A DNA stretch of 64,000 nucleotides from the IMG/VR virus record IMGVR_UViG_3300029935_000001, positions 32,001 to 96,000 of that record; one strand, 5' to 3'. Numbering within the stretch: position 1 is the first letter of the stretch; each line of letters opens with the position of its first letter. The position numbers and the translations under genes are program-made. The DNA is from a virus (taxonomy: Duplodnaviria; Heunggongvirae; Uroviricota; Caudoviricetes). This document shows, one piece after another, positions 1 to 64,000 of the stretch. Below the pieces are notes generated by a model. The model was not told where the DNA came from and ran no database searches. It worked only from the letters and a program-made list of their open reading frames with translations.

Positions 1-340
1 TTGACGTTAAATTTCGCTTACCTATAACGTCTACTGTCATTCTCGCAAAGGCATAAAGTAATCTATAGTTGTTAGGAATCACTTTAGTAAGAAGCCAGTG
101 ACAAATATAATGCTCGCGGGCAGTTAGATATACAATATTTTGTTTATCAGAAATCCAAGTAGTGTCTTCGCACAAACATTTAGGCACGACGTGGTGGCCT
201 TCGGTATAACCCAGCGCTGCCTTAGCTGTTTTCCGAGTTGACGCCCGGGCAGCCGCTCGCCGACATATTTGCTGATACCAACGAAAATATTTTGACTCAG
301 TATCAGTTTTGCTGTATAATAATGCTATGTAATCGGTCAT
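1..340 (-). CDS. HNH homing endonuclease, partial (runs off window start; not in ORF track)
   Basis: Manual translation from ATG at 340: MTDYIALLYSKTDTESKYFRWYQQICRRA...YTEGHHVVPKCL...NIVYLTAREHYICHWLLTK, an HNH motif; no stop before position 1. Confidence 0.85.
   Translation of the reverse strand, partial: MTDYIALLYSKTDTESKYFRWYQQICRRAAARASTRKTAKAALGYTEGHHVVPKCLCEDTTWISDKQNIVYLTAREHYICHWLLTKVIPNNYRLLYAFARMTVDVIGKRNLTS
292..320 (+). promoter_or_regulatory. sigma70-type promoter for 379..1452, embedded in the antisense HNH gene
   Basis: TTGACT-17nt-TATAAT. Confidence 0.65.
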
Positions 341-345
341 AAAAC

Positions 346-351
346 TATTTA
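346..351 (-). promoter_or_regulatory. T4-like late promoter core TAAATA, 5 nt before the HNH ATG
   Basis: minus strand CATAAATA-GTTTT-ATG. Confidence 0.6.
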
Positions 352-378
352 TGTGGATGCCACGGAAAGGACAATAAA

Positions 379-1452
379 ATGAACGTAAAAGCTCAACTAA
401 AGAAAGAACTGCGCGACATTGTGATGCGCGCCCAAAGATGCGCAAAGTGGATGCCTCGTCAAGGCATTGAAGCTGCTCGTATTCGCTCGCTCTTTGGTAT
501 GGCCCCGAAGCTGTATCGCAAGATGCTGGTCGAAGGCACTCGGGTTGTTGAGACCCAGATGTGCGCAAAGAACTGGGAAGGCATCACCTATGAGCACGTA
601 CCGTCGGTGGCTATGGCGCGGTACTCGCGCGCGTTCGCCCGCAATTCGCAAGTGGCATTTCCTGCCTATAAGGCAGCCCTCGAGGCCGGCACTGTGCAGG
701 CCAAGTCTGCTGCGCTGTTTCCGTACGATGTAGCTCGCACGCTCAAAGGCGGCGACACTACCATCGCCAACGAGCAGTGGAAGGCGCTGCCTAACTACAT
801 CGACGGCCGTGCCAAGCTCTTCCCAATTATCGACGTGTCTGGGTCCATGTCCTGCCAAGTAAGTGGCTCGGTAACGGCAATGGACATTGCTATCACTCTC
901 GGACTGTATATCGCTGAGCGCCAAAACAGTGCCCTCAAGGACCTGTTTATGACGTTCGACGACACGCCACGCATGATCTCAGTAGCTGGCTGCTCGTCCT
1001 TCCAGGACCGGTACCGCAAGATCAAAGACGCGCCATGGGGTGGGTCAACTAACTTACAAGCATCGTTTGACCTACTGCTCAAGACCGCAGTAGACAACCG
1101 AGCGGCTCCGGAGGACATGCCCGAATACCTGTTCATCGTGTCCGACATGGAGTTCAACGAAGCGTGCGGCAGTGGGTATTACAGAGCGCGCAAGAGCGAA
1201 ACCAACTATGCCGAGATTGAACGCAAGTATCGCGCCAGCGGGTATCAGCGCCCGAACGTTATCTTCTGGAACGTCAACGCCCGTAACGGTAATATTCAAG
1301 TCGAGGCTGACGAGAACGGCACTGCAATGATCTCGGGGTTCTCTCCAAGCATCCTGCGCCCTCTGCTCAACGCCGAATCGGTAACTCCGCGGCAGATCAT
1401 GGAGGCAGCAGTGATGGTGCCGCGCTACACCGTCGAAGGGCTTACTGCGTAA
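379..1452 (+). CDS. TROVE/Ro-like vWA-domain protein (DUF2828-like), apparently lacking its N-terminal part
   Basis: CAKWMPR, HVPSVAM, MIDAS DVSGSM, WGGSTN, VSDMEF, IFWNV, SGFSP motifs; SD AAGGA. Confidence 0.8.
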   Translation: MNVKAQLKKELRDIVMRAQRCAKWMPRQGIEAARIRSLFGMAPKLYRKMLVEGTRVVETQMCAKNWEGITYEHVPSVAMARYSRAFARNSQVAFPAYKAALEAGTVQAKSAALFPYDVARTLKGGDTTIANEQWKALPNYIDGRAKLFPIIDVSGSMSCQVSGSVTAMDIAITLGLYIAERQNSALKDLFMTFDDTPRMISVAGCSSFQDRYRKIKDAPWGGSTNLQASFDLLLKTAVDNRAAPEDMPEYLFIVSDMEFNEACGSGYYRARKSETNYAEIERKYRASGYQRPNVIFWNVNARNGNIQVEADENGTAMISGFSPSILRPLLNAESVTPRQIMEAAVMVPRYTVEGLTA

Positions 1453-1455
1453 AGG

Positions 1456-1476
1456 AAAGGGGCTTCGGCCCCTTTT
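1456..1476 (+). terminator. intrinsic terminator
   Basis: AAAGGGGC-TTCG-GCCCCTTTT. Confidence 0.85.
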
Positions 1477-1479
1477 GCT

Positions 1480-1890
1480 ATGTTGGGCATATTCCTATTT
1501 GAGATTCGACAACGTATCGGAGCATTACTGTTTTATATGGCTCAATTTGAACTTCACGTTAGGTTAGGCGTCGTAGGTGATCTGCGCTGGCGGATGCTTC
1601 AAGGCGGCGAGGTTTCAGTAAAGTGGCCAATGGGCGAGTGCGTGGTCTCCCCAGACCACCCACGGTGGGACTGGACAATAGGACCACCGCACTACATAGT
1701 CAACAGCGCAGACCCTAACGATCATTATAGGCCCTGGCTCGAGGCTAATGTAGGCAAGCAAGGGTGGGACTGGGAATGGAAGCTGGTCCCAGCGGAGCCG
1801 GGTTGCTACTCGCCAGGCGATCGAGTGCTCATTCGCGTGCGTAAAAGTAAAAGCCACACTCTGTCTGCAATGGCCTTGATGTGGGGCTAA
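1480..1890 (+). CDS. hypothetical protein (start uncertain); small paralog-family-like C-terminus
   Basis: ORF track; WLEANVGKQGWDWEW core, ends SAMALMWG. Confidence 0.6.
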   Translation: MLGIFLFEIRQRIGALLFYMAQFELHVRLGVVGDLRWRMLQGGEVSVKWPMGECVVSPDHPRWDWTIGPPHYIVNSADPNDHYRPWLEANVGKQGWDWEWKLVPAEPGCYSPGDRVLIRVRKSKSHTLSAMALMWG

Positions 1891-1913
1891 ATAATAGTTT
1901 ACAAGGATTATCT

Positions 1914-2432
1914 ATGATCGAACTATTATTTGGGTTGCTATGCGGTCCTCTCGACCGCATCCGGGGGGATAGATTCCATTTACTAAACAGTCGTTTAGTT
2001 GATAAGCTAGCATACGGAGCAGCAATTGCTGCCGCGGCTGGATTATACAACCAGCCGCTAGCACTGTTGTTAGTTGCAATTGCTATGGCAATTGGTATGA
2101 GTCCTGGATGGGGCACGCCGTACGGTGCATTCCTTGACCAACGACCTATGGATCCGATCGACCAAGAATGGTGGCAAGTCGGAATCCTTAAACGCCATAC
2201 TCAACTGGCATTGCTTGCACGCGGTGTTATCTGGGGGCTGCCTATTGTACCTGTTGCACTATACTTAGGTCAGCTAACTTTGTTATTATTGATACCTATC
2301 ATCAGTGTATCGTTTATTGTTGCGTTGTATCTAACCCGGTTAATGCCCAAAGACCGAGACCTGTGGGCCGACTCCGAGACCTTCCGCGGGTTGTTAATCG
2401 GAGTTTCTACTGCAGTGATATTTAGCGCATAG
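1914..2432 (+). CDS. multi-pass membrane protein, unknown function
   Basis: several hydrophobic segments; SD AAGGA; TAAATA at 1888. Confidence 0.7.
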   Translation: MIELLFGLLCGPLDRIRGDRFHLLNSRLVDKLAYGAAIAAAAGLYNQPLALLLVAIAMAIGMSPGWGTPYGAFLDQRPMDPIDQEWWQVGILKRHTQLALLARGVIWGLPIVPVALYLGQLTLLLLIPIISVSFIVALYLTRLMPKDRDLWADSETFRGLLIGVSTAVIFSA

Positions 2433-2508
2433 TGTGCACAAATGCACAGCACAAGACGCTAACATAACGTATTATAATAATAGGTGTTAACTATACGAGG
2501 ATTGTGCT

Positions 2509-3816
2509 GTGTATCTTTCTACAAAATTTAAATTTTCGTTGTCCTTGCTTTTAGCGTTTGCCTGGGCAACATTTTCGTGGTATATTGCGCTTCCGTGGGT
2601 CGCGGGGTTGTCGACCGTTATACCTACGTGGACAGCCTGGATGATTATTTTTGGTATAGCTATCATCCCCGGGTTTATGAACGCGTTCTTAGTGTCGTCG
2701 TTGGCTTTTGATCGTCGACCAAAATTCCGGCCAGACTTGTCGAGGTACCCGCCGCTCACTATTCTGGTTGCTGCATACAACGAAGAAGCAGGGATTGCAT
2801 CAACTATTGAATCTATTGCTAAGCAAGAGTATCCCGGTAAGCTGAGTGTTATCGTTGTAAACGACGGGTCCACGGACTCAACGGCCGAGATTGTAAAATC
2901 GCTGCAGCCGCAACATAAGTGGCTCCGATTGCTAACAATGACCCAAAACGTAGGCAAAGCAAATGCTCTTACATATGCATTGCGATTTGTTAAAACCAGT
3001 ATCTTAGTAACCCTCGACGGCGATTCGTACTTATACCGAGACGCGCTAAAAAACATTGTTGGGCGTTACCTTAGTGATCCGGTTAATACTACTGCTGTTG
3101 CTGGGGCAGTCTTGGTTCGCAACAGTCGAAAAAACTTTGTAACTAAAATCCAAGAATGGGATTACTTCCACGGCATTGCTTCGATTAAACGTCTGCAATC
3201 ATTGTACCAAGGCACGTTGGTCGCTCAAGGCGCGTTTAGTTTATATAAAACCTCTTCAGTAAAGGCAGCAGGCGGCTGGCCGCATACGGTAGGCGAAGAC
3301 ATTGTGCTAACATGGGCGCTTCTTAAACAAGGCGACAGAGTAGGCTTTGCTGAAAACGCCATTACGTTTACCAACGCACCTGACAACTGGCCACAGTTTA
3401 TTCGCCAACGACAGCGTTGGAGTCGAGGACTCATTGAAGCATTTAAAGAACACGGTAGTTTGTTGTTTCGCAAGCGGATGACGACGTTGTTTATTTGGTG
3501 GAATTTAATGTTCCCGTACCTCGACTTTGTCTATACATTTGCATTTATTCCAGGAATTTTGTTAGCTCTATTCGGCGTTTTTTGGATTGCTGGTCCACTT
3601 ACGCTTATTGTCCTACCATTGGCAATGATAGTAAACTACATTATGTATCGAATCCAGAGCCGTATGTTTGCAGATCAAGGATTGCGAGTTCGTAAAAATA
3701 TCCTGGGATTTTTTGCTTACGCGCTGTGTTATAGCTTCATTCTTCAGCCAGCATCGGTATGGGGCTACGCTAAAGAAATCATCAACGGAACAAAGAAAAA
3801 TTGGGGAACCAAATGA
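2509..3816 (+). CDS. processive family-2 glycosyltransferase (PgaC/IcaA-like polysaccharide synthase)
   Basis: AAYNEE, NDGSTD, GKANAL, DGD, GED and QRQRW (D,D,D,QxxRW) motifs; N- and C-terminal TM helices; GTG start with GAGGA SD. Confidence 0.9.
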   Translation: MYLSTKFKFSLSLLLAFAWATFSWYIALPWVAGLSTVIPTWTAWMIIFGIAIIPGFMNAFLVSSLAFDRRPKFRPDLSRYPPLTILVAAYNEEAGIASTIESIAKQEYPGKLSVIVVNDGSTDSTAEIVKSLQPQHKWLRLLTMTQNVGKANALTYALRFVKTSILVTLDGDSYLYRDALKNIVGRYLSDPVNTTAVAGAVLVRNSRKNFVTKIQEWDYFHGIASIKRLQSLYQGTLVAQGAFSLYKTSSVKAAGGWPHTVGEDIVLTWALLKQGDRVGFAENAITFTNAPDNWPQFIRQRQRWSRGLIEAFKEHGSLLFRKRMTTLFIWWNLMFPYLDFVYTFAFIPGILLALFGVFWIAGPLTLIVLPLAMIVNYIMYRIQSRMFADQGLRVRKNILGFFAYALCYSFILQPASVWGYAKEIINGTKKNWGTK

Positions 3817-4718
3817 AAAAGCTTTTTGGAGTATTGTTGTTTGCGCCTGCAGTTGCTTCGGCACAACAAATTTACAGCAGCTATTGGTACGGTGAAGACA
3901 CGGATCAAAACCGCGAGCATTCTGTTGCTGTAGAAGGTTGGCAAAACATCACAACGGCTTCATTTTTTGAAGCCAATGTTGGTGCGCGAGTAACTCAAAG
4001 CCGCGTGTCAAATCGGGGTCAAAGCCAAAACACCACAGATGCAAGAGTTCTAGGCCATGTTATTCTCGATAACATGTGGAACTTAAACTACAGCATTGGT
4101 GTGTTTAACGGAGCAAAAACCGAAATGGTTGGCTCGGTCGAAGGATCGCTTCGAACTGAAAAGACGCTTTTTGCACTAGGGGTTGACCGCAGTGGTATTT
4201 CGTCGATTACAGGCGAGCAAAATGGGGTGCGAGTAGGCGCTCATACATATCGAACTCGATATTATACGTCAGCTGAATATTTTGGTACACGCTGGGGCGC
4301 GTCTGGCGTAGGCTACGTTGAGAATTTCTCAGACGCAAATACCCGGCGCGGTATTGACAGCCGAGTGTATTACACGGTGCTGCCTGCTGCAGGCGCTAGC
4401 GTTTATGTCAAAACGCGACACTGGCGCAATTCAAAACCGTACACAGGTAACTATTATTCGCCCGATCAACTTGATCGATACTTGGCGGGGGTTCAAGTAA
4501 AATATTCGGTGTCTGATAACGTCGTGCTAAGTGGTTACGCAGACGCTGGTGTTCAACACGTCGACAGTAAAACTTCACGTGTCCGCAATTGGAAAGTGCA
4601 AATTGATCGCACACATAGCAATGCGGTAGCATACGGAGCCGCAGTAGGAGTAGACTCGTCTGCGAATCATTCGTATCGGTATAAGTACGCTACGGCTTTT
4701 GTAAATTATCGATTTTGA
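3813..4718 (+). CDS. outer-membrane beta-barrel protein (possible polysaccharide export pore, PgaA/YaiO-like)
   Basis: signal peptide MKKLFGVLLFAPAVASA; amphipathic beta strands; YYSP motif; C-terminal YRF; ATGA overlap with the GT2 stop. Confidence 0.7.
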   Translation: MKKLFGVLLFAPAVASAQQIYSSYWYGEDTDQNREHSVAVEGWQNITTASFFEANVGARVTQSRVSNRGQSQNTTDARVLGHVILDNMWNLNYSIGVFNGAKTEMVGSVEGSLRTEKTLFALGVDRSGISSITGEQNGVRVGAHTYRTRYYTSAEYFGTRWGASGVGYVENFSDANTRRGIDSRVYYTVLPAAGASVYVKTRHWRNSKPYTGNYYSPDQLDRYLAGVQVKYSVSDNVVLSGYADAGVQHVDSKTSRVRNWKVQIDRTHSNAVAYGAAVGVDSSANHSYRYKYATAFVNYRF

Positions 4719-4729
4719 TAAACTTGCGG

Positions 4730-4758
4730 TTGACCGCCGCATAATATAATTGTAACAT
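4730..4758 (+). promoter_or_regulatory. sigma70-type promoter
   Basis: TTGACC-17nt-TAACAT. Confidence 0.45.
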
Positions 4759-4781
4759 TTAACTTTTAACAAGGACTATAT

Positions 4782-5231
4782 ATGAAAAAAATTCTACTTG
4801 CTTCTGCACTTGCTTTTACTGCGTCGACTGCGTTTGCTTGGGAAATTGGCATTACTGGTAACCGCGACTATGCCGGTGACAACCGTAACGGCGCTGGTGT
4901 CGTAGTTGCTAACCAATACGGCAACCTCGGTGTTGCTGCTGCGTTTGATCGGACCTCAGTTGGCGACAACGATCAGAACCGTTACAGCGTGACTGGCAGC
5001 TACGACGTACCGGTCTATCAAAACATCACCGTAGGCCCTCGCGTTGGCGTAGCCTACCTCGACAACCAATCCGGTCGTGACGGCTATGCCCTTGTCGCTG
5101 GTGTTGGCGCTCGTGTGCCAGTGACTGATACTGTGGCTATCACCGTAGACTACACTCGCCAGCGCGGCGAAGAGTCAGTCAAAGGCTTCGACGGCAACCG
5201 CTACACTGTTGGCGTGCGCTACGGCTTCTAA
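4782..5231 (+). CDS. small outer-membrane beta-barrel (OmpA/Ail/Lom-like)
   Basis: signal peptide ending AFA; alternating hydrophobic strands; C-terminal VGVRYGF. Confidence 0.8.
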   Translation: MKKILLASALAFTASTAFAWEIGITGNRDYAGDNRNGAGVVVANQYGNLGVAAAFDRTSVGDNDQNRYSVTGSYDVPVYQNITVGPRVGVAYLDNQSGRDGYALVAGVGARVPVTDTVAITVDYTRQRGEESVKGFDGNRYTVGVRYGF

Positions 5232-5239
5232 CTTACCAA

Positions 5240-5263
5240 AAACAAGGCCGCAAGGCCTTGTTT
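5240..5263 (+). terminator. intrinsic terminator
   Basis: AAACAAGGCC-GCAA-GGCCTTGTTT. Confidence 0.8.
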
Positions 5264-5268
5264 CATTT

Positions 5269-5541
5269 ATGACAGTCGAAAAGAAACTCCTTACCTTATT
5301 CATCGAAGAAGCGGCAGAATGCACGCAAGAGATCTGCAAGATGCTTCATCACGGGATCAACAATGTAAACCCGGTGACTGGTGTAGCTAATCTCGAGAAG
5401 CTACACACCGAAGTTGGCGACTTGCTGGCCATCATCGAAATGGCGCAAGACCGCGGACTGCTTGACCCATTCAAACTCCAACAGGCGATTCTCGACAAGC
5501 GCGAACGGCTCAAGCATTGGCACCCTGATCTTTTTGGTTGA
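5269..5541 (+). CDS. MazG-like nucleotide pyrophosphohydrolase
   Basis: EEAAE...EVGDL motif. Confidence 0.7.
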   Translation: MTVEKKLLTLFIEEAAECTQEICKMLHHGINNVNPVTGVANLEKLHTEVGDLLAIIEMAQDRGLLDPFKLQQAILDKRERLKHWHPDLFG

Positions 5542-5566
5542 CATCCTACTGCTGCTCCAGTATAAT
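5538..5566 (+). promoter_or_regulatory. sigma70 early promoter
   Basis: TTGACA-17-TATAAT. Confidence 0.85.
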
Positions 5567-5597
5567 AGCTACATACTGAAACGCTGGAGCAGCGACT

Positions 5598-5699
5598 ATG
5601 ATCCGGAAGTTTGTGCAGGCTTACAAATATCTCCAAAAATACAATCATAGCCGCCGCGTTAGCCCAGGCCAACTGATCACTTACGTCTTGGGGCTGTAA
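5598..5699 (+). CDS. 33-aa hypothetical peptide (below ORF-track cutoff)
   Basis: MIRKFVQAYKYLQKYNHSRRVSPGQLITYVLGL; GGAG SD; directly after promoter. Confidence 0.55.
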   Translation: MIRKFVQAYKYLQKYNHSRRVSPGQLITYVLGL

Positions 5700-5700
5700 C

Positions 5701-5967
5701 ATGTATCTCTACACACCGAAGAAAGGCTTTGTGCAGACTGTAACCCCGCCGCGAGTGGGTTACAGTCCCAGTCACTACGCTACGGTTTGCGCATTTGTCA
5801 ATAAGTATTTCTCAAGGCTGAGCCAAGCAGAAAAGGCCGGGCTTGTATGGGTGGTCCAGCGCGATTACCCCACAGTCAAATATTACAGCCCGTTTCCGTG
5901 CCGCACTGTTCCTGTACGCGGCCATCAGTTCCCGGCTATCTTGTTCGACGAGACCGTAGTCAAATGA
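5701..5967 (+). CDS. hypothetical protein
   Basis: ORF track; tight operon packing. Confidence 0.6.
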   Translation: MYLYTPKKGFVQTVTPPRVGYSPSHYATVCAFVNKYFSRLSQAEKAGLVWVVQRDYPTVKYYSPFPCRTVPVRGHQFPAILFDETVVK

Positions 5968-6395
5968 CCGAGGCACTGTCTAAAAACAAGCGCCGGTTCT
6001 ACGAGCGTATGCTCGGTATTGCTGACCTAATCGGCGAGAACAGTAACGAACCCCGTTACCGCTTCGGGGCTGTGCTTGAGTTCAATAAGACGGTGATCTC
6101 GTCGGGCTACAACTACCGCAAGACGCACCCGTTTGTTTTTCGCAATGGCTATAGGCGTGAAGAGGGCAAACAGGGCCGCACGTTTGTTCATAGCGAAGTG
6201 AGCTGCTTGAGCCGCATTCGCGTGGTTCCCAAAGGGGCTACTCTTTTTGTAAGCCGACGGGATCGGTTCGGAAACCGCCAGTTCGGTCGCCCTTGTCCGG
6301 TGTGCCTGGAGCAGATTCGTATCAAAGGTGTCGAGACGGTGGTCTATACTACCGAGTCTGGCTTTGCAGTGGAGTATTTTTCTCATGACGACTGA
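5964..6395 (+). CDS. zinc-dependent cytidine/dCMP deaminase-family protein
   Basis: SGYN, HSE and PCPVC zinc motifs; ATGA overlap. Confidence 0.8.
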   Translation: MTEALSKNKRRFYERMLGIADLIGENSNEPRYRFGAVLEFNKTVISSGYNYRKTHPFVFRNGYRREEGKQGRTFVHSEVSCLSRIRVVPKGATLFVSRRDRFGNRQFGRPCPVCLEQIRIKGVETVVYTTESGFAVEYFSHDD

Positions 6396-6675
6396 AATTT
6401 TTTACAAAATCCGTAACCGCAAGACTGGCTTGTTTAGCAAAGGCGGCAGCCCAGGCAATGTCTCTTGGGTGAAGCGGGCTGGCAAAACATGGAATTCGCT
6501 TGGCACCCTGCGCAGTCACATCTCGCAGCATTTGCCGAGTGAATACAAGCTCAGATGCACTGATATGAGCGACTGGGAAGTAGTCGAGTATGTGGTCACC
6601 GAATCGAAGGCGCGGCCCATCTCCGAGCTCATGTCCGACAAGCAACTAGTCCAACTGTTAACGCATTCTGGTTGA
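6385..6675 (+). CDS. hypothetical phage protein
   Basis: YKIRNRKTGLFSKGG N-terminus; operon packing. Confidence 0.65.
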   Translation: MTTEIFYKIRNRKTGLFSKGGSPGNVSWVKRAGKTWNSLGTLRSHISQHLPSEYKLRCTDMSDWEVVEYVVTESKARPISELMSDKQLVQLLTHSG

Positions 6676-6700
6676 CCTTTCTGTGCAGACCCGGTATAAT
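6672..6700 (+). promoter_or_regulatory. sigma70 early promoter
   Basis: TTGACC-17-TATAAT; shares GTATAATAGCTACATA with the 5538 promoter. Confidence 0.85.
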
Positions 6701-6727
6701 AGCTACATAACGTAAAGGAGCTAGCAA

Positions 6728-7093
6728 ATGAGCAACCCCGAATCACTAGCAGTGTTTGTGGTAATGACCAACAAAGACCTCACTGAAGGTAAAGGCGGCG
6801 ACGAGCCGCTGATGCTGTGCGAAACCGCTACTACTGCTGCGCGTCTTGGAAAAGGCCGGTACGTTCAGGGTTCTGATTGCCCGGTGATTGAAGTGCCAGC
6901 AGTCAAGCTCAATGGCGAATGGTGGCTGCCTGTGCGCCGGATTCCGATCGAGCGTGCTTCGACCGAGGACCTGGCGTTTGAACACCAACAAGCTGTTGAC
7001 GCCGCCCGAGCTCGTGCCAAAGCGGCCGCCCTCCGGAAGGCGCAAGCTGCTGGGCTTAGTGACGATGACATTGCTGCCCTTATTGGATACTAA
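6728..7093 (+). CDS. hypothetical protein
   Basis: AAGGAG SD; ORF track. Confidence 0.7.
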   Translation: MSNPESLAVFVVMTNKDLTEGKGGDEPLMLCETATTAARLGKGRYVQGSDCPVIEVPAVKLNGEWWLPVRRIPIERASTEDLAFEHQQAVDAARARAKAAALRKAQAAGLSDDDIAALIGY

Positions 7094-7094
7094 C

Positions 7095-7334
7095 ATGACC
7101 GACCAAAAAGCAAAGCGTCTACTCAAAGACATGATGGACCGAGGGTTAGGCGTTTCCGGGCATCATGTTAGCAACGGCGCCGACTACTACCAATGCTCGA
7201 TGTGCTTTGCCAGCAAAGACACCATGGGGTTTGCGGACATCGAGGCCCGACTCGACGACGTGGATCACCGCCCAGACTGTGATCTCGTGAAGATTGCTAA
7301 CTGGCTCAACGAACAGTTTCCAGAGGAAGAATGA
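7095..7334 (+). CDS. hypothetical small Cys/His (possibly zinc-binding) protein
   Basis: CSMC...HRPDC. Confidence 0.6.
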   Translation: MTDQKAKRLLKDMMDRGLGVSGHHVSNGADYYQCSMCFASKDTMGFADIEARLDDVDHRPDCDLVKIANWLNEQFPEEE

Positions 7335-7780
7335 TGCTTACTGTTGAAGAACGCCTGCGTTTGTGCCACCAAGGTACCGCTTGGATGGGCACCCTTATTG
7401 AAAAACAGCTTCGCGAGCTCACCGACCTCTTGGCCGCCTCCGAACGGTCAGATGCCGAGAGCCTGGCGATGTACCGCAGTGCTCGAGATCGTGCCGATCG
7501 TCTCCAGCTCGAGATTGACGAGATCAAGCAAACCGAGTTCCCGCGCCGCGTCGAGAAAGTGGCCGAGGCCTGGCGCAACAAAGTCGAGCAGCTTACTGAG
7601 GCCGAAGCTGTTATGCGGCGCAACGCCCTTGAGCACCAAGCCGAGGCCGAAAAACTGCGCGAAGCGCTGGCTGACTGCGTGCGTTACATCAGGGTCTATG
7701 CCGATCCCGACCGTGAAGGAATCGACCCCGACACCGTCGAAAAGGCCGAAGAACTTCTTGCAAAATTCGACATCCTGTAG
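7331..7780 (+). CDS. hypothetical coiled-coil protein
   Basis: GAGG SD; helical, E/R/A-rich. Confidence 0.65.
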   Translation: MMLTVEERLRLCHQGTAWMGTLIEKQLRELTDLLAASERSDAESLAMYRSARDRADRLQLEIDEIKQTEFPRRVEKVAEAWRNKVEQLTEAEAVMRRNALEHQAEAEKLREALADCVRYIRVYADPDREGIDPDTVEKAEELLAKFDIL

Positions 7781-7786
7781 TATAAT
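7758..7786 (+). promoter_or_regulatory. sigma70-type promoter
   Basis: TTGCAA-17-TATAAT. Confidence 0.65.
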
Positions 7787-7816
7787 CAATACTTAAATAA
7801 AGCCGAGGCTGCAACT

Positions 7817-8962
7817 ATGCTCCAAGTTCAAGAATACCTGCGTGACACCCGATTTGCCGATAACTTCGCTGCGCTCGAAGTTCTTGAGGCCGAGCTGGGC
7901 ATTAAGGCACGCATTTACGAAGACGACAACCTCGTCCTACTCGACTACAACCAGATCGAGTCGCCCAAGACTCACCCGATTGTGATCGAGTGCCGTTCGC
8001 TGATCTTGGCACTCGATACCTTTGAGGTTGTGTCGCAAAAGTTCCGACGCTTCTTCAACCTTGGTGAAGCTCCGGATCTGGTTGCTGGTATGGACTACTC
8101 GAAGTCAGTTGTTCTCGAAAAGGCCGACGGCTCGCTGAGCGGTGTGTATCGCAACCCGCATACCAAGCAGTGGGAGATTTCAACCCGCGGTATGGCCAAG
8201 GCCGAGGGCGAGCATATTATGGGCGGCACCTTCCGTGAGCGGATGCGGAGCGCGTTTGGCTTTGCTGACGAAGCCGAGTTCCAGAAATACTTCAATACTG
8301 CTCCGGCGATCAACCAACGTGCCACTTACATCTTCGAGTTCACCTCGCCTGAAAACCGCATTGTGACCAAGTACGAAAAGCCGGAGATGGTGTTGATCGG
8401 CGCAACCCTCGACGGCCGGGAGTTCTCGCTTGAGGGCTTGACGATCTTGGCGCAGTTGATGATCCAAGATGGTCTCACTGTGCGTATGCCGCAAGTGTTC
8501 CCTGCCACTGACGCCAAGGCGCTGGTTGAGATGGTCAATGCGTTTGAGAACCTGGCTGAGGGCGTAGTAGTGTGGGAAGAATCCACCGGGCGCCGTGTGA
8601 AGATCAAGTCGCAAACCTACCTGGCGGCACATAAATTGCGCGGCAACGACGCAGTGCCAACCCGCAAGAACATGATGGCTGTTGTGCTCGAGGGCGAAAT
8701 CGACGAGCTGCTGGCTGTGTTTCCCGAGTTTCGGCAGTATGCGGAACCGGTGCTGGCCGATGTAGCCGAAGTTGAGCGCCAAATTACCGAGGTGTGGGCT
8801 GCGACCAAAGACATCGCTGAGCAAAAAGCGTTCGCGCTTGCTGTTGTGCCGCACGGGCGCATCTCGAAGGTACTGTTTGAAGCCCGCAAGCTCGGTGCCG
8901 AGCCGCTAAAGACTTTCCATGCTATGCCGCTCAACACCAAGATGGGTATTGTCGGACTGTAA
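7817..8962 (+). CDS. RNA ligase 1 (T4 Rnl1/RnlA-like)
   Basis: ECR, RFFN, motif I KADGSL, FEFTSPENRIV, EGVVV, KIKS. Confidence 0.85.
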   Translation: MLQVQEYLRDTRFADNFAALEVLEAELGIKARIYEDDNLVLLDYNQIESPKTHPIVIECRSLILALDTFEVVSQKFRRFFNLGEAPDLVAGMDYSKSVVLEKADGSLSGVYRNPHTKQWEISTRGMAKAEGEHIMGGTFRERMRSAFGFADEAEFQKYFNTAPAINQRATYIFEFTSPENRIVTKYEKPEMVLIGATLDGREFSLEGLTILAQLMIQDGLTVRMPQVFPATDAKALVEMVNAFENLAEGVVVWEESTGRRVKIKSQTYLAAHKLRGNDAVPTRKNMMAVVLEGEIDELLAVFPEFRQYAEPVLADVAEVERQITEVWAATKDIAEQKAFALAVVPHGRISKVLFEARKLGAEPLKTFHAMPLNTKMGIVGL

Positions 8963-8974
8963 GCACCGAACCGG

Positions 8975-9007
8975 AAGCAATGCGCTATACTATAGCGCAT
9001 TGCTTTT
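8975..9007 (+). terminator. long palindrome / terminator
   Basis: AAGCAATGCGCTATA-C-TATAGCGCATTGCTT followed by TT. Confidence 0.6.
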
Positions 9008-9028
9008 CTGAAAATACACAAGCCCACT

Positions 9029-9241
9029 ATGAAAAAGCCAGTCGTGGTACATCGGTTGAGCACCCGGAACGACAGGGCCAACACTGTGCTGGGCCATATC
9101 CGGTGGTGCCGCGCGAGCCTCGGAGTACGAGGAGTAGACTGGGATTTTTTTGCCACTGGCACCACTGTTGAGGTTATGATTTACAACCAGCAAGCCGCTT
9201 CATTTTACGCTTTGAAATTTCCTGCAGCAAAGGCACAATGA
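9029..9241 (+). CDS. small hypothetical protein (paralog family)
   Basis: WCRASLG...DWDF...AASFYALKF. Confidence 0.65.
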   Translation: MKKPVVVHRLSTRNDRANTVLGHIRWCRASLGVRGVDWDFFATGTTVEVMIYNQQAASFYALKFPAAKAQ

Positions 9242-9498
9242 GTTTGGTTACTGCTGCTTGCACAGTTAATTGTACCTTGCCTGCTGTTATGCACAAGCAC
9301 GAGCCGTATGAAGTATTTTTAATTGAGCGACGTATAACTTCGCAGGTAATCGAAACACACGGCGGCGCTATTATTAAGTGGGTGAGTCGCAAAACCCACC
9401 CGGACTATAGCAGTGACCACACATGGATGGTTAGGTGCAACGAAGTTACCTTAACTGCATTGACCCTGGTGTGCAAGAGCGTTACCATCGTAGGATGA
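9238..9498 (+). CDS. small hypothetical protein, paralog of 9500..9760
   Basis: C-terminus CNEVTLTALTLVCKSVTI. Confidence 0.7.
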   Translation: MSLVTAACTVNCTLPAVMHKHEPYEVFLIERRITSQVIETHGGAIIKWVSRKTHPDYSSDHTWMVRCNEVTLTALTLVCKSVTIVG

Positions 9499-9744
9499 TA
9501 TGAGCAAAATTCACGTCGAATGCGAGGTCCAGGCGCAATTGCCTAAGACCAAGACCTCGCGAACTTTTGCGGCACAGTTTAGCGCAGAGCAAGAGCAAAC
9601 CCGCAAAATTATCAACCGAGCCGGCGGTCTGGCAACCACCTGGCTCGGAGGCGACTGGTTTGGTGGCAAAAACTTGCACAAGTGGGCAGTTGTTTGCGAC
9701 GAAGTTGCCCTAACTGCATTGACCCTGGTGTGCAAGAGCGTTAC
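9452..9744 (+). repeat. 34-bp exact direct repeat (9452-9485 and 9711-9744)
   Basis: TAACTGCATTGACCCTGGTGTGCAAGAGCGTTAC occurs twice. Confidence 0.95.
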
Positions 9745-9760
9745 TATAACTGAACGCTAA
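9500..9760 (+). CDS. small hypothetical protein, paralog of 9238..9498
   Basis: C-terminus CDEVALTALTLVCKSVTI. Confidence 0.7.
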   Translation: MSKIHVECEVQAQLPKTKTSRTFAAQFSAEQEQTRKIINRAGGLATTWLGGDWFGGKNLHKWAVVCDEVALTALTLVCKSVTITER

Positions 9761-9810
9761 ATACAGCAGAGTAGAGAGACTACTCACTATCTTATTCTAA
9801 GGAGCTTAGA

Positions 9811-10854
9811 GTGCCAAATAAATCATACGACGCCATCGTCTTCGTTGGCCGTTTTCAACCAGTCCACACGCAACACCTTGCCACCATGCGCCGAGCGCTG
9901 GAGCTCGCAGATCAACTCATTGTTGCTGTTGGGAGCTCTAACCGAGCCCGTAACATTCGCGACCCATGGACTTACGCTGAGCGCGTCTCGTTTATCTCTG
10001 CTAACTTTGCGCCGGAGGATCGTGCTCGCATTCGGTTCATTCCAGTTAAAGACCACCTCTACAATAACACACTGTGGGCAGCGCGGCTTACTGGCAGTAT
10101 CATGCAGGAAGTGGGCGATCGCAAGCGCATTGGCCTAATCGGCGCCGCCAAAGATGAGACCACGTTTTACCTCAACCTGTTCCCCACCTTCGAGCGCATT
10201 GACACACCGCTGGTCGCAGGCATTGACGCTACTCGAATTCGCGAAATTATCTTCGGCTACGGCCGCGGGATCGCCGACACCCAAGTCGGCGCGGTGCTCA
10301 CTGCTGCTACAGTCGAGGCCATTCTCCGGTGGAGCCGCAACAACGGCGAGGAGTTTGCGCGCATCACTCGTGAGCAGCTATTCCTCAGCCAGTACCGCGC
10401 AATGTGGGAAGTAGCCCCGTACCCTCCAACCTTTGTTACCGTTGACGCGGTTGTAACATGCGGCAATCACGTGCTCATGGTCGAGCGCAAAGCTGCGCCG
10501 GGCGAAGGGCTTATGGCGCTACCCGGAGGGTTCATCAACCCGAAAGAAACGCTCGAGGACGCTTGTATCCGCGAGCTACGCGAAGAAACCCGCCTCAAGG
10601 TACCTGCGCCAGTGATCCGCGGCTGTATCAAGAGCTCGCACGTTTTTGACCACCCACTTCGTAGCCTACGTGGCCGCACTATTACGCACGCGTACCACAT
10701 CCAGCTTAACGACACCGAGCTGCCGCGTGTCAAGGGCGGCGACGATGCGGCACGCGCCTTCTGGGTTCCGCTACACGAGATTGTAGAGCGGCAGACCGAG
10801 ATCTACGAAGACCACGCATTTATCATCGAATATTTCACCGGCGTCTCACTGTAA
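9811..10854 (+). CDS. nadM: bifunctional NMN adenylyltransferase / Nudix ADP-ribose hydrolase (NadM-Nudix, NatV-like)
   Basis: VGRFQPVH, GSSN, DATRIRE; Nudix box GGF..ETLEDACIRELREET; GGDDA; EDH. Confidence 0.92.
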   Translation: MPNKSYDAIVFVGRFQPVHTQHLATMRRALELADQLIVAVGSSNRARNIRDPWTYAERVSFISANFAPEDRARIRFIPVKDHLYNNTLWAARLTGSIMQEVGDRKRIGLIGAAKDETTFYLNLFPTFERIDTPLVAGIDATRIREIIFGYGRGIADTQVGAVLTAATVEAILRWSRNNGEEFARITREQLFLSQYRAMWEVAPYPPTFVTVDAVVTCGNHVLMVERKAAPGEGLMALPGGFINPKETLEDACIRELREETRLKVPAPVIRGCIKSSHVFDHPLRSLRGRTITHAYHIQLNDTELPRVKGGDDAARAFWVPLHEIVERQTEIYEDHAFIIEYFTGVSL

Positions 10855-10936
10855 CGGTAAATAGTATTACGCAGCAGGGGTTGCCGCACCTTAAGCCCAC
10901 TCTCCAGATGAGTGGCACACTGATAAGGAGTTTATC

Positions 10937-11647
10937 ATGAGCTTTAGCAAATCCATTCTATTCAACGTTGATTCCTATAAGGTTTCGATGAGCGAGCAGT
11001 ATCCGCCTAACACCACTGGGGTGTATAGCTACATCGAAGCACGAGGCGGACGTTTTGATCACACTGTATTCTTTGGCCTACAGGCATTTATCAAAGAATA
11101 CCTACTCAACCCTATTACCCAAGACGAGATTGATCTCGCTGCCGAACTGTATGCCGAGCACGGCGAGCCTTTTAACCGTGCTGGCTGGGAATACATCCTC
11201 GACCAGCACGGCGGACGTCTACCACTGCGTATCCGCGCAGTGCCCGAGGGCACTGTGGTGCCTATCAAGAACGTGCTTGTCACTGTGGAGAACACTGACC
11301 CAGCCGTTCCGTGGCTCACTACCTGGGCCGAAACCGCGATGCTGCGTGGCGTGTGGTACCCAACTACTGTAGCAACGCAGTCTTGGACTATCAAGCAAAT
11401 CATTCTCGACTACCTGGAGAAGACTGGTGACCCTTCTACTATCGGCTTTAAGCTACACGACTTTGGCGCTCGTGGTGTATCTAGTTGGGAAAGTGCTGGA
11501 ATTGGTGGTGCTGCGCACCTTGTCAACTTTCAAGGCACGGATACTGTTAGCAGCCTACTATTTGCTCGTAATTATTACAGTGCTCGGATGGCAGGATTTA
11601 GCATTCCTGCTAGTGAGCATTCTATTTCTTGCAGTTACGGTAAGTAA
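10937..11647 (+). CDS. nadV: nicotinamide phosphoribosyltransferase, N-terminal fragment
   Basis: DSYK, YIEAR, FFGLQ, WYPTTVAT, HDFGARG, GTDT, SEHS; TAA after SYGK. Confidence 0.9.
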   Translation: MSFSKSILFNVDSYKVSMSEQYPPNTTGVYSYIEARGGRFDHTVFFGLQAFIKEYLLNPITQDEIDLAAELYAEHGEPFNRAGWEYILDQHGGRLPLRIRAVPEGTVVPIKNVLVTVENTDPAVPWLTTWAETAMLRGVWYPTTVATQSWTIKQIILDYLEKTGDPSTIGFKLHDFGARGVSSWESAGIGGAAHLVNFQGTDTVSSLLFARNYYSARMAGFSIPASEHSISCSYGK

Positions 11648-11701
11648 ATATTGTTCTGTGGCAGAAATCGTATAAATGCACCGCGGAGAAGGGTGCGCTA
11701 T

Positions 11702-12844
11702 ATGTTTTATACGATTTACAAAATTACAAACAAAATTACAGGTCAAATTTATATCGGGCAACATATTACTGATGATTTAGATGACGGGTATATGGGGTCA
11801 GGCATAAGAATCACTAACTCTATTGCCAAGTATGGCAAGGATCGTTTTGATAAAGAAATTTTGTTTGTGTTTAACAACTTCGAAGACATGAACAAAAAAG
11901 AGTCGGAGTTGGTAAATGAAGATTTTATCAGGCGCCCAGACACACTTAATGTAGTGTTAGGCGGTACAGGATGGTGTACAAAAGGAACAGTGTCTGTTGA
12001 GAAGTTGTCAAACCCCGGAGTTTTTGTTAGAATACCTGTCGACCATTTTAACCCTGATATTTACAGATACCCAACATCCGACTCGGTGCAAGTTTATCTA
12101 AAAGCAACTGGCGAGAAATTTAGAGTAAGCACAGAGGAATATCAAAACAACAAAAATCTGTACAATGCAGTATCAACTGGCAAGGTATCGGTGAAGTGTA
12201 AAACGACTGGAAAAACATTGTCTATCCCTGTAGACGAATTTGATCCATCCTTTTATGAAAAGGTTTTAGGTGGCATTGTCGTAGAAAAAGATGGAAAACG
12301 ACAGTATGTAACAAAAGATGAATTTATCGCCGGTAATTTTAGTGGCCTGCATGTTGGAAAAATAACCGCATTCGACAAAGAGACTGGAAAGAGAAAACAC
12401 ATAACAAGAGAAGAATACTATAAAAATAAGGATAGATATCTCCCAAATGGGACCGGCACGGCTGTTGTTAAAGATAAGATAACCGGCAAGCGAACAAGAA
12501 TCCCATCCGTGATGATCGACCCATCACTGCACATCGTAGGAACAACCGGTTGGGCTACTGTATACGATATAACAGTGGGTAAATTTTTAAACATCCCAAA
12601 AGGAACGATTGACCGTAGTAAGCATAAGCGAGCTAACGATAAAAAGTTTATTTGTTATAACCCCAACGGATCTATTAGATTTGAATTCTGGGGCAGGAAA
12701 CAAGAGTTCTTGAAGCAATACAACTGTCCTGCTAGTGTCTGGGAAGCTGCGGTGAATAGTAAAACATTTACTTCAGATCGAGTAAAAAGCAAAGAATTTA
12801 ATGGGTGCAGGTTCGTACTCATTGATTGGAAGTCCCGAAGATAG
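11702..12844 (+). mobile_element. free-standing GIY-YIG (Seg-like) homing endonuclease inserted in nadV
   Basis: YTIYKITNKITGQIYIGQH...YMGSG; repeated GKVSV..KTTGK units; AT-rich. Confidence 0.85.
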
Positions 12845-12875
12845 ACTTCGGGCATTTTATTTTAAGGAGATTAAA

Positions 12876-13553
12876 ATGAGCGAAAGACAATATGCGTTGA
12901 ATATGATCGATAAATTTGCGAAACCCGGTGCTATTTTTGCAATGGTAGCAGATTCGTATGATGTTTTTAAGTTTTGTGAAATGTTAGGCTCCGACCCGGA
13001 AATAAAAGCTAAAATTAAAGCGCACGGTGCTACTGGTGGTTTTGTTGTTATTCGCCCCGACTCGGGCGATCCTGTTGAGGTTAACTGTAGATTGATCGAA
13101 ATTCTTGGCAAAAATTTCGGGTACACTGTTAACACAAAAGGGTTCAAAGTTCTCAACTATGTTCGCCTCATCCAAGGCGATGGAGTCAACGAATATACAG
13201 TCCGTGGCATCCTTGAAGCCTTTATGGCCGCCGGATGGAGTGCCGACAACGTGGCGTTTGGTATGGGCGGCGCCTTGCTTGGTGCGCCACAACGCGATGA
13301 CCAAAAATGGGCTATGAAGTGCTCGGCGGCTAAGATCGATGGTGTGTGGGTGCCTGTGCAGAAGGACCCAGTCACCGACTCGGGCAAGCGTAGCAAGGCT
13401 GGACGCGTGACACTGTTCCGAGACCGGGATGGCCAGTACCGCAGCGGTGTTGAAGATTGGGAGCAAGACGCTCTGCAGACGGTGTTTGAAAACGGTCGCC
13501 TGCTAGTTGACGACTCTTTTGACGCGATTCGTGCTCGCAGCAATCAGCGATAA
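12876..13553 (+). CDS. nadV: nicotinamide phosphoribosyltransferase, C-terminal fragment
   Basis: own AAGGAG SD and ATG; VADSYD, IRPDSGDP, IQGDG, FGMGG, RD, AMKCS, KDPVTD..KRSK. Confidence 0.9.
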   Translation: MSERQYALNMIDKFAKPGAIFAMVADSYDVFKFCEMLGSDPEIKAKIKAHGATGGFVVIRPDSGDPVEVNCRLIEILGKNFGYTVNTKGFKVLNYVRLIQGDGVNEYTVRGILEAFMAAGWSADNVAFGMGGALLGAPQRDDQKWAMKCSAAKIDGVWVPVQKDPVTDSGKRSKAGRVTLFRDRDGQYRSGVEDWEQDALQTVFENGRLLVDDSFDAIRARSNQR

Positions 13554-13556
13554 CCG

Positions 13557-13585
13557 TTGACAACGCTCCACTGGACTAGTATAAT
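13557..13585 (+). promoter_or_regulatory. sigma70 early promoter
   Basis: TTGACA-17-TATAAT. Confidence 0.85.
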
Positions 13586-13613
13586 AACAACATACTACGC
13601 AGTGGAGCTAATC

Positions 13614-13832
13614 ATGAATGCCTGGCAGTTCCTTCGAGACCTCGACACAGTGTGTCAATTCCAAACGCGCGAAGGCAAGCGAGTCGGTAAGGCGTCAGCC
13701 TCTGAGCTCAAGCGCTGGCTCCAAAATGGCGCTATGGTAGTGAATGGTGAGAAGGTAGCGTGGGACGAGCCCATGGACTTTCCTATCATTTCTATTGTGC
13801 TGTTCCCCAAGAACCCCATCACTCTTTTCTAA
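13614..13832 (+). CDS. small protein resembling an S4 RNA-binding domain
   Basis: SASELKRWLQNGAMVVNGEKV resembles the S4 alphaL motif; GGAG SD. Confidence 0.55.
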   Translation: MNAWQFLRDLDTVCQFQTREGKRVGKASASELKRWLQNGAMVVNGEKVAWDEPMDFPIISIVLFPKNPITLF

Positions 13833-13845
13833 CAAGGACGTTCCA

Positions 13846-14415
13846 ATGAAATCTTTTATCGCGGTACTCATGTTTGTTTTTGCGTTGCCTGCGTTTGCGC
13901 AGCTCAACTCAAGCAACGTTAATCAAGCTGGGTTTAACCAGCTCACTGAAGAACAAAAGGCGCAGGTGGTCCAGCACGTAGCTACACTAGCAGCGCAACA
14001 AAGCGGTCCACAAGCGGTTGTAGAAAAAGCAAACACATGGGCCCAGGTTGGGCAGGGTCTCGGACAAGGGCTAGTGGCTATGGCCCGCGAAATGGGCGTT
14101 GCTGTTAATGAGTTCGCAGGCACCACTGTGGGAAAAATTGCCACGGTGATGCTGCTATGGCACTATATGGGCAACGATCTTATGCGCCTGGCCGCCGGGT
14201 TCGTAGTCGCTGTAGTCGGACTAGGGTACCTACGTTGGCTGATGAATCATCAGTTTCCAACGGAAATCAGGTATAGCGAGACTGAAAAAAACGTATTTGG
14301 CAATCGTGTTGTAGTTAACCGCAGGCGCGCGAGCGTAAATGCAGAGGCTGCGTTCCTCTATTTCATTGGCGCAGTCGTTGTTATTGGCGCCGCTGCCCTT
14401 ACTGCGTTCGTGTAA
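13846..14415 (+). CDS. membrane protein with signal peptide
   Basis: MKSFIAVLMFVFALPAFA signal plus TM segments. Confidence 0.7.
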   Translation: MKSFIAVLMFVFALPAFAQLNSSNVNQAGFNQLTEEQKAQVVQHVATLAAQQSGPQAVVEKANTWAQVGQGLGQGLVAMAREMGVAVNEFAGTTVGKIATVMLLWHYMGNDLMRLAAGFVVAVVGLGYLRWLMNHQFPTEIRYSETEKNVFGNRVVVNRRRASVNAEAAFLYFIGAVVVIGAAALTAFV

Positions 14416-14711
14416 TGCGCACTGTTGCTATTCTCGAAGATGGCGACACTATTGAGCCTACTGATTGGTGTCGGCCACTTCAACTGACTTCGGGCGGCTA
14501 CTCTGACGGGATTTCGTTTCGAAACTGTTACAGTGGCACGCCTGAAAACAATGTAAAATGGGTTCTGGCCAAGAACATATTAAGCGCAAGCTGGATCGGC
14601 AAGACCGTACATGATCTCGCTGTATGCTTAGGCGAGCGGTACGAGTTTGTGCGTGGCGACGTGCCGCTGCAGCACCGTTTAAACATGAAAGATTACAACA
14701 AACTAGCGTAA
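14415..14711 (+). CDS. hypothetical protein
   Basis: TAATG overlap; ORF track. Confidence 0.65.
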   Translation: MRTVAILEDGDTIEPTDWCRPLQLTSGGYSDGISFRNCYSGTPENNVKWVLAKNILSASWIGKTVHDLAVCLGERYEFVRGDVPLQHRLNMKDYNKLA

Positions 14712-14723
14712 GGAAACCCTCAC

Positions 14724-14975
14724 ATGGCTACGTTTAAAAAAGTTGCGTCCACTTTTCCGATCAACGCTCCGGTGGAGTGGATTGACTCGGCATCTGACAC
14801 TGTTCAAATTGGGCTGGTTGCAGGATACAGCACCAACTCAGTTGACGAGATTTGTGTAGAGGTTCGTCCAACCTCTGTTAAGGCACTCGGCGATCTAACA
14901 ACTGTGCGGGCTCTGAACCCAAACAACCGCATGGTTCAGCTCACTCATGCAGTAACCGGTGATCGACTTTGGTGA
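14724..14975 (+). CDS. hypothetical protein
   Basis: AAGGA SD; ORF track. Confidence 0.65.
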   Translation: MATFKKVASTFPINAPVEWIDSASDTVQIGLVAGYSTNSVDEICVEVRPTSVKALGDLTTVRALNPNNRMVQLTHAVTGDRLW

Positions 14976-14999
14976 CGTTCAATCCGGCATTGTTTTTGG

Positions 15000-15111
15000 T
15001 TGACAAAACTTACATCAACCGTTAAACTATATCTGTTGGTGCAGCAAATTGCAACAAGCACAAAAAAGTTTCAAAAAAGTGGTTGACCAGACAAACACAC
15101 TTCGTTATAAT
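15000..15111 (+). promoter_or_regulatory. tandem sigma70 promoters upstream of MoxR gene
   Basis: TTGACA-17-TAAACT (15000-15028) and TTGACC-17-TATAAT (15083-15111). Confidence 0.75.
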
Positions 15112-15147
15112 TAACACACTTACTAAACAAACACAGGAGTTTCAAAC

Positions 15148-16245
15148 ATGTCGAACGCTGTCGAACACCGCACTGTTACCGCCAAGGGCGCCCGTCAAGC
15201 TATCCTGCGTTGCTTCAAGGCGCAACGTCCGGTGTTCCTCTGGGGCCCTCCGGGCATCGGCAAGTCGGACGTGGTTGCTAGCATTGCTACCGAGCTCGAA
15301 GGCGCGCTGATTGACCTGCGCCTGGGCCAGATGGACCCGACTGACATTCGCGGCGTCCCGTACTTTAACAAGGATCTTGGCGTTATGGATTGGGCGCCGC
15401 CGATCGATCTGCCCACTGAGGAATTCGCTTCCCAGTATCCGGTGGTTGTTCTGTTCCTCGACGAAATGAACTCAGCTGCTCCGGCTGTGCAGGCTGCGGG
15501 CTACCAGCTGATCCTGAACCGTCGCGTGGGTAAGTATCGCCTGCCCGACAACGTGGTGATCGTGGCCGCTGGCAACCGCGAAAGCGACCGCGGCGTGACC
15601 TACCGTATGCCGACTCCGTTGGCCAACCGTTTTGTCCATATCGAAATGCGCCCGGACTTCCAAGCGTGGCAAGATTGGGCAATCGAGCACGGCATTCACA
15701 AGGACGTGGTTGGCTACCTGACCTACGCCAAGAGCGACCTGTACGACTTTGACGCCAAGTCGGCCTCGCGTGCTTTTGCTACGCCGCGTTCCTGGACTTT
15801 TGCCTCGGAACTGCTGTACGATGACAACGCGTCGCACGAGATGCTCACTGACCTGATCTCGGGCACGATTGGCGAGGGCCTGGCGATCAAGTTCATGGCG
15901 CACCGTCGAGTGGCTGCAGACATGCCGAACCCGTCGGACATCCTAGCGGGCAAGGTGAAAGAGCTCAAGGTCAAGGAAATCTCGGCGATGTATTCGCTGG
16001 TGATCTCGATGTGCTACGAGCTCAAGGAAGCGGTCAAGGCCAAAGTCGGCGACAAAGAGTTCCACGAGATGGCAGACAACTTCTTCAAGTTCATGATGGA
16101 CCATTTCGAGACTGAGCTTGTTGTGATGGGCGCGCGTGTTGCGCTGACCAACTACCAGCTCCCGTTTAGCCCGACCAAGCTGAAGAACTTCGATGATTTT
16201 CACAAGCGGTATGGTCGCTATATTCTCGAAGCTGCTAAGGGCTAA
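15148..16245 (+). CDS. MoxR-like AAA+ ATPase
   Basis: Walker A GPPGIGKS, Walker B LFLDE, AAGN, LANRF, TPRSW. Confidence 0.9.
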   Translation: MSNAVEHRTVTAKGARQAILRCFKAQRPVFLWGPPGIGKSDVVASIATELEGALIDLRLGQMDPTDIRGVPYFNKDLGVMDWAPPIDLPTEEFASQYPVVVLFLDEMNSAAPAVQAAGYQLILNRRVGKYRLPDNVVIVAAGNRESDRGVTYRMPTPLANRFVHIEMRPDFQAWQDWAIEHGIHKDVVGYLTYAKSDLYDFDAKSASRAFATPRSWTFASELLYDDNASHEMLTDLISGTIGEGLAIKFMAHRRVAADMPNPSDILAGKVKELKVKEISAMYSLVISMCYELKEAVKAKVGDKEFHEMADNFFKFMMDHFETELVVMGARVALTNYQLPFSPTKLKNFDDFHKRYGRYILEAAKG

Positions 16246-16256
16246 CTAACCCAAAG

Positions 16257-16279
16257 AAACAGGGCTTCGGCCCTGTTTT
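16257..16279 (+). terminator. intrinsic terminator
   Basis: AAACAGGGC-TTCG-GCCCTGTTTT. Confidence 0.85.
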
Positions 16280-16291
16280 GCTATATACAGT

Positions 16292-17986
16292 ATGATAGAC
16301 ACTGCTGCGCTACTAACAAAAACCGGGAAGCTTTCGTCCGAAAAGCTAAAGCAACTCAGTTTAGAAGAAAAAACTTTACTGCTCAACTCAACCGGTGCCC
16401 AATCGCTAAGCGAAGCGGTATATTTGACACACTACCGCACTGTTAAAGCGCAATGCGAGCAGTGCGGGGCTCTAACAGCTTTTAAGAGCTTTTCTGCTGG
16501 GTATCGCAGATTCTGTTCAGCTAAGTGTTCAGCAACCGCAACCTCTACAAAGGCCGCTCGAGAGCAAACTTGCTTAGCTGAATACGGCACGCAATTTGCG
16601 TCGTCTTCGAAGCAGGTCCGTGAGAAAGTGGCAAGAACTCTACAAGATAGGTTTGGAGTCGCACACCATCTACAGCGGGAAGATATTTTACAAAAACGAA
16701 CCGATACTAATATTCAAAGGTACGGTGGGGCTAGTCCCAGGGCCAGTGCGGCAGTCCGCAGAAAAACAGCCGAGACCAATGTCCGCCGATTTGGAGTCGA
16801 AAGTGCTTTCAGCTCGGCTGCGGTCAGAGAGAAAATCAAAGCCACTAACCTAGAAAAATACGGAGTTGACAATCCCGGAAAGTCGCCAGAGATACAAAAG
16901 AAAATACAAGCCACTTTATTAGAAAAGCATGGGGTGAGCCACTGGTTTCAAACAGCTAACGCACACCAAAATCCAGGCTTGCTACTTCTCCGAGACAAAA
17001 ATAGACTAGTTGATCTCTACCCGTTACGCTCAATAACCGAAATTGCAGCCGAACTTAGAGTCAGCGAATCGACGGTTTACAACTACTTAAATCATCATAA
17101 CTTACAAGAAAAGTTTCGATCTTCGTTCGAACAGGAGATTGTTACGTTTCTTGAGTCCCTTGGAGTTTCGAACATAGTGCAGAACTCCAGAAAAGTGATC
17201 CCTCCAAAAGAACTTGATATTTTCTTACCCGATCATAATCTAGCTATTGAATTTAACGGCGTTTACTGGCATCACGACGGACGGTTGCCTGACCCGCTTT
17301 ACCACTATAACAAGTTTAAGGCCTGTGAAGAAAAAGGTATTTTGCTACTGTCTATCTTTAGTTTTGAATGGGAATCTAAGAAAGCTATCTGGAAGGAAAA
17401 AATCAAACACAAACTGGGGCTAGCTAATACTGCAACAGTATATGCCAGAAAAACTCGCATAGTTGCTCTTGCATCAAAAGAGCTCCGAGCTTTTTTAAAC
17501 ACAAATCATATCCAGGGATTTGCTGCGTCGCTGATTCGGTACGGTCTTGAATACCAAGGTAAAATAGTTGCTGTAATGACCTTTTCAGGAAAACGAGCAG
17601 GAATTGGCAGTAAGCAGAGAAAAGAAGGCTGGTATGAACTTGTGCGTTATGCTACTAGTTGCCCTGTTGTTGGCGGTGCGTCAAAGTTGCTTAAGCACTT
17701 TATCAAAACTCATTCTCCAAGCGCAATAACCTCTTACTCTGATAGCAATTATAGCACTGGTGGAATGTATCAAAAACTTGGGTTTAAACAAACAAACGAA
17801 ACCAAATCGAGCTACTCATATTATGACCCTAACACTGGGAAAATATACAACAGGTTTTCGATGACCAAGTTTAAGCTGGTTGAGCAAGGCCACGACCCAA
17901 ATAAAACCGAACGAGAAATCACTGCCGGTCTTGGATACCTACGAGTATGGGACTGCGGCACTCGGACTTGGGAATTGACCTGCTAG
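16292..17986 (+). mobile_element. Hef-like / PD-(D/E)XK putative homing endonuclease
   Basis: Cys-rich N-terminus, TNLEKYGV-type repeats, ELDIFLP..LAIEFNGVYWH, C-terminal domain ending WDCG; AT-rich. Confidence 0.75.
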
Positions 17987-18118
17987 TTTGACTCTGCTAC
18001 TTCAACACCATTCATGTAACTTCTTATCAGGCGTATTTACAGCAAAAGTTAGTGGCCGAGGCCGGTACTGGCACACTTTACAGCTTTTAGCGTTTTAAAT
18101 CGTTTTTGCCCGTTTATA

Positions 18119-18131
18119 AATCAGTGACTTA
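18119..18131 (+). promoter_or_regulatory. possible IHF-binding site
   Basis: AATCAGTGACTTA matches WATCARNNNNTTR with upstream A/T tracts. Confidence 0.35.
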
Positions 18132-18194
18132 CAGCGACCTGAGCCTTCGAAAATCGTCTATTTTTGCGTTGAACGCTAAAGTTGAGAGCACATT

Positions 18195-18530
18195 ATGAAC
18201 ATGAACGACATCGACCGCTACAACCGAGTCCAAGAGCAGCTGGCTCACTACGGACTTACTGCTCGACGAGCGCCGAACTTCTACGATCGCATCAGTATCG
18301 GACCTATCGACGACCAAAGCTGCCCACCGTTTAGTGGCGGCGGTCATCTGGTTATGTTGTCTACATTTGAGGAGGTCGAGACTTGGCTGATTGGGTTCAT
18401 GAACGCCAGCATGGTATACTCGGCACTTGGCTTTGATCGCAAAAAAGTAGCAAAGGCCCAAGATCGACTGCGCAAGCAGCAGCTCATGGACACCCTCCGC
18501 AATCAAGAAAAAGAAGGAAATAACGAATAG
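18195..18530 (+). CDS. hypothetical protein
   Basis: ORF track; phage-like codon usage. Confidence 0.7.
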   Translation: MNMNDIDRYNRVQEQLAHYGLTARRAPNFYDRISIGPIDDQSCPPFSGGGHLVMLSTFEEVETWLIGFMNASMVYSALGFDRKKVAKAQDRLRKQQLMDTLRNQEKEGNNE

Positions 18531-18536
18531 TTAGCA

Positions 18537-18565
18537 TTGACAAATGCCAACTGCCCAAGTATAAT
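18537..18565 (+). promoter_or_regulatory. sigma70 early promoter
   Basis: TTGACA-17-TATAAT; shares AGTATAATAACAACAT with the 13557 promoter. Confidence 0.85.
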
Positions 18566-18596
18566 AACAACATCAACTAACAATCAAGGATGCGTA

Positions 18597-19868
18597 ATGG
18601 CTACTACTACTGCTGTCAAAGATAAGATCGCGAGCTTCACTGGCCCGATGGACTCGGCTATCGATCGTCAAGCTCGCGAAAAGCTGGTCACTGCGCGAAT
18701 CGGCATGCTGCTCCGCGCACCGTTCTTTGGCAACCTTGCTACGCGCATGAAGCTCATTAACGCCGACGAGTGGCTGTCAACTGCTGCTACCGACGGCCGG
18801 AACTTCTATTACAACAGCCGGTTCATCATGGCGCTGCAGACCAAGGAAGTTGAGTTCCTTGTTGGCCACGAACTGCTTCATGCATGCTACGACCATATGG
18901 GACGGCGCGGTCATCGCGATGCCCAACTGTATAACATCGCGTGTGACTACGCGGTCAATGCCGACCTCGTCAAGCACCGTGTGGGTGTGAAGATCACCAC
19001 GGTGCCTTGCCTACACGACGCCAAGTACGACGGCATGAGCTCGGAAGAAATCTACGACAAGCTGTACGAAGAGGCCGACAAGATTGACCTCCAGTCGCTG
19101 CTTGACCAACTACTCGACGACCACATGGACGGCGATGATGGCGCTGGCAACGGCGAAGGCGAAGGCGACCAGCAAGGTGGCAAGGGCAGTCGCCCAGCCA
19201 AGCTAAGTGCCGAAGAAAAGGCTCAGATCCGTGACGAGCTGCGTGAAGCGATGATCGCTGCTGCGCAACAGGCTGGTGCCGGCAACGTCCCCGGCGGTTT
19301 GGCACGTATCATCAAGGACCTTACCGAGCCCAAGATGAACTGGCGTGAACTGCTTCGTCAACAGCTCGAAAGCACTATCCGGTCTGACTACTCCTGGATG
19401 CGGCCGTCCAAGCGCGGCTGGCACCTTGACGCTGTAATGCCCGGCATGATGCCCGGGGAGATGGTCGACATTGCTGTAGCCCTTGATGCTTCGGGTTCGA
19501 TCTCGCACTCGATGCTAACCGACTTCCTCACTGAAATCAAAGGCATTATGGACCAGTTTGATTCGTACAAGATCCATGTGCTCACGTTCGACACCCAAGT
19601 GTATAACCCGCAGGTTTATACGTCCGACAACCTCGACGACATTACCGAATACCAGCTCGCCGGCGGCGGCGGCACGTCGTTCGAGTGTGTTACCGACTTC
19701 CTCAAGAACGAAAACATTGAGCCCAAGCGGCTTGTGTGGCTGACCGACGGGTACCCTTGCGGTTCGTGGGGCGACGAGAACCTTTGCGATCAGCTCTTTA
19801 TCATCCACGGCAACAACAAGATTGTAGCCCCGTGGGGCCAGACCGCGTACTTTGACCATGCCAACTAA
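18597..19868 (+). CDS. metallopeptidase-like + vWA domain protein (DUF2201-like), MoxR partner
   Basis: TAATDG, HELLH (HExxH), NIACDYAVN, MIDAS DASGS, GGGGTSF, LTDG. Confidence 0.88.
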   Translation: MATTTAVKDKIASFTGPMDSAIDRQAREKLVTARIGMLLRAPFFGNLATRMKLINADEWLSTAATDGRNFYYNSRFIMALQTKEVEFLVGHELLHACYDHMGRRGHRDAQLYNIACDYAVNADLVKHRVGVKITTVPCLHDAKYDGMSSEEIYDKLYEEADKIDLQSLLDQLLDDHMDGDDGAGNGEGEGDQQGGKGSRPAKLSAEEKAQIRDELREAMIAAAQQAGAGNVPGGLARIIKDLTEPKMNWRELLRQQLESTIRSDYSWMRPSKRGWHLDAVMPGMMPGEMVDIAVALDASGSISHSMLTDFLTEIKGIMDQFDSYKIHVLTFDTQVYNPQVYTSDNLDDITEYQLAGGGGTSFECVTDFLKNENIEPKRLVWLTDGYPCGSWGDENLCDQLFIIHGNNKIVAPWGQTAYFDHAN

Positions 19869-19875
19869 CAAGGAA

Positions 19876-19891
19876 AGGGGCTTCGGCCCCT
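19876..19891 (+). terminator. GC hairpin (weak terminator or stabiliser; no U-tract)
   Basis: AGGGGC-TTCG-GCCCCT; same core as the 1456 hairpin. Confidence 0.5.
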
Positions 19892-19897
19892 GCTACT

Positions 19898-20209
19898 ATG
19901 CCGATTACTGTGCCCATCGACGACATTGTATTTGCGTGGAATAACTATCTCGAGTGTATTCACCGCCAGTATTATCTCGAGCATGGTACTGCAGACTGTC
20001 AACGTACAGGGCACTGGCCAAACTGGCGCAGGTATTTTAAGGCCTGTGCCAAGCGAGACTATGACATCACCGTGCTAGATAACAAAGGCCGTCCGTTGGG
20101 GCTGCACCAAAACACCAGCATCGGTTCGTTTGTGTTTGCTGACGAAGGTATGCTTACACAGTTTTTGCTCAAATACAGTGATATAAAGGAACCTTATGAA
20201 AGTTTTTGA
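19898..20209 (+). CDS. small hypothetical protein (paralog family)
   Basis: FADEGMLTQFLLKY near C-terminus. Confidence 0.65.
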   Translation: MPITVPIDDIVFAWNNYLECIHRQYYLEHGTADCQRTGHWPNWRRYFKACAKRDYDITVLDNKGRPLGLHQNTSIGSFVFADEGMLTQFLLKYSDIKEPYESF

Positions 20210-20429
20210 AGAGTTTGAAGACGTGTCTGGCATGCTCGCATGCCGCAAAAAACCAGTAGTTGTTCATTATAAAGAAATCAACGAGGAGTTCCGTGTAAAA
20301 ACCCTCGAGGGCGAGATGCGCGGCAAGCCTGGCGATTTCTTGATGCGAGGAATCAATGGCGAGCTATACGTCCACGACCGTGAACTGTTTTTTAAAGCGT
20401 ACGACGTCCTCAACAATGCCAACACCTAA
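20196..20429 (+). CDS. PGDYG-like small protein
   Basis: TLEGEMRGKPGDFLMRGINGELY. Confidence 0.65.
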   Translation: MKVFEEFEDVSGMLACRKKPVVVHYKEINEEFRVKTLEGEMRGKPGDFLMRGINGELYVHDRELFFKAYDVLNNANT

Positions 20430-20658
20430 CCATCTAACTTGGACTATTGCCGAAGATGATCCAATGATCCTTGAGATCAAGGATCAAACAACCAAGCAGG
20501 TCCTAATGCGCATCTTCCTCGGCGAAGCCATGGAAGCGGCCGGGAAAGAAGCAGTAATGGCCCATGTTGCCGAGTGCAATCGATCTATGTGGATCACCAG
20601 TTGGCATCAAAACACCAATAATCCAAAATGTCAAGTATGGACAGCCATTTCGAGCTAA
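20416..20658 (+). CDS. hypothetical protein
   Basis: overlapping operon packing. Confidence 0.5.
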   Translation: MPTPNHLTWTIAEDDPMILEIKDQTTKQVLMRIFLGEAMEAAGKEAVMAHVAECNRSMWITSWHQNTNNPKCQVWTAISS

Positions 20659-20930
20659 GCGGCTGGTTTGGCGAGCTCGAACCCAAAGATATTGCAGATT
20701 ATCACCATCAACGCCAACTATCGTTTATTCCTACGCACTTTATAACCTGCGCTACTGAAAAAAATAAAACCGAAGTCTTTGACTGGATATATACACATGC
20801 AAACGGACGTTTTGCTGTAGTAGAGCAGGCTGTGCCGCACCCAGCAACCCCGCACCTAAAAATAACCCGCGTTGTAGCAGGCTTTGAAGATCCCAACGAC
20901 GCTCTGCTATTCTCTCTTTCATTTACATAA
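20628..20930 (+). CDS. small hypothetical protein (paralog family)
   Basis: WIYTHANGRF...GFEDPNDALLFSL. Confidence 0.7.
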   Translation: MSSMDSHFELSGWFGELEPKDIADYHHQRQLSFIPTHFITCATEKNKTEVFDWIYTHANGRFAVVEQAVPHPATPHLKITRVVAGFEDPNDALLFSLSFT

Positions 20931-20940
20931 AGGAAAAACT

Positions 20941-21192
20941 ATGACCCAAGAAAACGCCACTCATGAAACCGTCGCGCAAGAACAAATTGCAGGATTTACT
21001 GTCCAGGACCTGGTTACGGTTAAGAGCATCATCGAAGTTGCTTCTACACGTGGCGCGTTTAAGGCCGACGAACTACAAACCGTAGGCAACACTTACACCA
21101 AGCTTGCTGCTTTCTTGGCCCAAGTGGAAGCTGCCCAAGGCGCTGCCGACGAACAAGAAGTAGCTAGCGAAGAAGTTGAGGGCGCTAAGTAA
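20941..21192 (+). CDS. hypothetical protein
   Basis: AAGGA SD; IIEVASTRGAFKADEL. Confidence 0.75.
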   Translation: MTQENATHETVAQEQIAGFTVQDLVTVKSIIEVASTRGAFKADELQTVGNTYTKLAAFLAQVEAAQGAADEQEVASEEVEGAK

Positions 21193-21851
21193 TGTTTCTA
21201 AAACACATTGGTAAAAACGGCGATCGCAAAGTTGCTATTGTATTTCGCGAAGTACCGGGCGAAGAACACATGGCCCTTGTGCTATATCCAGAAACCTTGC
21301 CGCGGCATATCCACGATTCGGTCATGAAGGTAATCGAATCTCCCGAGGGTCAAACGTCAGAGACCCTCGGCGATGCGATGTTCCGCTCGTTGCTGGCTGA
21401 TGGCAGGCCTATGCTCGAAACCCTTCACAAAGAAGGTATGATTAAAAAGGTGCAAACTGCGCAAATCGTAGTAACCCCAAACGCTAAGAGCCACGTTCGC
21501 CTCGACGAGCTCAACAAAGTTATCAACGAACTCCGAACCGGCGAAAAGGCCAAGGAGCGGATGGAAGAACTTGACATTAACTCCGGGTTGGTCGATTCGA
21601 CTAGTAAGCGGCGCGAAGCTCGCGCCGTAACGGAAATGCCGTTTGTTGCACCAGCAGACGGAGTGCTAGATGACGCTGCAATTGCAACTAACTTGCTTAA
21701 ACAGGCCGATCAAATCCGAAACCAGGTTACTGGATTGTTAGCAGAAGCTGATCGCTTGACTAAAGAAGCTGCTGCACTGATGCCAAATGCAGCACCCGAG
21801 GCGCCTAAAAGCAAGCGCGGTCGTAAAAGCGTCAAAGTTGCTGTTGAGTAA
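21192..21851 (+). CDS. hypothetical phage protein
   Basis: TAATG overlap; 219-aa ORF. Confidence 0.8.
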   Translation: MFLKHIGKNGDRKVAIVFREVPGEEHMALVLYPETLPRHIHDSVMKVIESPEGQTSETLGDAMFRSLLADGRPMLETLHKEGMIKKVQTAQIVVTPNAKSHVRLDELNKVINELRTGEKAKERMEELDINSGLVDSTSKRREARAVTEMPFVAPADGVLDDAAIATNLLKQADQIRNQVTGLLAEADRLTKEAAALMPNAAPEAPKSKRGRKSVKVAVE

Positions 21852-21853
21852 AT

Positions 21854-22159
21854 ATGCACTATCTATCCGACGACTTTGTCAAAAAGTGGGAAGATATTGT
21901 TTCGGGCGTTGAACCAACAAGTGTGCCGCTTGAGTGCATCGAGCGGCTCATTATCAAGCTACCCAATCGAAAGCGCAAAACTATTAACCTCCAGACTCTT
22001 CGAAAACACGGTCTCACCAACGAGGAGCTAGAGCAGGTTATTAGCCGCACTCTCACCGAGTACGAAGCAGACCTTGTTAATGTTAGCTTCTACATCAACG
22101 TCGAGCTAGTAGCCGAGTTGGTTCAGCCTGTAACAGATTCAGTCCTTAAGGAACTATGA
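21854..22159 (+). CDS. hypothetical phage protein
   Basis: ORF track; ATGA overlap with DHFR. Confidence 0.75.
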   Translation: MHYLSDDFVKKWEDIVSGVEPTSVPLECIERLIIKLPNRKRKTINLQTLRKHGLTNEELEQVISRTLTEYEADLVNVSFYINVELVAELVQPVTDSVLKEL

Positions 22160-22629
22160 AAGCAATCTTTGCAATAGACCAAGAGGGGGGAATGGGCAAG
22201 GACGGTAAGCTACCGTGGCCAAAGATGAAGGGCGACCTTGCCCATTTTGCTAGACTAACCACCGGCGGCACTGTTATAATGGGACGGGGCACCTACGAGA
22301 GCAGCGACATGCCGTGTCCATTACCTAACCGTAAGAATGTGGTGCTGAGCAAAACTCTCCCGCGAGTGAAGCCCGGCATGGCGTTGTGCCGATCGGTTGA
22401 TGACCTCACCGAGTATGGCGATGCGGCTTGGGTCATTGGCGGCGCAGGCGTGCTCCACGAGCTATGGCCTGTAATCACCGAGGCTTACGTAACGGTGGTG
22501 AATGGCAAGTTCGCTGCTGACGCTCAGTTCAACATCGCGCTACTCGACGAGCTTGAAACAGTCGGCATTGAATCCAGCAACGAACACTTTACTATCAAAC
22601 ACATGAAACGACCATGCAGCAATACCTAA
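22156..22629 (+). CDS. folA: dihydrofolate reductase
   Basis: GMGKDGKLPW, VIMGRGTYES, LPNRKNVVLS, VIGGAG. Confidence 0.92.
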   Translation: MKAIFAIDQEGGMGKDGKLPWPKMKGDLAHFARLTTGGTVIMGRGTYESSDMPCPLPNRKNVVLSKTLPRVKPGMALCRSVDDLTEYGDAAWVIGGAGVLHELWPVITEAYVTVVNGKFAADAQFNIALLDELETVGIESSNEHFTIKHMKRPCSNT

Positions 22630-22685
22630 AAGACCTACAATATATCTTAGAGCATGGCGAACTGCGGCTGCGGCTAGACTTATGA
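22614..22685 (+). pseudogene. relic 5' end of thymidylate synthase (23 codons)
   Basis: MQQYLKDLQYILEHGE... vs intact thyA MQQYLDNLRYILDNGE. Confidence 0.85.
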
Positions 22686-22714
22686 ACAATTAGTGTCTTT
22701 GGCATAAATAGCGT

Positions 22715-23482
22715 ATGAACTATTATGCCATCTACTATCGTCTTATGGACCGAGCCAAAAACAGAATATTGTCAGCTGAATACCTCGAGACGCACCATAT
22801 TATCCCCAGGTGTCTCGGCGGCACTGACGCCCACGAAAACCTAATTCAACTAACTCCCGAAGAGCACTACATAGCGCACCAATTATTGACTAGAATATAC
22901 CCAAACAACAAAAAGATAATTTTTGCAGCCCACATGATGACTGTTGGCTTAAGGACCCATAGAAAAAATAAAGCCTACGGGTGGTTGCGCAAAAAAATGT
23001 CCGAGACTTCTAGCGGTGCCGGAAACCATATGTTTGGAAAAAAACACTCCCCTGACAGAAAGAAAAAATCTGCTAGGTACGGCGAGCAGAATGCTTTTTT
23101 TGGAAAAAAGCATTCAGTTGAATCTCGCAAAAAAATGTCTGACTCAAAGCGCGGCCGGCCCGGACTGCGCGCCGAGAAAAACGGAATGTATGGGAAAAAG
23201 CATTCTCAAGAGACCAAAGATAAAATCAGCCGAAATAATCCATACACAGGCACCGCAAGGACAGGACTTCATCCTAACACAGGCAGACCGTGCCCAGAAG
23301 AGTTAAAGGAACACTGTAAAAAGCTATTTACAGGTAAGAAAATTAAAGAAGAGGTTAGACTACGACTTATGAAGCCAAAGGGCCCACAGAAGATAGTAGT
23401 TTGCCCGCATTGCGGCAAACAAGGCGGCATATCTAACTTAACTAGATACCACTTCAATAACTGCAAACACAAGGTCACATAA
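22715..23482 (+). mobile_element. HNH homing endonuclease with NUMOD3 repeats and C-terminal Zn ribbon
   Basis: ETHHIIPRCLGG...NLIQLTPEEHYIAH; FGKKHS repeats; CPHCGK. Confidence 0.88.
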
Positions 23483-24327
23483 TGCAACAGTATTTAGATA
23501 ACTTACGCTATATTTTAGATAACGGCGAAAAAAGAAGCTGCCGCACAGGAACCGGCACCATTGGCGTGTTTGGGATGCAATCACGCTATGATCTACGTCA
23601 GGGGTTTCCTGCAGTCACTACCAAGCGGCTTGCGTGGCGTGCGATGCTCAGCGAGCTGTTGTGGTTTATTGAAGGTAGCGGCGACGAGCGGCGACTAGCA
23701 GAAATCTTACACGGCACGCGCGATCCTGCAAAGAAGACCATTTGGACTGCCAACGCCGAAGCCGAGTACTGGAAACCAAAGGCTCGTCACGAAGGCGACC
23801 TTGGTAATATCTACGGTGTGATGTGGCGTAGTTGGCCAAATGCGCGCGGCACAGTAGACCAACTACAAAGACTCATCGACGGAATCCAGCGCGACCCGTA
23901 TAGCCGCCGCCACATTCTCACTGCTTGGAATCCAGGCGAGCTCGATCAAATGGCACTACCACCTTGCCACATCATGTCGCAGTTCTACGTAAGCAAACGC
24001 GGCGAGCTGTCTTGCCAGATGTATCAGCGCAGCGGGGATTGGTTCTTGGGGATTCCATTTAACATTGCTAGTTATAGCTTACTAACTCATATGATTGCGC
24101 AAGTATGCGGACTGTCTGTTGGAGAGTTTATTCACACCGTTGGCGATGCTCATTGTTATGTCAACCATTTAGAACAAATCAAAACACAGCTAGGCCGTTC
24201 ACCTTTGCCTCTGCCAACTTTATGGCTTAACCCTAATGTAAAAGAGATCACTGGATTCACAATGAATGACATAAAACTCATCGATTATACTTCTCACGGT
24301 GGCCTACCTGCCCAAATGGCTGTATGA
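23482..24327 (+). CDS. thyA: thymidylate synthase
   Basis: RTGTG, TTK, ELLWF, YG..WR, SRR, MALPPCH, QRSGD, PFNIASY, GDAH. Confidence 0.97.
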   Translation: MQQYLDNLRYILDNGEKRSCRTGTGTIGVFGMQSRYDLRQGFPAVTTKRLAWRAMLSELLWFIEGSGDERRLAEILHGTRDPAKKTIWTANAEAEYWKPKARHEGDLGNIYGVMWRSWPNARGTVDQLQRLIDGIQRDPYSRRHILTAWNPGELDQMALPPCHIMSQFYVSKRGELSCQMYQRSGDWFLGIPFNIASYSLLTHMIAQVCGLSVGEFIHTVGDAHCYVNHLEQIKTQLGRSPLPLPTLWLNPNVKEITGFTMNDIKLIDYTSHGGLPAQMAV

Positions 24328-24352
24328 ATCTACTTCTGAGATACATATATGT

Positions 24353-25147
24353 ATGACCACATATATCAAACCATACACATACATCGCAATACACAAGGTG
24401 TCGGGGTACTTTTATTATGGAGTACGATTATCAAACAAAGTCCCAGCTACACGTGACCTTGGTGTTTTGTATTTTACGTCATCAAAAACTGTAAAAACTA
24501 TTGTCGAAGCTGAGGGTACAGACGCTTTTATTTGGATAATAAGACACGAGTTTGACGATAAAAAAAGAGCGGCTTATTGGGAATACAAAGTTATTCGTCG
24601 GATGCTTAAACACCCGAAAATTTTAAATAAGGCAGTATCGCCGATTAATGTCCCCGGTAACTGGTATACAAATGGTGAGATTAATATATTAGGAAAATAC
24701 TGTCCGATTGGGTTTGTTTCTGGCAGAACATACGTCGAAACACCTAATAAACAAGCAGGATACACAAAACAAAAGCTACGAGTTTGGTGGAATAACGGGG
24801 TAGTATCAGTCCACACAGAAATTGCGCCGGGGCCGGGATGGGTCCACGGGAGACTAAAAGCCGATCTCAAAAACTGGAATGGTTCAAAACTCGCCGGAAG
24901 ACAGTGGTGGAACAACGGCCAAGTTCATTATCGAGGCAACAACCCCCCTGACGGGTTTGTTCTTGGCAGAGTAAAGATAAAGAGGCGGGAAAAATCTGCC
25001 CCTCGGGCGGCAGAATCTAATGCCCAGCATGCTGCCAAGATGAAACTAAAAAAATGGTGGACAAACGGTACTGATGCTGTTTTTGCTGATCACTCACCAG
25101 GGCCCCATTACGTTCGTGGTCGCAAACTCAAGAAAGCATCGCTATGA
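24353..25147 (+). mobile_element. GIY-YIG-like homing endonuclease with WWNNG repeats
   Basis: YTY...FYYGVR...YFTSS; four W(W/Y)(N/T)NG repeats. Confidence 0.75.
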
Positions 25148-25410
25148 AAGTAATCATATGGGAGCGGAAGGTCGACGTCAGTGTCCTCGACGGTGACGAC
25201 TTTACTCAGCCTGAGCGAGCCGAGTTTTACGCCTGGCTCGCCGAGACCGAAGAAGGCCAGTGGGTCCGCGAAAACTTCAAGCAGCACAACTTCAAGGTAG
25301 ACGCCAGCGTGAACCACGACACTTACCAGCATCAGGTTCGCGTCTACATCGAAAGCGAACCGTCAGCCACGCTCACTGCCTACCTTCTCCGGTTTCGCCA
25401 CTCTGCTTGA
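25144..25410 (+). CDS. small hypothetical protein (paralog family)
   Basis: WLAETEEGQWVREN...ATLTAYLLRF. Confidence 0.7.
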   Translation: MKVIIWERKVDVSVLDGDDFTQPERAEFYAWLAETEEGQWVRENFKQHNFKVDASVNHDTYQHQVRVYIESEPSATLTAYLLRFRHSA

Positions 25411-25435
25411 CACTGCAGGCGACCTGCTGTATAAT
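25407..25435 (+). promoter_or_regulatory. sigma70 promoter
   Basis: TTGACA-17-TATAAT. Confidence 0.85.
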
Positions 25436-25468
25436 AGCAACTAACAACTCTAGAGTGACTCTACACAA

Positions 25469-26446
25469 ATGAATAAACCTCCCACTCGACCGTATACGAT
25501 GCTGATTGGCGGTGCCGGCTTTATTGGACAGCATCTGATTCGAATGTTCCAGCAGGCCCGGCATTATATCCACGTTGTTGACCCTGTAAAGATCTACGGA
25601 AATGGTGTTTCTAGTGACGTGTTGTTTGCTGAACGGCGGCGCCGGCTTGAGTTAGTTGAGCGTAACTGTGACGCCGTTACCGAGCAAGTCCAAGACGCTG
25701 AGTATTGCTCCCCCGACGTTATCGTATACTTAGCCGGGGTCCCGCGACACGCAGAAGCGCTGACTGCGCCAGTGGATGCTGCCCGATCTATGATTACTGA
25801 TCTGATCCGTGCATTAGAGATTGCTGCTCGGAACGGTGTTCGGCGATTTGTTTACGTCTCAAGCTCAATGGTGTACGGAGATTTTGCGGCGCCGATTCGC
25901 GAGGAGGCCCCGCTTAACCCTATAGGTATCTACGCTACCCTCAAGCGCTCAGGCGAAGAGCTAGTCAAGGATTTCGCAATGCGCAGCGGATTCGAATACG
26001 TGATCGTACGGCCCACTGCTGTCTACGGCCCTGGTGACCTACCTAACCGTGTGGTGCCCAGGTTTTTCGAGCGTGCCCTCCAAGGCCGGACCTTAAAGGT
26101 GAATGGGCGCGACGAGGTGCTAGACTTTACTTATGTAACAGACACTGCCCGCGGCATTTTTCTAGCTGCTACCGTTGACGGCGCCGAGAATGACACGTAT
26201 AATATTAGCTACGGCACCGCTACTCCAATCTATGATGTGGCCGCCAAAATAGTCGATTTGCTCGGCGAGGGAATAATTGAAGTCAAGGGCCGCCAAGCAA
26301 ACTTTCCAAGTCGACACGCACTAGACATCACAAAGGCTCAAGACAAGCTTGGGTATCGTCCGGAAGTTGACATTAACACAGGGTTAAAAAAACTAAACAA
26401 ATGGCTAACATTTCAGACGCTAAGCAAATTCCATTTTTCGGAGTAG
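25469..26446 (+). CDS. NAD-dependent nucleotide-sugar epimerase/dehydratase
   Basis: GGAGFIG, SSSMVYG, YATLK (YxxxK), AVYGPG, DFTYV. Confidence 0.9.
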   Translation: MNKPPTRPYTMLIGGAGFIGQHLIRMFQQARHYIHVVDPVKIYGNGVSSDVLFAERRRRLELVERNCDAVTEQVQDAEYCSPDVIVYLAGVPRHAEALTAPVDAARSMITDLIRALEIAARNGVRRFVYVSSSMVYGDFAAPIREEAPLNPIGIYATLKRSGEELVKDFAMRSGFEYVIVRPTAVYGPGDLPNRVVPRFFERALQGRTLKVNGRDEVLDFTYVTDTARGIFLAATVDGAENDTYNISYGTATPIYDVAAKIVDLLGEGIIEVKGRQANFPSRHALDITKAQDKLGYRPEVDINTGLKKLNKWLTFQTLSKFHFSE

Positions 26447-27504
26447 CGCGCCAAAACAAACTTCTGCAGGACAAACTTACGCCGGTGATTCAGTCTACTC
26501 TGAACTCCGGCATACTTATGAACGGGCCGAATGTAGCAGCACTTGAGACTCATCTAGCCGAGTACACCGGGTTCAAGTATGCGATTGGAGTTGCAAATTG
26601 TACTCAAGCACTCGAAAGCGTATTAGCTGCGCATACGCCCCACAACAACGAGCCGCTTAGTATTTGTATTCCTGCACTAACATACAAAGCTACCATAAAC
26701 GCAGCGATGCGGGCGCGGATGCGTCCTGTTATCCTCGACGTTGATGTCGACGGTCTTATTACTGGTAGCCCATTTGCTGGGGGAGAAACACCTGCGTTGG
26801 CATGTATAGTAGGTCTGTATGGTAACGGCACAGGGGGCTCGCCTCCTGGCATGTCGCACATTCGCGACGCAGCGCAAGACTGGCCAGTACTCAAAGAAAA
26901 TCCGTTTTATAATGGCACCGCTACTGCGTCTTTTGACCCTACTAAGAACCTATATGGAGTCGGCGGCGGCGGAATGGTCTTTACTAACTCGAACTATGTT
27001 GCTACATTTGTTCGCAGCTGGCGCGCAAACGACGGCGACCGTTTAACGGCTGGCACCAACTCCAAAATGAGCGAAGTTGATGCTGCTGTGATGCTGGCTA
27101 AGCTAGAATACTTCGACCACTGGCAGCAAAGGAGGAATATCATTGCCCGACATTGGACGCTCGCGCTCGAGCCGTATGAGGGCGTGGTGCGGCCGCTGTA
27201 CCACCGTGGGAACTGGCATTGCCATGCAGTACAGAAATACGTAATTGAGCTTACGCAAGTGGATCGCAATCTGTTCCGTAAGCACCTGTGGGACCAGGGC
27301 ATTGAGACTCGGATTCATTATGACCTGCCATTACACGAGATGATTAACTACTCGCGTTTTACCAACCCTGGGCCTCTTAGTGTAGCAAGTTGCTTAGCTC
27401 GGAAGGTAGTATCGTTACCGATTTACCCTGAGCTAAGCAACTCGGAGGCTGAGCATATTATTGCTACAGTTAAACGAGGTATCGAGCTGTATAGAACTTA
27501 TTAG
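26401..27504 (+). CDS. DegT/DnrJ/EryC1/StrS PLP sugar aminotransferase
   Basis: NCTQAL, DAAQ, SFDPTKNL, GGG, NSKMSE, SLPIYPEL. Confidence 0.88.
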   Translation: MANISDAKQIPFFGVARQNKLLQDKLTPVIQSTLNSGILMNGPNVAALETHLAEYTGFKYAIGVANCTQALESVLAAHTPHNNEPLSICIPALTYKATINAAMRARMRPVILDVDVDGLITGSPFAGGETPALACIVGLYGNGTGGSPPGMSHIRDAAQDWPVLKENPFYNGTATASFDPTKNLYGVGGGGMVFTNSNYVATFVRSWRANDGDRLTAGTNSKMSEVDAAVMLAKLEYFDHWQQRRNIIARHWTLALEPYEGVVRPLYHRGNWHCHAVQKYVIELTQVDRNLFRKHLWDQGIETRIHYDLPLHEMINYSRFTNPGPLSVASCLARKVVSLPIYPELSNSEAEHIIATVKRGIELYRTY

Positions 27505-27514
27505 TCTCAGACCT

Positions 27515-29887
27515 TTACCAGCTCTTGCGCCGGTCTAGTTCAGATACTTTCTGAACTAACAGTGCCACTTGTTTTTCTAAGGTACCAATAGTTAATTGCT
27601 GCTCTTTAATTGCTTCGATTAACAAGCCTACCATGTTTCCATACGCAACACTTAGATGTTCGCCGTCTTTAACTGCTTCGGGCAATACCTTTTGAACGTC
27701 TTGGGCAACAACACCAGTCTGGCGTTCGCCAGTGTCAATTCGGGTATAGGTGTACCCGGTTAGCTGCTGAACTTTTGCTACCGCGTCGGAGATCTTTACT
27801 AAATCTTTCTTGAGGCGCGCATCCGAATACGCTGTTACGTCACCAGTTGCGGTGAAGTTACCGTTACTCATATTAAAGGAGAACGGAGTGGTCGGCGCTC
27901 CGGTGCCGTCATCGTTGGGCGAGGCAATAAAATGTATATTATTGTCAGTAGTTGCACCGATTGCTTTAGCAACTGACGAGCTCCCCCGAGGCCAAAATAA
28001 TGCCGCCGTCGATGGCATCTGAATGCTTTTACGCCAGTTTGCGGTTGTAAAGGCAGCAGCCGAATTTGTTGCAACAATAGCGCCGGTCATAGTGCCGCCG
28101 CTCAGTGGCAGATAATCATGAGTGTGCGTAGCGGCAGCAGCGCCGATTTCGGCCAGCGACCACGAAATGTTAGCTGAACCGTTAACTGTCTTACCGGTTG
28201 CTCCAATTGTAAGAGTTCTTGCTGTGCCCCAGTTAGCAGTAGTAATATCCGCCGAGCCGTTAAAACTGGTTCCGTTGATATTACGAGGAGTGGCTAAAGT
28301 TGCAGCAGTGGTAGAAACAACACCGGTTAGGTTTGCTCCGCTACCGTAAAATTCTGTTGCGTACACGCCAGCCCACCGCAGCGCCGACGACCCTAAGTTG
28401 CTTGTATTAGTAGCAGCTGGAGTGATAGTGCCAAGACCAGTGTAGGCTCCAGAAATGCGGCCGTCGGGCACAGTACCAGTAGTTAATTGCGATGCGTTGA
28501 GTGCAGTAAGCGAAGCACCAGACCCAGCAAAAGTACCAAAGGTAGCAGTGCCAGTTCCAGTTAGGTTCACTAAGCCAGTGTATGAGCCACTGACACGAGC
28601 ATCGGGTATTACGCCCGAAGTGATTTGCGAAGCCGAAATGTTTCCATGCAGCGTAGAAGCATACACGTTGGCCCAGACTAACGAAGTAGACCCAAGATCG
28701 CTGTTGTTAGTAACCGATGGCGTGATAGTGCCTAGCCCTGCGTAGTTGCCACCAAGTCGGCCGTTTGGCACTGTTCCGGTGGTCAAATTATTGGCATTTA
28801 GGTTAGTTAGCGAAGCACCAGACCCAGCAAAAGTACCAAAGGTAGCAGTGCCAGAGCCAGTTAAGTTTACCAAACCGGTATACGATCCGCTAATACGAGC
28901 ATCAGGTACAGTACCAGTGGTTAATTGCGATGCGTTGAGCGCAGTAAGGTTTGTGCCGACTCCACTGAACGACGCAGCGGTTACAGCGCCGCCAACTGAT
29001 AATGCACCCGCAATTCCTACGTTACCGTTGTTGGCAATAGTAAGTGCTTCGGCGGTCATTGGCGTTTTAAACGTAAATGTGCCTAAAGCGCCGTCATTTG
29101 CTATAGTAACTGCTCGCGGAGACGTGCCTGTAACTGTTACTTTGTATTCGGATCCACTGCCGGCGGTGAGTTGATTGCCAAGAACACCAAAATTGCCTGC
29201 CACGGTCTGTGCGACGGTGTCGTTTTTACGGACATACTGTGCAGCAGCATGGCCGCCGAGGCCGTCGGCATTGGTTGCAGTGCCTGCGAGCACACGCGAC
29301 GGGCTAGCAGAAGAAAGGTTAATACCAGGTTGAATAGTTCCAAAACCAGCGATTGCTGGGTTAGGAGTAAAAGTTGCGTCCTTGCTAATAATCCCAACAA
29401 TTTGATCTTGAACTAACAATTGCACCACAACATGAGTGCCGCCGGTATTGTCTGTGATAATTGTCGGAATAGATCCGGACTGTCCAGTAGCAGCAGTATT
29501 AAGTGGGCCGACCACAATAAACGCATTCGAGCCTGTATCCCAAACTTTTAATTGTTTGGCGTTCGAATCCCACCAAAAGTCACCGTTATTATTACCGGTT
29601 GGAGCAGTAGTGCCAGCGATTGCACCGCCAAGCGAGCGGAACTGCGTGCCGTTGAATACCTTTAGCACGTTAGCTGCTTTGTCGTACCACAGTTGACCCA
29701 CGATTGGGTTAACTGGTTGCGTTGCGTTAGCGTGACTCTCTAAGAGTCGGAACATGTTTTCGTTTAAAAACTCACCGTACCCGGGGTAGTTTTTACCAAC
29801 CAGCGCTAATGAAGTGTCTGTATTAACAGTGCCGTCTGCAACTACTGCAAATATCGAGCCGTCTGTTTTATTAATTGTATAAGCCAA
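27515..29887 (-). CDS. tail fibre protein with C-terminal intramolecular chaperone (peptidase S74)
   Basis: MAYTINKTDG...LVGKNYPGYGE N-terminus; Gly/Thr repeats; GDVTAYSDARLK, GVVAQDV, VAYGN; TTG start with GGAG SD. Confidence 0.88.
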   Translation of the reverse strand: MAYTINKTDGSIFAVVADGTVNTDTSLALVGKNYPGYGEFLNENMFRLLESHANATQPVNPIVGQLWYDKAANVLKVFNGTQFRSLGGAIAGTTAPTGNNNGDFWWDSNAKQLKVWDTGSNAFIVVGPLNTAATGQSGSIPTIITDNTGGTHVVVQLLVQDQIVGIISKDATFTPNPAIAGFGTIQPGINLSSASPSRVLAGTATNADGLGGHAAAQYVRKNDTVAQTVAGNFGVLGNQLTAGSGSEYKVTVTGTSPRAVTIANDGALGTFTFKTPMTAEALTIANNGNVGIAGALSVGGAVTAASFSGVGTNLTALNASQLTTGTVPDARISGSYTGLVNLTGSGTATFGTFAGSGASLTNLNANNLTTGTVPNGRLGGNYAGLGTITPSVTNNSDLGSTSLVWANVYASTLHGNISASQITSGVIPDARVSGSYTGLVNLTGTGTATFGTFAGSGASLTALNASQLTTGTVPDGRISGAYTGLGTITPAATNTSNLGSSALRWAGVYATEFYGSGANLTGVVSTTAATLATPRNINGTSFNGSADITTANWGTARTLTIGATGKTVNGSANISWSLAEIGAAAATHTHDYLPLSGGTMTGAIVATNSAAAFTTANWRKSIQMPSTAALFWPRGSSSVAKAIGATTDNNIHFIASPNDDGTGAPTTPFSFNMSNGNFTATGDVTAYSDARLKKDLVKISDAVAKVQQLTGYTYTRIDTGERQTGVVAQDVQKVLPEAVKDGEHLSVAYGNMVGLLIEAIKEQQLTIGTLEKQVALLVQKVSELDRRKSW
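28509..28854. repeat. 46-bp exact direct repeat 300 nt apart inside the tail fibre
   Basis: AGCGAAGCACCAGACCCAGCAAAAGTACCAAAGGTAGCAGTGCCAG at 28509 and 28809. Confidence 0.92.
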
Positions 29888-29927
29888 GATCTTTCTCCGT
29901 GACGATTATATTGTCGATTATTACTAT

Positions 29928-30539
29928 TTATGCAGAACCACTGCTTGATATAGTTGTGAGCGCCTGAATACGAATGGTATAATCTATTTGTATCTGACGG
30001 TTCAATGATTTTTGCGTCGGGTGGAATACTACATGCGTAATTAATTTTAAATTATCCGCACTTCCGTTCCACACCTTTATACCAAGTTCGTCGAAAACAA
30101 ACGGGCCATTAGTGTCAACTGCGTTATCAAACGCTTGTTGCCCAGCAGGCTCGCCGTAGTCCAACAAGCACGATATCAATATATCTGTATACGGCTTGCC
30201 GGATGTATGCAAAACCGATAACTTATTTCTCGACGGATCTACGTTTGCAGCCGAGTTATTATCAACAACCTTAGCATAAGTTGGATTGTATAAGTTAGCA
30301 TTCTGGCCTATTACATTTGGGGGATTGTAAGCTATCAATCCCGTCGAATCGACGGTAGTACCGCCATTCCCAAACGCCATTGCATAAATTTTACCAACAG
30401 AATTATTTGCTATCGACTGAGCTAACGCTTCGGATAAATTTTCAAAATGAATAGCATTAGTTTTGTCAACAAAGACTTCGTTGGTAATCGGATCATATAT
30501 CTTTAAAAATCCAATTGCGGTTAAATTTCCAATTAGCAT
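29928..30539 (-). CDS. virion/baseplate structural protein
   Basis: NAIHFEN, FGNGG, LDYGEP, FDELG, HPTQKSLNR; in structural operon. Confidence 0.7.
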   Translation of the reverse strand: MLIGNLTAIGFLKIYDPITNEVFVDKTNAIHFENLSEALAQSIANNSVGKIYAMAFGNGGTTVDSTGLIAYNPPNVIGQNANLYNPTYAKVVDNNSAANVDPSRNKLSVLHTSGKPYTDILISCLLDYGEPAGQQAFDNAVDTNGPFVFDELGIKVWNGSADNLKLITHVVFHPTQKSLNRQIQIDYTIRIQALTTISSSGSA

Positions 30540-30542
30540 CAG

Positions 30543-30671
30543 TTAATCTCGCTGCTCAACATAAATTTCGCCCCTATTGGGGTCGTAAATCTTTATAAAA
30601 GCGTCAAAATGCAGCGCCGGTGTTTCGTCCGGCGTGCATTCAGGCACAGTTGCATTAGTAGTGTCGTCCAT
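30543..30671 (-). CDS. 42-aa peptide resembling the N-terminus of the next gene (not in ORF track)
   Basis: MDDTTNATVPECTPDETPALHFDAFIKIYDPNRGEIYVEQRD; TAAATA 4 nt upstream. Confidence 0.7.
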   Translation of the reverse strand: MDDTTNATVPECTPDETPALHFDAFIKIYDPNRGEIYVEQRD

Positions 30672-30688
30672 ACTATATTTATAGTCAA

Positions 30689-33600
30689 TCAATCACGCAA
30701 ATTCTGAACAAACGTTGTATCCTGTAGAGTCAGCGGCAACGACGTGTTTAGATACAAGCTCCGGTCATACGGGTGAGCAACTTCGCTCATTTTACTTATA
30801 TCAATAACCTCAGCACCAACTTGATGCTGGTTTACTCCAGTTCCAGCAGTTCCTCTGCGCAATCCTATTAGTTGCCCAAGTGCATTGTTTTTGTCTTTAA
30901 ACGTAATGCGCTCAGCACCGATTGTTACAACCCCAAACCTATGCGGTTGAGAAGCAGGCGCAGCCAACCGATTGGCGTCTAACACCTGTACCGTAGCAGT
31001 ATCATTGTCAAGGGCTGCAGTTAAGGTAGTTTTGTTTTTCATAGTGTAAAACTTAACTGAATCATTCATGTCTTTAAAAATGCGATATTCTAGCCCGCTT
31101 GGCACTACGTTGTTAGTCAGTGCCGTCACTGACAATACATCTGTAGCTGATATAACCGGGCGCAACAATTCAATATAGTTGCCTACTACACGAAAATCTA
31201 CTTCTGGTCGCAGCGGCATGCCATTTAATGTTGCCCATAAGCGGTTAATGTCTGCGTCTGGACGCCCAAGGTAAAATACATTAACTAAGCGGGTTAAATC
31301 TTCGTACAAATCAAATCGGTCGGAGTCGAACTCAACCGAATCATACGGATGCTGATTCACATAACCTTCTTCGGCTGGCCCGACAAATGTTTTTGTAAGT
31401 GCGCTCAATTGCCGAGTATCGTTGAAATCTACAATAGTAATTAAATCTCCTGCAGTGATACCTGCTTGAGGTTTAAGCCACAACTGTGTCTGCGCTGTGA
31501 TTTTATAATCCGCAACTGTGTCAATTGCTATTACCACCCGGGCATCAGGTGCAGCAGCTAACGTTACTGTTTGCGCAGATAAGTCAACTACATAATCAAC
31601 TAACAATTGCTGTTCTACATCGTTTACAAATACACGAACGTCAGACTCAACTATGCTTCCAGCATACCCAGCAGACTCCGACGGAAACTCATACACCGTG
31701 CCAACAGGTGCTATGAATTCTACCTGGTGAGCTGGTGACAATCTGCGGCCGTTGACCTCTACAAACGCATTGATAGAGTTAGCCCACAGTAACGGACGGC
31801 TTAGTGTGTAGGTTTCGCTAGCGGTTGCGGTCAAAGTTTGCAATTGCGGCATAGAATAATCAAAGCCAGAACTTCCAAAAACTACAACCGACACTCCACT
31901 TGCTGCTGGGCCGTCGAATACCACAGTAGTAGAATACCTATCGTTTTCTTCTACTGACACCGGAGCAACATTGATCCCGTTTACTATGGTTAACACTGCG
32001 CTGATATCACCTAAGCTTACTGGCACTACAATCTCAGTTGCAGTTGTTGAATAAAACGCCCGGTGCAATTGGTTGCCGCCACCGATTCCGTATACTACTA
32101 TCTTAAATAGGTTAGCATCGTTTGGCAAGTCGGTTACTGTTTGTGTATGCCAATTAACCGAATAATCAGCCCCTTCTTCTAGTAGCTGATTACTTTGCAA
32201 GTCTATAACACGCACAAACGAAGGCACTTGAACCAGGTTAGCAAACCCAATCTGCCCAGCAACCGGTTGTTTAGTTGCCGACTTCACTTCAAACGCAAAG
32301 CCTCGGCCGGTGTAGTCTGCGCCCGGTCGTTGATACACACGAAGATCTAATGTATCAAACGCAATACCGGGCATTAATTCCTCAGGTGCATGTGAATGGT
32401 GCACTGATATAAATTCATCGCCGTCGATGGTTGCAGCAGGATCAACTCCGTCAAACGCAGACTGTAAAATGGTGTTAAGTTCGTCGGGGTTTTCTGGCGA
32501 CCAATGTTTGCCATACACCCACGACGCGCCAAACCGGGTGCCTGGAATTACTAATCCAAGCTCGTTTCCGGGCATGTTTAGAGATGGCTGGTATGCCTCG
32601 GTTGTCCTGTCGGCTGCGCCAAAGTGCTCAAGTCGTGCACGGGCAACTTGCACTTCTTCAAAATACTCGGGACGGAACACCAACATCTGGGCCGACGGCT
32701 GGGTCGCTGCATAAACTTTCCCCGCGACTGTTACCAATTCGCGGGCAGCATACTCGGCAGCTGGCGACCATGCTGCTATATTAAACACTTCTGCAGCGTC
32801 TACACTGTAATCTGCTTCAAGACCGCGGGCTGCTAAAACAACTGGCGTGCCGACTACATAGTATTCGTGATCTTTTTTAACAATGTCGTCAGCTGTGTAT
32901 TGCACTGCGGATTGCCATTGTGTCACGTTTGCTTGATACTCGTAACGATCAAACTTTATAGCAGTTTTTTGTCTTCTGACGGAACCTGGGGTCATCACTG
33001 GTGTAAGTAAAGCGCCTGCGCCGCCGCCGCCGACGACATTAATCAATGGCGCAGATGTATAGCCGCTGCCAGGGTTACGGACCTCAACTCCGATAATATG
33101 ACCAGCGGAGCTCAGCCGGGCTACTAATTCCGCCGGCACTTCGGCGTCGCCTACAACTTCGAGGATCGGTCGCACGGTGTATCCATTTCCGGGAGAGACC
33201 ACTGCTACCGACTCGACACTAAGCAAATAGTTCTGAGCCCAATCAGCCCAGGGCATACTGGTCCAAATTGGATGGTCTATGGCATGCTCGTGTAGGCTGA
33301 TGCCGCCACTGGTTGTGACCACTGGACTAATAAATCGTTGTAACAACGGGTCGTAATACGCCGGGACATCAAAGTCAGTATAATGCCCGTTGGCTGTTTC
33401 GAGCGCCGAATATTTTGATGAAAATTCGCGAATCTTAGAGTGGTATGGTTTGCCTTCGTTTACAAAATCTAAAACAAAGTCTTGGTTGTCTCTCTTGTAA
33501 TATTCGTCTTGTTGCAACTCGCGAACGGTGTGTTCGACATCAATTAGCGAGGTTTTTGTTAACCATTCGGGCGCAATTTGTTCTGTCAGGATATAATTAA

Positions 33601-36600
33601 ACATCAACATTAGCGCAGCGTTTCGCTCGCCTGCTAAATCGTCTACTAACAGCTCTTCGTTGATTGCTTCAATTACTCGCCGAGTCTCTGTTGTAGGTTC
33701 CTGGTCAAAATAGGTTGAGTCATAAACTTCAAGATCAAAACCGTAATTCCCTAACGAGTAGTCGTAGATCTTCTCCGCAATTTGAATGGTGCCTTTTTCA
33801 ACTGCTACTCTTTGCCACTCATCACCGACGCGATCGTACAATTCCCAGTGCCCTGTTCCGTTGGTCCGCACCCGTACTAATGTACGGTCTGGGACCGACA
33901 GCCTGTCAAGCTCCGAGGCGTATCCAACTTCGGCAGACGGTTTCATGGCACTGTTATATCCAGGTGCATACCAGTTAACATAGTTCCAATATTGACGAGT
34001 GTCATAATATTGGACCTGAACCAGTTTTAATGTAAACACCGGACCGGCAACAGAAGCATTTTCAACTACTTCGTAGATCGCCCAGCGTCCGGCATTACGC
34101 GAATCATGTTCAACTAAGTACCGGAATCCGTTACCGTCGCTTGCTAAGTCTTGATATTGTAATTCAATTTCGGATAGCATGCGTTTGTTCCACGCTCCAG
34201 TGGCCGATCCGGGCGGCAGGTCATAAGTATTGAGAAGCTGAAATACTTTAGTTTCGCGAATCGGTGTTTGTAACAGCACTGAGTTAACACGAGTAATGTA
34301 GTTCTTTAACGCCGCAAATCGATCTTTAAACATCGATTGGCGCGGACGATAACTTACGCCATACATTTCAGCAGGCGAAAGCGTACGATCCGGTACTGCA
34401 TTGCCCAACGAGTCGACTCCGCAGAAGCTGTCAACAAATTTACGATACAACCGGGCAGACATAAACGACGATGGGTTGTTTTCTGCTATAAGCTCGTACT
34501 CAACATGAACATTATTATCAGTTTTGATTGTTTCGAACTCGACGTGCAATACAATGTCATCAGCCACTAACATTTCGCCAACGTTAAACAGCGCAACCGT
34601 ATCGGCAGCAACAAATGCCACATACGGCACTCCCGAAGTTTTCGGCAATTGAATATATCTTGCGATGTTTGCAGCGCTTAATGTTTTACCGCGAGCGGTT
34701 GCTACCGTTTGCGCGTTTTTAACCCAGAAATAATACCGTTCTTCAAATTGCCCTGAAATATTCAGCGTAGGTTCTAACGTATATTGATCAACCGAATATA
34801 CTTCGCCGGCGGTATACTCTGCAGGCGGAACCGCACTTTCAACCCATTCATATACTTCGATTGTGCTACCAGGAAACAGCTGGCTCCATCGCTGAGCACT
34901 ACTGCGACCAGTGGTTGAAAAGTAATCTAAATATCGGCAATTTTCAGTGTTCCACCATATTGAGCCTACTTCAGCTTCAGACCAGCGACGGCCTACATTT
35001 CCAACCGGGCCGTTGTTATAATACGCAGGATCAAAAGTTCCAATGTAATCGATGTTTTGGCGCGCAATGCCAAGAATCTTAGCCTGTAGCGGATCTATGT
35101 AGTCCAAGTCTGCTACTACTTCTTGAGTGGTTTTGTTGTATAAGTAAACGCTATTGATTCTCGAAATATCAACAATATTGCGCTGAGTAGAAACGGTTTG
35201 CCAAGCAGCAGCAGCCGCGTCGTTAGTAGCCACAAAAATGCGGCCTGCATTTTTGATTTGTACATAGCCATACGCTGTTGGATTTTCTACCAGCGCAGAG
35301 TCCGGCTGGTAGAAAATTGGATAATCGTTATTGCGGGCGCTTAGAATTTGTTTTACTGCATCAACGCGTGTTACAAATTGCGCGCCTAACCGATACACAT
35401 CAAGTAGCGGGGCAGAAACTACTAACTGATGATTGTCGCTTAGCGCTATTGCACTTCCGTACCGGCACGCTGTCTCAACTGAGTTATTAACAATTTGCTG
35501 CCCGAACACAAATTTGCCCGGGTTCTCGCTGTCGTCACGATTAACCAGCAAATCAAAAGAATATACCGCACCTGCGTTTATAATCTGATCAGACCACCGA
35601 GATGTAGCAAAGTCAAATGTTGTTTGATCGCGATCAAATGTTTGTGGCAACCGTGCATGAGCGCCTGGCGCGCCAACAAAAAGCATATTCGACGCCGGGT
35701 TGACACGAATAGTGGCTCCAAACTCAGCAAACTGATTTGGTTCCGGTTGCGTAATAGTTTGTACTAACTCGCACACCATAAACCCGTAGGTCTGTAACGA
35801 ACTACTTCCGTCCAGCGGCAGAATCGAAAGCATATTCAGAGGCTCAGCATTTGCAAGCGACCGCACACGTATTACCAATTGGCGGGACACTGTGTTAAAC
35901 TCTGCCACTACGTTTGGTACCGGCAAATCATTAATATTAGCAGCGAACTCTTCGGGCGTATCACCCGTTGCAACCTCTACCCCGTTGATCAGAACCGGGC
36001 TATTAGCCCATGTAATAGGCAAGTCAACAGTCGAACGCACTATTCCGTAAACACGACCAAAATTAACAAACCGTTCTACCGCGCCCGAGGACTGCGCGCC
36101 GGGCGCGCCGACGAATATACTGCACTTAGCTTGGCATATTTCAACTGCGGTGCCAAATAGAGCTCCGTCGGCAGCAGTGAGCTGAGTTAAGGTTTGTAAC
36201 GGACCGACATAGTCGTCGCCGATGGTTGCTATACTCAACCCATTGCGGCGATCGTTACGAGAATATACAAACACTGCACCGGCGTTTGTGCGCCCAGATA
36301 CAGTCTGATACGGTGCACCTATTACTAATTCTGCGCCATCGCTTGAGCATGCAAGCGACCTACCAAATCCATTGGCAGAGTTGGAAATTGTTTTAAACCG
36401 CCGGAAATGGGACTTGACAGCAATAACCGCAGGCGCAGCAGGTGGATCGGCGAACTCGATTACGTTTGTCGCAGAAATGGTATAGTCAATACCAAGACGC
36501 AAAACTCCACTATTGACTGTCACAACAACCGATTCTGGGCCGCTGTAATCAACAAACAAGCTGTCTAATGCTGTAGCGACGGGTCCGTCTGCTGTTATAA

Positions 36601-39600
36601 CTGTCTTTTTGCTGACACGGATTTGGCTACCCGCTGGCACCAACAAAGCAAAATTGATTGTTTTGTTAACCGGGTCGATGGTATAATCAACCAGTGGGGT
36701 TTGTAGCACATTGTCCACTAATACGTTAAGCTGCGTTGCTGCATTAACATCAACTTCATATCCAACTTGAGAAGTTGCCGCCTGGAGAGTTTGGTCTTCG
36801 AATATCGCATCTGCTACATCAACGCGCGTGAATACTTCAACGGTTGCTGAGCCCGGAGCGCCCACAAACAGCCACCGAGAGTCGGCACTCATTGCCAATG
36901 CATATCCCAATGCTGAACCAATATCGCCCACCAGCACTTGTTGAATGCCGTGAACCGACGAAGTTGGTTGCTGGTTGTAAATTGCAACATACCCACGGCC
37001 ACTGGCTGAGTCTGGGGAGCTCACAGCTACCCATGCGCCGTCGCCGACGGCGGCAGCATGTCCCAGATTGTTTACGTCTGGGAAATTAAATAAATTTAAC
37101 CACGAAGTCTCAGCAAATTCGGCACCGATTTTAGCATAAACATATGCCCCGTTGTCACCGGGCGCGCCGACCACCATTAAAGTTCCTTGAACGTTCTGAG
37201 CTAAGCTTGCTGCATACCCGGCCGACGACGATACCGTTGCGCCCGGAGCACCGGTGTCTTCGGGAAAATATTTTAAGGTGAGGCTGTTTTCAAAAGAGTA
37301 CGGACTTGTTCGTTCCACTACTCCCCATTTGTTATTGCCGATATCACGTACCCAAACCTTACTTCCGAGTCGAGTATGCCCAGCATGTGGCAGGTCAATG
37401 ATGTCGGAAATGCGGTCTACCACTGCAGAACGCATAACAAAAGCAACGCCCTGACCTATCATTTCGGTTTGGCCCCGAGCAAGACTAATTTCAAGTTGAA
37501 CACGCGATTCGTCGACAATTTTTTTGACCCTATACGCGCGATCGATTTGTGCGTCAAAATCTCGTATTACTATGATATCCGCAACATTTAATTTATGTGC
37601 CCGATTAAACGATACTATACTGGTCGAGTCGAGCTGATCGACTACCCGAACCACAAATGCAGGGACTGCAGCAGCCACGTAAACATCCCAATTATGTCTG
37701 TTTACTTTAGCTACCCAGACCTTAGTGCCAGCAACTATCCGAGTGAGTTGATTGTTTAACTCCGTCAAATCAGACAAGTCAAATACTGTTATATCAACAT
37801 CACTGATGTTTACAAACCCAGCAGTCGGCAATCCAATTGCTCTGTCTACCGACTCAACAGTTGGAAACACCTGGGCGGTTTGAATCGAAGCACTGCTTTT
37901 ATACAAACGCGATATCAGTACTGACTGGTCTGCATCGCTGTGCATGCCGGGCTCTATATACGAAACAATAGCTGGGTTAGCCCTCAGGCGATCTTCGTCT
38001 AACGCAACCTCGATATATTGCCTATTTGCATTAGCTCCGTATGTTGCGGCCTTTACTGCCCAATTTTCATAAACTTTATATCCGGTGAGATCAGACTCTA
38101 CGTTTGTAGAATTAAACATTTCAAGCGAAGGCAAGGTGCCTTTGGCTCGAATAAAGTCACTATAAACCTCAACTTGTGTGATGTCATCTAAGTTAATATC
38201 ACTTAGATACTTGCGAGGCCGGAATCCGATGATACCAAACGACAATAAATCAATATCTTGCTCTAAGTTTGCTTCCCTATTGTTGTAGAAATTACGTGCT
38301 TGTTCAGCCTTGGTAGCAATATTTGGTAGCAATCCACGCGGAGTAATGGCATAGTTAGAACGCTGCCATACTTGTGTGTCGAATGTCTCTGTTGGTATGG
38401 TCGGCTTAGAAGCCGACCAGTATTGATTTTTAAATCGGACAATTTCGCCTTTGGCGTAACGGCGATTCGGTGACCACTCAGTAACCGTGTCTTCGTTAAT
38501 AACAAACCCAGGCGCGGTTGGCAATCCAGACCAATTTGCAGTTTTGTTACCTGCCAACTTGACGCGCTGCTGACGAACACCAGATTCTAAGTCATAAATT
38601 ACGTCACCGAAAACACTCTTATTATCGAGCAACAAAATATGTTCAAATGATACCAGCGACAGCACCAAGCTTGAAATAATGTCGTCAGTGGCCGATTCGA
38701 GTACAAACTCGTGCCCGATTCTACTTACATACACATCGTTGACTTTGACTGTTTTTCGGTCGATGTTGACAATAGTGTGATCCACTCTGGACTCGTTTAA
38801 CGCGTCGACAACGGCGCCTGGCCGTTCAAATATCAATGCGTTAGCAGCTGGGTTTAGGTTAATTATAGCTCCAGCGGGCCAGGCCTGCTGAGACCACTGA
38901 ACAAACTCTTGTGCCATTGTCTGCCAGGTCAGCGCAACATTATTGTCAACATCGGTAAATTTAAACCCTACTTCTTCGAGGTATTTGCCGTAGCCAATTA
39001 AGAAATTAACTACAGCGTCTACACTCGACAACTCACTGCCATAGGGTATGCGCTGCGGTTGACCTTCAAAGTCACGAGCGTATTTTACTGTAGTTGCGCC
39101 AACTTGCACGGTGCGGTAGTTACTGTTCAAGACCACCGGGTACGCAGTGAAGAATGGTACCATTTCGTCATACCCACGCACGCTAAACCCGAGCTCGGTG
39201 CGCTGTATTACAACAGCACTATAGCGGACTGTATCAAACGCTGCGTTTTTATGCCGCACAATATCGTAGCTTTCGTCTGGCAATAGCAACGACGTGTTTG
39301 CTGATGTAGGCGATGTTTGCTCCGCAAAGATTTTTAAATATCGTTTGTCGCTAAATCCCGCTAAGCGGTATGCCAGCTTTACATTTGTAGCAGCGAATGT
39401 GTCAGTAATTGTTGCGGCTGCATCAATACCAAATCGGCGGGCATAATCAACTAACCAGTTTAAGTAGCTGTGGCGCGCAACATCATTTTTGACGGTTATT
39501 TCAGATAATTGAATACGCTTGTGATTATCAAGTAACCACTGGTCTAAGCTGTTATTATATCGATAATTGTCTTTGTCAAAGTTTAATGAAAGATATCGGG

Positions 39601-42600
39601 CCGGTTTAGTCAGCAACAGAATTTTTTGCACAACAAACGGCCACTGGCTTGACCGGCGGAACGCCGCTGAAGTTGGACTGCCGGATACTAACTGCCATGG
39701 CGTGCGGAATGTATTTTGATTATACTCTTTTACTACGCAACGATACGGCGAAAGTAGGCGGCCTTGCCCGTCAACAGGAATCACTTGTTGAAGACCCGGG
39801 CGAGCGTAGCGCAAGTCTACGTGCGTATTAACAGGGTCGCGAATTATGCCCGCGGCGAGATCATCCCACAGTACCATGTCAGTGTTGGTCCATGGCCCAG
39901 GACCGTATTCATTATCCCACCACCGTGGTTTTTCACCAAATCCTAATAGAGCCCACGGAGTTAAATGCGGTGTATCTGTTCCGTACAGCTCAAAATAAAT
40001 ATCGCGCCAGTATGCCTTTAGCGTGTGATTTGGGAGCTTGCTAACACACTGACTATAATTCCAAGAAAATTCATTGCTTAAATCAAACTCTTGAGCACTG
40101 TAATCGATTCTGTTCCAGCTAACCCACGATATTAATTCCGGGTCGGCAATAGCAGCTATTTCTGCAGCCGTATATTCAGTTGTGCGGAAACCCGACGGAA
40201 CAACATCCGAGTCTCGTAAAACCCCACTTTCTACAGTTTTGAGGTTGTTATAAACCCGCTTTTCGAATTCCAGAAGAACATCGTCGCGGATATCTCCAAA
40301 CGCTAATGTTATGCTTCCGTCGTGTCCGCGTATTGCATCCTGCGGAATTTTGTATGTATTGTCGACAAATTTCTCAGGCTTATATGCAGGATACAACCCT
40401 AACTTTGTAGGAGTGTCCGGCACACCAGATCCGTACGTTGCGTCATATTCCCGGACGGTGATTACATCACCGTCAGTTATTGGGGTTAACAGTTGTATGC
40501 GTGGCCCGTCGACAGCGAGAGTATAATCGTAGTTTCGTAATAACAGATCGCCGTTTTTATAAACCAACACTGCCAGGAAAGACGCAGTTTGCTGGCCATA
40601 AATTTTCGTCGTGTCTATAATAGACGACGTCGCTGGTGTTACTGTAATCGACACTTCACGCATAGGCACTTTTGCCGGCAGCATGTCAGTCCAATAAAAC
40701 GCATTAGCCGAAGTTTTACTTGACGCTAAAGTCTCAATAATTTGGTCCAATATTTCAGCCGGCGAACTGGCTCCATACTCTTCGTCAACAGCCAACTGAA
40801 GAATACGATGTTTATATTTTTCGTATTCAACAGCGGCGGATCGAATCGCTGTTACTATATCGATATTCGTCTTAGCTGTTAGCGACGGAACCAGGACCGC
40901 GGGAGCCGAATGCTGAACTATAGATGTAGCGTGCGCAGCAACAGCTGGCAAGTCTCGCGAGTTGTTTAACCCAAAAACATCCCCTGAAAACGCGCGAATG
41001 TTTTCAACTGCCGTTGAAAAATGAGTGCGCATAGCACCGAGCGTAAAAGCAGTTGGTATTGAATTAAACGCATTTTTGTCCAGTGACAATGGGATTTTAT
41101 ATTGTCCAACGCTCGATACCTGAGATGTTACTACACGGATTTCTATTAAATCTGCGGAGTTGGTTTGTTGTTTTAGTTGTATTTGTGTTGTTGAGCTGCC
41201 AACTACTGCGTCAAATTCAGACTGTGTTACTAATTTATTGTTAACCCACACTTTAATAGCAGCAGTTGGTGCAGCATCTACACTAACGTCTAAAACATAT
41301 TGGGTACTGCCGCCGTCAAAATAAAACACTGTTTCGACTGTACTCGGCACTAATGATTTAACCCACCCGTTTTTATATTGGCCAGATTTATAATCACGCA
41401 CCAGCGATTGGTTAGCAGTTCCTACACGACTTGACCCGTCGGCTACATACGAAAACGTGTCTGTGAATAAAAACGGTTCAAACACAATATCGCCAACGTT
41501 GTTTATTGCTTTGTATTTTAGCGGAAACTTTAATACCGGGTCAGGAATACCAGTGCCGATTGCATATCCAAATAATTTTGAGCCTACGAACGACGAGCTT
41601 AGATACTTGCTAAGATCGTTTAACGGTATTTGTTCGTTGTCATAGAGAGCAAACAGCGGAGCTTGATTAACTCCATGCTTTTGCTGGGCCTGACGCCACT
41701 CGGCGTTAGAGTAATAAAATGTTTTGCCGCGTGTCGATCCGCCGCGTAGACACACTACGCTATCAAATTCAGCAATAGACGCAACCGGTTCCAACACTAC
41801 AACAAATTGATCCGCCACTGTAGTATCAACTTGTGCTAATGTAACTTGATACACTGTATTCCGAACATTCGAATCAGAATCTCGGGCAAATACCACCTTC
41901 GACCCCGCCTGAAGTTGATAACCATCAATCTCTGGTAGGTCAGTAAACGCCAGTCCGTTAATGTTTGACAGTGCGTCGGTTACAGTATAATCAATAACAT
42001 CTATTAGTCCGGCGAATCGAGTTCCGTGGTTGAATAATTCTAAGTTTGCCACAAATTCAATAATTGGGCGATTAGCTCGGAGGTTGTTGTCAATTACTCC
42101 GGTGAATTTATTGTACTCAAATGTAGCGTTAATAACCTCAATATGCGTCCATCTATTAGATCTCGACCAGGCGTTTCGATCGTGCGCGGCACGATTTATA
42201 GTAATATAATCCGGAACCACCGGGCTTAACACCGACGCATCGTAAGGGAGCTCGTCGTAAGGAGCAGTGTCCCATGGCTCACTAATTTCTTTTGTATATG
42301 GCTCCGGAGTTACAGTTTCGTTAACTGGTATTAATTCGATTCCAGTTCCTACGCCTTCGACGTAATATGTTTGGCCACTATACGACTCTGGCACTGTAGT
42401 TCCTTGGAACTTAATCTTCAAGCCATTGGTAAATTGAACGCCATTGCCAGAAATGTACGTTGCTTTACCGAGGATGTCATACTCGACGTTTATTGATTGG
42501 TTCCCGGCAGCGGTGATCAAATCAATTTCGCCAAAGAATAAAGGGTCATCTGCGTCTTGATAGTATAACTTCGATAAGTTTGCCGTTAGGTGCGGCACAG

Positions 42601-43765
42601 CCTGAAATACGCCAGCAAGGGTCTTGTGATAGAACTTATTACTTTCGGTAGTACCGTATAAAATCTTAAATTTGGTATTGGGCGCAATGTCGCGAACTGG
42701 CACCAACTTAATGAAGCTCGCCGCCGGTGTGGACGTCGGCTCCAGTGGGTTATTTGGGATGCCTGATGGATTGGTAATTAATGTAACCCGCCAAACTTTG
42801 TAACGGTCCGATTCAGGGACTTCAACGGCTGCGTCAAACCCATTATTATCGTATTCGCCGTCGAACACAGAATTTGCATACCACCCTTCTGTTTGTGGTT
42901 TGAACACCAACGTCAACCCGTCGAGTGCCGCTATACCATCAATCCCGCCGAATTGAGCTAAGAACTCACTTACTGGGCGATTTTGAATTTGAGAAAACAG
43001 CATGTCGGCTACTAAGTCAACAGACTGGACTTCAGGCATCGAGAAGAACGCATCTTGCGCGTTTTCCATTGGAACTCGAAAAGTTATTGTGCCGTCATCG
43101 GCGCCGTTGTTTTCTACACCCAAAACGTCCTGTGTGCTAATATTATTAGCATACGAATATACTCCGTCGACTCCAGGCTGGGTCTGAATATACACGCGGC
43201 GACCCGGGGTATTAAATTTAAACTCGTATTCGCCGCCGCGTATTACTGTCACTGTTGGGTTGTCGCCAGCAAAACCTTTAACCCGAAAGCCGCTGTTGCG
43301 AGTAAACTCGAAGGTTGCTTGAATCGGCACTTCTGACGCAGCAACATTGACTGAGTCTGGCCCATTGGGTAACCAGTAATACTGACTAAAATTCACCAGT
43401 TTATCTAAATCTACCAATGGCGCAAACGAATAAAACTCGCTGTCAAACAGTCGACGGTGGTTTGTCACCGTCGCGCCCATATTTTGCAGCGCGTCGAGAA
43501 CTTCCGGGTAAGTCACTGCACGTATAGCGTCACCGTTTTCGTCACTGACTACAACCGCCGGCTCAAGTTGATACTGCTCGCGAGCGAGTTCCGGCTCGCT
43601 GATATATTCGCCAGGCTTTGCTATTTTTTTCCGCCCAACAAACCCTTGAATCTTTTGAAGCTCGGGTTCTTGGACTAATTGATCTAACGTTGCTGCTAAA
43701 AAGCGCTTGTTAGTATCGGTTTGAAAAATTTCAGGAAGTAATTGGACGGATCGAATTTGTTTCAT
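30689..43765 (-). CDS. giant (~4358 aa) baseplate/virion structural protein
   Basis: likely start MKQIRSVQLLPEIF at 43765; FG-GAP-like VGAPG repeats, W..Y..G..V carbohydrate-binding-like units, follows wedge gene. Confidence 0.8.
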   Translation of the reverse strand: MKQIRSVQLLPEIFQTDTNKRFLAATLDQLVQEPELQKIQGFVGRKKIAKPGEYISEPELAREQYQLEPAVVVSDENGDAIRAVTYPEVLDALQNMGATVTNHRRLFDSEFYSFAPLVDLDKLVNFSQYYWLPNGPDSVNVAASEVPIQATFEFTRNSGFRVKGFAGDNPTVTVIRGGEYEFKFNTPGRRVYIQTQPGVDGVYSYANNISTQDVLGVENNGADDGTITFRVPMENAQDAFFSMPEVQSVDLVADMLFSQIQNRPVSEFLAQFGGIDGIAALDGLTLVFKPQTEGWYANSVFDGEYDNNGFDAAVEVPESDRYKVWRVTLITNPSGIPNNPLEPTSTPAASFIKLVPVRDIAPNTKFKILYGTTESNKFYHKTLAGVFQAVPHLTANLSKLYYQDADDPLFFGEIDLITAAGNQSINVEYDILGKATYISGNGVQFTNGLKIKFQGTTVPESYSGQTYYVEGVGTGIELIPVNETVTPEPYTKEISEPWDTAPYDELPYDASVLSPVVPDYITINRAAHDRNAWSRSNRWTHIEVINATFEYNKFTGVIDNNLRANRPIIEFVANLELFNHGTRFAGLIDVIDYTVTDALSNINGLAFTDLPEIDGYQLQAGSKVVFARDSDSNVRNTVYQVTLAQVDTTVADQFVVVLEPVASIAEFDSVVCLRGGSTRGKTFYYSNAEWRQAQQKHGVNQAPLFALYDNEQIPLNDLSKYLSSSFVGSKLFGYAIGTGIPDPVLKFPLKYKAINNVGDIVFEPFLFTDTFSYVADGSSRVGTANQSLVRDYKSGQYKNGWVKSLVPSTVETVFYFDGGSTQYVLDVSVDAAPTAAIKVWVNNKLVTQSEFDAVVGSSTTQIQLKQQTNSADLIEIRVVTSQVSSVGQYKIPLSLDKNAFNSIPTAFTLGAMRTHFSTAVENIRAFSGDVFGLNNSRDLPAVAAHATSIVQHSAPAVLVPSLTAKTNIDIVTAIRSAAVEYEKYKHRILQLAVDEEYGASSPAEILDQIIETLASSKTSANAFYWTDMLPAKVPMREVSITVTPATSSIIDTTKIYGQQTASFLAVLVYKNGDLLLRNYDYTLAVDGPRIQLLTPITDGDVITVREYDATYGSGVPDTPTKLGLYPAYKPEKFVDNTYKIPQDAIRGHDGSITLAFGDIRDDVLLEFEKRVYNNLKTVESGVLRDSDVVPSGFRTTEYTAAEIAAIADPELISWVSWNRIDYSAQEFDLSNEFSWNYSQCVSKLPNHTLKAYWRDIYFELYGTDTPHLTPWALLGFGEKPRWWDNEYGPGPWTNTDMVLWDDLAAGIIRDPVNTHVDLRYARPGLQQVIPVDGQGRLLSPYRCVVKEYNQNTFRTPWQLVSGSPTSAAFRRSSQWPFVVQKILLLTKPARYLSLNFDKDNYRYNNSLDQWLLDNHKRIQLSEITVKNDVARHSYLNWLVDYARRFGIDAAATITDTFAATNVKLAYRLAGFSDKRYLKIFAEQTSPTSANTSLLLPDESYDIVRHKNAAFDTVRYSAVVIQRTELGFSVRGYDEMVPFFTAYPVVLNSNYRTVQVGATTVKYARDFEGQPQRIPYGSELSSVDAVVNFLIGYGKYLEEVGFKFTDVDNNVALTWQTMAQEFVQWSQQAWPAGAIINLNPAANALIFERPGAVVDALNESRVDHTIVNIDRKTVKVNDVYVSRIGHEFVLESATDDIISSLVLSLVSFEHILLLDNKSVFGDVIYDLESGVRQQRVKLAGNKTANWSGLPTAPGFVINEDTVTEWSPNRRYAKGEIVRFKNQYWSASKPTIPTETFDTQVWQRSNYAITPRGLLPNIATKAEQARNFYNNREANLEQDIDLLSFGIIGFRPRKYLSDINLDDITQVEVYSDFIRAKGTLPSLEMFNSTNVESDLTGYKVYENWAVKAATYGANANRQYIEVALDEDRLRANPAIVSYIEPGMHSDADQSVLISRLYKSSASIQTAQVFPTVESVDRAIGLPTAGFVNISDVDITVFDLSDLTELNNQLTRIVAGTKVWVAKVNRHNWDVYVAAAVPAFVVRVVDQLDSTSIVSFNRAHKLNVADIIVIRDFDAQIDRAYRVKKIVDESRVQLEISLARGQTEMIGQGVAFVMRSAVVDRISDIIDLPHAGHTRLGSKVWVRDIGNNKWGVVERTSPYSFENSLTLKYFPEDTGAPGATVSSSAGYAASLAQNVQGTLMVVGAPGDNGAYVYAKIGAEFAETSWLNLFNFPDVNNLGHAAAVGDGAWVAVSSPDSASGRGYVAIYNQQPTSSVHGIQQVLVGDIGSALGYALAMSADSRWLFVGAPGSATVEVFTRVDVADAIFEDQTLQAATSQVGYEVDVNAATQLNVLVDNVLQTPLVDYTIDPVNKTINFALLVPAGSQIRVSKKTVITADGPVATALDSLFVDYSGPESVVVTVNSGVLRLGIDYTISATNVIEFADPPAAPAVIAVKSHFRRFKTISNSANGFGRSLACSSDGAELVIGAPYQTVSGRTNAGAVFVYSRNDRRNGLSIATIGDDYVGPLQTLTQLTAADGALFGTAVEICQAKCSIFVGAPGAQSSGAVERFVNFGRVYGIVRSTVDLPITWANSPVLINGVEVATGDTPEEFAANINDLPVPNVVAEFNTVSRQLVIRVRSLANAEPLNMLSILPLDGSSSLQTYGFMVCELVQTITQPEPNQFAEFGATIRVNPASNMLFVGAPGAHARLPQTFDRDQTTFDFATSRWSDQIINAGAVYSFDLLVNRDDSENPGKFVFGQQIVNNSVETACRYGSAIALSDNHQLVVSAPLLDVYRLGAQFVTRVDAVKQILSARNNDYPIFYQPDSALVENPTAYGYVQIKNAGRIFVATNDAAAAAWQTVSTQRNIVDISRINSVYLYNKTTQEVVADLDYIDPLQAKILGIARQNIDYIGTFDPAYYNNGPVGNVGRRWSEAEVGSIWWNTENCRYLDYFSTTGRSSAQRWSQLFPGSTIEVYEWVESAVPPAEYTAGEVYSVDQYTLEPTLNISGQFEERYYFWVKNAQTVATARGKTLSAANIARYIQLPKTSGVPYVAFVAADTVALFNVGEMLVADDIVLHVEFETIKTDNNVHVEYELIAENNPSSFMSARLYRKFVDSFCGVDSLGNAVPDRTLSPAEMYGVSYRPRQSMFKDRFAALKNYITRVNSVLLQTPIRETKVFQLLNTYDLPPGSATGAWNKRMLSEIELQYQDLASDGNGFRYLVEHDSRNAGRWAIYEVVENASVAGPVFTLKLVQVQYYDTRQYWNYVNWYAPGYNSAMKPSAEVGYASELDRLSVPDRTLVRVRTNGTGHWELYDRVGDEWQRVAVEKGTIQIAEKIYDYSLGNYGFDLEVYDSTYFDQEPTTETRRVIEAINEELLVDDLAGERNAALMLMFNYILTEQIAPEWLTKTSLIDVEHTVRELQQDEYYKRDNQDFVLDFVNEGKPYHSKIREFSSKYSALETANGHYTDFDVPAYYDPLLQRFISPVVTTSGGISLHEHAIDHPIWTSMPWADWAQNYLLSVESVAVVSPGNGYTVRPILEVVGDAEVPAELVARLSSAGHIIGVEVRNPGSGYTSAPLINVVGGGGAGALLTPVMTPGSVRRQKTAIKFDRYEYQANVTQWQSAVQYTADDIVKKDHEYYVVGTPVVLAARGLEADYSVDAAEVFNIAAWSPAAEYAARELVTVAGKVYAATQPSAQMLVFRPEYFEEVQVARARLEHFGAADRTTEAYQPSLNMPGNELGLVIPGTRFGASWVYGKHWSPENPDELNTILQSAFDGVDPAATIDGDEFISVHHSHAPEELMPGIAFDTLDLRVYQRPGADYTGRGFAFEVKSATKQPVAGQIGFANLVQVPSFVRVIDLQSNQLLEEGADYSVNWHTQTVTDLPNDANLFKIVVYGIGGGNQLHRAFYSTTATEIVVPVSLGDISAVLTIVNGINVAPVSVEENDRYSTTVVFDGPAASGVSVVVFGSSGFDYSMPQLQTLTATASETYTLSRPLLWANSINAFVEVNGRRLSPAHQVEFIAPVGTVYEFPSESAGYAGSIVESDVRVFVNDVEQQLLVDYVVDLSAQTVTLAAAPDARVVIAIDTVADYKITAQTQLWLKPQAGITAGDLITIVDFNDTRQLSALTKTFVGPAEEGYVNQHPYDSVEFDSDRFDLYEDLTRLVNVFYLGRPDADINRLWATLNGMPLRPEVDFRVVGNYIELLRPVISATDVLSVTALTNNVVPSGLEYRIFKDMNDSVKFYTMKNKTTLTAALDNDTATVQVLDANRLAAPASQPHRFGVVTIGAERITFKDKNNALGQLIGLRRGTAGTGVNQHQVGAEVIDISKMSEVAHPYDRSLYLNTSLPLTLQDTTFVQNLRD

Positions 43766-43775
43766 AGTATAGTAT

Positions 43776-46700
43776 TTACTCGCTGCGAATGTTGCCTGTT
43801 GTAATTGCTTCGATGACTTCGATATCGTTAACTGTTGCTGCACTAACAAAAATTTCGTTTGGCCGCGATTTAACTTCGAATAACGCACCAAATTTTTGCA
43901 ATGGATTCCGTGGCACAATTACCGCCGACGAAATTAATTCTCCAAGTTCTTTGTGTAAGAACGCAGCTAACTCCGAAAAATAGAAAGTATCGCCGAAGTC
44001 CCATTTGTCAATGGTAAAAAACTCATTGATAGCTCGAATTACCTTGGACTTAATTTCAGAATCAGACGCATTTACTTTAGAATTGCGGACCACCTTTATT
44101 GCTGCTCTAAGGCCTAACTCAGCTTTATCGCCAAACAACGGTTTAAATCTAACAGAGTTAAACACTATGTTGTCAGAGACCATTTTATACTTGTTGAGAT
44201 CCTTGTACGCCACTTCTAATTCATTTACCGTTGGCGCTATAGGTTCGACTATGGTATTAGTGGTGTCACGAAGATACCGTTGGTATTCAGTGTAGTATGA
44301 ATTCACCACTAAGTACAAATCAATGATATTGGTGCTGCCAGGGTCAATTCGGCGACTTGTTGGACTGTTGTGACGGTAATGATACTGAAGTCCTTGCCGG
44401 CCGCGACTGATTATAAATTCAGGCACTTGCCCTGGCTGCTCAGTGCCTTTAATAACTCGTTGGCTTAACATACGTTGACCACTGGCGTCAAGCTCAATAA
44501 CGAATATCTTGTGTTCGGCTGTTGCGTAAAACGTAGTACCGATGTCATAACTATAAATCGCTACTGAAAGATCGGTTTCAGTGGCGTAGTCTACGTTAAT
44601 TGAGTTTGCTGCCAGAGGCATTACTTCTTCTAAGTTGTCGGACGTCCGAGTCACTCGGAAAAAGACATACGACGAGTCGTCGACCAAGTAGTCAAAAAAG
44701 TCAGGGTCGTCGGCAATGCCGTCGAGATTTAAATCCGTAAAACTTATACTTACTCTGTAATCGTTGATATGCCCGTCGACTTCAGGAGGTTGGCCTACGA
44801 TATCTAGAATTACGTCAGAATCAAGTGGTTTTAACGATGCAGGTAAGGTATTTGTTTTTAGCAAACGAATATAATCATTTACTACAGTACCGGTTTTGGG
44901 GTCATAAACCTGCTGCGTGCCGTCATAAAAGAAACGAGTCTCAGCTAGACTTGCAAAGTAGTAAGCCAACCACCGTGTTGTAACCGTGTAAGTTTGTGTG
45001 TCGGTTTCAAACCTAACTAACCATGAACGAGGGTTATATGGGTCTGCCATTGTGGCTGGTTGGAACTGGTCGGCAGGTAACCCAGCTGCTACAGCTTCCT
45101 GGTTGGCCTGGTCGAGCGCTGTTCCTTTGATTAAAAACCACTCGCGACGATACGGATTGTATCCTAACGCAAAATTTAAATTTAGCGAAATTTCTCGTGT
45201 AATGTCTTGTTCTAGCCCAACAGGCAAATCTGTCGAGAAAACAGGTATTACCTTGTCTAATATAGCATTACTCGGAACAAATACATTCAGTGATATTGGG
45301 CCCGACCCGTCTTCAAGTGCGCCGACACCGCCGTTTGCTCCGTCGGTTTTTAACGAAGTGATTGTAGCCCATATATGGTACTTTGCTTTTTGATTTGCCC
45401 CTGGTTCGCCGAAGACCAGTCTATTAGATTCATTAAAGAAATACCCACTCGGCGGCACAAATTTTATTAACGCAGCAGGCACTAAGTAGCGGCGATTGTC
45501 AGACGTTAATGGACCCACAACCTGAGGCGTGTCGCTGGCATTAATAAAATACCCTGTAGTTTCGTTTAGCTGAACGGTTTTTTGGACCCATCGGTATGGT
45601 GTCGAAAACGCCGGGCGCTCATAATTGCGCTCTTTATAATAAAAGTGCGAAACCGCGCGGCTAGCCAATAAAGGCTCAAGGCGGTTAATAATAACGTCAG
45701 CAATGTCGTTGAGATCGTTCCACGAAAAGCTAAAGTTATTCAGCTCATCTTCTTCGTACAACACACCGTCCGACCCAAAAACGTTTGTCGAACTATACTT
45801 GCCTGTTACATCTACTAGATCAAGATATCTACTTGCGCCGATTGTGCTGCGATTAACTGCTTTACTCTTTAAGATCGAACCGTACTGAGTAAACGGAAAG
45901 TTTGAATAATCTTCCCCGTTTACCATTCTGTGCTGCGAGTAATACCGCGCAGGAGCTCGAGCTTTGATTTCCTCAATGGTCTCGCGCACCTTGGCGTTTG
46001 ATACTGCAGTCGTCAGCCCGACTGTGAGGGTAGCAGTTTCGACTCTATTGCGCCGACTAACATATGGCAGTGTTATAGTAATTGCAGCCATTTCATTGGG
46101 CGTGATTACATATTGCAACCCATTCGACGACCGGCAAAATACACGCAACAACCCAACCGGAATTTCGGCAAATACCCCGTCGCCGAAATTGATTGTAACC
46201 TTATCGTTAGCGCCGGAAGTGATAGAGTAGTACCATTTATTTTTATTGCGCTGCACATCTGGCGGACTAACCAAGCTATCAACGGCGGTCCACTGATTTG
46301 AATACTCGTTGTTCTGATCTGCAGAGAACACCCAAACATCAGAATTATTAACTCCTGGAACCTCTACATCAAGATTACGATTAGCAATTCGGTCTGTTAA
46401 ATTATAGTCGCGGGCTTGCAAAGAACCTTGCTTGAACAATATAAAAAACCCTGTATTGGGCGACGCAAACCCAAGCTGATCGTTACGATATAACAAGTTG
46501 AACACAGCAGACAACCGTGGCGCTGCTTCTATAACTCGCCCTGTGGTTATGTCGCTGCTCACAGCTTCGAAGTTCATCGAAACATTGTTTACTTTGCTTG
46601 TAAAAGCGCGCGTTGGCAAGCTGCCAGGGACTGTATTAACAGAATATTGCGAGGTCTCGACACCGAGAATTGTTTTTTTGTTGCCAGGGCGGCCAACGCG

Positions 46701-47204
46701 CTGGCTGTCTACTAGCATAGCATTCAGAATGGTGACCATTTGCTCGTACCAGTCTGGATTAGTTGAATCGTCCCACGACACTGCAACATCACGCAGGTTG
46801 TTGCCATTGTAGTCCGTTATGTTTTCGGTTGTACTAATGGAGAATAGCTTTAAAAACCCACTGGCAGTTTCGTTACGCTTAGGCGAATACGCAACCAGTT
46901 CAGCCAACTTAACTACACTTTCGCGGCGGTCTGCTGTTTCGAGAAAATTTTCGCGAGCGTTTAATTCGCTTCTAAAAGCAAGCGACTGTCCCATAAACGC
47001 TATTAAATCTAACAATGCTATAAACTCAGAAGATTCAACAAAATCGTTGAAAGTTTCTGGGTAGAAAGTGCGCAAATAATCAACAAAACTTTTGCGTATA
47101 GTTTCAAAGTCGTAACTCTGAAAATCCGCTTCCTGGTAAGTTTGATAAATCCTTTTCCAGTCTTCTATACCAAAAATAGCAGTTTGTCGGGTGGTGTTGG
47201 CCAT
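43776..47204 (-). CDS. baseplate wedge subunit (T4 gp6-like)
   Basis: DFETIRKS, NDFVESSE, ARENFLETA, FGDGVF, ETIEEIK..AP...RMVNGEDY. Confidence 0.85.
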   Translation of the reverse strand: MANTTRQTAIFGIEDWKRIYQTYQEADFQSYDFETIRKSFVDYLRTFYPETFNDFVESSEFIALLDLIAFMGQSLAFRSELNARENFLETADRRESVVKLAELVAYSPKRNETASGFLKLFSISTTENITDYNGNNLRDVAVSWDDSTNPDWYEQMVTILNAMLVDSQRVGRPGNKKTILGVETSQYSVNTVPGSLPTRAFTSKVNNVSMNFEAVSSDITTGRVIEAAPRLSAVFNLLYRNDQLGFASPNTGFFILFKQGSLQARDYNLTDRIANRNLDVEVPGVNNSDVWVFSADQNNEYSNQWTAVDSLVSPPDVQRNKNKWYYSITSGANDKVTINFGDGVFAEIPVGLLRVFCRSSNGLQYVITPNEMAAITITLPYVSRRNRVETATLTVGLTTAVSNAKVRETIEEIKARAPARYYSQHRMVNGEDYSNFPFTQYGSILKSKAVNRSTIGASRYLDLVDVTGKYSSTNVFGSDGVLYEEDELNNFSFSWNDLNDIADVIINRLEPLLASRAVSHFYYKERNYERPAFSTPYRWVQKTVQLNETTGYFINASDTPQVVGPLTSDNRRYLVPAALIKFVPPSGYFFNESNRLVFGEPGANQKAKYHIWATITSLKTDGANGGVGALEDGSGPISLNVFVPSNAILDKVIPVFSTDLPVGLEQDITREISLNLNFALGYNPYRREWFLIKGTALDQANQEAVAAGLPADQFQPATMADPYNPRSWLVRFETDTQTYTVTTRWLAYYFASLAETRFFYDGTQQVYDPKTGTVVNDYIRLLKTNTLPASLKPLDSDVILDIVGQPPEVDGHINDYRVSISFTDLNLDGIADDPDFFDYLVDDSSYVFFRVTRTSDNLEEVMPLAANSINVDYATETDLSVAIYSYDIGTTFYATAEHKIFVIELDASGQRMLSQRVIKGTEQPGQVPEFIISRGRQGLQYHYRHNSPTSRRIDPGSTNIIDLYLVVNSYYTEYQRYLRDTTNTIVEPIAPTVNELEVAYKDLNKYKMVSDNIVFNSVRFKPLFGDKAELGLRAAIKVVRNSKVNASDSEIKSKVIRAINEFFTIDKWDFGDTFYFSELAAFLHKELGELISSAVIVPRNPLQKFGALFEVKSRPNEIFVSAATVNDIEVIEAITTGNIRSE

Positions 47205-47254
47205 ATGAAATACCTCTTATGTATTATTTATGGCCGCAAAAATCAGCGGTTTTG

Positions 47255-47632
47255 CTATAACATAGTCACTGACTGCTGATTTGTATCGAACTTTAAAAAA
47301 AGATGCTCTACTGAGTGATCTGGCCGCGTGTCCAATTCAACATCCGCAAGTATAGTATGGTCTTGGGCATACAACTTTAAGCTTATTAACTCGACTCGCG
47401 GGTCGGATGCGATAACTCGCCGAATTTCGGTTTCTAATTCACCGACTCCAGTCTCGTCTAAGTTTTCAAAAACAATACTGTGAATAGTTGTGCCGTATCC
47501 CGGGCGTCCAGGAATTTCCCCTAACTTAATCAAAAATGAATTTAAAATATCTCGCTTAACCAACTCAAAATCGTGCATGGAGAATTTTTTCTTTTGACCG
47601 ATTGTATTGAAACCTTTAAACGTTGCATCCAT
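47255..47632 (-). CDS. baseplate wedge subunit (T4 gp25-like)
   Basis: GEIPGRPGYGT..FE...I..DPRV. Confidence 0.85.
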   Translation of the reverse strand: MDATFKGFNTIGQKKKFSMHDFELVKRDILNSFLIKLGEIPGRPGYGTTIHSIVFENLDETGVGELETEIRRVIASDPRVELISLKLYAQDHTILADVELDTRPDHSVEHLFLKFDTNQQSVTML

Positions 47633-47636
47633 GTCA

Positions 47637-49964
47637 TTATCCTAAATTAAAACCATCTACTGCGGACCTCACAGTAGCAGTTAGTTGGTTTGCTGTTGAT
47701 TGTAAATCAGAGGCAATCTTTTGTGCCCCAGCCGCTGCAGTTTGGACTTGATAAGCAATCTTAGGGATTTTGGCGTTGCCTAAAATCTCGTTAGTGGTTT
47801 TGTCCAGGCCATCACGCGCTGCTGTTGCGATTTGTCCAGCTTGCTCTCCGACTTGCGCAATTTGTGCCGGTAACTTGTCAGTAACAAAGCTTACTGCGTA
47901 TTTTGCCTGCTGCATTGCTGCGTCAACTTGCGCTTTTACATCGGCTGTAATTGCACTAACTTTTCCGTTAACAAAATTAGCAACATCCTCAGGGGATGTA
48001 TTTGCTGCCGCTTGAATCAGTCCGGCTACTTGCTTAACATCTGCCACTGCTTGTATAACCCCTAACTCCTCGAGCCTATCGTGTGCAAGAGAATACAACT
48101 GCTCTTGCACTTTGGTTTGTAACTTCTCCGATTGCAGGAACCCTGCGATACTGTCAATCCCGCCTTTGAGTGTCCAATTAGATGAGTCGCTAAGTAATTC
48201 AGTAATTGTCTCTGACACATTACCCACTTCGTTTAACATGTCCGCAACACCGGGCTTAATAAACCCTGCAGCCTCTAGTTCGCCGACTGATACTCCAAAC
48301 TTTCCGATTAGCCCATCTGGGCTAACCGTAGTAAGTGTTTGCCCTAACGCTTCCATTTTTTTAGCGCTTTGAGCTAGCATACCGGTTACCTGATCAGGCG
48401 AAACTTTGCCAATGGCAACCGTAGCTTTTTCAGCATTTAACACGTCGCCTGCTGAAATACCCGATTCGAGCGGCGGTTCATTCGGTGGCGGTGCGGGCAT
48501 TGCAGGCGGTGGCGGCGCCGGCGGTTGCACTTCCATTACTACTCGAGCCTCAACTCCTTTGTTGTGCTCGGAGTACGGTTCGTGTGTTGGTGCTCGAGGC
48601 ACAATTGACGTAAGGGTCGCTGGGGCCGAAACCCAGCCGCTGCCGGTCAACTTTGCATCCGCTAATTTTGTTTTTACAATTTTTGTTACTGGATTAACCG
48701 AAGCTGCGCCGCCGGAGTTTAGATTTATTCGGCTGCCGGTGACCGAAAAAGCGCCTGCTGAGCTAACAGCCGCACTCGAATCCGACTTAATACCTAAGCT
48801 GCCATTGGCCAAGATGCCCAAAGTAGCAGCAGAATGAACGGTCATGTTTCCGGACGAAAACGCAGCATATGTTCCGTTAGTTTCTGTGTGGATACTGCGT
48901 TCGGCATACACGTTAAATTTCTCTCCAGCATACATATTGATTGACTTGTCGGCGTGAAAATTTAGTTCCCCTTGTGTGCGCAAATTCACCGAGTTAGTGC
49001 TATACACGTCAATGGCGCCTTCTTTGCCCATTTCAATCCATGATTGACCGTTAGCGTGAATAAAATAAAAGCAGTCGCCGTCGTCGGACATTAACAACTG
49101 ATGGCCCCTGCTGGTACGGATCCGTACCAGCGCGTCTTTGCCTTCGACATCGCCGTCGTCCATAACAAACGTGTGACCACCGCGCCGGCCAACAACTTTT
49201 ACATCCTGAGGCTTGAGTTTACCTGACGATAACTGACTTCGAATATCAGCTTCGCTTAATCCGCCGTCGTAAATTGCACGGCCAGGTGTTGAGATTCCGT
49301 ATACCGACGACGGCGATTCTCGCTGTGAGCTGCTTCCAATTGGGCCGCGAGTTCGATCATTGATTAGGCCTTGCTGAAACAATGTAGCAGCAGTGTACGA
49401 ATGTACCGGCTTTACTTTGTCGTGAAATCGCGGGTCTTCTCGAATTTCGTCGTTTTTGTCGTTGATTTCTGCAACCGGTAACCGAGTCGCGCCGCCGAAT
49501 AACTTTTCTTGTGCTTTGTTATCGCGCTTGGCTTGGGCAGTAGCGCCAATGGCTGGAACCATGTGTGTTAGCCCTGGCTCAGGTATACACCCAACATAAT
49601 ACCCTAAGTTAGGGTCGCCGTTGGCGAAAAAACACAGCACTCGAGTCTCTAGGTCCGGGGGCGTAAACCACATTCCATACGAGTGCCGATTGCCAACATA
49701 GTCACCTTCAGTTTCCGACGATGCGGTATTTGGTGTGACTCCGTAATACGGCGGCAGGTATGACACTGTGCGCCATACGCTGGTGTCCGTTTGATCCGAC
49801 CCACTTGCTAACTCAGTGATAAACACTTGCAGTCGACCCGACCGGGTCGGGTCAACGTTATTCTTCACTATGCCAATAAACGGACCGGGGTCGGCTGCAG
49901 CGCCACCGCGGTCTAACTTATACTCCGAACCGCGGCCGGTGTTGCGTTGAATGTTTTCTGCCAT
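47637..49964 (-). CDS. baseplate hub/central spike protein (gp5/VgrG-like) with C-terminal extension
   Basis: GIVKNNVDPTRSGRLQVFI OB-fold start, RTSRGHQ beta-helix repeats, RAPTHEPY..H. Confidence 0.8.
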   Translation of the reverse strand: MAENIQRNTGRGSEYKLDRGGAAADPGPFIGIVKNNVDPTRSGRLQVFITELASGSDQTDTSVWRTVSYLPPYYGVTPNTASSETEGDYVGNRHSYGMWFTPPDLETRVLCFFANGDPNLGYYVGCIPEPGLTHMVPAIGATAQAKRDNKAQEKLFGGATRLPVAEINDKNDEIREDPRFHDKVKPVHSYTAATLFQQGLINDRTRGPIGSSSQRESPSSVYGISTPGRAIYDGGLSEADIRSQLSSGKLKPQDVKVVGRRGGHTFVMDDGDVEGKDALVRIRTSRGHQLLMSDDGDCFYFIHANGQSWIEMGKEGAIDVYSTNSVNLRTQGELNFHADKSINMYAGEKFNVYAERSIHTETNGTYAAFSSGNMTVHSAATLGILANGSLGIKSDSSAAVSSAGAFSVTGSRINLNSGGAASVNPVTKIVKTKLADAKLTGSGWVSAPATLTSIVPRAPTHEPYSEHNKGVEARVVMEVQPPAPPPPAMPAPPPNEPPLESGISAGDVLNAEKATVAIGKVSPDQVTGMLAQSAKKMEALGQTLTTVSPDGLIGKFGVSVGELEAAGFIKPGVADMLNEVGNVSETITELLSDSSNWTLKGGIDSIAGFLQSEKLQTKVQEQLYSLAHDRLEELGVIQAVADVKQVAGLIQAAANTSPEDVANFVNGKVSAITADVKAQVDAAMQQAKYAVSFVTDKLPAQIAQVGEQAGQIATAARDGLDKTTNEILGNAKIPKIAYQVQTAAAGAQKIASDLQSTANQLTATVRSAVDGFNLG

Positions 49965-49965
49965 C

Positions 49966-52101
49966 TTAGGTTCCTAGTCGAGTTAGTGCTGTGCTAAACT
50001 CTCTGTCATTTAGCAAGGTTGGATAGTCTTGGCGTAATTTTAACAACTCTGCAGTAGTCGACACCTGACGCTGTTGACCATTGCTGAGGACTACTGTAAC
50101 CGTAGTAGTCGGGCCAAATGCCGAGTTACCGTTGCTGGCTACTTGAGTCTGCTGCGGCGAGTCGAACTGCACTAAGTTTGGATTCAATGCGTTTGACCCG
50201 TAAAAATTACTACCAGTGATCGGTGTTGGCGCTGAAATATTAGTAATACTACTGCTTGTGGCTTGTTGAACATCCGGCGGTCGAACCTGGCTATTTACTG
50301 TTGAATCTTTTTGCACTTCATTGTCGCTTAGCCGCAGCCAACCAATTAACTCTTGCGTAAACTGACCATTTTTAAACATACTTGTAACCACGCGGGCGTT
50401 ATACACAAAAGTGTTTATACGCACTCCTGGGAAGTTACTGGTTCTTCCGGTGTTTGCTTGATTTACATCCATGAGCCCTGTTCTCATGTTATAATCAACT
50501 GGAACATTAAAACTAACCTCAAACATTACGTGCCCGGCTTCAAAATTAACAGCACCATTAGAAGTAAACGGCATCATTTCGGAACCGCCAACCGTTGCTT
50601 CTCCGAGCCAGTCTGGGTCACCGTGGATTACTAGTCTAACTTCCGCTTGGTCAGCTAAGCTATATAAGTTTGCTGCGTAAAATGCAGCAGGGTCCGCAGC
50701 ACCGTTACGGGCACCTTGTGACGAAACATTTGCTCCTGGAGTTACAATCGACGCCGTCGGTGATCCGATATTGTTAATTGCATTTTTAGCCTCTGCTGGC
50801 GCCATTCGAGTAAAATATAAAAAGTTATACTCTTGCTCAAAGCTCAGCACTTCTTTGTTTTGACCAGTGAACCAATAATCATACCGTTTGTGCGGGCCCT
50901 TGTATGCAGTCTTAGGCATTGAGCCAGTGTTTAGATATACCTCATACGGACGGACTACATATGTGGTTTTATACAGTGTTGAATTCTGTGCCTGGTCAAA
51001 AGTCAATTCGGTTCGACCGCCTACTAGGAACCATTTAGCTACTTCATTAACATTTGGCTTAATTATTACTTCGCCGGTTTCGGTTATATCGTAAGCTTGT
51101 TGGTCGCTAATATAAGAACTTGCGCGAACGATTGTATCAATAAACTGAATAATCGGGGTGCCAGCTGCAACTGAAAAATTACGGTCATTGGTCTGCACTT
51201 GCCCTTTTTCTGGCAGAATACGGTCTGCTTCAGTTGTCATGTTTGCAGGAGTTGCATCTAGTGCAGTAGGGCCCGGGCGTTTTAACACAGCATTAGCAAT
51301 AGCTGGGTCAGCAAATTCTATCGCTATTTCGTTTGTTCGCGTCCCTCCTGGCGCCAGGCTTTTGTAATACCCGTTAATTGCGTCAGTAAGGCTGCGCACA
51401 TTAGCCGCTGGGGTACTAGAGCCTGTGCCGGCCAATAACTGCCCAACTGTGCTTGCTGATAATTCGAGGGGAATTGGAACTGCGCCAGTTAGCCCGCCTT
51501 GTGCATAGTAGCTCCACTCTGGTACTCCTGCGCACTGATACTCTACTGTATTGCCGTTTACTTTAAATTTTATTTCTTGAAACTTAAACGGAATATACTT
51601 TTCGATCGCAGCCGCTGAGTCTGAGGTATTACTGCTGATTCCGCGAATTGGCTTACCGTTTTTGTCAAAACCATAAAACCTAATTACTAACAAATACGGC
51701 TGCGACCAATACGAAGGATCCCCGCTTCCTAATTTTTGAACTTCTTTTTCTAAACGGTCTAAAAAAGTAATACCATATGGCTCAATAACTTTAAACCGCA
51801 TTTCATACGAAAGTGACGGACTTCCGGTTTCTTGAGTGGAGACCAGCGACTTTATTTCAATGTCATCGATATAAAAATCAAGATCGAAAAATTCACTACG
51901 TTCGGCGGTGAGATTACCGTTTGCTGATGCTTGACCACGCGCAGGTGCGCCACCGTTTTGAGCAATCAACGAAAGTCCAGCGACTGTGCGCTCGCCAGCC
52001 GCTAAGCGAGTAAAATATTCAAGCGGACCGGCATATAACGAAGCAATGTATGTACACGAACTAAACGTTGAAAGTATGTTGTCTCTGGGCAATAAACTCA
52101 T
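49966..52101 (-). CDS. baseplate hub / tail protein (gp27-like by position)
   Basis: EPYGITF, YDYWFTGQN, IHGDPDW, FTQEL; lies between gp53-like and gp5-like genes. Confidence 0.6.
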   Translation of the reverse strand: MSLLPRDNILSTFSSCTYIASLYAGPLEYFTRLAAGERTVAGLSLIAQNGGAPARGQASANGNLTAERSEFFDLDFYIDDIEIKSLVSTQETGSPSLSYEMRFKVIEPYGITFLDRLEKEVQKLGSGDPSYWSQPYLLVIRFYGFDKNGKPIRGISSNTSDSAAAIEKYIPFKFQEIKFKVNGNTVEYQCAGVPEWSYYAQGGLTGAVPIPLELSASTVGQLLAGTGSSTPAANVRSLTDAINGYYKSLAPGGTRTNEIAIEFADPAIANAVLKRPGPTALDATPANMTTEADRILPEKGQVQTNDRNFSVAAGTPIIQFIDTIVRASSYISDQQAYDITETGEVIIKPNVNEVAKWFLVGGRTELTFDQAQNSTLYKTTYVVRPYEVYLNTGSMPKTAYKGPHKRYDYWFTGQNKEVLSFEQEYNFLYFTRMAPAEAKNAINNIGSPTASIVTPGANVSSQGARNGAADPAAFYAANLYSLADQAEVRLVIHGDPDWLGEATVGGSEMMPFTSNGAVNFEAGHVMFEVSFNVPVDYNMRTGLMDVNQANTGRTSNFPGVRINTFVYNARVVTSMFKNGQFTQELIGWLRLSDNEVQKDSTVNSQVRPPDVQQATSSSITNISAPTPITGSNFYGSNALNPNLVQFDSPQQTQVASNGNSAFGPTTTVTVVLSNGQQRQVSTTAELLKLRQDYPTLLNDREFSTALTRLGT

Positions 52102-52400
52102 TAAATTCCCAATGCCTTTTTAAGTGTTTCGATTTTTGGCACCCACAATTGAGTGCCTTCGACGAAATCCAGTAACGGATTAATCAATACATTCGGGTTC
52201 CGCACTGCGAATACCCACCAAAGCCTGCTGTCGCTGTATAAGTCATACGCAAGTAGGTCTGGTCTCAGGTGGTAAGTCCGATCCAACATAATCACTGCGT
52301 CGTCATCGAGTGCCGGAAACGACCTTTGATCCCAAACTTCTAAATAGCCCGCCGAGTCAACCTTTGTTTTAAAATACGGACTTTGTGGCGCAAAATTCAT
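52101..52400 (-). CDS. baseplate wedge protein (gp53/LysM-like)
   Basis: RPDLLAYDLY...LWWVF..RN. Confidence 0.8.
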   Translation of the reverse strand: MNFAPQSPYFKTKVDSAGYLEVWDQRSFPALDDDAVIMLDRTYHLRPDLLAYDLYSDSRLWWVFAVRNPNVLINPLLDFVEGTQLWVPKIETLKKALGI

Positions 52401-53368
52401 TATATAAACCCTCGAGTAATAAGTTCTCCGGATGCGTACTTTTTGAGACTAAAATCAGTTGACATTTGGTGCCGGCTCATCATTGGCAGCAGGGTGAGCG
52501 TGATTTCCAGTTTAGTAGGCACATACGATGCTCCTACACTCCCGGCAGTAATCGAGTTACTTGCTGCTTTTTTGCCCCCGGGCAAAATCCCAAGACGTTC
52601 GAGTCTCGATAACGTTGCCGACAATGGATTAGTGCGACGGCGGTTTGTATCCACTGCCGGGCCCGTCGGCGCTGAAATCGTCCCGGGCTCAGTTCGAACA
52701 TAGTTCACATCCGACGGCAGTAAGTAGTTAAAGTCTTTAATTACCACCGGTACGCGATTGTACTGGTGTTGCCCGTGCGCGGAGAAAAACAACACCGGCG
52801 GTGGGGTTCCGCGTTCGTAATCTTGTCCGTAAAACATCTTAGACGCTGATTTGAAAAAATGTATCGCTGCTAACACGTACTTAGCTTCGGCATTATCTTG
52901 CGCTGTAAACGTGGCCTGAAGCTGTATCTCACCGGGGTTTGATCCTTGATAATGGTACCCGTTCCAGTTTGAATACGGTAACGTAGTAGTCGAGTAGTTT
53001 GCGTGGTGTATTGTATCAATTTGCGGCGTATACGGAAAAATCACTCCATTGGTTTCGCGCAACGGAGCCAAAATCCCAGGCTGGCTTGCGTTATACAAAT
53101 AATCAGCATCCGGAGCTAACTGTAATCGTGCGCGCCAATCGCTGGCTGCTGTTGCTGTGAGGTCAACGGTTTGCACCGCAGATTTATTTGGCAAGTTAGC
53201 AATAAAGTCGCCCATCGGGTCCGAGCTTGTTTGGGCCCGGGTGAGGTCTACTGTTGCAACGTTTTGAACAGGATCCGGCTGGCTAATTTGCCCGGATCCA
53301 GCTGAGGCTGTAATAAACGATTGTTGGTTGTTGGTAACTGGTGCCGGGGAGCTTATAAGCGTAGCCAT
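52400..53368 (-). CDS. baseplate/tail-tube initiator-like protein
   Basis: FPYTPQI, GTPPPV, VPVVI, YVPT; first gene of late operon with TAAATA at 53388-53393. Confidence 0.6.
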   Translation of the reverse strand: MATLISSPAPVTNNQQSFITASAGSGQISQPDPVQNVATVDLTRAQTSSDPMGDFIANLPNKSAVQTVDLTATAASDWRARLQLAPDADYLYNASQPGILAPLRETNGVIFPYTPQIDTIHHANYSTTTLPYSNWNGYHYQGSNPGEIQLQATFTAQDNAEAKYVLAAIHFFKSASKMFYGQDYERGTPPPVLFFSAHGQHQYNRVPVVIKDFNYLLPSDVNYVRTEPGTISAPTGPAVDTNRRRTNPLSATLSRLERLGILPGGKKAASNSITAGSVGASYVPTKLEITLTLLPMMSRHQMSTDFSLKKYASGELITRGFI

Positions 53369-53432
53369 GGTAAAATTCCTTATACCTTATTTATCGGGGA
53401 GATCTATAGGTATTTTTCCTTTACCAAAACGT

Positions 53433-53460
53433 TTGACATTATAAAAAGCTATGCTACACT
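53433..53460 (+). promoter_or_regulatory. sigma70-type promoter for late-sigma gene
   Basis: TTGACA-16-TACACT with TG extension. Confidence 0.55.
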
Positions 53461-53485
53461 GTATGTAAGGAGATAAATCTTACAT

Positions 53486-55306
53486 ATGGCCGCTAAAGTC
53501 AACTACCTAAACAACCGCGATCTTCTTAAAGAGATCCATCTTTCAAAAAACTCGTTCTGCACTTTCCGCGATCCTGTAAACGATCACCAATATGATGTTA
53601 TTGTAGAATCAGTAGCTGATATTCCCAGTTCGATTCCTACTGCGCAGCAAAACCGTGCCGACCGCATTAAACGAGCAACCGGTGAAGTGATAGAGCCATC
53701 GACTATTCCGCACACAGATTTGGTTTTTCGAGTAATCGAGTGGGAGCATATTCCGTTTGCTCCGCCTAAGGCCCCTAAGGCCAAGAAGAAAAAAATTGCC
53801 GAACTGTTTGATTTTGACGAAGAGCTCGACGACGATGAGGATTTTCCTCCTCTCGACGATGTTCACATTCGACTCAACTTTCCACCATTTTACCATTATC
53901 GCTTAAATGCAAGTGGCGAGCCGTTTATTGTGGGCAAGTCACACTGGAAGGGCACGCTCGAAGATGGCGAATTTTGCAGAACACATGGGTCAATTAACAA
54001 CAACTTAGCTCGTATGTTCCTCAAGCTGTGCGAACGCTACGCTACTCGGTCAAACTGGCGAGGGTATTGCGTCGACGACCAAACCGAAGCCCTTACAAAA
54101 CGCGGTTGGCTCGATGAATCTAAAATTACCACTGCTGATGAAATCTTATCGTTTAACGGCAATGAGATGGTCTGGTCGCCAATACGCTCTATTTTCCGAG
54201 ATGTGTATAACGGCAAAATGTTTAAGATGACATCGCGCGGGATCGACGCGCTAATGACCCCAGGGCACAAAATAGTAACCGACAAGGGCTTGACTAAAAT
54301 CGAGCACCTACTCGAGTCTGACCGAATCGTTATCATGGGCAAGGCACCTGAGTCACCCGAGACCGCAATATACAACGACGCGACCGTTGAGCTCGCCGGA
54401 TGGATTGTAACCGAAGGTAATTATCAGCCCAATAAACAAATAGTTACAATTTACCAAAACGAAGGCAGGTATGCTGATCGGATCCGCACCTGTCTAAATA
54501 CCTTAGGGTATGAGTATTCCGAAAGTAAATCGTTAAAATCCGAAAACATAGCCTTCTCAATTCGCCGCAAGCACTGGGGCGAGATCGTAGCATTGCTTCC
54601 AAACAAAAATCTAACCATGGAATTCTTGCTATCACTAACTTCTGCACAAAAAGAGTTGCTGTTATCGACTATGATCGACGGTGACGGGCACCGCGATGGA
54701 CTAAAAATGCGGTACACTCAGAAGAATAAAGAGCATATGAACATGTTCCAAGCTCTGTGCGCGCTAACTGGTCGCAAAGCCAACGTGAAATTCGTAGAGA
54801 ATAAGATGTCATTCGATAAACCAACCTCTTACTACACAGCGACTATCTTTACTGAGCGAGGAAATCATACCCGCGGTTCTTCGGTCGACCTGCACGGCGG
54901 TAAAAACAACGGTCGCAAGTCGCCCGGACAGGGGAAGTTTGCTCACCCTAATTTTCCCACAGTAGACTACACCGGAACTGTTTGGTGTCCCGAGACTGAT
55001 TACGGATGCTTCTTGGCTCGTCGCAATGGCATGCCATACCTAACTGGCAACACCTACAACGAAGAAATGAGAGGCCAAGCATTGCTCCAACTTGCTCAAG
55101 TTGGCTTACAGTTTGACGAATACAAATCACAAAACCCGTTTGCCTACTATACTACGGCTATTAAAAATTCGTTCACTCGCATTGTGAATTTAGAAAAGCG
55201 CAATCAAAACATTCGCGACGACATTCTCGAAATTAATGGTTTGAATCCAAGTTGGAGTCGGCAAAACTCTGCCGCAGGCGGTAGTCATAACTACGATTAT
55301 GACTGA
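53486..55306 (+). CDS. gp55-like late-transcription sigma factor containing an intein
   Basis: NYLNN, NWRGY|TYNEEM, FDEYKSQNPFAYYT, RIVNLEKR. Confidence 0.85.
   Translation: MAAKVNYLNNRDLLKEIHLSKNSFCTFRDPVNDHQYDVIVESVADIPSSIPTAQQNRADRIKRATGEVIEPSTIPHTDLVFRVIEWEHIPFAPPKAPKAKKKKIAELFDFDEELDDDEDFPPLDDVHIRLNFPPFYHYRLNASGEPFIVGKSHWKGTLEDGEFCRTHGSINNNLARMFLKLCERYATRSNWRGYCVDDQTEALTKRGWLDESKITTADEILSFNGNEMVWSPIRSIFRDVYNGKMFKMTSRGIDALMTPGHKIVTDKGLTKIEHLLESDRIVIMGKAPESPETAIYNDATVELAGWIVTEGNYQPNKQIVTIYQNEGRYADRIRTCLNTLGYEYSESKSLKSENIAFSIRRKHWGEIVALLPNKNLTMEFLLSLTSAQKELLLSTMIDGDGHRDGLKMRYTQKNKEHMNMFQALCALTGRKANVKFVENKMSFDKPTSYYTATIFTERGNHTRGSSVDLHGGKNNGRKSPGQGKFAHPNFPTVDYTGTVWCPETDYGCFLARRNGMPYLTGNTYNEEMRGQALLQLAQVGLQFDEYKSQNPFAYYTTAIKNSFTRIVNLEKRNQNIRDDILEINGLNPSWSRQNSAAGGSHNYDYD
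54068..55051 (+). mobile_element. LAGLIDADG intein (328 aa) in the sigma factor
   Basis: block A CVDDQTEALTKRGW, block B TPGH, LAGWIVTEG and STMIDGDG motifs, VWCP, C-terminal TGN followed by Thr. Confidence 0.9.
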
Positions 55307-56897
55307 CTTAACTGCGTTGTCTGCGCACAAATACCTAACATTATCTAAGTTAGAGGAAGCTGATACCAATGGCTTACTCACACCTTTCAAAGTGTTAGGT
55401 ATTTCAAACCCACGGCAATTGTTATATCATTACACACAACAATTATTTTCTATCCCACAATGTCCGTGCGGCAATAAGCTTGAGTGGCACGCAGACCGGC
55501 GGCGCTATCGAGCTTATTGCTCTAAAAAATGTACCGCAACCTATTCTCAACAAAAAGCTAAGCTAACTAATATTGAAAAATATGGTGCGTCTCGCTTTTC
55601 ACAGACTGCCGAATTTCGAGACAAAATTAAAAAAACTTCATTACAAAAGTTTGGCACAGAGCACTATAGCCAAACCGCCGAGTGGGTTTCTCGAACTGCT
55701 GCCACAAATCAATATCGCTTCGGAGTTGATCGCCCAGCACAGAATTCAGCCATCGCTGAGCGCACAAAGCAAACAAACATTGCGCGTTATGGTAGCGCGG
55801 CGCCTGCAGGCTCTGCTCAAATTATTCAAAAAATAAAACAAACAAACTTACAAACGCGTGGCGTCGACAACCCCAGCAAAGCTCATTACTCTGCCGACGC
55901 TCTTGAGTTTTTAACTAACCTTGAATTATTCGCTTCAGAGTGTGCTCAGTTATCTGTAGCAGATTTGGCAAACAAATACCAGATATCAGTTAAACCAATA
56001 TACGACCGCATTAACGCGTTAGAACTTTCTATTCCAAAAAACCCGTCGCGGCTTGAAACCGAAATTGCTAGCTACATATCTAGCATATACAACGGCCCAT
56101 TGTCGCAAAACGTTCGACATTTAATTACTCCGTATCAACTTGACTTACTCCTTCCAGACTTGAACATCGGAATTGAGTGTAACGGCAGCTACTGGCACAG
56201 CGAGCTAAACGGCCGTGATCGTTTATACCACATTAACAAAACCAAACGATTAGCCGAAAAAAACATACGCCTTATTCACATTTGGGAACATCAGTGGGCA
56301 AATCAGAGACCTATTGTTGAGTCTATGCTTTCCACTGCGGTCGGGCAGAATCATCGGATTTACGCACGGGACTGCCAAGTTAAAAAAATCTCGCCTGCTG
56401 CTAGCCGGGAGTTTTTATCACAAACCCACCTCCAAGGGTCTGCTGCTGCTACAGTCCACTATGGACTCTTTTGGCAAAACAAGCTTGTTTCGGTGATGTC
56501 ATTTGGGCAAGCCCGGTTTAACAAACAATACCAATGGGAGTTGATACGGTTTGCAAGCAAACTACACACCACTGTTGTTGGAGGGGCTTCTAAATTGTTT
56601 CGCCGTTTTATTCGAGATTTTTCTCCGACTACTGTATTATCGTACTGCGACCTTTCGTTTTCTGCTGGTAACTTATACCAAAAACTCGGGTTTGAATTTT
56701 CTCACAACAGCAACCCTAATTATTTTTACACTGCAAATTACAAAGATTTTTTTTCGCGGCACAAATTTCAAAAACACCGATTAAAAAATCTAATAGAAAA
56801 TTTCAATCCAGCACTATCCGAATGGGAAAATATGAAAGCTAACGGATGGGATAGAATTTGGGATTGCGGCAACGGAGTTTACATTTTTAAATTATGA
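55299..56897 (+). mobile_element. Hef-like putative homing endonuclease, paralog of 16292..17986
   Basis: TNIEKYG repeats, LDLLLP..IGIECNGSYWH, VVGGASKL, WDCG. Confidence 0.75.
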
Positions 56898-57907
56898 ACC
56901 TTTTTAAGAAAGCAATCGTCTTTACAGACATTCATTACGGGCTGAAAAACAACTCGGTTAGACACAATCAAGACTGCCATGAATTTATCGAATGGGTAGT
57001 AAGATTAGGAAAAGAACAAGGGTGCGACACTTGTTTGTTCCTCGGCGACTACCACAACAACCGAGCCTCAATCAATCTCCATACTATGAATTACGGTGTT
57101 CGTGGTCTCGAGTTACTTGCAAAGAACTTTGACCAGGTGTTTTTCATTCCGGGAAACCATGATTTATACTACCGCGACAAGCGTGACATTCACGGTCTTG
57201 CGTGGGCGCCACATATCCAAAATATCCACATCATCAACGACTGGTTTAAGGAGGGCGATGTTGTCATTGCTCCCTGGCTCATTAACGAAGACCACAAGAA
57301 AATCGCCAGGCAAAAAGGCACCTATATGTTCGGTCACTTTGAGCTGCCGTCATTTATGATGAACGCGCAGGTCGAGATGCCCGATACTGGCGAGGTCCGG
57401 CTCGAGGACTTCCAGCGTTTTGATTCTGTCTTTTCGGGCCACTTCCACATTCGCCAGCGGAAAGGTAATATCCACTATATCGGCAATGCCTTTCCGCATA
57501 ACTACTCCGACGCCGGCGACGATCGTCGCGGTGCTATGATCCTCGAGTGGGGTAAGAAGCCCCAATACTTTACCTGGGACCAGCAACCTACGTATCGTGT
57601 CTTTAAGCTGTCTGAGCTAATTGACCGTCACGAAACTCTACTGAACAAAAACGTCCACGCTCGTGTCCACCTTGACATCGACATTTCATACGAAGAGGCT
57701 TCTTTTATCAAGGAAACATTTGTGTCTAAATACAATGTCCGCGAAATGTCCTTGATTCCAGTCAAGGGCGAAGCAGTAGCGCAGGATTTGGCACCCGGTG
57801 ATATCAAATTCGAATCGGTTGATCAAATCATTCACCAACAGCTAACCGCTATTAACTCTGAGTTTTACGATCCGGCACTACTCCTACAAATCTATCAAAA
57901 TCTATGA
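56894..57907 (+). CDS. recombination nuclease subunit (T4 gp47 / Mre11-SbcD-like)
   Basis: DIH, GD, GNHD, GHFE, SGHFH metallophosphoesterase motifs. Confidence 0.92.
   Translation: MNLFKKAIVFTDIHYGLKNNSVRHNQDCHEFIEWVVRLGKEQGCDTCLFLGDYHNNRASINLHTMNYGVRGLELLAKNFDQVFFIPGNHDLYYRDKRDIHGLAWAPHIQNIHIINDWFKEGDVVIAPWLINEDHKKIARQKGTYMFGHFELPSFMMNAQVEMPDTGEVRLEDFQRFDSVFSGHFHIRQRKGNIHYIGNAFPHNYSDAGDDRRGAMILEWGKKPQYFTWDQQPTYRVFKLSELIDRHETLLNKNVHARVHLDIDISYEEASFIKETFVSKYNVREMSLIPVKGEAVAQDLAPGDIKFESVDQIIHQQLTAINSEFYDPALLLQIYQNL

Positions 57908-64000: not shown

Follow-up and report, generated by a model that had tools for sequence, protein, structure and literature searches.

Layout and genomic setting of the locus

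Within the window, i.e. the whole 64,000-nt stretch of DNA analyzed here, a gene for a PgaC-like GT2 synthase overlaps a gene for a predicted outer-membrane porin. These two genes and the features around them are as follows:

292..320, + strand: candidate sigma70-type early promoter (TTGACT-17-TATAAT, 11/12 consensus)
1881..2432, + strand: upstream multi-helix membrane protein, 183 aa (ORF; hydrophobic segments)
2509..3816, + strand: GT2 synthase, PgaC-like, inner-membrane, processive (GTG start, 435 aa)
3813..3816, + strand: start/stop overlap ATGA, in which the ATG of the porin (3813) overlaps the TGA of the synthase (3814-3816)
3813..4718, + strand: predicted outer-membrane export porin (barrel 1), 301 aa, with a signal peptide (residues 1-19), 16 strands and a C-terminal Phe
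4782..5231, + strand: small outer-membrane protein (barrel 2), 149 aa, of a YfaZ-like family (8 strands in AF2)
5240..5263, + strand: terminator-like hairpin (10-bp stem, GCAA loop, interrupted U tract)

The source genome is a complete 323,407-bp DTR phage record. It carries T4-type core genes, in line with an initial description of the phage as T4-like, but it is not T4-like in the strict sense, its nearest relatives being PA5oct-like jumbo phages (50% identity on gp46). Megablast of positions 1400-5600 against 50,697 phage records returned no match.

An initial sequence-only reading had also drawn attention to the membrane protein upstream of the synthase and to the small barrel behind the porin. 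Both genes exist as described, but neither recurs at GT2-barrel loci. The upstream protein matched no Pfam, PHROG or NCBIfam family, its Atlas matches were all <0.9, and no relatives were found in viral contigs or at any GT2-barrel locus. We considered it as a substitute for PgaD and rejected it on the basis of its absence from all other loci and of the Atlas values. Barrel 2, which has a signal peptide and the C-terminus YGF (AF2 pLDDT 87.8), gave Foldseek matches to OmpX, the OmpA transmembrane domain, NspA, Ail and OprF-N. By sequence it falls with YfaZ-like proteins and not with Ail/Lom, membership in the OmpX/Ail/Lom type holding at the fold level only, and some of its 83 homologues matched PF07437 or PF13505. 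Homologues were present in three other viral contigs with no GT2 nearby and at none of the other GT2-barrel loci, and on these grounds barrel 2 was rejected as a second export component. It is unrelated to barrel 1 and is an independent cargo gene outside the module.

A terminator had been proposed behind barrel 2, and a stable hairpin is indeed found there (-16 kcal/mol, z -4.2; 0/200 shuffles fold equally well). However, its T tract is broken, which is why the consensus terminator scan did not call it. Because a MazG-like gene starts 7 nt downstream of the hairpin, termination at this site is probably partial. At the other end, the candidate promoter at 292-320 is the nearest strong one ahead of the dense run of + strand genes holding the cassette, which it would drive. 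Promoters were assigned by consensus only. Near-consensus TTGACA-N17-(G)TATAAT sites were confined to the + strand of the 0-27 kb block, where four perfect matches were observed vs 0.04 expected. The T4 late promoter TATAAATA occurs twice in the window, neither time near the cassette.

The GT2 synthase and its coupled porin

The identification of 2509-3816 as a complete, processive, multi-TM GT2 with the D,D,D,QxxRW motifs proved correct, coordinates included. The protein matched the Pfam families Glycos_transf_2 (9.2e-28), Glyco_tranf_2_3, Glyco_trans_2_3 and Chitin_synth_2, and its catalytic motifs are intact: DGS at 119 (D119), DGD at 170 (D170xD172), GED at 262-264 (D264) and QRQRW at 300-304, all invariant in a family alignment of 13 sequences. 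Hydrophobic helices, recognized from hydrophobicity and by eye, flank the catalytic domain on both sides, and residues 48-390 are collinear with BcsA, membrane part included. This combination of the D/DxD/(T/G)ED/QxxRW set with its own transmembrane channel is that of the processive inner-membrane GT2 enzymes of synthase-dependent systems. Pfam revealed no extra domain, and the protein stops about 15 residues past its last hydrophobic helix. The alignment with canonical PgaC (27% identity, E 9e-37) is collinear along the protein and extends into the C-terminal membrane region. PDB sequence matches include the chlorovirus HAS (7sp7, E 3.9e-08). Among NCBIfam models, PgaC_IcaA (TIGR03937) ranked first (1.1e-49, 169.5 bits), short of its equivalog cut-off of 422.3 bits; the NodC model scored 96.5 bits, 73 bits lower.

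The junction between the synthase and the porin reads AAATGAAAA. The translational coupling first noticed here through ATGA extends well beyond this phage. In 80 homologous loci, where failure of the two genes to co-occur would have refuted the proposed system, the synthase was followed by the barrel in 79, and the 4-nt overlap, (A/G)TGA in the barrel's frame, was conserved in 70 of these 79. Five additional loci likewise carry the barrel.

Barrel 1 begins with MKKLFGVLLFAPAVASA, with a putative cleavage site before QQ, and ends with YRF, as expected from its description as a signal-peptide beta-barrel ending in Phe. Its AF2 model (pLDDT 78, pTM 0.72) has 16 strands spanning residues 19-300, so that the mature protein is barrel only, the model strands and Pfam indicating neither a TPR domain nor an N-terminal extension. 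In VIA-align, the model matched the PgaA barrel 4Y25 with a Z of 26.3 (rmsd 2.4 A, 266 residues) and the PelB and BcsC barrels with a Z of 24.0 and 23.9, respectively (23.6-24.0 in all). The next match after these three solved exopolysaccharide porins was OmpG (Z 17.4), leaving a gap of 6-9 Z units to the diffusion porins; chitoporin and further sugar porins rank farther down the Foldseek list. By its predicted structure, barrel 1 is a porin of the PgaA/PelB/BcsC export class, and the small barrel 2 is OmpX-like, which answers the earlier call for a structural test of both folds. A dedicated outer-membrane porin of PgaA/BcsC/PelB/AlgE type is therefore encoded with the synthase, as in other systems of this class.

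Sequence comparisons place barrel 1 at some distance from PgaA. No Pfam, PHROG or NCBIfam model matched the window protein, PgaA_barrel (PF21197) and TPR included, and the family profile gave no significant match among PDB sequences (BcsC E 0.57, PgaA E 2.7). Aligned by hhalign with the canonical PgaA barrel, the same profile reached an E of 6.6e-5 (probability 64%), with the motifs FSDxNxR and YFSP in common. Weak, sub-threshold matches to PgaA_barrel were found in 20/88 family members (best 8.1e-05) and to BCSC_C in 6/88, while a weak and short TPR_16 match, below cut-off, was limited to the Dyella-type subgroup. Since the window barrel by itself gives no significant sequence match to PgaA_barrel, the homology rests on structure prediction combined with a weak profile match. 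In one Dyella genome, PgaA_barrel detects the canonical PgaA but misses the copy of the barrel 1 family, so that the two families are distinct and coexist. Barrel 1 is thus a remote relative of PgaA and not a family member. A crude estimate from strand parity gives a nearly neutral lumen (14 K/R vs 12 D/E), unlike the anionic lumen of PgaA.

Several parts that usually accompany such a pair are missing. Polysacc_deac_1, GHL13, PgaD and PilZ had no matches in the whole 323-kb phage genome. These genome-wide profile searches and the barrel-only model bear out the initial impression that a PgaB deacetylase, PgaD and a TPR scaffold are all lacking. Of the usual class features, the phage pair therefore has neither a periplasmic TPR scaffold nor a c-di-GMP receptor (searched as PilZ and PgaD). 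In some relatives, a CE4 polysaccharide deacetylase is fused to the barrel (P0144 and P0147 above the Pfam cut-off). In a related phage locus, L004, a third gene is homologous to the pre-barrel region (N-terminal part plus CE4) of these fusion proteins (tblastn, 4e-40 to P0144), its own Polysacc_deac_1 score being 19.9 bits, below the 23.1-bit cut-off. Barrel variants of 468 aa carry another N-terminal domain, for which we obtained carbohydrate-binding-module leads only, with a score of 0.80 that is within chance. The CE4 deacetylase of relatives points to a GlcNAc-type polymer. The best HMM matches of the GT2 are PgaC, NodC and chitin synthase, all of which are GlcNAc transferases. Because the synthase falls far below the PgaC equivalog cut-off (169 vs 422 bits), any assignment of the sugar and its linkage is tentative. 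The phage genome itself has neither a deacetylase nor a glycan hydrolase from which the chemistry could be read.

The resemblance to NodC calls for an alternative, in which the GT2 would make short oligosaccharides or glycosylate a lipid or periplasmic acceptor, with the barrel as a channel for diffusion or uptake of small glycans. A protein of 435 aa with helices on either side of its catalytic domain has the size and layout of NodC, the NodC model does score 96.5 bits, sugar porins including chitoporin do figure in the fold list, and the TPR scaffold and c-di-GMP receptor usual for polymer systems are both missing. Nevertheless, PgaC_IcaA outscores NodC by 73 bits and the barrel matches three polymer-export porins at 6-9 Z above every diffusion porin. 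The strict coupling in 70 loci would suggest that both proteins are needed jointly, as for a dedicated export route, and the optional barrel-fused CE4 deacetylase parallels the action of PgaB on a polymer in transit. We consequently regard a short product as unlikely and favor export of a polymer.

The pair in bacteria and phages

The synthase is encoded at no fewer than 549 loci in bacterial genomes (at least), and the phage protein shares 50-67% identity with more than 500 bacterial homologues. The closest GT2 relatives are P0017, on a contig of 322,695 bp, P0004, on one of 111,911 bp, and P0018, on one of 212,270 bp. The barrel family comprises about 390 cluster representatives at 50% identity; the window barrel and most sampled members belong to no Pfam family at threshold. 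A word-based protein search with barrel 1 retrieved its own cluster only, and an exhaustive HMM search was needed to recover the family. Against the 50,697 phage records, tblastn found no match for barrel 1, and for the GT2 nothing beyond distant GT2s or contaminating bacterial sequence. Apart from the pair itself, the loci share no conserved gene. In approximately 17 bacterial loci, GGDEF/EAL genes adjoin the pair, and such c-di-GMP enzymes are typical of exopolysaccharide and biofilm control.

Ten phage-like loci carry the pair, namely the window and nine contigs. They split into two separate viral clades (SH-aLRT 91 and 98), with five phage contigs in the clade of the window and five more in the second. 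Phage branches are long (0.3-1.3 substitutions per site), and the reading frames, motifs and porin gene are intact in the phage copies despite a barrel identity of 17-28%. The pair is therefore a conserved and widespread bacterial module that two old phage lineages have kept, and not a peculiarity of this phage. It has apparently remained unstudied: a literature search for phage-borne synthase-plus-porin systems produced nothing relevant, the one cyanophage 'PgaA' being a 46-aa annotation.

The cassette could also be passenger host DNA with no role in the phage life cycle, perhaps non-functional or silent. The G+C content drops to 0.454 at 2001-4000, vs 0.518 in the preceding 2-kb bin and 0.498 in the following bin. 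At L004, a transposase lies directly upstream of the pair, and L002, an IMG/VR locus labeled 'viral', is almost the same as a copy on an Acidovorax chromosome and adjoins an ORF that, judging from its N-terminal sequence, we take to be integrase-like. However, a silent passenger fits poorly with two phage clades on long branches whose frames, motifs and porin genes are intact. The cassette also lies between phage genes, in this genome as well as in the relatives, and the record of this genome is a complete DTR one. This explanation seems very unlikely to us. That two separate phage lineages have retained the pair suggests a genuine gain in fitness, for which exclusion of rival phages, aggregation and protection of the infected cell are candidates.

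Proposed role and relation to known systems

The genes at 2509-3816 and 3813-4718 probably constitute a self-contained, minimal synthase-dependent module for exopolysaccharide secretion. Of the minimal phage glycan-secretion system proposed in the sequence-only reading, the co-occurrence, the export-porin fold and the missing parts have stood, while barrel 2 and the upstream membrane protein fall outside it. We infer its early expression, the secretion, the substrate and the benefit to the phage as follows. The pair was acquired from Proteobacteria, the window copy belonging to a phage-specific lineage. As the cassette sits among sigma70-type early promoters, the cell would begin to coat itself soon after infection. 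On the cytoplasmic face, the PgaC-like GT2 would polymerize a nucleotide sugar, most likely UDP-GlcNAc, and pass the nascent chain across the membrane through a channel of its own. The porin, translated off the synthase message through the start/stop overlap, would reach the periplasm through Sec and the outer membrane through BAM, and the chain would leave the cell through it. Because a TPR scaffold, deacetylase, PgaD and PilZ are all absent, the polymer would cross the periplasm unaided and exit unmodified. Since the synthase-dependent systems known so far rely on a TPR scaffold and on a c-di-GMP receptor, and the pair has neither, it may need host factors or may work differently.

The phage may benefit because receptors are hidden from superinfecting or other phages, or because cells clump. 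Taken as a whole, the picture of a two-protein machine that works without scaffold, modifying enzyme or c-di-GMP receptor, is switched on early and quickly lays down a GlcNAc-type coat around the infected Gram-negative cell to shut out competing or superinfecting phages is possible, and we put it forward tentatively. A functional module might instead serve other ends, such as a matrix that holds cells and progeny near new hosts, protection of the infected cell from grazers or stress until lysis, or a glycan to which the phage's own virions attach, as phage N4 does to the NfrB product. The bacterial copies adjoin c-di-GMP enzymes typical of biofilm control, and for the coats made by chloroviruses the benefit is unsettled, with five roles proposed and exclusion judged unlikely (PMC5408694). 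On the other hand, no GH18, GH20 or GH13-like depolymerase with which the phage could cross its own glycan coat was found in its genome, an absence compatible either with a short-lived coat or with a glycan that virions need not cross. Such other benefits are conceivable, short of probable, and leave the preferred reading of the pair as a secretion module as it is.

A periplasmic TPR scaffold and, in most cases, a c-di-GMP switch are considered requirements of synthase-dependent exopolysaccharide secretion. A widespread form with two genes and neither of these parts would be a minimal system in which to study how a polymer crosses the periplasm and finds its pore, and an easily transplanted cassette for polysaccharide production. 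The barrel family merits a family definition of its own. Alteration of O-antigen and destruction of capsules are familiar from phages, and a lytic jumbo phage that supplies both the synthase and the exit channel for a new surface polymer would follow a different strategy.

Among characterized systems, PgaABCD/HmsHFRS, which makes poly-beta-1,6-GlcNAc, is one of the closest. Like the phage pair, it combines an inner-membrane GT2, alike in motifs and membrane layout, with a 16-strand outer-membrane barrel, 4Y25 being the best structural match, and the N-terminal domain of PgaB resembles the CE4 deacetylase of some pair relatives. It differs in having PgaB and PgaD, neither of which the phage genome encodes, and in the size of its porin: the Dyella PgaA ORF is about 815 aa, whereas the phage barrel is 301 aa and has no TPR domain. 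The synthase-plus-porin logic is also common to BcsA/BcsC of cellulose and PelF/PelB of Pel. The phage synthase is half the size of BcsA, and the PilZ/c-di-GMP receptor, BcsB-like periplasmic partner and TPR of the cellulose system are all missing from the pair. NfrB/NfrA of E. coli, which makes the receptor glycan of phage N4, again combines a PgaC-like GT2 with an outer-membrane partner. NfrB carries a C-terminal c-di-GMP-binding domain (MshEN-type) and NfrA a long TPR region; these extra domains set it apart from the phage pair, which has neither.

XagABCD of Xanthomonas is a further PgaC-like GT2 system, encoded by a four-gene operon and tied to biofilm (PMC3609779). Close matches to the GT2 family were found in only 6/201 sampled genomes of the Dyella order, a count that speaks against its being the common xagB of Xanthomonas. 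As for the porin, the Wzp proteins WzpX/S/B of Myxococcus xanthus are stand-alone, TPR-less, PgaA-like barrels located beside polysaccharide machinery; they have 18 strands and partner periplasmic OPX (Wza-type) proteins of Wzx/Wzy pathways (PMC9603273). Barrel 1 is likewise stand-alone and TPR-less but has 16 strands and is coupled to a synthase, and no Poly_export (OPX) protein was matched in the phage genome.

The nearest viral parallel is found in chloroviruses, whose hyaluronan (A98R) or chitin synthases are expressed early and coat infected algae with a GlcNAc-containing polymer (PMC5408694). Both are virus-encoded processive GT2 enzymes, that of the phage probably also early, with no specific relation beyond the GT2 fold. 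The chlorovirus host is a eukaryotic alga that has no outer membrane or dedicated pore, whereas the phage brings its own exit channel. Should the proposed function be true, the phage pair would be the bacterial equivalent of the chlorovirus coat and the simplest known system for polysaccharide export across the envelope. A genetically tractable bacterium could then help to answer the long-standing question of what chloroviruses gain by coating their hosts with hyaluronan or chitin.

Synthase and coupled porin genes

A complete processive GT2, translationally coupled to a signal-peptide barrel ending in Phe and followed by a second small barrel and a terminator, had been described in the sequence-only reading as a minimal glycan export cassette, together with a membrane protein gene upstream. 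The elements observed then (GT2, coupling, both barrels and hairpin) are all present in the sequence.

1881-2432, + strand: upstream membrane protein gene, 183 aa
2509-3816, + strand: GT2 (synthase) ORF, GTG start, 435 aa
3813-4718, + strand: barrel 1, 301 aa, classical signal peptide, C-terminal YRF
4782-5231, + strand: barrel 2, 149 aa, signal peptide, C-terminal YGF
5240-5263, + strand: hairpin, 10-bp stem, GCAA loop, -16 kcal/mol, z -4.2

The GT2 matched the Pfam families Glycos_transf_2, Glyco_tranf_2_3, Glyco_trans_2_3 and Chitin_synth_2. Its motifs DGS119, D170GD172, GED264 and Q300RQRW304, invariant across the family alignment (n = 13), and the hydrophobic helices on both sides of the catalytic domain bear out the D,D,D,QxxRW signature of a processive enzyme. 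The alignment with BcsA spans residues 48-390, and identity with canonical PgaC is 27% along the length of the protein (E 9e-37). On the PgaC_IcaA model it scored 169.5 bits against a cut-off of 422.3, the next-best models being XrtG-associated GT2 and then NodC. The GT2 TGA overlaps the ATG of barrel 1 at the junction AAATGAAAA, in agreement with the proposed ATGA coupling. The phage genome holds one GT2 and one member of the barrel 1 family.

Barrel 1 had no match in Pfam, PHROG or NCBIfam families. Its AlphaFold model, built with seven homologues, is a 16-strand barrel (pLDDT 78, pTM 0.72). Foldseek ranked the PgaA barrel (4Y25), PelB (9H80) and BcsC (9B8A/6TZK) first at a TM of approximately 0.7, with generic porins at 0.4-0.55. 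VIA-align gave the same order: PgaA at Z 26.3 (rmsd 2.4 Å over 266 residues), PelB at 24.0 and BcsC at 23.6-23.9, before a fall to 17.4 for OmpG. Sequence matches were remote, with PgaA_barrel found in 20 of 88 family members (all sub-threshold) and BCSC_C in six of the 88. A profile of the family aligned by hhalign with the canonical Dyella PgaA barrel (E 6.6e-5, probability 64%) over both family signature motifs, FSDxNxR and YFSP. Kinship to PgaA/BcsC can still be seen in sequence, though it is remote. The protein is a barrel alone, with no TPR region.

Distribution of the pair in bacteria and phages

Co-occurrence of synthase and barrel at homologous loci was one of the points on which the sequence-only reading had staked its interpretation. 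In a scan of viral contigs, six loci carried a GT2 at 50-65% identity, and all six had a 272-330-aa signal-peptide protein immediately 3'. A bacterial scan with one genome per species yielded at least 549 GT2 loci; the matches listed were mostly from Burkholderiales and other Betaproteobacteria, and also included Acinetobacter, Rhodanobacteraceae, Caulobacterales, Sphingomonadales and one Acidobacteria MAG. Among 80 loci with enough downstream sequence, a barrel-family match directly followed the synthase in 79, the exception being a Massilia MAG contig, and the barrel start overlapped the synthase stop as (A/G)TGA in 70 of these 79. Five additional loci also carry the barrel. No other gene was conserved around the pair at the loci surveyed, where GGDEF/EAL and sensor-kinase genes were the commonest neighbors (approximately 17 loci). 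On a viral contig of 118 kb, synthase and barrel are separated by an ORF of 151 aa (L115:6290-6745, +), which breaks the overlap.

Searched exhaustively by HMM, a set of 1.84 billion representatives gave 390 clusters of the barrel family, mostly of 280-320 aa. A variant of about 468 aa (467-481) has an extra N-terminal domain of approximately 170 aa and occurs at eight bacterial loci (L027:8296-9708; L014, L023, L026, L030, L041, L059, L083). The Dyella-type extension has a weak, short TPR_16 match (E 1.9e-4, below cut-off), and these proteins may stand midway from the minimal barrel to PgaA with its TPRs. Another variant (672-684 aa) carries a CE4 polysaccharide deacetylase N-terminal to the barrel, above the Pfam cut-off in the relatives P0144 and P0147. 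At phage locus L004, a separate third gene is homologous to the pre-barrel (N-terminal + CE4) region of these fusions (tblastn 4e-40), although it scores 19.9 bits on Polysacc_deac_1, below the Pfam cut-off of 23.1. Directly 5' of this cassette, on a 32.9-kb viral contig, lies a transposase gene (L004:106-1194, +; phrog_506, 1.4e-104), a possible vehicle for transfer of the module from one genome to another.

When viral contigs were scanned again, this time with the family alignment, four additional GT2-barrel loci (contigs of 6 to 250 kb) and two distant GT2s lacking a barrel were found. In a maximum likelihood tree rooted on canonical PgaC, the window grouped with L003, L004, L005 and L007 (SH-aLRT 91), and L006 with L112-L115 in a second clade (SH-aLRT 98). 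Locus L002 hardly differed from a copy on an Acidovorax chromosome; it probably represents bacterial or prophage DNA. The trees were quick and the viral branches are long, so that the transfers counted are a lower bound. Viral loci are flanked by genes for tail fibre, T4-type DNA polymerase, ribonucleotide reductase, exonuclease and deoxyribonucleotidase. Barrels of the first clade share 17-28% identity, yet they are intact and keep their motifs, which argues that selection has long retained the pair in two or more phage lineages.

Neighboring genes and phage setting

The model of barrel 2 (8 strands, pLDDT 87.8) resembles OmpX, the OmpA transmembrane domain, NspA and Ail by Foldseek, and its sequence family is YfaZ-like, with proteins of about 149 aa. 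Homologues occur in three other viral contigs with no GT2 nearby (L088, L089, L090:5001-5462), one of these contigs being 353 kb long, and none at any other GT2-barrel locus examined. Another copy, at 85% identity, is on a contig of 340 kb. Quite apart from the pair, large phages may carry barrel 2 as recurrent cargo. No relatives of the 183-aa membrane protein were detected at other GT2-barrel loci or in viral contigs. Being absent from those loci, both genes are independent neighbors of the pair; they are present as described, and their membership of the export system falls away. The hairpin was also found where a terminator had been called, but it has a broken U tract and was missed by the consensus terminator scan.

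The source record (323,407 bp, direct terminal repeats), of which the window covers bases 32,001-96,000, is rated 100% complete in IMG/VR. T4-type core functions in the window include an RnlA-like ligase, a gp55-like late sigma factor, a gp46/47-like nuclease and a long tail fibre. By the gp46-like protein, the closest isolates are PA5oct-like Pseudomonas jumbo phages (50% identity), then Sinorhizobium (47.5%) and Agrobacterium (43%) jumbo phages. The gp55-like ORF (53486-55306, +; 606 aa) matches the sigma model in three separate stretches, with a PhoH-like match at residues 193-526, suggesting interruption by a large insertion (intein or inserted domain). A 4,409-aa ORF (30689-43918, -), followed on the same strand by ORFs of 1,142, 775 and 711 aa, sits in the tail/baseplate region, adjoining a T4-type long-tail-fibre distal subunit.

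Around the cassette, the + strand carries a block of small early-type genes. Four perfect TTGACA-N17-TATAAT sites were found against 0.04 expected, plus several with one mismatch, nearly all preceded by G (GTATAAT). The near-perfect sites are confined to the + strand at 0-27 kb of the window and are probably phage early promoters.

Near-perfect sigma70-type sites (all + strand)
292-320, candidate promoter 5' of the gene run holding the cassette
5538-5566, next site, just 3' of the cassette
6672-6700
13557-13585
15083-15111
18537-18565
25407-25435
26175-26203

This set of sites, the first of them upstream of that gene run, suggests early transcription by host sigma70, which would include the cassette.

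Proposed function and known systems

These analyses support the core of the proposal, now a minimal dyad of synthase and porin that lacks TPRs, is widespread among bacteria and has been retained by phages; the synthase and porin of the original proposal stand, without the peripheral genes as system parts. We found no published description of such a phage-kept dyad in the literature. The synthase would most likely polymerise UDP-GlcNAc and extrude the chain through its own channel, with the co-translated porin as its outer-membrane exit. UDP-GlcNAc is somewhat favored as the substrate because every one of the best-matching models describes a GlcNAc transferase, the Chitin_synth_2 match exceeds its cut-off and a CE4 deacetylase has been recruited in relatives. 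Since the phage has no deacetylase, the predicted product would be neutral; the barrel 1 lumen is near neutral by a crude charge count.

Searches of the 323,407-bp genome returned no CE4, PgaD, PilZ, Poly_export, GH18, GH20 or GH13-like protein, which, with the barrel-only porin, upholds the noted lack of PgaB deacetylase, PgaD and TPR scaffold. A Dyella genome carries both a canonical pga locus (815-aa PgaA ORF, PgaA_barrel E 2.7e-48) and the pair, whose barrel the PgaA_barrel model does not detect. Acinetobacter cumulans likewise has the pair and pgaBCD in one genome, and by this co-residence the pair and canonical pga are distinct, coexisting systems. In A. cumulans, pgaB, pgaC and pgaD stand in a row (L103 = G003:C1:2140000-2156000, 6525-10231, -), 173 kb from the pair. 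No pgaA adjoins them and PgaA_barrel has no match in the entire genome; the canonical synthase there may also use the minimal barrel.

TPR-less PgaA-like barrels are already known as Wzp porins, which have 18 strands and partner OPX proteins (PMC9603273), whereas barrel 1 has 16 strands and the phage genome no Poly_export protein. Chloroviruses express early hyaluronan or chitin synthases that coat infected algae and, although the role of the coat is still debated, they offer a precedent for a virus-encoded glycan on the infected cell (PMC5408694).

What the first reader, a model, noticed from the sequence alone, without database searches (positions are those of the whole stretch)
10937..13553. 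NAMPT split at its active site by an intron-less GIY-YIG endonuclease into two separately translated halves
Seen: the N-half ends ...IPASEHSISCSYGK-TAA. The C-half starts MSERQYALNMIDKFAKPG... with its own AAGGAG SD. Together 236+225 aa join with essentially no lost residues relative to the usual EHS..SWG..E..AY.NM pattern. Non-coding flanks around the endonuclease are only about 54 and 31 nt, too short for a group I core, and there is no intein. Known: the EHS His is the catalytic phospho-His of NAMPT, while DSYD/RPDSG/GDG motifs lie downstream; the Aeh1 nrdA/mobE case shows such splits can give functional heteromers. Inference: a naturally split NAMPT with a composite active site, in an enzyme phages use to rebuild NAD+.
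Basis: partly seen in the sequence, partly recalled or inferred. Interest (0 to 1): 0.8.

Follow-up and report, generated by a model that had tools for sequence, protein, structure and literature searches.

The report
Phage NAMPT split by mobile endonuclease
In this 323-kb phage the NAD-salvage enzyme gene nadV (NAMPT) is cut into two separately translated halves by a selfish endonuclease gene, and the same cassette sits at the same codon in many unrelated phage nadV genes with both halves kept under selection, so it is very probably a working two-piece enzyme.

Summary
nadV-N (10937-11647, 236 aa) is followed by a 54-nt spacer, a Seg-type GIY-YIG endonuclease gene (11702-12844, 380 aa), a 31-nt spacer with AAGGAG, then nadV-C (12876-13553, 225 aa). 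The halves abut with no residue lost or added against 77 intact homologues. No intron, intein or tails were found.

The break is 8 residues after the catalytic His (H228 = human H247), at the start of a helix.

New here:
- The arrangement is not unique. Five further metagenomic lineages share the same architecture, and about 75 half-length proteins lie in the two top-120 hit lists.
- Catalytic residues are invariant, and dN/dS is about 0.14-0.24 in the cassette-borne part.
- The endonuclease travels with its own recoded nadV patch of about 8 + 56 codons.
- The patch forms one clade, while the gene backbones are polyphyletic (AU p = 0.0004).
- One filled allele is 80-97% identical in DNA to intact alleles outside the patch.

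My reading is a functional genes-in-pieces NAMPT, spread by intron-less homing. It is a new member of the Aeh1 nrdA/mobE kind. Activity of the halves is inferred, not shown.

The scan has noted other endonuclease-disrupted nadV genes on other DNA; I did not check those notes.

The parts
9811..10854 (+). natV: bifunctional NMN adenylyltransferase / Nudix hydrolase. It lies upstream of nadV on the same strand and is the partner enzyme of the two-step NAD salvage pathway (NARP2-type).
   Evidence: Pfam CTP_transf_like 1.8e-10 and NUDIX 5.2e-20. The same natV-nadV adjacency is annotated in ACP17.
10937..11647 (+). nadV-N: N-terminal half of NAMPT, 236 aa, ending in TAA. It carries Y14, F176/R179, D202 and H228, which correspond to human Y18, F193/R196, D219 and H247.
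   Evidence: These residues are invariant in 25 split N-halves.
11430..13115 (.). Low-GC tract: about 0.36-0.45 GC and GC3 0.2-0.4, against GC3 0.6-0.7 in the rest of nadV. It covers roughly the last 70 codons of nadV-N, the endonuclease gene and roughly the first 80 codons of nadV-C. I read it as the imported (co-converted) DNA in this genome; the edges are approximate.
   Evidence: Composition profile; GC3 in 15-codon windows.
11620..11647 (+). Upstream arm of the cassette-borne nadV patch: the recoded codons for ...SEHSISCSYGK plus the TAA stop.
   Evidence: In L006, homology to intact alleles L032/L019 ends about 25 nt before the N-half stop. All split alleles differ from the intact consensus at these positions.
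11648..11701 (+). 54-nt spacer. It holds a conserved TGTTCTGTGGCAGAAAT element (11652-11668), a TATAAATG motif (11671-11678) that resembles a T4 late promoter, and a GGAG-rich SD for the endonuclease (11685-11693).
   Evidence: Spacers of WIN, L006 and L047 compared. The function of the motifs is inferred only.
11702..12844 (+). Free-standing Seg-type GIY-YIG homing endonuclease gene, 380 aa.
   Evidence: phrog_314 homing endonuclease 1.3e-32. Pfam SegE_GIY-YIG scores 24.4 bits, just under the 25-bit cut-off. There is 52% identity to T4-type SegD over residues 1-106. It is full length, with 134 invariant columns across five lineages.
12834..12852 (+). Hairpin of 7 bp with an invariant ATAGA loop. 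It overlaps the endonuclease stop and is followed by a T-run (12853-12863), so it looks like a terminator. It lies directly before the SD of nadV-C.
   Evidence: Terminator scan. Three of seven pairs covary among five lineages. Folding gives -15.2 kcal/mol, z = -3.6.
12864..12869 (+). AAGGAG Shine-Dalgarno of nadV-C, 6 nt before the ATG.
   Evidence: AAAGGAG is conserved in L006, L047, L093 and L092.
12876..13553 (+). nadV-C: C-terminal half of NAMPT, 225 aa. It carries R60/D62, G101-D102-G103, G131-G132, R140 and K148, which correspond to human R311/D313, G353-D354-G355, G383-G384, R392 and K400.
   Evidence: These residues are invariant or nearly so in 25 split C-halves. In the AF2 model, residues 1-130 average pLDDT above 90 and the first helix spans residues 3-14.
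12876..13052 (+). Downstream arm of the cassette-borne nadV patch: the first ~56-59 codons of nadV-C, ending just before VIRPDSGDP. It includes a cassette-specific TGG insertion.
   Evidence: All split C-halves share this block. It forms one clade against 77 intact alleles. L006 homology to intact alleles resumes 168 nt into its C-half.

Best explanation
A free-standing Seg-type GIY-YIG homing endonuclease gene sits inside the phage's only nadV gene. It turns nadV into two genes whose products most likely assemble non-covalently into an active NAMPT. The catalytic His and the nicotinamide-side residues lie on the 236-aa chain; the PRPP/ribose-phosphate motifs lie on the 225-aa chain.

The endonuclease is part of a cassette. 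The cassette brings:
- the stop codon for the N-half;
- its own expression signals;
- an SD and ATG for the C-half;
- a recoded 'private' version of about 8 + 56 nadV codons around the insertion point.

I infer that the enzyme cuts intact nadV alleles in the conserved EHS...WGRE region during co-infection. Repair from the cassette-bearing genome would then copy the endonuclease gene together with the recoded patch, with crossover in the next well-conserved stretch, which encodes RPDSGDP. That leaves the recipient immune to further cutting and still able to make NMN.

Shown here: the anatomy, the absence of an intron or intein, the recurrence, the mosaic structure, the single origin of the patch against polyphyletic backbones, and the purifying selection. 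Inferred: cleavage specificity, heteromer assembly and enzyme activity.
For: Anatomy and seamless join. This is the only nadV in the complete 323-kb genome.

The same N-half | GIY-YIG | C-half architecture occurs in five further lineages, with endonuclease identity to the window of 45-72%: L006/L007/L005, L047, L040 with four identical loci, L093, and the partial L092. All have intact ORFs, the N-half ending ...PASEHS..S.GK-TAA, and the C-half starting MSE(K/R).Y. In the L040 lineage the endonuclease stop overlaps the C-half ATG (ATGA), which indicates co-transcription and translational coupling.

The protein database holds about 35 C-halves and about 40 N-halves of the right length within the two top-120 lists. 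Several pairs appear to lie on the same long contigs, up to 308 kb, judged by matching contig lengths.

Catalytic residues are invariant across 25 + 25 split halves that are only 52-75% identical.

In the cassette-borne nadV patch, pS is 0.58-0.87 (saturated) and pN is 0.13-0.30. dN/dS is 0.14-0.24 where it can be computed.

Filled versus empty site: L006 is 80-97% identical in DNA to intact L032/L019, except for codons ~228-290. There identity drops to 30-60% against the intact alleles but is 70-93% against the window's cassette. In total, 1424 nt replace 181 nt.

On the backbone tree the split alleles need 4 changes, and monophyly is rejected (delta lnL 299, p-AU 0.0004). On the 66-column patch they form one clade with SH-aLRT 95.

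The low GC/GC3 tract in the window spans the endonuclease gene and both adjacent nadV ends.
Against: - No biochemical or expression data exist; heteromer formation and activity are inferred from conservation only.
- A terminator-like hairpin lies between the endonuclease gene and the C-half SD. The C-half must depend on read-through, and its expression level is unknown.
- Synonymous sites are saturated, so the dN/dS values are rough.
- In the AF2 single-chain model of the N-half, residues 172-178 and 221-236 have pLDDT below 50. That fits dependence on a partner but would also fit a poorly folding fragment.
- No split allele lacking the endonuclease was seen. Long-term stability of the split without the endonuclease is therefore untested.
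Confidence: 0.75

Rival explanations
1. Pseudogene: the endonuclease insertion inactivated nadV, and the two ORFs are decaying remnants tolerated because the host supplies NAD.
For: A gene interrupted by a selfish element is often dead. The terminator-like hairpin before the C-half could silence it. The isolated N-half is modelled poorly at its C-terminus.
Against: Both ORFs are intact in six lineages whose endonucleases are only 45-72% identical to the window's. All catalytic residues are invariant in 50 split halves. The patch that exists only in the split state shows pN well below pS. The SD and ATG are conserved, and one lineage has ATGA coupling. There is no second nadV in the genome.
Confidence: 0.08
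2. The gene is restored after transcription or translation, by a degenerate group I intron, an intein or split intein, or ribosomal bypassing, so a full-length NAMPT is made.
For: nadV does host a true group I intron at another codon (178/179) in phage contig L087. 'Fractured genes' with split inteins flanking an endonuclease gene are known (PMC2677866).
Against: A permissive Rfam scan of 11300-13300 finds no intron. Only 54 and 31 nt are non-coding. The halves end and begin exactly at adjacent residues of intact homologues, leaving no room for intein blocks, and Pfam finds no Hint domain. The TAA stop and the SD+ATG are conserved at the junction. A 1.2-kb bypass has no precedent.
Confidence: 0.03
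3. The split is functional, but the endonuclease is no longer an active homing enzyme: it is domesticated or inert. On this view the mosaic pattern comes from ordinary homologous recombination between co-infecting phages, not from endonuclease-driven gene conversion.
For: Phage genomes are highly mosaic anyway. No cleavage data exist. The cassettes are old, with endonuclease identity down to 45%, so much of their history could be vertical.
Against: The endonuclease ORF is full length with conserved GIY-YIG core residues in all lineages. The exchanged block is centred exactly on the endonuclease gene. Its edges lie in the flanking nadV sequence of otherwise near-identical filled and empty alleles. 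At least three independent backbone associations are forced by well-supported branches.
Confidence: 0.12

Closest known systems
Aeromonas phage Aeh1 nrdA-a / mobE / nrdA-b, the genes-in-pieces ribonucleotide reductase (Crona et al. 2010, PMC3045599; the original Friedrich et al. 2007 description is cited from memory)
   Same: A free-standing homing endonuclease gene lies inside a metabolic enzyme gene and splits it into two separately translated ORFs near the active site. There is no intron or intein, and function is retained through non-covalent assembly.
   Different: The target is NAMPT, not RNR, and the endonuclease is a GIY-YIG Seg type rather than the HNH-type MobE. In Aeh1, short tails created by the insertion are essential for assembly (abstract of PMC3045599); here the halves carry no extra residues at all. 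Here the split is a large natural family on polyphyletic backbones, not a single phage.
T4 Seg (GIY-YIG) endonucleases and intron-less homing with co-conversion of flanking markers (review PMC2988022). Nuclease genes at boundaries of genetic exchange (PMC10448857; abstract only seen).
   Same: The catalytic domain is most similar to SegD/SegE-type proteins. The gene is free-standing with its own start. Imported flanking DNA surrounds it.
   Different: Seg genes normally lie between genes; this one lies inside a coding sequence. The C-terminal ~280 residues are shared by only about 40 clusters at 50% identity. Cleavage has not been tested.
'Fractured genes': split inteins flanking a free-standing endonuclease gene (Dassa et al. 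2009, PMC2677866)
   Same: A host gene lies in two pieces with an endonuclease gene between them, and the arrangement was found mainly in metagenomes.
   Different: There are no intein halves. The pieces end and start at adjacent residues of the intact protein, so no protein splicing can be involved.
Vibrio phage KVP40 NadV + NatV, now called NARP2 (bioRxiv 10.1101/2024.02.11.579819)
   Same: The same two-enzyme pathway, NAMPT plus NMNAT/Nudix, is encoded by adjacent phage genes. In that work NARP2 rebuilt NAD+ and countered NAD-depleting defence systems.
   Different: KVP40 NadV is a single polypeptide. Whether the two-piece enzyme supports counter-defence is untested.
Felix O1-like phages with nrdD interrupted by a homing endonuclease gene (PMC4837284)
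   Same: Another phage nucleotide-metabolism gene reported as split by an endonuclease gene.
   Different: It is a different gene and endonuclease. Earlier notes of this scan attribute those cases to self-splicing introns, which I did not check.

Membership tests
NAMPT / NadV (Pfam PF18127 + PF04095) | NAMPT_N domain followed by a complete NAPRTase-family catalytic domain | tested here: met
   NAMPT_N scores 2.9e-27. The NAPRTase profile is covered at positions 1-59 by the N-half and 66-238 by the C-half. PDB NAMPT chains match at 1.6e-84 and 5.8e-65.
NAMPT / NadV (Pfam PF18127 + PF04095) | Catalytic His (human H247) and the PRPP/ribose-phosphate motifs RPDSG, GDG and GxGG, plus R392 and K400 | tested here: met
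   H228 is on the N-half. R60/D62, G101-D102-G103, G131-G132, R140 and K148 are on the C-half, by alignment to mammalian NAMPT. They are invariant in split relatives. The functional roles of these residues are from my own knowledge of human NAMPT.
NAMPT / NadV (Pfam PF18127 + PF04095) | Single polypeptide of about 460-490 aa | tested here: not met
   There are two ORFs of 236 and 225 aa, separated by 1228 nt.
NAMPT / NadV (Pfam PF18127 + PF04095) | NMN synthesis from nicotinamide and PRPP | not testable with these tools
   This needs an enzyme assay of the co-expressed halves.
Free-standing GIY-YIG (Seg-type) homing endonuclease | GIY-YIG catalytic domain | tested here: met
   phrog_314 scores 1.3e-32 over residues 1-97, and there is 52-63% identity to annotated SegD and other homing endonucleases. 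The core motifs TIY...IYIGQH, GYMGSG, and the conserved E and N are invariant in five lineages. Pfam SegE_GIY-YIG alone is marginal: 24.4 bits against a 25-bit cut-off.
Free-standing GIY-YIG (Seg-type) homing endonuclease | Presence/absence polymorphism at one site between otherwise similar genomes (mobility) | tested here: met
   L006 (filled) versus L032/L019 (empty) are 80-97% identical in DNA outside the cassette. The backbones are polyphyletic.
Free-standing GIY-YIG (Seg-type) homing endonuclease | Site-specific cleavage of the endonuclease-less allele and resistance of the endonuclease-bearing allele | not testable with these tools
   The only evidence is indirect. The split alleles differ from the intact consensus at most positions between the EH codons and the insertion point.
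Group I intron-encoded endonuclease | Group I ribozyme core flanking the ORF | tested here: not met
   No Intron_gpI hit up to E = 10 in 11300-13300. The flanks are 54 and 31 nt. As a positive control, the L087 nadV intron scores 61.3 bits.
Intein or split-intein 'fractured gene' | Hint/intein blocks at the ends of the gene pieces | tested here: not met
   There is no Pfam intein domain. The pieces end and start on adjacent residues of intact homologues.
Genes-in-pieces (Aeh1 nrdA/mobE type) | Enzyme gene divided by a free-standing endonuclease gene into two independently translated ORFs that are retained by selection | tested here: met
Genes-in-pieces (Aeh1 nrdA/mobE type) | Insertion-derived tails that mediate assembly | tested here: not met
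   The main class has no added residues. Some relatives have 1-6 extra C-terminal residues, or a 15-residue read-on tail.
NARP2 (phage NAMPT + NMNAT NAD+ reconstitution pathway) | Nampt gene together with an Nmnat gene in the same phage | tested here: met
   natV (9811-10854; CTP_transf_like + NUDIX) lies directly upstream of nadV-N. The definition is from 10.1101/2024.02.11.579819. Counter-defence activity was not tested.

The most novel reading that the evidence does not exclude
The recoded ~64-codon nadV patch is not just hitch-hiking donor DNA. It would be an evolved 'repair kit' belonging to the endonuclease cassette, supplying a stop, an SD/ATG and an altered protein segment (FAMVADSY..FKFCEMLG..TGG) tuned so that the two chains assemble without tails. 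That would let a selfish endonuclease colonise the interior of a beneficial gene in many unrelated phages without an intron or intein. It would be the protein-gene counterpart of the tRNA- and thyA-replacement cassettes noted elsewhere in this same genome.
Probability: 0.4. Interest if true: 0.7.

Novelty: new member of a known kind. Interest (0 to 1): 0.55.

Why it matters
NAMPT plus NMNAT is the phage NARP2 pathway, which rebuilds NAD+ and defeats NAD-depleting defence systems (10.1101/2024.02.11.579819).

This finding adds NAMPT to the very short list of enzymes known to survive being cut in two by a homing endonuclease. I found no report of a split nadV in the paper library. No cultured phage in the 50,697-record collection carries the cassette patch; the best match is 54% identity.

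Unlike the single Aeh1 case, this is a natural family of dozens of diverged variants with matched intact alleles. That makes several questions directly testable:
- How two fragments of an alpha/beta-barrel active site assemble without added interaction tails.
- What the endonuclease recognises.
- How far gene conversion extends.

It also matters for annotation. Half-length 'nicotinamide phosphoribosyltransferase' calls in metagenomes are not necessarily fragments or pseudogenes.

Tried and rejected
- Megablast of 10800-13700 against GenBank phages gave no match.
- A group I or II intron was rejected: the permissive Rfam scan found nothing.
- Intein or split intein was rejected: no domain and no extra residues.
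- A second intact nadV in the genome was rejected: none is present.
- The longer C-half ORF starting at ATG 12801 was rejected. The upstream extension does not match NAMPT and is not open in the other lineages, which all start at MSE behind AAAGGAG.
- Read-through fusion of the N-half to the endonuclease was rejected as a mechanism. The two are in the same frame in the window, but not in L047, L040 or L093, and a stop intervenes in L006.
- The metagenome-contig scan with the patch alignment gave only 4 loci, and genome contigs gave none.
The contexts of the ~75 half-length proteins could therefore not be read, and endonuclease-less split alleles could not be sought.
- A search for the alternative C-half type (P0023) in IMG/VR appears to have returned only intact-type alleles; one hit is the L013 contig, and the contexts of the others were not read.
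- The halves could not be folded as a complex. Single-chain AF2 models give only secondary structure and confidence.
Full report
**What is there.** On the + strand the window carries five features in order:
- natV at 9811-10854.
- nadV-N at 10937-11647, 236 aa, ending ...IPASEHSISCSYGK-TAA.
- A 54-nt spacer, then a 380-aa ORF from ATG 11702 to TAG 12844.
- A 31-nt spacer containing AAGGAG (12864-12869).
- nadV-C at 12876-13553, 225 aa, starting MSERQYALNM.

**Domain assignments.**
- natV is NMNAT + Nudix by Pfam.
- The N-half matches NAMPT_N plus NAPRTase profile positions 1-59, and the C-half matches positions 66-238.
- The middle ORF is a Seg-type GIY-YIG homing endonuclease. It scores 1.3e-32 against phrog_314, 24.4 bits against Pfam SegE_GIY-YIG (cut-off 25), and is up to 52-63% identical to annotated SegD and other homing endonucleases over its first ~100 residues.
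- The window is bases 32001-96000 of a complete 323,407-bp phage genome with terminal repeats. This is its only nadV.
- A MoxR-like ATPase nearby is 50% identical to that of PA5oct-type jumbo Pseudomonas phages, so cultured relatives are distant.

**The join is seamless.** In Acidovorax phage ACP17 the N-half match ends at base 113991 and residue 2 of the C-half starts at 113995. In the alignment, SYGK lines up with SWGR and MSERQYALNM with EHEKDAYANM. In 70 of the 77 intact IMG/VR alleles the two queries abut with a corrected gap of 0, and the rest differ by 3-12 nt.

**Where the break falls.**
- Against mammalian NAMPT chains, H228 aligns with H247 and the last residue, K236, with K255. The break is therefore 8 residues after the catalytic His.
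- The C-half carries the equivalents of R311/D313, G353-D354-G355, G383-G384, R392 and K400. The roles of these residues come from my knowledge of human NAMPT.
- In the AF2 model of the C-half, the first helix begins at residue 3 and residues 1-130 are confident.
- The isolated N-half is confident up to about residue 140, but residues 172-178 and 221-236 fall below pLDDT 50. That fits a barrel segment needing its partner, but it proves nothing.

**Not an intron or intein.**
- A permissive Rfam scan of 11300-13300 finds no intron.
- The same library finds a group I intron at 61.3 bits in nadV of contig L087, at codon 178/179. That site is the single most conserved nucleotide stretch of the gene. 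L050 has an HNH-type ORF at the same place.
- The method can therefore see nadV introns, and the window has none.
- The halves carry no extra residues, and Pfam finds no Hint domain.

**It is a family, not a one-off.**
- A length-restricted search with the C-half returned many ~225-aa proteins on long contigs of up to 308 kb. They all start MSE(K/R)(K/Q)Y..NM.
- The N-half search returned about 40 proteins that stop within a few residues of ...PASEHS..S.GK. Several have the same longest-contig length as a C-half hit, which suggests both halves lie on one contig.
- One 90% cluster alone has 24 members seen on more than 50 contigs.
- DNA contexts could be read for five further lineages: L006/L007/L005; L047; L040 with four identical loci; L093; and the partial L092.
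- Every one of these shows N-half, TAA, a homologous full-length GIY-YIG gene (45-72% identical to the window's) and C-half behind AAAGGAG. In L040 the endonuclease stop instead overlaps the C-half ATG as ATGA.

**Evidence that the halves are functional.**
- Across 25 split C-halves (52-73% identical) and 25 split N-halves (60-75% identical), all catalytic positions listed above are invariant or nearly so.
- Between lineages synonymous sites are saturated, with pS 0.58-0.87.
- In the nadV segment found only in the split state, pN is 0.13-0.30. dN/dS is 0.14-0.24 where it can be computed.
- These are not decaying remnants.

**The endonuclease travels with a recoded patch of nadV.**
- The first ~59 residues of all split C-halves, and the last ~8 of the N-halves, share cassette-specific features: PASEHSIS rather than PAAEHSTIT, FAMVADSY..FKFCEMLG, and a TGG insertion.
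- The filled allele L006 is 80-97% identical in DNA to the intact alleles L032/L019 along the gene, except at codons ~228-290.
- In that stretch, identity to the intact alleles falls to 30-60%, but identity to the window's cassette is 70-93%.
- By BLAST, 1424 nt in L006 replace 181 nt of L032.
- On a backbone tree (311 columns, 81 alleles) each split allele groups with different intact alleles. The tree needs four changes, at least three of them forced by well-supported branches.
- Holding the split alleles together costs 299 lnL units (p-AU 0.0004).
- On the 66 patch columns the four split alleles form one clade with SH-aLRT 95.
- In the window itself, GC falls to 0.36-0.45 and GC3 to 0.2-0.4 from about 11430 to 13115. 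That covers the endonuclease gene and both adjacent nadV ends, against GC3 0.6-0.7 elsewhere in the gene.
- This is the signature of intron-less homing with co-conversion. The crossover appears to lie at the next well-conserved stretch, RPDSGDP, which is among the four most conserved 24-nt windows of the gene.

**Likely target site (inference).** Intact alleles are well conserved from the CCNGCNGCNGARCAY codons (PAAEH) to TGGGGNCGNGA (WGRE) at the insertion point. All split alleles are recoded at most of the intervening positions.

**Expression signals.**
- The 54-nt spacer holds a conserved TGTTCTGTGGCAGAAAT element and a (T/C)ATAAAT(A/G) motif that resembles a T4 late promoter, about 25 nt before the endonuclease ATG. 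The promoter function is speculative.
- A 7-bp hairpin with an invariant ATAGA loop overlaps the endonuclease stop. Three of its pairs covary among five lineages, and a T-run follows it.
- The hairpin looks like a terminator, yet the C-half SD lies 11 nt further on. The C-half must therefore be translated from read-through transcripts. This is unexplained and is the main weak point of the functional reading.

**Comparison with known systems.**
- The closest system is the Aeh1 nrdA-a/mobE/nrdA-b genes-in-pieces reductase. There, insertion-derived tails are essential for assembly (PMC3045599). Here there are no tails, the endonuclease is of a different family, and the arrangement is widespread on polyphyletic backbones.
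- It is not a 'fractured gene' with split inteins (PMC2677866).
- The pathway is NARP2, shown to counter NAD-depleting defences (10.1101/2024.02.11.579819).
- I found no paper describing a split nadV.
- No cultured phage carries the patch.
- Earlier notes of this scan mention two other endonuclease-disrupted nadV genes on other DNA, and replacement cassettes for tRNAs and thyA in this same genome. I did not test those notes.

**Verdict.** This is a new member of a known kind. Interest is moderate to high, because it offers a large natural series for studying how an enzyme survives fragmentation by a selfish element.

Noticed in passing
L087:4306-4590 and L050:4351-6672: Other phage contigs have nadV interrupted at a different place, codon 178/179 (KLHDFGA|RG), which is the most conserved nucleotide stretch of the gene. 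L087 has an Rfam group I intron there (61.3 bits). L050 has a 214-aa HNH-type ORF in a ~915-nt insert, with no canonical start codon for the downstream part, so it is probably also an intron. nadV is a repeated target of mobile elements.
   Followed up: partly
window 12834-12863 (also L006, L047, L093, L092): A conserved 7-bp hairpin with an invariant ATAGA loop and three covarying pairs overlaps the endonuclease stop codon. A T-run follows it, immediately before the SD of nadV-C. A second weak AU-only hairpin could present the SD in its loop. It looks like a terminator, but the C-half lies downstream, and the L040 lineage lacks it and uses an ATGA overlap instead. Its function is unknown.
   Followed up: partly
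window 12836-12844: In the related cassettes the endonuclease ORF stops at TGA, TAG or TAA inside the 5' arm of the hairpin. In the window that codon is CGA, so the ORF runs two codons further to the TAG in the hairpin loop.
   Followed up: yes
proteins P0144-P0146, P0153, P0154, P0180; P0023, P0073: A second class of split N-halves (251 aa) lacks the TAA and reads on as ...SY(S/A)AIPTINISKDCSVAEV. CSVAE is the conserved spacer element TGTTCTGTGGCAGAA read in another frame. A different C-half type starts MK..NELAYIKQMLKFLD.. instead of MSEK... This suggests at least one further cassette family near the same site. The contexts could not be fetched.
   Followed up: partly
window 11645-11704: nadV-N and the endonuclease ORF are in the same reading frame, separated by a single TAA and 18 sense codons. 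Stop read-through would therefore give an N-half-endonuclease fusion. This is not conserved in the other lineages, so it is probably coincidence.
   Followed up: yes
window 13557-13585: A perfect sigma-70 consensus (TTGACA-17-TATAAT, 12 of 12) lies 4 nt after the nadV-C stop, facing the next small ORFs.
   Followed up: no
window 9769-9785 and 10869-10889: Hairpins also precede natV and nadV-N, but their sequences differ from each other.
   Followed up: partly
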